NCBI GenBank assembly: GCA_963977445.1
Contig: CAXBPH010000144.1
Coordinates: 1-17,299, forward strand
Reading direction: 5' to 3'
Source: an uncultured bacterium
Lineage (GTDB): Bacteria; Hydrogenedentota; Hydrogenedentia; Hydrogenedentales; JAEUWI01
Length of the DNA stretch: 17,299 nt
How positions within the stretch are numbered: the first letter of the stretch is position 1; each line of letters starts with the position of its first letter. Both the position numbers and the translations under genes were made by a program. The notes under the pieces are model-generated. The model saw only the letters and a program-made list of their open reading frames with translations, was not told where the DNA came from and made no database searches. Positions 1-17,299 of the stretch are shown here, piece after piece.

Positions 1-77
1 CAAAGATATCGTCAATTGGTATGCCTCGTGCGGCTACAGTTTAATTTAAAACGCTCTAGATAAAATCCGCACCTTCT

Positions 78-1745
78 TTAAAATGCGAGTTCGCCACCAG
101 ACTTCTTCAGCTTCTTTTCGATACGCTCCAGGCGTTTTCGGAAGGCACGGGCTTCCGGGCGCTCCAGGCCTGCGCTGCCTTCGGAGGTGGCGTAGTGGGT
201 GAGGGCTTCGCGGCAAAGCTGGGCGGCGGCGACAAGATCGCGGGTGCGATGCTCGTGGTGTTTTGCGAGCTCATGACTCGCCACGGGGTCGCCGGGAAAG
301 CCTTCCAGCAGGGATTCCCAGGTTTGCTGCATTTCTTCCCAGCGTGCCCGACGTTTACAGGCGTAGCCGAGCATTTCCAGGCATTCCCGACACAGGGGGG
401 AGCCTTCGACCTCGTCGAGGAAGGCCTGGGCGTGGATTAGGACTTCGTCGTAGTTCTTTTGTCGAAAGTGAATGCGCACGACGGACAATTTGTCCTCGTG
501 GTGTTCGAAGCCTTGTCCGGGCGGTCCATCAAGGCATTGCGACATCCAGGCGGTCAGCGATACGAGGGACAGAATATCCATCTCGTGGTGGTAGATGACG
601 CCTTCCAGGGGACGGCCATCCTGTTGCTCCAGGTAATTAAACCAGAGTTGAGGAATGAGGTAACTGGGCACGTCGCCTTCGCGGTGGATGGCGAGAATCT
701 CCCGCTCGATGTTGCCCAGGCTGCAATCCTTGAGGCGCTTTTTCCAGAAACGTCGGGCAGCATGGACCAGATCGAGGTGCTTCAGGGCACCCTCGCGGAA
801 GGGGATGCGGTTTTGAATGAAGCGGGTGCGCAGTAGGGGCAGGTCGAAGCTCTTTCCGTTGTAGCTCACCAGTGTTTCATGCCTGTTGAAAAGTTCCGCG
901 AGATACTGGAGCATGGGCTCTTCGTCATCGAAGTCGCGCATGATGCACTGGTCCAGACGGAAGCTATCTTCCGTAAAATAGCCCACGCCCACGAGAAAGG
1001 CCACCGTACCCGTGCCGCCGGAAAGGCCCGTGGTTTCCGTGTCGATGAAACAGGCGGTGCGGGGATCGAAGTCTTCGAGCTCCGGGTCACAGGCAGAAAA
1101 AGCGATGTGTTTGGATTGGCTCTGAAGCACACTGCCCAGCGTGACGATGCCCTGTCGATGTTCCAGGGGGTAGTCGTGCCGAATGAGATAAAAACCGAAT
1201 TCGTCGTCGCCATGGATTTCACCGGGGACGACGCGTTCCAGTTTATAGGTACCCGCTTCCCGTTCTTCCTGGGTGATGAGCGGCTGGTCGGCGAAGAAGG
1301 ACTCAATGGTATGGTTCGGCGCGACGCTCAGCCGATCCGTCAAATCACGGAGTCGATTGGCCTTCGCAGGTTCCGGTGCGCTTGTCGGCTCCCGGCGGGG
1401 CTTACGTGGGGGCGGGGGATTGGTCGCCCGCTCGGTCCGCCAGTCAGAGCCCGTCTTGAGGCCTTTGCTTTGCAGGAGGTCGGCGAGTTTGCTGATGGTA
1501 GGCTTGGGTGAACTTGGGGCTTTATTCTCGACCTCGTCGAACCCGTCATCGGTATATTCTGGTTCGTCCTCCCAGGAATCTTCGGCGAGCTCGTGGTAGA
1601 CCGGTTCATCGGACTCGTGGGACGCGTGGGATTCGCTCGGAGCTTGGGCCCGCTCAGCTGGTTCTGCCGATGGCTTCAGGTTGGCGCCGGTGGTGAGACC
1701 GTGGAGGTCCCGGAGGGCGTCAAGTTTTTTCTTCATGTTACTCAT
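78..1745 (-). CDS. mrfB: YprB/MrfB-like DEDD (RNase H-like fold) exonuclease with C-terminal TPR-like helical region and long acidic/Pro-rich N-terminal extension
   Basis: 555-aa ORF with FIDTETTGL (ExoI), SYNGKSFDLP (ExoII), HLDL and YHHEMDILSL (ExoIII). The C-terminus has ELAKHHEHRTRD...AAQLC. It lies 54 bp downstream of a DUF1998-type helicase, matching the B. subtilis mrfAB (yprAB) order. The start could be ATG 1745 or ATG 1736. Confidence 0.85.
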   Translation of the reverse strand: MSNMKKKLDALRDLHGLTTGANLKPSAEPAERAQAPSESHASHESDEPVYHELAEDSWEDEPEYTDDGFDEVENKAPSSPKPTISKLADLLQSKGLKTGSDWRTERATNPPPPRKPRREPTSAPEPAKANRLRDLTDRLSVAPNHTIESFFADQPLITQEEREAGTYKLERVVPGEIHGDDEFGFYLIRHDYPLEHRQGIVTLGSVLQSQSKHIAFSACDPELEDFDPRTACFIDTETTGLSGGTGTVAFLVGVGYFTEDSFRLDQCIMRDFDDEEPMLQYLAELFNRHETLVSYNGKSFDLPLLRTRFIQNRIPFREGALKHLDLVHAARRFWKKRLKDCSLGNIEREILAIHREGDVPSYLIPQLWFNYLEQQDGRPLEGVIYHHEMDILSLVSLTAWMSQCLDGPPGQGFEHHEDKLSVVRIHFRQKNYDEVLIHAQAFLDEVEGSPLCRECLEMLGYACKRRARWEEMQQTWESLLEGFPGDPVASHELAKHHEHRTRDLVAAAQLCREALTHYATSEGSAGLERPEARAFRKRLERIEKKLKKSGGELAF

Positions 1746-1799
1746 GGGGTAGTTTATCAGATTCCTGTATACAGGTAGGGAGTTGGGTGAGCGGAGTCA

Positions 1800-4115
1800 T
1801 CAGGTGGCGTCCCCAATGGGGGGCAGGTCCGTTGGCGGGCGCTCAACGCCCAGCGCCAGGTTTACAAGCCGGAGCGCACCATCTTTACCGTGCATGCCGG
1901 TTTCCAGGACACTGCCGACACAACTGGGGCAGCCTTCCGCGCAGGGGCAGTCGGTGAGCAGGGAGGTTGCGGCCTCCAAGAGGCGATTATGGTGGTTGAA
2001 GAGTTTTTCGCTGATGCCCACGCCGCCGGGGTAACGCTCATAGAGGAAGATGGTGGGGGCTTCGGTGGCGGGGGCGCGGAGCATGGCCTGGGCGCGGATG
2101 TCACTCGGATCGCAGAGCACCTGCACCGGCGCGACTTGCTTGAGGGCATTGGCCAGGGCATTCAGGGCTTCGCCCACCTCTTCCTTGTCGACACCAAAGC
2201 GTTCGGCCGTATTTTCGGGGAATTCTATCCAATAGCCCGTGGTGTGCATGGTTTGTTCGGGCAAATGAATCTCGCCCCAGCCGACGTTTTCGTGGGTGCC
2301 AAATTTTATCTTCTTATAAATCGTGGGAAGCCAGGTGACGCTGAGTTCGCCGCAGCACCGCTCCGTGTCATTCTCGGGTTTGGACTCGAAAACATCCAGC
2401 ACCTTCAGGTCGACTTTGGTTTCGGCGTCCGTGTAGTAATCCACCTCCACGGGGCGTGCATAGGCCTTGCGGTCTTCCAGGTCGAGTTCATCGATGGTGT
2501 ATTGGGCGCTCTGGTGGAGATAGATGGCGTTTTGATAGACCTCAGTAGGCGCGGCGAAGAAATCGATTTCGCCAATCACCCGGCCATTGTCGGACGTATC
2601 CAGTATGACCACATTGCCCGGGGCCGCCGTACGCAGGCTGATGTCCGACGCGGGGTAGGTGTCGGCACTCCAATGCCACTTGTTGCGCACCTTACGGAGG
2701 ACCCGGTTGTCCACCAGATAGTCCAGGATTTCTCCGGTAGACGTGGGGTCAAGGCCGAACGACTCGCCTTCCACAAAAGGAATTTCAAAGGCCGCACATT
2801 TCAGATGGCTGGTGAGGATGATGAGATTGTTCGGGTCCACCGTGGCACTTTCCGGCGGCTGGTCAAAGAAATACTCGGGGTGGCCGATAATATATTGGTC
2901 GATGGGGGCACTGGTCGCTATAAGAACGACCAACGCGACCGTGTTACGACGCCCGGCCCTACCGGCCTGTTGCCATGTGCTGGCGACACTGCCCGCGTAG
3001 CCCGTCATGATGCACACATCCAACGCGCCAATATCGATGCCCAATTCCAGGGCATTGGTGCTCACCACCGTCATGACTTTGCCGTCCCGGAGCCCTTGCT
3101 CGATTTCGCGGCGCTCCGTGGGCAGATAGCCTCCCCGATAGCCCTTCACCAGATGGTGACTCTTGCCCATCTTCCGCACCGCCTCTTTAAGGTAGGTGGT
3201 GAGGATTTCCACCCGCAGTCGGCTCCGGGCGAACACGATGGACTGAATATTCTTGGACAGGAGAGACCGGGCGAGGCGGGCCGCTTCCTTGACGGAGGAG
3301 CGGCGGATGCCCAATTCCTGATTTACCACGGGGGGATTATAAAAGAGAAAGTGCTTTTCCCCGGCGGGGGCACCGTTGTTGTCGATGAGGGTGACTTTTT
3401 CCTCGATGATTCGCTCGGCGATTTCCTGAGGGTTGGCAATGGTGGCACTGCAGCAGATGAACTTCGGGTGGGAACCATAAAAGGCACAAATCCGCTTCAG
3501 GCGACGGACCACATTGGCCAGATGACTCCCAAAGACGCCGCGATAGTGGTGGATTTCATCGATGACGACGTATTCCAGATTCTCGAAGAGGCGGATCCAG
3601 ATGGTGTGGTGGGGGAGGATGCCCGAATGAAGCATGTCGGGATTGGTCACCACGATGTTGCCCGCACTCCGCACCGCCTTCCGCGCGGACGCCGGGGTAT
3701 CGCCATCAAAGGTGTAGGTGCCGATTTTGACCTCCATCTCCTCGATGGTGTCCTTCAGCTCATTCATCTGATCCTGCGAGAGGGCCTTCGTGGGGAAGAG
3801 ATAAAGTGCGCGGGCCTGGGGGTTCTCCAGCATGCGGTTGAGGACCGGCAGGTTGTAGCACATCGTCTTGCCCGAGGCCGTCGGCGTCACCACACAGGTA
3901 TGCTCTCCCGCGAGGGTGGCAGCGATGGCCTCCGCCTGATGGGTGTAGAGCTGCGACACGCCCCGTTTTTGCAAGGCCTCTTTCAGCTTGGGATGGAGGG
4001 CCTCTGGAAAAGGCGCATTTCGCGCCGGGCGGGGGGGGATGGTGTGCCACTTCGTGAGATTGCGACAAAAATCCGCATCCCCACGAAGGGTGTCTATGGT
4101 CTGGGCTACATTCAT
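1800..4115 (-). CDS. mrfA: YprA/MrfA/Hrq1-family DExH-box SF2 helicase with C-terminal Zn-binding (DUF1998-type) domain
   Basis: Motifs: LYTHQAEA (Q), TPTASGKT (I), FPTKALSQDQ (Ia), TNPDMLH, DEIH (II), SAT (III), STNALELGIDIG (V), QQAGRAGRR (VI) and C-terminal CPCAEGCPSC. I moved the start from 4226 to ATG 4115 (MNVAQTID..., 771 aa) because GAGGTG lies about 10 nt upstream and the promoter at 4151-4180 falls inside the longer ORF. Confidence 0.92.
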   Translation of the reverse strand: MNVAQTIDTLRGDADFCRNLTKWHTIPPRPARNAPFPEALHPKLKEALQKRGVSQLYTHQAEAIAATLAGEHTCVVTPTASGKTMCYNLPVLNRMLENPQARALYLFPTKALSQDQMNELKDTIEEMEVKIGTYTFDGDTPASARKAVRSAGNIVVTNPDMLHSGILPHHTIWIRLFENLEYVVIDEIHHYRGVFGSHLANVVRRLKRICAFYGSHPKFICCSATIANPQEIAERIIEEKVTLIDNNGAPAGEKHFLFYNPPVVNQELGIRRSSVKEAARLARSLLSKNIQSIVFARSRLRVEILTTYLKEAVRKMGKSHHLVKGYRGGYLPTERREIEQGLRDGKVMTVVSTNALELGIDIGALDVCIMTGYAGSVASTWQQAGRAGRRNTVALVVLIATSAPIDQYIIGHPEYFFDQPPESATVDPNNLIILTSHLKCAAFEIPFVEGESFGLDPTSTGEILDYLVDNRVLRKVRNKWHWSADTYPASDISLRTAAPGNVVILDTSDNGRVIGEIDFFAAPTEVYQNAIYLHQSAQYTIDELDLEDRKAYARPVEVDYYTDAETKVDLKVLDVFESKPENDTERCCGELSVTWLPTIYKKIKFGTHENVGWGEIHLPEQTMHTTGYWIEFPENTAERFGVDKEEVGEALNALANALKQVAPVQVLCDPSDIRAQAMLRAPATEAPTIFLYERYPGGVGISEKLFNHHNRLLEAATSLLTDCPCAEGCPSCVGSVLETGMHGKDGALRLVNLALGVERPPTDLPPIGDAT

Positions 4116-4146
4116 GGTCGGGGTACACCTCGAGCTTGTTGGTGAG

Positions 4147-4164
4147 ACTGAATATAGCATCAGT
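4147..4164. promoter_or_regulatory. Palindromic operator candidate ACTGA-N8-TCAGT overlapping the -10 element
   Basis: ACTGAATATAGCATCAGT has CTG-N10-CAG geometry with an AT-rich centre and covers the predicted -10 of a DNA-repair operon. Confidence 0.35.
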
Positions 4165-4180
4165 GGTGAGGGGTTGGCAA
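4151..4180 (-). promoter_or_regulatory. sigma70-type promoter for the mrfAB operon
   Basis: The minus strand reads TTGCCA (4180-4175), 18 nt, TATATT (4156-4151), with an extended -10 TGn (TGC). The -10 ends about 35 nt upstream of ATG 4115. Confidence 0.6.
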
Positions 4181-4923
4181 GGGGGGGGCATGGGGGCGTT
4201 GATTGGGGCGCGCCGTTGCATGTCACGATAGGTTAGAAAAGCGGATGGGGCCTTTCCCTACAGGGGTTGGTCATTCCTCGCTGACATTGCGCCCCCTTGA
4301 TCTTACGCAGGCCGATAGGCGTCCTGTAGATGCGGCGCTCACACGTTGTAGCGGTCAATAGAAAATTCCCGCTCACGCAGTGTCGACCAGGATGCGCGCA
4401 ACCCCGCTCAAAAACGCGTTCGCGGGCCCAATCACTCCTCGCTGCCCCCGGTATATCGAAGTCGCGTGTACCCTCCAATTTGCGCGCGAGGTATACCGCA
4501 GGGTGTGTCTACAACATCCCAGTGACTACAGAGAGTTGCTTGTAATAGAAGAAATAGAAAGATAACAGAAACATAGTAATAAAAAAAAGAGAAGTACAAA
4601 AAGTGAAATATCTTTTATTGTATTAATGGTGTACAGTAAGGCCTTGCTGGGAAGTCTAACCCGTTAGAATATCACCGCACATACTGTGTACTCGCGCCGT
4701 GTAGATAGCCGCTGAATCGTTCGGCTGCCCTGCAGCATGCCATTCGTTACGAGCGATGGTAACGGCTTACGGGAGTGAAGCCTGATTCTGCTCTCATTTC
4801 GTCTAATTCCACCGGTGCCGCGTGCACGACGCGACCCCACTTGACACCACACCTGCTCCCTATCGGAACCACGGATACCCCCGCAGCCAGTCGGTCGACT
4901 GACCGCAGGCAAAGGATTACCAC

Positions 4924-7900
4924 ATGAAGAATTTGCTTATTCTCGCACTCATAATCGGGGGGGTGTCGTTTTGTGAAAGCGCCCACGCCTTCAAAATTAT
5001 CAATAAGACCGACAGGAATATGCTTTATAGTGTTTCGCTGAAAAACGGGACATTGGCGCGCTCCAGGGCCACTATAGCGAAAGGTCGTGAATCAGACGTC
5101 CCTGTCCCGGAACTCGGTAGTACAGAACTCCTGGTAACAATCTATTCCCTGAATTCTGGGTATATATCTTTTCCAGTCCCAACCGGCGACTGGGAGACCA
5201 TAGTGCGTATGCCAGCGAACGGCTCTCTGGAGATTCTGCAACAAAATCGGTATCAGCTTTCGATCTACACATCACCGGATTACTACGCGATTTCCCATAC
5301 TGCCAACGGAAGTGGATACGAATCTTCGGGACCAAGCGGTCTCCTACTCGGGGCTTCGCCATCGATTAGACCCGAAGATCGCGACATCCGTTTTCTTGTT
5401 ACAGGTGATCCCCAGTACTGGGTTGACGACGATGAACCCGATGCAGCACCGATGGTCGTCTATGCCGACAAGGTCATGGCGAAAATGATTGAAATATTTC
5501 AAGATGACTGGCCCCATACCCGCGGAATGATAGTGACTGGTGACCTGACCCAAGATGGTGACGTGTGTTTTACGTGTAGCAATGACGAGGAAGAAAGGGT
5601 AGGGCTTTACACCAAATCTTTGGGTGGATTGAAACGATTCTTCTATGACGGTTGGGGAAATCATGACGAAGATGCTAAGGACGATCTAGCTCTTGCAATT
5701 AAAGGTAGAAACACGATGCTGACGAGTCGGCAGGAGACCCACTATTCCTGGGACTGGCACGATGTGCACTTCGTCCAGTTGAATCTGTATCCCGGTAATG
5801 ACGAAGACTTCGATGAAGATGGCATGCAAGGCGGACCGGCACCGGAAAACAGTCTTGATTTCCTGGTAAATGATTTGCGTAACAACGTAGGTGATAGTGA
5901 TCGTCCCGTGGTCCTAATCCATCACTACGGATTCGAGCCTTTCTCAATAGAAAGAGACAATGGTCAGTTTTGGTGGACGCGAACTCAGCGAGACACCTAC
6001 AAGGCTGCAATGGCCAACTACAATGTGATCGCCCTGTTCACCGGACACGCCCATGGTCACGACCAAATTTATTTCGCGCAAGACTGGCAAATTGAAGTTC
6101 CCGGATTTGGGACCAATGGAGGTGTACTACCAGGCAGCGGCTCTGTGACAGATTTCGTCGCCGCTTCCGCCCGAGGCGTGGTAAAAGGTAGCACTAACGC
6201 GGGGGGCGTGTTCCTGGATGTTGAAATCAATGGGAACGACGAAATGATCGTCACCCGAAGAGACGGGAATGGCATCGCACTTGACCCGTCTCCAACCATC
6301 GTCATGTTCCAGTCCGCGCCGGGACCCAACAGACCTCCGGTTGCCCGTATTGGTGGACCGTACGTCTTTAGCGAGGGCGATCAAATTACGTTGGATGCCA
6401 GCGCCTCTACGGATCCGGATAGAACTGATGCCTTGGAGTATCGCTGGAAGTTGTTGGGAGAGAACGATTGGCGGGCTTGGGGGGCAGAACCCGACTTATC
6501 ATTCGGTCCATTTCCAGATCAAATCAGTATCCATGTATTTCTTGAAGTTCGGGATTCGGGCGGCTTAACCCACGCCGATTCCACGATTGTGCGCATCGAG
6601 AACGTGGCACCGGCCATCACGGCCACCGGCACCATCGACGCACTCGGTCGGGCTACCGTTCAGGGAACCATCTCAGACCCGGGAGTAAATGACAACTTCG
6701 TTTTGGCCATTCACTGGGTCACTGACAGTGCTGGGCGATTGTACGCATACCCCGCCGGGACCATGACTTTCGCCGAAACGTTTACCTTGTCTCCTGACCG
6801 ACTAACCGGCTCCACCTATCCAATCCACCTCGTGCTTTTTGACAAAGATGGCGGCGAAGGAACATTGCTCATCGACGCCCCAGTGGCGCCGTCGCCGCCG
6901 ATTATCACGTTCGATTCCGAGGTTACGGCACAGACTTACGAATCGCTGATACCAGTGCGTATTACGTTCAACGAGATCGTGACCGGTTTCGACATAAGTG
7001 ACATCGTAGTAGAGAACGCCACAATAGGTAACTTTATCACTATAGAAGACGGAGTGGTGTACGATTTTGAATTGACGCCTCTGTCGTTCGGCTTGGTTCG
7101 CGCGTCGATCCCGGCTGGCTCGGTAGTCGACAACCGTGGTACGCCCAACGAGGAACAATCGCCATTTCAACGGCTGTACGGTGCCGATCCAATCGACATG
7201 GTTACGGACACCGATGAGGATGGACTTAGCGACAGTAGCGAGAATTACGTACACAATACAGATCCGCTCAATCCCGACAGTGACGACGACGGTTTTCTCG
7301 ATGGTTACGAGGTAACTGTTGGAAGCGACCCTAATATCGATGAGGGTACGCAGCTTGCGACCTATGTGGACGTGAACGCAGCGGGCGCCGGGAATGGCAC
7401 GACCTGGGCCGATGCCTTTACCTCGATTCAGGCGGGCATCGATGTGGCGGGCGAGGTCTGGGTGGCAGCGGGCACCTACCCGGAAGCGCTGACATTTCGG
7501 TCCGGCGTATCGGTCTACGGCGGATTTTCCGGCATGGAGACGGCGGAAAACCAGCGCGACCCGGTGGCCAATGTGACGACGGTGGACGCCACGGGAATTG
7601 CCAGCAGTACGGTGACCCTTATTGGATGCACGGAGACGCGGCTGGACGGCTTCACGGTCACGGGGGGCAGCGGCACGGAATTCGACGCTTTAACCAGGGT
7701 GGGTGGCGGAATCTATATGACGAGTGCAGATGCCTCGAACGTAGTGGCGAACTGCGCGATCAGTGGTAATTCCGCGAAGTTAGGCGGCGGACTGTATTTT
7801 GTTGGCAATTGTTCCCCGACTCTAGTGAACTGTATGATTAATGGAAATTCTGCGGGTTACGATTACGGCGGCGGGCTGTTTATTGAGTCTAATTCCTCCC

Positions 7901-10900
7901 CGACCCTGACGAATTGCACGATCAACGGCAATACGGCGGGATACGGCGGCGGGCTGTGGGTTTATGGCAATTGCTCCCCGACCCTGGCGAACTGCACGAT
8001 CAGCGGCAATTCCGCAAGTGGTGGCGGCGGAATGGAGCTTTACAATAACTGTTCCCCCAACCTGACGAACTGCACGATCAGCGGCAATACCGCAGATGTC
8101 GGCGGTGGGCTGTATATTATCGAGAATTCTAACCCGACGCTGACGAACTGCATCCTCGACGCCAACACCGGTCATGCGGTCTACAAATCCGATGTGACCA
8201 GCGATCCGATCGTGCGGAATTGCCTTTTTTCTGGAAATTCGGACGGCGATTATTACGATTTCGACACCACCTCGTCATTTACGGGTGCCGATGCCATCAA
8301 CAGCCTGGCGGATTCGCACGACAACATTGACGGCGACCCGTTTTTCGCCGATGCGGACGCGGGCGACTTCCACCTCCTGGCGGGCTCGCCGGCCATTGAT
8401 GCGGGCACCGCCACCGGCGCGCCTGATGTCGACTTTGAGGATGAGGCCCGGCCATTCAACGAAGTCTTCGATATGGGCGTGGACGAGTGGGTGGATTCGG
8501 ATGGCGACGGAATACCTGACTATCGCGATACCGACCACGATAATGATGGACTGAGCAATGACGATGAGACAACGGAATACCAAACCGACCCCCTCAATGC
8601 CGACAGCGATGGCGATGGCTTCGCTGACGGCTTCGAAGTATCCGCTGGAAGCGATCCCAATGAAGAAGCGTCTACACCGGGTACGGCGTATGTGGATCTA
8701 GACGCGACGGGCACCGGCGATGGCACGAACTGGGCCGATGCCTTTCCAACTATTCAGGAAGGCATTGATGCTTCTCTCGAGGTCTGGGTCGCGGCAGGCA
8801 CCTACCCGGAAGCACTGACGCTCCGGACGGGCGTATCGGTCTACGGTGGTTTTGCGGGCGGGGAGACTGCGGAAAGCCAGCGGGACCCTGTGGCCCATGT
8901 TTCGACAGTGGATGCCACGGGGATTGGCGGCAGTGTGGTGACGATCATTCAAACCACCAACACGCGTATTGACGGCTTTACGATCACGGGAGGTAGTGAC
9001 GATTCTGGAGATTTCTTCGGCGGAGGCATCCATATGGAGAATGGCTACGGGTCTAATGCCATAGCGAATTGCACGGTCACCGGTAACACTGCGTCTTTCG
9101 GCGGCGGCCTGTCTCTCATAAATACCTCGTCTCCAACGCTGACGAACTGCTCTATCAGCGGCAACACGGCAATCCTGGGTGGCGGGCTGGCCTTAATCGG
9201 TTCTTATCCTGTGCTCAAGAACTGCACGATAAGCGGAAATACGGCTGATACCCTGGGCGGCGGCGGACTCTCACTCACCTCCTCCTCCCCTACGCTGGTT
9301 AATTGTACGATCAGCGGGAATTCTGCGCCTAAGGGTGGGGGGCTTTGGATTTACGGTAGTTCTAACCCGACGTTGACGAACTGCATCTTGCATGACAACG
9401 CTGGACATGCGATATACGAAATTGAATTTCTGGGCTACAGCGGCGATCCGACCGTGCGGAATTGCCTTTTTTCTGGAAATTTGGACGGCGACTACTACGA
9501 TTTCGACACCGCCTCGTCATTGACGGGCGCCGAGGCAATCAACGGCTTGGCGGACTCGCTCAACTTCGAAAATATCGATGGCGACCCGCGGTTCGTCGAT
9601 GTGAGCGCGGGTGACTATCATCTCCAGGCGGGTTCCCCGGCCACCGATGCGGGCGCCTCTGACGGTGCACCGCCGCTGGATTTTGACGGCGAGCCCCGTC
9701 CCTTCTCCGGCTTCTTCGATATTGGTTCAGACGAGTGGGTTGATACGGATGGCGACGGAGTGCCGGATTACATCGATACCGACAGTGACAACGATGGGCT
9801 GAGCAATGAGGATGAGATAAACGTATTTGGAACCGACCCCCTCAGTGCAGACAGCGATGATGACGATTTCTCGGATGGATTCGAAGTGGCCGCTGGAAGT
9901 GATCCGAATGAAAAGCCCTCTACACCGAGTGCGGCGTATGTGGACATAAACGCGACAGGCGCCGACAATGGCACGAGCTGGGCTGATGCCTTTCCGACAA
10001 TTCAGGAAGGCATCGACGCTGCTCCCGAAGTATGGGTCGCGGCAGGCACCTATGGTGAGGCGCTAACGCTCCGATCGCGGGTATCGGTTTACGGCGGATT
10101 TTTCGGAACCGAGACGGCGCTTGGCGAACGCGACCCCGGTACCAACGTAACGACGCTGGATGCCACGGATCTTGACAGCAGCGCCGTCACGATTATTGAA
10201 ACCACCGAAACGCGCATTGACGGCTTCACCATCACGGGAGGCAGTGGGAACGAAGATGAAGCCGGTAATGCGCTCGGAGGTGGCATATTTATGCGAAGCG
10301 CAGACGCCTCGAACATTATGGCAAACTGCTGGATTGGCGATAATGTGGCGGCTAGCGGGGGCGGACTCATTCTGATATTCAGCAACCCAACGCTGATGAA
10401 CTGCACAATTAGCGACAATACGGCACTTGAGTTTTCTGGCGGCGGTCTCTATCTTTACGAATCTTCCCCGACAGTGGCGAACTGCACCTTCAGCGGTAAT
10501 ACGGCGGTCAGTAGCGGCGGCGGGCTGATGCTTCATCTCAATTCCTCCCCGACCCTGACGAACTGTACGATCAGTGGCAACTCCGCACCTTACGGCGGTG
10601 GCCTTGAGCTTTACTCCACCTGTGCCCCGGCGCTGACGAACTGTACGATTAGTGGGAATTTCGCGGACTACGGCGGTGGGCTGGATCTTGACCTTGATTC
10701 AGACCCGACGCTCACGAACTGCATCTTGCATGATAACGCTGGGCACGCGTTGTACGAATACGACGTCGATAGCGATCCGCTTGTGTCGTTTTGTCTGCTT
10801 TATGGCAACCTCGATGGTGATTTCTATGACGCGAAGAGCACGATGACCTTGGTAGGTGCCGATGCTATTAATGGTCTCGCGGACTCGGGCAATATCGCGA

Positions 10901-11565
10901 ATGTCGATGGCGACCCGCTGTTCCTTGATGCGGACGCGGGTGACTATCACCTCCAGGCAGGATCCGCCGCTATTGACGCGGGCACCGATACGGGCGCACC
11001 GGAAGTAGACTTTGACGGTGAGGAACGCCCCTTCAACGACTTATTCGATATCGGAGCGGACGAGCGGGTGTATTTGGATGGGGGCGAAGGAGAAGGAGAA
11101 GGAGAAGGCGAAGGCGAAGGCGAAGGCGAAGGCGAAGGCGAAGGCGAAGGTGAAGGTGAAGGTGAAGGCGAAGGTGAAGGCGAAGGTGAAGGCGAAGGCG
11201 AAGGCGAAGGAGAAGGAGAAGCGGAGTTGGTTATGATTGCAGAGGACTTAATCGAATCCTTTGGAATGGCAGATGTAGATTCAGATGGAAAGCTGTCAAT
11301 TCTCGAAGCGCAGTCTCTGTTGGGTGGATTGACTCAGGTACAGTTTGAAGCGCTCGATAAGGATAAGGATGGCTTTTTGACCCAGGCAGAACTCTCCGCT
11401 CAGGTTGTCGCTGGTGAAGGTGAGGGTGAGGGTGAGGGTGAGTCGGGATGTTCTGTCTCCTCAAAAAGTGTTGAGAAGGGTGTTCGCGACCACTTCGGCG
11501 ACCTGTTTTCGCTCGTTATGGCCCTCATCGTAATGTCCGGAATTCGGCGCTTCGGTGGTCGATAA
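4924..11565 (+). CDS. Large secreted/cell-surface protein (2213 aa): signal peptide, calcineurin-like metallophosphoesterase, PKD/Ig-like domains, 3x [TSP3-like + right-handed beta-helix] modules, (GE)n linkers, EF-hand pair, C-terminal Cys/hydrophobic/Arg tail
   Basis: SD AAAGGA at 4911-4916. Signal peptide MKNLLILALIIGGVSFCESAHA (AxA site). Phosphoesterase motifs GDPQ, GDLT, GNHD, HH and GHAH (about 5400-6055). PKD-like NRPPVARIGGPY...LDASASTDPD (about 6330-6600). Ig-like RITFNEIVTGFDISDI (about 6900-7180). DxDxDG repeats, GGG-x-NCTISGN rungs, and EF-hand-like loops DVDSDGKLSILE and DKDKDGFLTQAE. Confidence 0.9.
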   Translation: MKNLLILALIIGGVSFCESAHAFKIINKTDRNMLYSVSLKNGTLARSRATIAKGRESDVPVPELGSTELLVTIYSLNSGYISFPVPTGDWETIVRMPANGSLEILQQNRYQLSIYTSPDYYAISHTANGSGYESSGPSGLLLGASPSIRPEDRDIRFLVTGDPQYWVDDDEPDAAPMVVYADKVMAKMIEIFQDDWPHTRGMIVTGDLTQDGDVCFTCSNDEEERVGLYTKSLGGLKRFFYDGWGNHDEDAKDDLALAIKGRNTMLTSRQETHYSWDWHDVHFVQLNLYPGNDEDFDEDGMQGGPAPENSLDFLVNDLRNNVGDSDRPVVLIHHYGFEPFSIERDNGQFWWTRTQRDTYKAAMANYNVIALFTGHAHGHDQIYFAQDWQIEVPGFGTNGGVLPGSGSVTDFVAASARGVVKGSTNAGGVFLDVEINGNDEMIVTRRDGNGIALDPSPTIVMFQSAPGPNRPPVARIGGPYVFSEGDQITLDASASTDPDRTDALEYRWKLLGENDWRAWGAEPDLSFGPFPDQISIHVFLEVRDSGGLTHADSTIVRIENVAPAITATGTIDALGRATVQGTISDPGVNDNFVLAIHWVTDSAGRLYAYPAGTMTFAETFTLSPDRLTGSTYPIHLVLFDKDGGEGTLLIDAPVAPSPPIITFDSEVTAQTYESLIPVRITFNEIVTGFDISDIVVENATIGNFITIEDGVVYDFELTPLSFGLVRASIPAGSVVDNRGTPNEEQSPFQRLYGADPIDMVTDTDEDGLSDSSENYVHNTDPLNPDSDDDGFLDGYEVTVGSDPNIDEGTQLATYVDVNAAGAGNGTTWADAFTSIQAGIDVAGEVWVAAGTYPEALTFRSGVSVYGGFSGMETAENQRDPVANVTTVDATGIASSTVTLIGCTETRLDGFTVTGGSGTEFDALTRVGGGIYMTSADASNVVANCAISGNSAKLGGGLYFVGNCSPTLVNCMINGNSAGYDYGGGLFIESNSSPTLTNCTINGNTAGYGGGLWVYGNCSPTLANCTISGNSASGGGGMELYNNCSPNLTNCTISGNTADVGGGLYIIENSNPTLTNCILDANTGHAVYKSDVTSDPIVRNCLFSGNSDGDYYDFDTTSSFTGADAINSLADSHDNIDGDPFFADADAGDFHLLAGSPAIDAGTATGAPDVDFEDEARPFNEVFDMGVDEWVDSDGDGIPDYRDTDHDNDGLSNDDETTEYQTDPLNADSDGDGFADGFEVSAGSDPNEEASTPGTAYVDLDATGTGDGTNWADAFPTIQEGIDASLEVWVAAGTYPEALTLRTGVSVYGGFAGGETAESQRDPVAHVSTVDATGIGGSVVTIIQTTNTRIDGFTITGGSDDSGDFFGGGIHMENGYGSNAIANCTVTGNTASFGGGLSLINTSSPTLTNCSISGNTAILGGGLALIGSYPVLKNCTISGNTADTLGGGGLSLTSSSPTLVNCTISGNSAPKGGGLWIYGSSNPTLTNCILHDNAGHAIYEIEFLGYSGDPTVRNCLFSGNLDGDYYDFDTASSLTGAEAINGLADSLNFENIDGDPRFVDVSAGDYHLQAGSPATDAGASDGAPPLDFDGEPRPFSGFFDIGSDEWVDTDGDGVPDYIDTDSDNDGLSNEDEINVFGTDPLSADSDDDDFSDGFEVAAGSDPNEKPSTPSAAYVDINATGADNGTSWADAFPTIQEGIDAAPEVWVAAGTYGEALTLRSRVSVYGGFFGTETALGERDPGTNVTTLDATDLDSSAVTIIETTETRIDGFTITGGSGNEDEAGNALGGGIFMRSADASNIMANCWIGDNVAASGGGLILIFSNPTLMNCTISDNTALEFSGGGLYLYESSPTVANCTFSGNTAVSSGGGLMLHLNSSPTLTNCTISGNSAPYGGGLELYSTCAPALTNCTISGNFADYGGGLDLDLDSDPTLTNCILHDNAGHALYEYDVDSDPLVSFCLLYGNLDGDFYDAKSTMTLVGADAINGLADSGNIANVDGDPLFLDADAGDYHLQAGSAAIDAGTDTGAPEVDFDGEERPFNDLFDIGADERVYLDGGEGEGEGEGEGEGEGEGEGEGEGEGEGEGEGEGEGEGEGEGEGEGEAELVMIAEDLIESFGMADVDSDGKLSILEAQSLLGGLTQVQFEALDKDKDGFLTQAELSAQVVAGEGEGEGEGESGCSVSSKSVEKGVRDHFGDLFSLVMALIVMSGIRRFGGR
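7207..11070 (+). repeat. Three tandem intragenic modules of about 1.25-1.33 kb (about 7207-8490, 8494-9738, 9742-11070)
   Basis: Each module runs D.D.DG...TDPL..DSD.D.F.DG.EV..GSDPN, YVD..A.G...GT.WADAF..IQ.GID, EVWVAAGTY, beta-helix rungs, then D.HL.AGS.A.DAG...RPF...FD.G.DE. DNA near-identity is visible, e.g. gtgcggaattgccttttttctggaaat at 8212 and 9454. Confidence 0.92.
11083..11220 (+). repeat. Hexanucleotide repeat (GGN GAA)23 encoding (Gly-Glu)23
   Basis: 23 units of GGC/GGA/GGT-GAA read directly. A second (GE)5 tract at 11413-11442 mostly uses GGT GAG. Confidence 0.97.
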
Positions 11566-11706
11566 AACAAAACATCGTGTAGGCCGGCCGATGGCCAGTG
11601 GAAACTCGGCACCAGATGCTCCGTATTTAGGACGGCCTTGGTGATTTTGCGCTACAGGCTGGGGTAGGGGTAGACTGGATGGGTCTTGGCGTAGACCGCC
11701 ATTGAT

Positions 11707-11739
11707 GGAAGGGCCGTCGGCTTAACCGGCGCTTTTTCC
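11707..11739 (+). terminator. Possible intrinsic terminator downstream of the large surface-protein gene
   Basis: ggaagggc-cgtcgg-cttaa-ccggcg-ctttttcc: an imperfect GC stem followed by a T5 run, about 140 nt after stop 11565. Confidence 0.35.
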
Positions 11740-11825
11740 GATTGTCGAACAGCGCGAACTATGCATGTCACGACTTCTATACACGACGTCGATCAATCCC
11801 ACACCTCATTTGCAGGAGTATTACG

Positions 11826-12599
11826 GTGACCAAATCCTTGGAAAAGAAAAACTATCTCATTGATATGGACGGCGTGCTTGTTCGGGGACAAGTGCCTATT
11901 CCAGGGGCGATAGAGTTTGTCGAGCGACTGCGCGACGGTGACTTCAAGTTTATGGTGCTTACGAACAACCCGCTATACACCCCCCGGGACCTTTCCTATC
12001 GATTGCGCGCTACCGGTTTGGAGATCGAGCCCGAACGTATCTATACGTCGGCCATGGCAACGGCCCAATTCCTGAACCTGCAAAAAGCGGAGGGGACGGC
12101 CTATGTCGTCGGTGAAAGCGGTCTTACCCATGCCATACACGATGCGGGGTATGTTATCACCGACAGAAATCCGGACTATGTGATCCTGGGCGAAACCCAC
12201 GCCTACAGTATCGACCAAATAACCGTTGCCATTCGCCTGGTCGCGGCAGGCGCCCATTTTATCGCGACGAATCCCGACAAATCAGGTCCCTCAGAATTCG
12301 GGATTGTCCCAGCATGTGGAGCCATGGCGGCCCTCATCTCACAGGCCTCTGGTCGTCACCCCTTGTTCATCGGAAAACCCAATCCCCTGATGATGCGTCT
12401 GGCCCTCAATCACCTCGGTGTTCACTCCGAAAACACCATCATGATCGGCGACAATATGGAGACCGACATCATCGCCGGCGTGCAATCGGGCCTGGGTACG
12501 ATTCTCGTGTTAAGCGGCATCACAGACCGGGAAAAACTGCGAGAATATCCCTATCAGCCCACCCGTATAATCGATTCGGTGGCCGATCTTAACCCGTGA
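11826..12599 (+). CDS. nagD: HAD-superfamily subfamily IIA hydrolase (NagD-like nucleotide monophosphatase)
   Basis: Motif I DMDGVL, motif II TNN, motif III GKPNP, motif IV GDNMETD, plus ATNPD and PACG. The start is placed at GTG 11826, with AGGAG at 11814-11818, rather than TTG 11742. Confidence 0.9.
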
Positions 12600-12663
12600 A
12601 CCCGTCCGGCGCTCGAGCAGTTGGCAGTCTGAGGCATGGTGCCTATACTCCCAAAGATAGATA

Positions 12664-14501
12664 GTGGATATGTCTGGACGGTCTCTGCGACTTCGTCGGG
12701 CGGTCCGTGTCGACTATGATCTGGACTACTGGATTTGGACGCCCATCGACGGCATCGTTCCCGGAGCGACGGCAACGGAATTGGCAAAGAATGAAGCCTT
12801 GTTTCAACAGCTTCCACGGCTAGATGCCATATTTGTTCCAGGCGGCGACCCGGGAAACAACGAGCCCGAAGATGTGATGGACTATCTCGCCCAATTGAGC
12901 ACGCTACTTCGCACCTATTTCCGCGATGCGGAAATGTGGGTATCGAATCAGGGCTTCGAACACGAACAGAACGACACGTTTTTTGACTATCTGGATAATG
13001 AGGCACCCACCTGGCTCACCGGCGTAGTCTTCGGCCCCTGGACGAAGCTCTCCATTCAGGAAGAGCGTCAATGGACGCCCAGTCAGTATCCCATTCGCCG
13101 CTACCCCGATATTACCCACAATCTCCGCAGCCAATTCCCCCAAGAGAATTTCGATCGGCCCTTTGCCCACCTTCTGGGTCGCGAAGCTATTGATCCCCGA
13201 CCGGTCGCCAGTGTGACCATTCACGACCTCCACGCACCCAGCACCATTGGCTATCTCGCCTATTCTGACGGCATTCACGACGATGTGAATAAAAACATCT
13301 GGAGCATGCGTTCCTGGGCCAGTGACATGACGGTCGATACGATGCTCCAGGAATACAGCCGATTTTTCTTTGGCCCGGAAGTGGCCACCGATCCGAAAGA
13401 TGGCATTCTGGCGCTGGAAGACAACTGGATGCACCCGGCGCTCACCACCACGGGCGTCGACGACACCTTTGCCATGTGGCAGCTACTGGAGTCCGAACCA
13501 ACGGATCTGTCGGACAATTGGCGGTGAAAATTGAATCTGGTTCACGCCTACTACGATGCCTATGTGCGCCAGAAGACCATCGACGAAGCGGAATACGAGC
13601 ATGAAGCCTACGCCCAGTTGGTCGACGCGTCGAAAATCAGTTTGACGTGGTGGCCGGTATGGGAACCGAAGGCGCTAAGCGGGCCCATCTGGCGTCACCG
13701 GGCCAGGAATATTTCCGGCATAACCTGGACTACGACCGGGAGGACAAAGGCGGTGGTCGACTTTCCTGGCAGGACCAGGCCTATACCTTATTTAACGAGC
13801 CCCTTTATATGGCATACGAGGGACTCGATCCGGTGGCGGGTTACGAATTGCAGGGTACCTACGCGGGGCGTTTCAACCACACCATGACTTGTACTGCCGA
13901 CGGGACCTATCAGATTCATGGCGAAGTGGGCACCCAGATATATCCACCACGGACCTTTGACATTCCTCAGGGGGCAACTGCCGATGGTGCTCTTGAACTT
14001 CAGTGGGATTTGGTAACGGGGCGGGGCTGTCAGCTTGCCGAAGTCTGGCTCAAAGTACGCGATACGGATGGCGACGGCGTAAGTGATGAAAACGATAGCG
14101 ACGACGATAACGATGGAATTCTGGACGAGAATGACACGTATCCCCAGGATGCCGATAACGATGGCGTGACTAATTTTGATGATGACGACAACGATGGCGA
14201 CGGTATTTTTGATTTAGCGGAACTGGATGGTGGATCCGATCCGCTCGATCCCAATGATCCCGTGGCAGGTGGCGAAGGCGAAGGCGAAGGTGAAGGTGAA
14301 GGTGAAGGTGAAGGTGAAGGTGAAGGTGAAGGTGAAGGTGAAGGCGAAGGTGAAGGCGAAGGTAGTTCCGATGGGTCCGGTTGTACGCCTTCGTTAAAGT
14401 CATTGGGCGCGGACGCAGATAGGGTATTGGCGGACTTGTTCTTGTTGGGTATGTCACTGGTCGTTTTGCTGAGTTCTACACGGCTGCCGCGAAGGCCCTA
14501 G
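12664..14501 (+). pseudogene. Disrupted gene for a surface-anchored protein of unknown (possibly glycoside hydrolase-like) family with TSP3-like repeats, (GE)15 and the C-terminal Cys tail
   Basis: Three consecutive ORF pieces. 12664-13527 has no signal peptide or clear SD. After an in-frame TGA (13525-13527) the same frame continues coding-like (KLNLVHAYYDAYVRQ...). A frame switch near 13635-13660 leads into the frame ending at TAG 14501, which carries DTDGDG repeats, (GE)15 and the tail. Motifs FVPGGDPG, YPIRRYPDITH and YSDGIHDDVNK resemble, from memory, a family of longer uncharacterised proteins. Confidence 0.7.
14271..14360 (+). repeat. (GGY GAA)15 repeat encoding (Gly-Glu)15
   Basis: 15 units of GGC/GGT-GAA read directly. 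Confidence 0.97.
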
Positions 14502-15062
14502 GAGTCAGACTCCTGGCATAGCGCTACCTGGTAGCAAGTGCGGGCAGGTCCTCCATGGGACCATCGAGGCGTACAGCGTCGCGTTGGGCCGTCGGTGAGC
14601 GCGGGGATCTCCGTGCGTAGCGCGTTCAGGTCTGCGGGGCAGGCCCTGAACCTGCGCGCTCGGCTGAGGTTATAAATTTGAGCCTCTGTTGGCCCCCCAT
14701 CCCACCCGAATGCCCTGAGTATCATGTAGCTTTCCGCAGATAAAAGTTGCGGATTTTGTCGGGTTATGCTACATAGAACGTTGTACACCAAATTGCAACG
14801 GCCCTTCTGCGTGGCAGACCTGTCCCTCCGGACCGCGCGCCAGGCGGAATCATTTGCATATTGAGCCATGCCATTTCAGTGGCCTTTCGTCGTGGTAAAT
14901 CGTGGAATCCGGAGATAATCCTACGGATAAGTAGGTATCTTGCCGTCTAGCGTACCATATGGTATTCAATTGGCCGGTTGTCAGGCCTCGCGTCGCACAA
15001 GCCAGCGTCGCTAAGTCTTTTTGCTGTAATCGTTAACGAATTTCTAACGGGTTGTGCTTCTG

Positions 15063-15079
15063 TTGGCATGATTCTCGCT
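15063..15079 (+). promoter_or_regulatory. sigma54 (RpoN) -24/-12 promoter of the glutamine synthetase gene
   Basis: TTGGCATGATTCTCGCT has GG at 15065-66, exactly 10 nt, then GC at 15077-78, close to the TGGCAC-N5-TTGC consensus. It lies about 63 nt upstream of the GS start. Confidence 0.75.
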
Positions 15080-15141
15080 AACTAGTGGGAACATTCTGGA
15101 AGTACTTTAACCCTCAACAAAACAGGCGCAATGGAGAAATT

Positions 15142-17299
15142 ATGAGCGGGAACGCGGTACGGCTTGAAGCCATCTCAGAAATTATAAATCAGCAACCAGT
15201 CGCGACGACTGTCCCTTTCACTGAGCTCTCCACGAGCGATATCTTCGGTGAAAACGTCTTCAGTCTTTCGGTCATGCAGAAACGACTGCCAAGGGACACC
15301 TACAAGTCCTTGAAGAAAACCATCGAGTCCGGCATGAAGCTCGATCCCGGTACGGCCAATCTAGTCGCCTCCGAAATGAAATCCTGGGCCCTTGAGCGGG
15401 GCGCGACCCACTACGCCCACGTTTTCTATCCCCTTACCGGTCTGACGGCAGAGAAGCACGACTCCTTCTACACGCCCGACGGTAAAGGTGGCACCTTGGC
15501 GGAATTCGAAGGCAAGACCCTCGTTCAGGGCGAGCCCGACGGCTCCTCCTTCCCCAACGGCGGCATTCGTCAGACTTTCGAAGCCCGTGGTTACACCATT
15601 TGGGACGTAACCAGCCCGGCCTATATCCTTGAAAACCCCAACGGAACCACCCTGTGTATTCCGACGGCCTTCGTTTCCTGGACCGGCGAAGCACTGGACA
15701 AGAAGACGCCGGTACTGCGTTCCATGCAGGCGTTGAACGCGCATGCACAGCGCGTTCTTAAGTTTTTCGGCACGGATGGTGCCTTTGTGGCCTCCACGGC
15801 AGGCGCAGAGCAGGAATATTTCCTCATCGACAAAAACTTTTTCTATGCACGCCCCGACCTCTTGAATGCAGGCCGCACGCTCTTCGGTGCTGCGCCCCCC
15901 AAGGGTCAGGAATTCGACGACCACTATTTCGGCGCGATTCCGGAGCGTGTGCTCGCGTATATGTTCGAAACGGAACGCGAATGCTTCAAACTGGGTATCC
16001 CCGTAAAGACCCGCCACAACGAAGTGGCCCCGGGCCAGTATGAAATTGCACCCGTATTCGAATACTCGAACGTCGCTACGGACCACCAGCAGCTCGTCAT
16101 GGTTACCTTGAAGAAGGTTGCTGAAAAGTATGGTATGGTCTGTCTGATGCACGAGAAGCCCTTCGCCGGTGTGAACGGCTCCGGTAAACACCTGAACTAC
16201 TCCATGGGTTCCGCGGACGCAGGTAACATGTTCGATCCCGGTGATACGCCTTCCGAAAACGCGCAGTTCATTGTATTCTGTGCGGCAATGATTCGGGCCG
16301 TCTACAAGTGGTCCCCCTTGCTTCGTTCCGTGGTGGCCAGTGCCTCCAACGACCACCGTCTTGGTGCCAACGAAGCGCCCCCGGCCATCCTTTCCATCTT
16401 CCTGGGCGACGAGTTGACCGAGGTCATTGAATCGATTGCTACGGGCAAGCCCATCAAGTCCAGAAAGAGTGTGATGCACGTAGGTGCGGATGTTCTTCCG
16501 GGGATTCCACGTGATTCAGGCGACCGGAACCGTACCAGTCCCATGGCCTTCACCGGTAACCGTTTTGAGTTCCGTGCCGTAGGTTCCAACCAGTCCATTG
16601 CTGGTCCGTTGGTTGCAATGAATACGATTATGGCGGAAGCATTGGATTTTTGCGCCACCAAATTGGAAGCCGCCGACACCAGCAGCCCCGAGAAACTCGG
16701 TACGGCCGTGGAAGCACTGGTAAAAGAAATCTATACGGAATGCAAGTCGATCGTCTTCAATGGCGATGGGTATTCTGACGACTGGCAAGTAGAAGCGGCT
16801 AAACGCGGTCTTCCGAATCTGAAGACTACCGCAGATGCCCTTCCCGCGTTGAAGGACAAGGCCGTACAGGATCTCTTCGAGAAGTATGACGTGCTCAGCG
16901 CTCGTGAAACAGAAAGCCGCTACGAAGTCTATGCGGAACAGTACGTCATGAGCATCAACGTCGAATCCAATCTCATGCTTGAGATTGCCAAGACCATGAT
17001 CTTCCCTGCGGCGATTCGCTATCAGGGTGAGCTGGCCACGAGCCTGGCAAATCTGAAGGAAGTTGGCATCGAAACCGATTCCGATACCCTTAAGTACATC
17101 ACGGGGCTGATTGCCACCATGCAGAGCGCAATCAAGGTCCTCACGGAGGCCAAAATTGCAGCGCCCCATGAGCCGGAAGAAGCCTGCAACTACTGCCGGG
17201 ACACGATCATTCCTGCAATGATTGAGCTCCGTACGGTTGCCGACAAGCTGGAAGACATCGTCGCCGATGATCTTTGGCCCCTGCCGACCTACCAGGAAA
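15142..17299 (+). CDS. glnN: Glutamine synthetase type III (3'-partial, runs off the window edge)
   Basis: Missing from the ORF track because there is no stop in the window. SD GGAG at 15133-36, ATG 15142 ([11 protein letters not shown]...). GSIII motifs: [111 protein letters not shown]. It ends [11 protein letters not shown] after 719 codons, near the usual GSIII C-terminus. Confidence 0.96.

Follow-up and report, generated by a model that had tools for sequence, protein, structure and literature searches.

A conserved cysteine-containing C-terminal domain of exported Hydrogenedentota proteins, a likely surface-sorting signal

Two tail-bearing genes at the locus

The window (the whole 17,299-nucleotide stretch of DNA analysed) carries two genes on the forward strand that end in related C-terminal tails. 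The first (4924..11565 in the ORF list) encodes protein 1, a giant exported protein of 2213 aa, which starts with a signal-peptide-like N-terminus as judged by eye from the translation (4924..4989; 22 residues with a hydrophobic core and an A-H-A end). Residues 1-460 have no family or PDB match, and the domains detected using Pfam and NCBIfam are PKD, Big_12, five TSP3 repeats, three beta-helix blocks, three choice-of-anchor Q domains and an EF-hand. The latter corresponds to a pair of EF-hand-like calcium loops located just upstream of the tail (11272..11394; weak matches to Pfam EF-hand_7 and EF-hand_6 and to NCBIfam LanM), which lies between a long (Gly-Glu)23 linker (11083..11220) and a short (Gly-Glu)5 linker (11413..11442). 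The tail of protein 1 spans 11443..11562 (profile HMM E 1e-13 to 5e-17) and is composed of S-G-C with the Cys codon at 11449-11451, a spacer of 16 residues (11452-11499), an Asp (11500-11502), a hydrophobic helix (11503-11544) and the basic end RRFGGR (11545-11562).

The second gene, that of protein 2 (12664..14501), is decayed and is not an intact ORF: it is truncated at the 5' end, interrupted by an in-frame TGA, shortened by an internal deletion and shifted in frame, and is found in three frame pieces (12661-13527, 13528-13887 and 13605-14501). A tail-bearing orthologue of 1247 aa is present in a genome of the same genus (G008:C1; L147 1018-4758, minus strand), and its residues 343-655 share 66% identity with 12703-13641. 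The first ~342 codons, including the signal peptide and PKD domain, are missing, and a HAD hydrolase gene stops at 12599; the in-frame TGA (13525..13527) stands at a position that encodes Trp in the orthologue. The 3' end retains a (Gly-Glu)15 linker (14271..14360) and a tail at 14376..14498 (profile HMM E 2e-13 to 3e-15), with the Cys codon of S-G-C at 14382-14384, the spacer at 14385-14432, the Asp at 14433-14435, the hydrophobic helix at 14436-14477 and the basic end TRLPRRP at 14478-14498. The preliminary description of this DNA had presented the pair as surface proteins with different enzymatic cargo, which is half right, as it applies to the intact protein 1 and not to protein 2, which is what remains of a decayed gene and has no signal peptide. 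Protein 1 is likely to be an intact client, and protein 2 a decayed client, of the sorting system proposed below.

The observation on the tails themselves was confirmed. The two quoted tails are exact translations of 11413-11568 and 14340-14504, both are placed after a (GE)n tract with a stop codon directly at the end, and they align without gaps from SGC onwards with 15 of 40 positions identical. The Asp is at Cys +17 in both, and the Cys is 37 or 38 residues from the end. An HMM built from the two tails was searched against all 74,953 stop-to-stop frames of at least 50 aa in the source genome, and found five more frames at E<=1e-3, or 10 when the threshold was E<=0.1, each match lying no further than 12 residues from the frame end; the same 74,953 frames reversed gave no match at E<=0.1. 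As further C-terminal frames are recovered and none in the reversed set, the likeness between the two tails is far above chance.

Sequence and distribution of the tail family

The consensus tail has ~40 residues and consists of G-C(-x-C)n, K-S, a spacer predicted to be helical, G-D-L-F-L, ~14 hydrophobic residues and a Lys/Arg cluster. At least 22-23 copies are present in the source genome, each at the extreme end of its reading frame; 22 were detected at E<=1e-3 with a profile built from this genome, all within 12 residues of the frame end, and this profile had no matches on reversed frames. The Cys is invariant in the 22 own-genome tails and in 50 of 50 aligned tails, and the preceding Gly and the Asp are each conserved in at least 90% of those 50. 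The G-C motif is often GCGC or GCGCGC in other families, with one or the other found in family f11. Spacing from Cys to Asp is 17 in 12 of the 22 own-genome tails and 15-18 in 125 of 146 parsed library tails (mode 16), and the residue after the Asp is Leu, Phe, Ile or Met. The spacer of 12-17 residues that separates the Cys from the hydrophobic stretch is rich in Lys/Arg (K-S ... L-K-x-R-L) and often contains Pro.

The own-genome profile matched in 24 of 41 relatives, including all eight genomes of the genus, and with a wider profile the tail was detected in 62 of the 135 genomes from this phylum, most of them in four families (f1 12/14, f10 5/6, f11 23/23, f13 8/10, with f3 3/14 and f5 5/54). 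Genomes of the same genus have 12-34 matches apiece with the wider profile. In a library of 1.84 billion representative proteins there were 199 matches at E<=1e-3; the best 150 of these all lie no more than 12 residues from the C-terminus, and all but one of them (149) have the Cys. The NCBI-named carriers found all belong to Candidatus Hydrogenedentota or Hydrogenedens, and are named for their cargo and not for a sorting domain. The preliminary description had itself pointed out that its proposal would fail if the tail were confined to the two genes, if the Cys were variable or if matches lay away from the C-terminus; with 22-23 copies in the genome and hundreds in relatives, all matches C-terminal and the Cys conserved as above, each of these was found to be otherwise. 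In the distant family f5, three of eight weak C-terminal relatives of the tail lack the Cys and keep the G-D, and therefore the Cys may not be a universal key residue.

The cargo preceding the tail is diverse and unrelated, and includes beta-helix with choice-of-anchor Q, PASTA, PKD, LRR, WD40 and lectin-type domains. Directly before the tail there is usually either a (Gly-Glu)n linker or a pair of EF-hand-like calcium loops, the latter module being present in eight of 23 own-genome copies and in many library matches. A signal-peptide-like start was recognised by eye in six of the nine own-genome tail frames that are not cut by a contig end. The tail is a real, conserved C-terminal domain of exported Hydrogenedentota proteins which is absent from the NCBIfam and Pfam catalogues.

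Comparison with catalogued C-terminal signals

Among the CTERM models of NCBIfam 20.0 and Pfam, none was significant on the 22 own-genome tails, 96 library matches or seven further matches, and the novelty claimed in the preliminary description stands in this respect. The best scores were for LPXTG (E 0.025 in one of the 22) and VPDSG (E 0.013, below its cut-off, in two of the 96). The MYXO-CTERM model TIGR03901 had no match at E<=10 on the 22 tails and the seven further proteins, and none among the 96 library proteins at E<=0.1, in searches where the HMMER filters discard most matches above E ~0.1.

The closest known kind of tail is MYXO-CTERM or else JDVT-CTERM; the Hydrogenedentota tail is set apart by its long, charged spacer and its conserved Asp. 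MYXO-CTERM (TIGR03901; myxosortase MrtX/MrtC/MrtP; Myxococcota and Bradymonadales) is likewise built in three parts at the very C-terminus, with a Cys motif that is often GCGC, a hydrophobic membrane helix and an Arg-rich end, and dozens of unrelated exported clients per genome, the genes of which are located apart from the enzyme gene. Its Cys is invariant, and cleavage by the CPBP protease MrtX is Cys-dependent (PMC11980579; 10.1101/2023.06.07.544157). The tail could be regarded as a divergent MYXO-CTERM outside the Myxococcota that is served by a divergent myxosortase, as f11 tails have GCGC or GCGCGC motifs, a hydrophobic helix and an Arg cluster, and one of 24 listed matches is named 'MYXO-CTERM domain-containing protein' in a JGI record. 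This is very improbable, however, as TIGR03901 found none of the 22, 96 and seven tails, that JGI-named protein included. Furthermore, the MYXO-CTERM helix region is described as free of charged and Pro residues in 10.1101/2023.06.07.544157, and its Cys motif is directly before the helix, whereas in the Hydrogenedentota tail 12-17 conserved charged residues (the Lys/Arg-rich spacer, probably helical) and the conserved Asp come between the Cys and the helix. The phylum also differs, and the myxosortase core NF040914 had no match at E<=0.01 in a six-frame search of the source genome (94% complete), nor did any of its five CPBP proteins match the MrtX, MrtC or MrtP model at E<=1e-3.

JDVT-CTERM (NF033191; MrtJ) is similar in having an invariant single Cys and an Asp motif at a fixed downstream distance, either within the helix or where it begins. 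Its Asp-Pro is at Cys +9, however, compared to Asp-Leu/Phe at +16/17 in the Hydrogenedentota tail, and it occurs approximately once per genome beside its CPBP protease, whereas each genome of the genus has 12-34 matches to the tail, with no protease beside it. NF033191 matched one of the 22 tails with E 2.1, which places the tail outside JDVT-CTERM, and the MrtJ model reached at most 22.5 bits on the CPBP proteins of the source genome against a cut-off of 75. GlyGly-CTERM is likewise a three-part C-terminal signal, which is removed by an intramembrane protease, rhombosortase, and the clients of which are exported by type II secretion, but the Hydrogenedentota tail has no Gly-Gly motif and no match to the GlyGly-CTERM model. 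The two rhomboids of the source genome score 40 and 28 bits against the rhombosortase (TIGR03902) cut-off of 84; one (C45) is present in 39 of the 41 relatives, and the other (C19) in 14 of 41, uncorrelated with the tail.

The PEP-CTERM/exosortase system also has many clients per genome, and in its signal, too, an acidic residue stands where a Gly/Leu-rich helix begins and basic residues come after the helix, but the Cys tails lack Pro-Glu-Pro. The tail might nevertheless be an exosortase-type signal in which G-D-L-F acts as P-E-P and is cleaved by an exosortase paralogue, for example the phylum-wide XrtH-like protein (C48:25725-26690), with the Cys as an accessory. The acidic helix start followed by Leu/Phe, the Gly-rich helix and the Arg cluster would suit this, as would the three exosortase-family genes of the source genome, none of which is at the cut-off of a named subtype, the genome G024, which has 10 tails and a single exosortase-family gene that is XrtH-like, and the f5 tails that keep G-D where three of eight lack Cys. 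We consider it improbable nonetheless, as the PEP-CTERM models (PF07589, TIGR02595) matched only one of the 22 tails (PF07589, E 0.057), leaving the tail outside PEP-CTERM, and the source genome has at least 18 canonical VPEP tails on other frames, a set separate from the Cys tails, which account for the XrtA-like enzyme. The contig that encodes the 531-aa exosortase (C62) also carries a VPEPEEW variant tail; this exosortase is present in 10 of 41 relatives with no correlation with the tail. Of the 41 relatives, 39 have the XrtH-like gene, tail-bearing or not, including the tail-less G027, and the gene was not found in the tail-rich G004 (95% complete). In addition, the four catalogued invariant-Cys signals are all assigned to CPBP proteases and not to exosortases in 10.1101/2023.06.07.544157.

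Candidates for a processing enzyme

The co-occurrence profiling suggested in the preliminary description yielded no CPBP, rhomboid or exosortase gene with a distribution that tracks the tail, none of the seven candidates profiled across the relatives doing so. The small CPBP of C86 is present in all eight genomes of genus g1 and the one of g4. It also occurs in three f3 genera that have no tail, and was not found in the tail-rich f11 and f10 g23. A CPBP clade (C32:30714-31703) is, weakly, the best remaining candidate: it was detected in 32 of 34 genomes with at least five tail matches (the two misses being 82% and 79% complete) and is absent from nine tail-less f3 genomes, and overall 119 of the 135 genomes have it, including 60 of 73 without a detected tail. 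Its operon (GNAT, CPBP, ABC ATPase) gives no hint of sorting. A 45-kb island with nine tail genes has no protease inside, and of five loci in tail-poor genomes a single one has a CPBP gene in its vicinity, at a distance of 3 kb; this gene has no homologue in the source genome.

That no cognate protease emerged from co-occurrence or neighbourhood would be expected if the tail were a plain, permanent C-terminal anchor in the inner membrane that is never cleaved, with a (Gly-Glu)n/EF-hand stalk holding periplasmic cargo and the Cys serving for disulfide formation, metal binding or oligomerisation. A stalk would be consistent with the acidic linker and the calcium loops, and AlphaFold2 predicts the tail of protein 1 as a single helix over tail residues 13-44 (mean pLDDT 76), unbroken from the spacer through to the basic end. 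We regard such an anchor as unlikely, because it would not need the invariant Gly-Cys, the conservation of the K-S and G-D-L-F motifs or the near-fixed spacing of 16-17 residues across families. Tail carriers also include choice-of-anchor domains, a name given in NCBIfam to proteins that take alternative sorting signals. With an outer membrane present, cargo of 2,000-3,000 aa with beta-helix or LRR domains fits surface display better than the periplasm, and conservation in or just before a membrane helix is Haft's mark of the substrate of an intramembrane enzyme (10.1101/2023.06.07.544157).

Proposed function of the tail

The tail is probably a surface-sorting signal of the cysteine type, and the prediction is that a membrane protease removes it once the Cys has been modified. 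The N-terminal signal peptide would carry the protein over the inner membrane, where the C-terminal helix would retain it with the basic end in the cytoplasm. The Cys would then be modified, probably by a lipid, an intramembrane protease would take off the helix, and the protein would be handed to the cell surface, possibly via one of seven secretin-type systems. The features recognised by the enzyme may be the near-fixed Cys-to-Asp distance of 16-17 residues and the conserved Asp at the helix start. We infer the Cys modification, the cleavage and the surface location from the analogy to MYXO-CTERM and its myxosortase. The source genome has two Omp85/BamA matches and seven secretin-domain genes, and therefore an outer membrane is present that a surface protein has to cross.

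More tentatively, the Hydrogenedentota may have a sorting system of their own, in which a two-site signal combines modification at Gly-Cys with cleavage or recognition at Gly-Asp, 16-17 residues apart via a membrane-surface helix. This is possible rather than probable, and its enzyme would be outside the catalogued subfamilies because myxosortase, MrtJ/MrtS-type CPBPs, rhombosortase and the named exosortase types are neither present nor co-distributed with the tail. As a cysteine-type sorting signal, the tail likely serves to fix about two dozen exported proteins per genome to the cell surface in this lineage.

Two proteins with a shared cysteine-bearing tail

The two C-terminal sequences quoted in the preliminary description were recovered exactly on translation of 11413-11568 and 14340-14504. 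Both tails come after a (Gly-Glu)n tract and extend to the stop codon. From S-G-C on they align without gaps, as described there, with 17 residues from Cys to Asp in both and the Cys at 37 or 38 residues before the C-terminus; 15 of 40 positions are identical. The claim that both belong to surface proteins could hold for the first of the pair only. Protein 1 (4924-11565, plus strand, 2213 aa) is intact, and has a signal-peptide-like start (by eye) followed by ~460 residues that match no family and no PDB entry (phmmer against the PDB returned nothing for the N-terminal 492 residues), PKD and Big_12 domains, and three blocks each made of TSP3 repeats, a right-handed beta-helix and a choice-of-anchor Q domain. 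Its C-terminal order is (GE)23, an EF-hand-like pair, (GE)5 and the tail.

'Protein 2', in contrast, is not intact when compared with its orthologue of 1247 aa in a complete genome of the same genus (G008), in which a signal peptide, PKD, a large unassigned region, (GE)n, PKD, (GE)n, an EF-hand pair and the tail follow one another. Window positions 12703-13641 correspond to the orthologue from residue 343 onward at 66% identity, with nothing matched before that residue, and the HAD hydrolase gene extends to 12599, which leaves no space for the missing N-terminus. A TGA at 13525-13527 replaces a Trp of the orthologue, and past ~13640 about 170 codons are missing and reading resumes in another frame (13605-14501). 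Together these lesions identify 'protein 2' as a decaying paralogue, in which the tail still reads perfectly. A phmmer search of the PDB with the orthologue found PKD domains only. The cargo domain of 'protein 2' (12664-13527), for which no match was found in Pfam or PDB, belongs to a large paralogous family with 13 matches in G008 and nine in G004, a genome of the same phylum, mostly in open frames of ~730-990 aa.

Other genes of the window were also noted. On the minus strand of 78-4226, a helicase of the DEAD/DEAH type that carries an MrfA Zn-binding (MZB) domain (1800-4226) precedes an RNase_H_2/PolB-exonuclease-like protein with TPR (78-1745), a pair which resembles the MrfA-MrfB repair pair of Bacillus. 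A type III glutamine synthetase (15085-17298) has 72-74% identity with genes from Planctomycetota and from the marine Alphaproteobacteria Roseibium and Labrenzia, and only one 7.9-Mb chromosome is closer, at 87% identity; such a conserved enzyme gives little guidance on the taxon here, and the gene may have been exchanged between phyla.

The tail family in the source genome

The source genome (7.1 Mb, 464 contigs, of which the window makes up all of C144) was searched as 74,953 stop-to-stop frames with a minimum length of 50 aa, which are not gene calls. An HMM built from the two tails matched five more frames at E<=1e-3 and ten more at E<=0.1, every match lying 12 residues or fewer from the end of its frame, and zero matches were seen at E<=0.1 in the same frames reversed. 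Iterated searching from seven motif-picked seeds gave 21 strong members (E<=3e-9) and two weaker ones (on contigs C169 and C308). The later 50-sequence profile found 22 frames at E<=1e-3, 22/22 C-terminal, and none among reversed frames; as these 22 were already part of that profile, the independent evidence is the seed iteration and the two-tail HMM. The Cys, proposed as a site of lipid modification, is the sole invariant column in the alignment of 22 own-genome tails, and the Gly before it and the Asp are each at least 90% conserved.

A (GE)n tract with three or more units precedes 14/23 tails, and an EF-hand-like loop pair precedes 8/23. These linkers are near-perfect 6-base repeats at the DNA level (window 11083-11220 and 14271-14360; contigs C10, C84, C110, C154, C280, C292, C308 and others). 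Thirteen of the 23 tail-bearing frames are truncated by a contig end, with the break mostly inside the (GE)n tract. The repeats thus fragment the assembly and hide the N-termini of clients, and the true tail count may be higher. Nine frames lie wholly within a contig, and six of these have a signal-peptide-like start, judged by eye. The exceptions are 'protein 2', a remnant of 81 aa on C22, and a frame on C9 in which no such start follows the first ATG.

Distribution of the tail

The tail is not limited to the two genes of the window, or to this genome, as the own-genome profile matched 24/41 relatives, including 8/8 of its own genus. The tails of five more distant genomes have this build too, but often read GCGC or GCGCGC, then K-S-D-F-[ST]-P-x-G-L-K-x-R-L-G-D-L-F-L, the helix and R-R-R, and are mostly preceded by an EF-hand-like D-x-[DN]-x-D-G loop. 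In the resulting alignment of 50 tails the Cys is invariant. Its profile matched 62/135 genomes of the phylum (families f1 12/14, f10 5/6, f11 23/23, f13 8/10, f3 3/14 and f5 5/54), so that at this sensitivity the tail is patchy and not phylum-wide, tail-negative genomes being called with a profile trained on four families. Same-genus genomes have 12-34 matches each, which are not copy numbers.

Weak matches (E 0.003-5) were found in two of three f5 genomes searched, and include eight C-terminal tails of the form ...G-D-[LIM]-L-L, helix, R-R-R-R (G089 and G095, loci L184-L198); the third f5 genome and one f3 genome gave no match at E<=5. The upstream Cys is present in five of these eight tails and absent in three, so the older and more general element of the signal may be the helix entry with its Gly-Asp.

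In a search of 1.84 billion representative proteins, the 50-tail profile gave 199 matches at E<=1e-3. Of the best 150 of the 199, 150/150 leave only 0-12 residues between the end of the match and the C-terminus, and the Cys is present in 149/150, the exception being a 35-aa fragment. The last Cys lies 15-18 residues before the Asp in 125/146 parsed tails (mode 16), and 42, 60 and 41 tails have one, two and three Cys, respectively. In line with the suggestion of a lineage-specific signal, every carrier with an NCBI organism name (members of 4/10 clusters looked up, and 5/24 proteins among the matches listed) is Candidatus Hydrogenedentota, Hydrogenedentes or Hydrogenedens. The NCBI names of carriers reflect cargo only: PASTA, PKD, WD40 or hypothetical.

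Comparison with catalogued signals

The expectation that no named model would fit was upheld, as neither of the two whole proteins nor either tail was matched by a CTERM model (hmmscan, NCBIfam 20.0 and Pfam). Sub-threshold matches only were seen for the 22 own-genome tails, each to a single tail: LPXTG (1/22, E 0.025), VPDSG (1/22, E 0.19), JDVT (1/22, E 2.1) and the Pfam PEP-CTERM (1/22, E 0.057). The 96 shortest of the 150 library proteins matched no CTERM model, save VPDSG below cut-off in 2/96. One JGI record, P0177, bears the name 'MYXO-CTERM domain-containing protein', and gave no MYXO-CTERM match with the current NCBIfam library. Among the papers listed by a full-text search of the literature outside subscription journals, none couples Hydrogenedentota with a C-terminal sorting signal.

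In layout the tail has the elements of Haft's cysteine-bearing signals, with a motif containing Cys, a conserved entry to the helix, the hydrophobic helix itself and basic residues at the end, and it is found on many exported proteins that are unrelated to one another. It differs from MYXO-CTERM in the lack of a model match and in its charged spacer and Asp, and the genome has no myxosortase core; JDVT-CTERM, in contrast, has Asp-Pro at +9, one client and an adjoining MrtJ. The defining motifs and model matches of PEP-CTERM and GlyGly-CTERM are absent from it. By membership, the tail belongs to none of the catalogued signals tried; by analogy, it would work most like those of the MYXO/JDVT class.

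For MYXO-CTERM, the published account describes Cys-dependent cleavage by the CPBP protease MrtX as shown, and lipidation and type II secretion as predicted (PMC11980579; 10.1101/2023.06.07.544157). If the tail resembles these cysteine-bearing signals, and MYXO-CTERM in particular, a protein carrying it would be expected to be exported by Sec, retained by its C-terminal helix, modified at the Cys, cleaved within the membrane and transferred to the surface. The source cell encodes Omp85 and seven secretin-domain genes, the latter an unusually large number of secretin systems. AlphaFold2 run on the 50-tail alignment predicts one helix from four residues past the Cys through the basic end (mean pLDDT 76), with block means of 55, 64, 87, 96 and 80 along the 46-residue tail and only moderate values in the spacer; as part of this predicted helix, the spacer may be a helical ruler between Cys and Asp.

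Search for a processing enzyme

The genome has three exosortase-family genes: an XrtA-like one on C52, above the general 8TM_EpsH cut-off; an atypical one of 531 aa on C62 (14912-16504); and one on C48 with an XrtH-like C-terminal domain. There are also five CPBP genes (on C86, C152, C32 and C142, and on C442 as a fusion with an ABC permease) and two rhomboids (C45 and C19). None of these candidates reached the cut-off of a named sorting-enzyme model, and the myxosortase core NF040914 had zero matches in the source genome.

A dedicated protease had been proposed, to be sought by co-occurrence of CPBP/myxosortase-like, rhomboid or exosortase genes with the tail; of the candidates profiled, none tracks it. 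The XrtA-like enzyme is accounted for by canonical VPEP tails, of which there are at least 18. The C62 exosortase, in 10/41 relatives, shows no correlation with the tail: it was not found in G002, G004 and G005 (18, 24 and 12 tail matches) and is present in G010 (one marginal tail match) and the tail-less G015. The C48 exosortase is in 39/41 relatives with or without the tail, rhomboid C45 is universal (39/41) and rhomboid C19 occurs in 14/41 with no correlation. The C86 CPBP fits the tail only in the own genus (8/8 genomes) and genus g4 (1/1); orthologues were not found in f11 and f10 genus g23, yet clear ones occur in three tail-less f3 genera, in searches with single proteins, which fast-evolving CPBP orthologues can escape.

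Two side observations concern the exosortases. The C62 enzyme has weak XrtT, XrtQ and XrtN likeness only, and its contig also encodes an 895-aa frame ending in a variant VPEPEEW-helix-KTQRKK tail, with which it may form a dedicated enzyme-client pair. Two C-terminal sorting signals co-exist in the genome, as PEP-CTERM tails and 22-23 Cys tails.

Comparison of the CPBP genes of six tail-rich genomes revealed one orthologous clade common to all six (34-59% identity), whose members come from G000 (the source genome, C32:30714-31703), G008, G004, G032, G024 and G056. A profile of it matched 119/135 phylum genomes and 83/86 of the high-quality ones. Where the tail is present, the clade is present in 59 genomes and absent from three (G046, G064 and G071, the first two being 82% and 79% complete); where the tail is absent, it is present in 60 and absent from 13, nine of them in f3. 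It occurs in 32/34 genomes with at least five tail matches. This cross-tabulation, of genomes that are not independent, is compatible with the clade being necessary; carried by 60 tail-less genomes, the clade is far from specific and too widespread to be diagnostic. The gene is single-copy, in an operon of GNAT acetyltransferase, CPBP, ABC ATPase and an unknown membrane protein (G000:C32:30151-33628; G008:C1:3789525-3793811) that holds no hint of sorting. No NCBIfam model reaches its cut-off with the clade, and a word-index search for relatives returned 11 proteins.

Genomic neighbourhoods were also inspected. G008 has a 45-kb island (C1:3356798-3401998, loci L148-L150) with nine tail genes of 525-2956 aa, all on the same strand. 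No protease is encoded among them; interspersed are genes for an Acyl_transf_3 membrane acyltransferase, an ADP-ribosylglycohydrolase and an LRR protein of 1267 aa with EF-hands at its end. Among five loci of few-tail genomes, a CPBP gene is near the tail only in G118, 3 kb downstream, and blastp found no homologue of that gene in the source genome.

Significance for the Hydrogenedentota

C-terminal sorting signals decide which proteins reach the bacterial surface. When a new one is defined, a whole surface proteome can be annotated in a single step, and the signal also hints at a housekeeping enzyme for sorting. The tail would become a fifth cysteine-bearing signal beside Haft's four, and the long spacer and the Asp, both conserved, could help to reveal what processing enzymes read; the alignment of 50 sequences is a starting point for a curated HMM. 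Within the Hydrogenedentota, described as widespread and little understood (PMC11406978), it would label, in several families, ~10-35 giant proteins per genome that are adhesin-like or enzyme-like and whose present names say no more than 'PASTA/PKD domain-containing' or 'hypothetical'.
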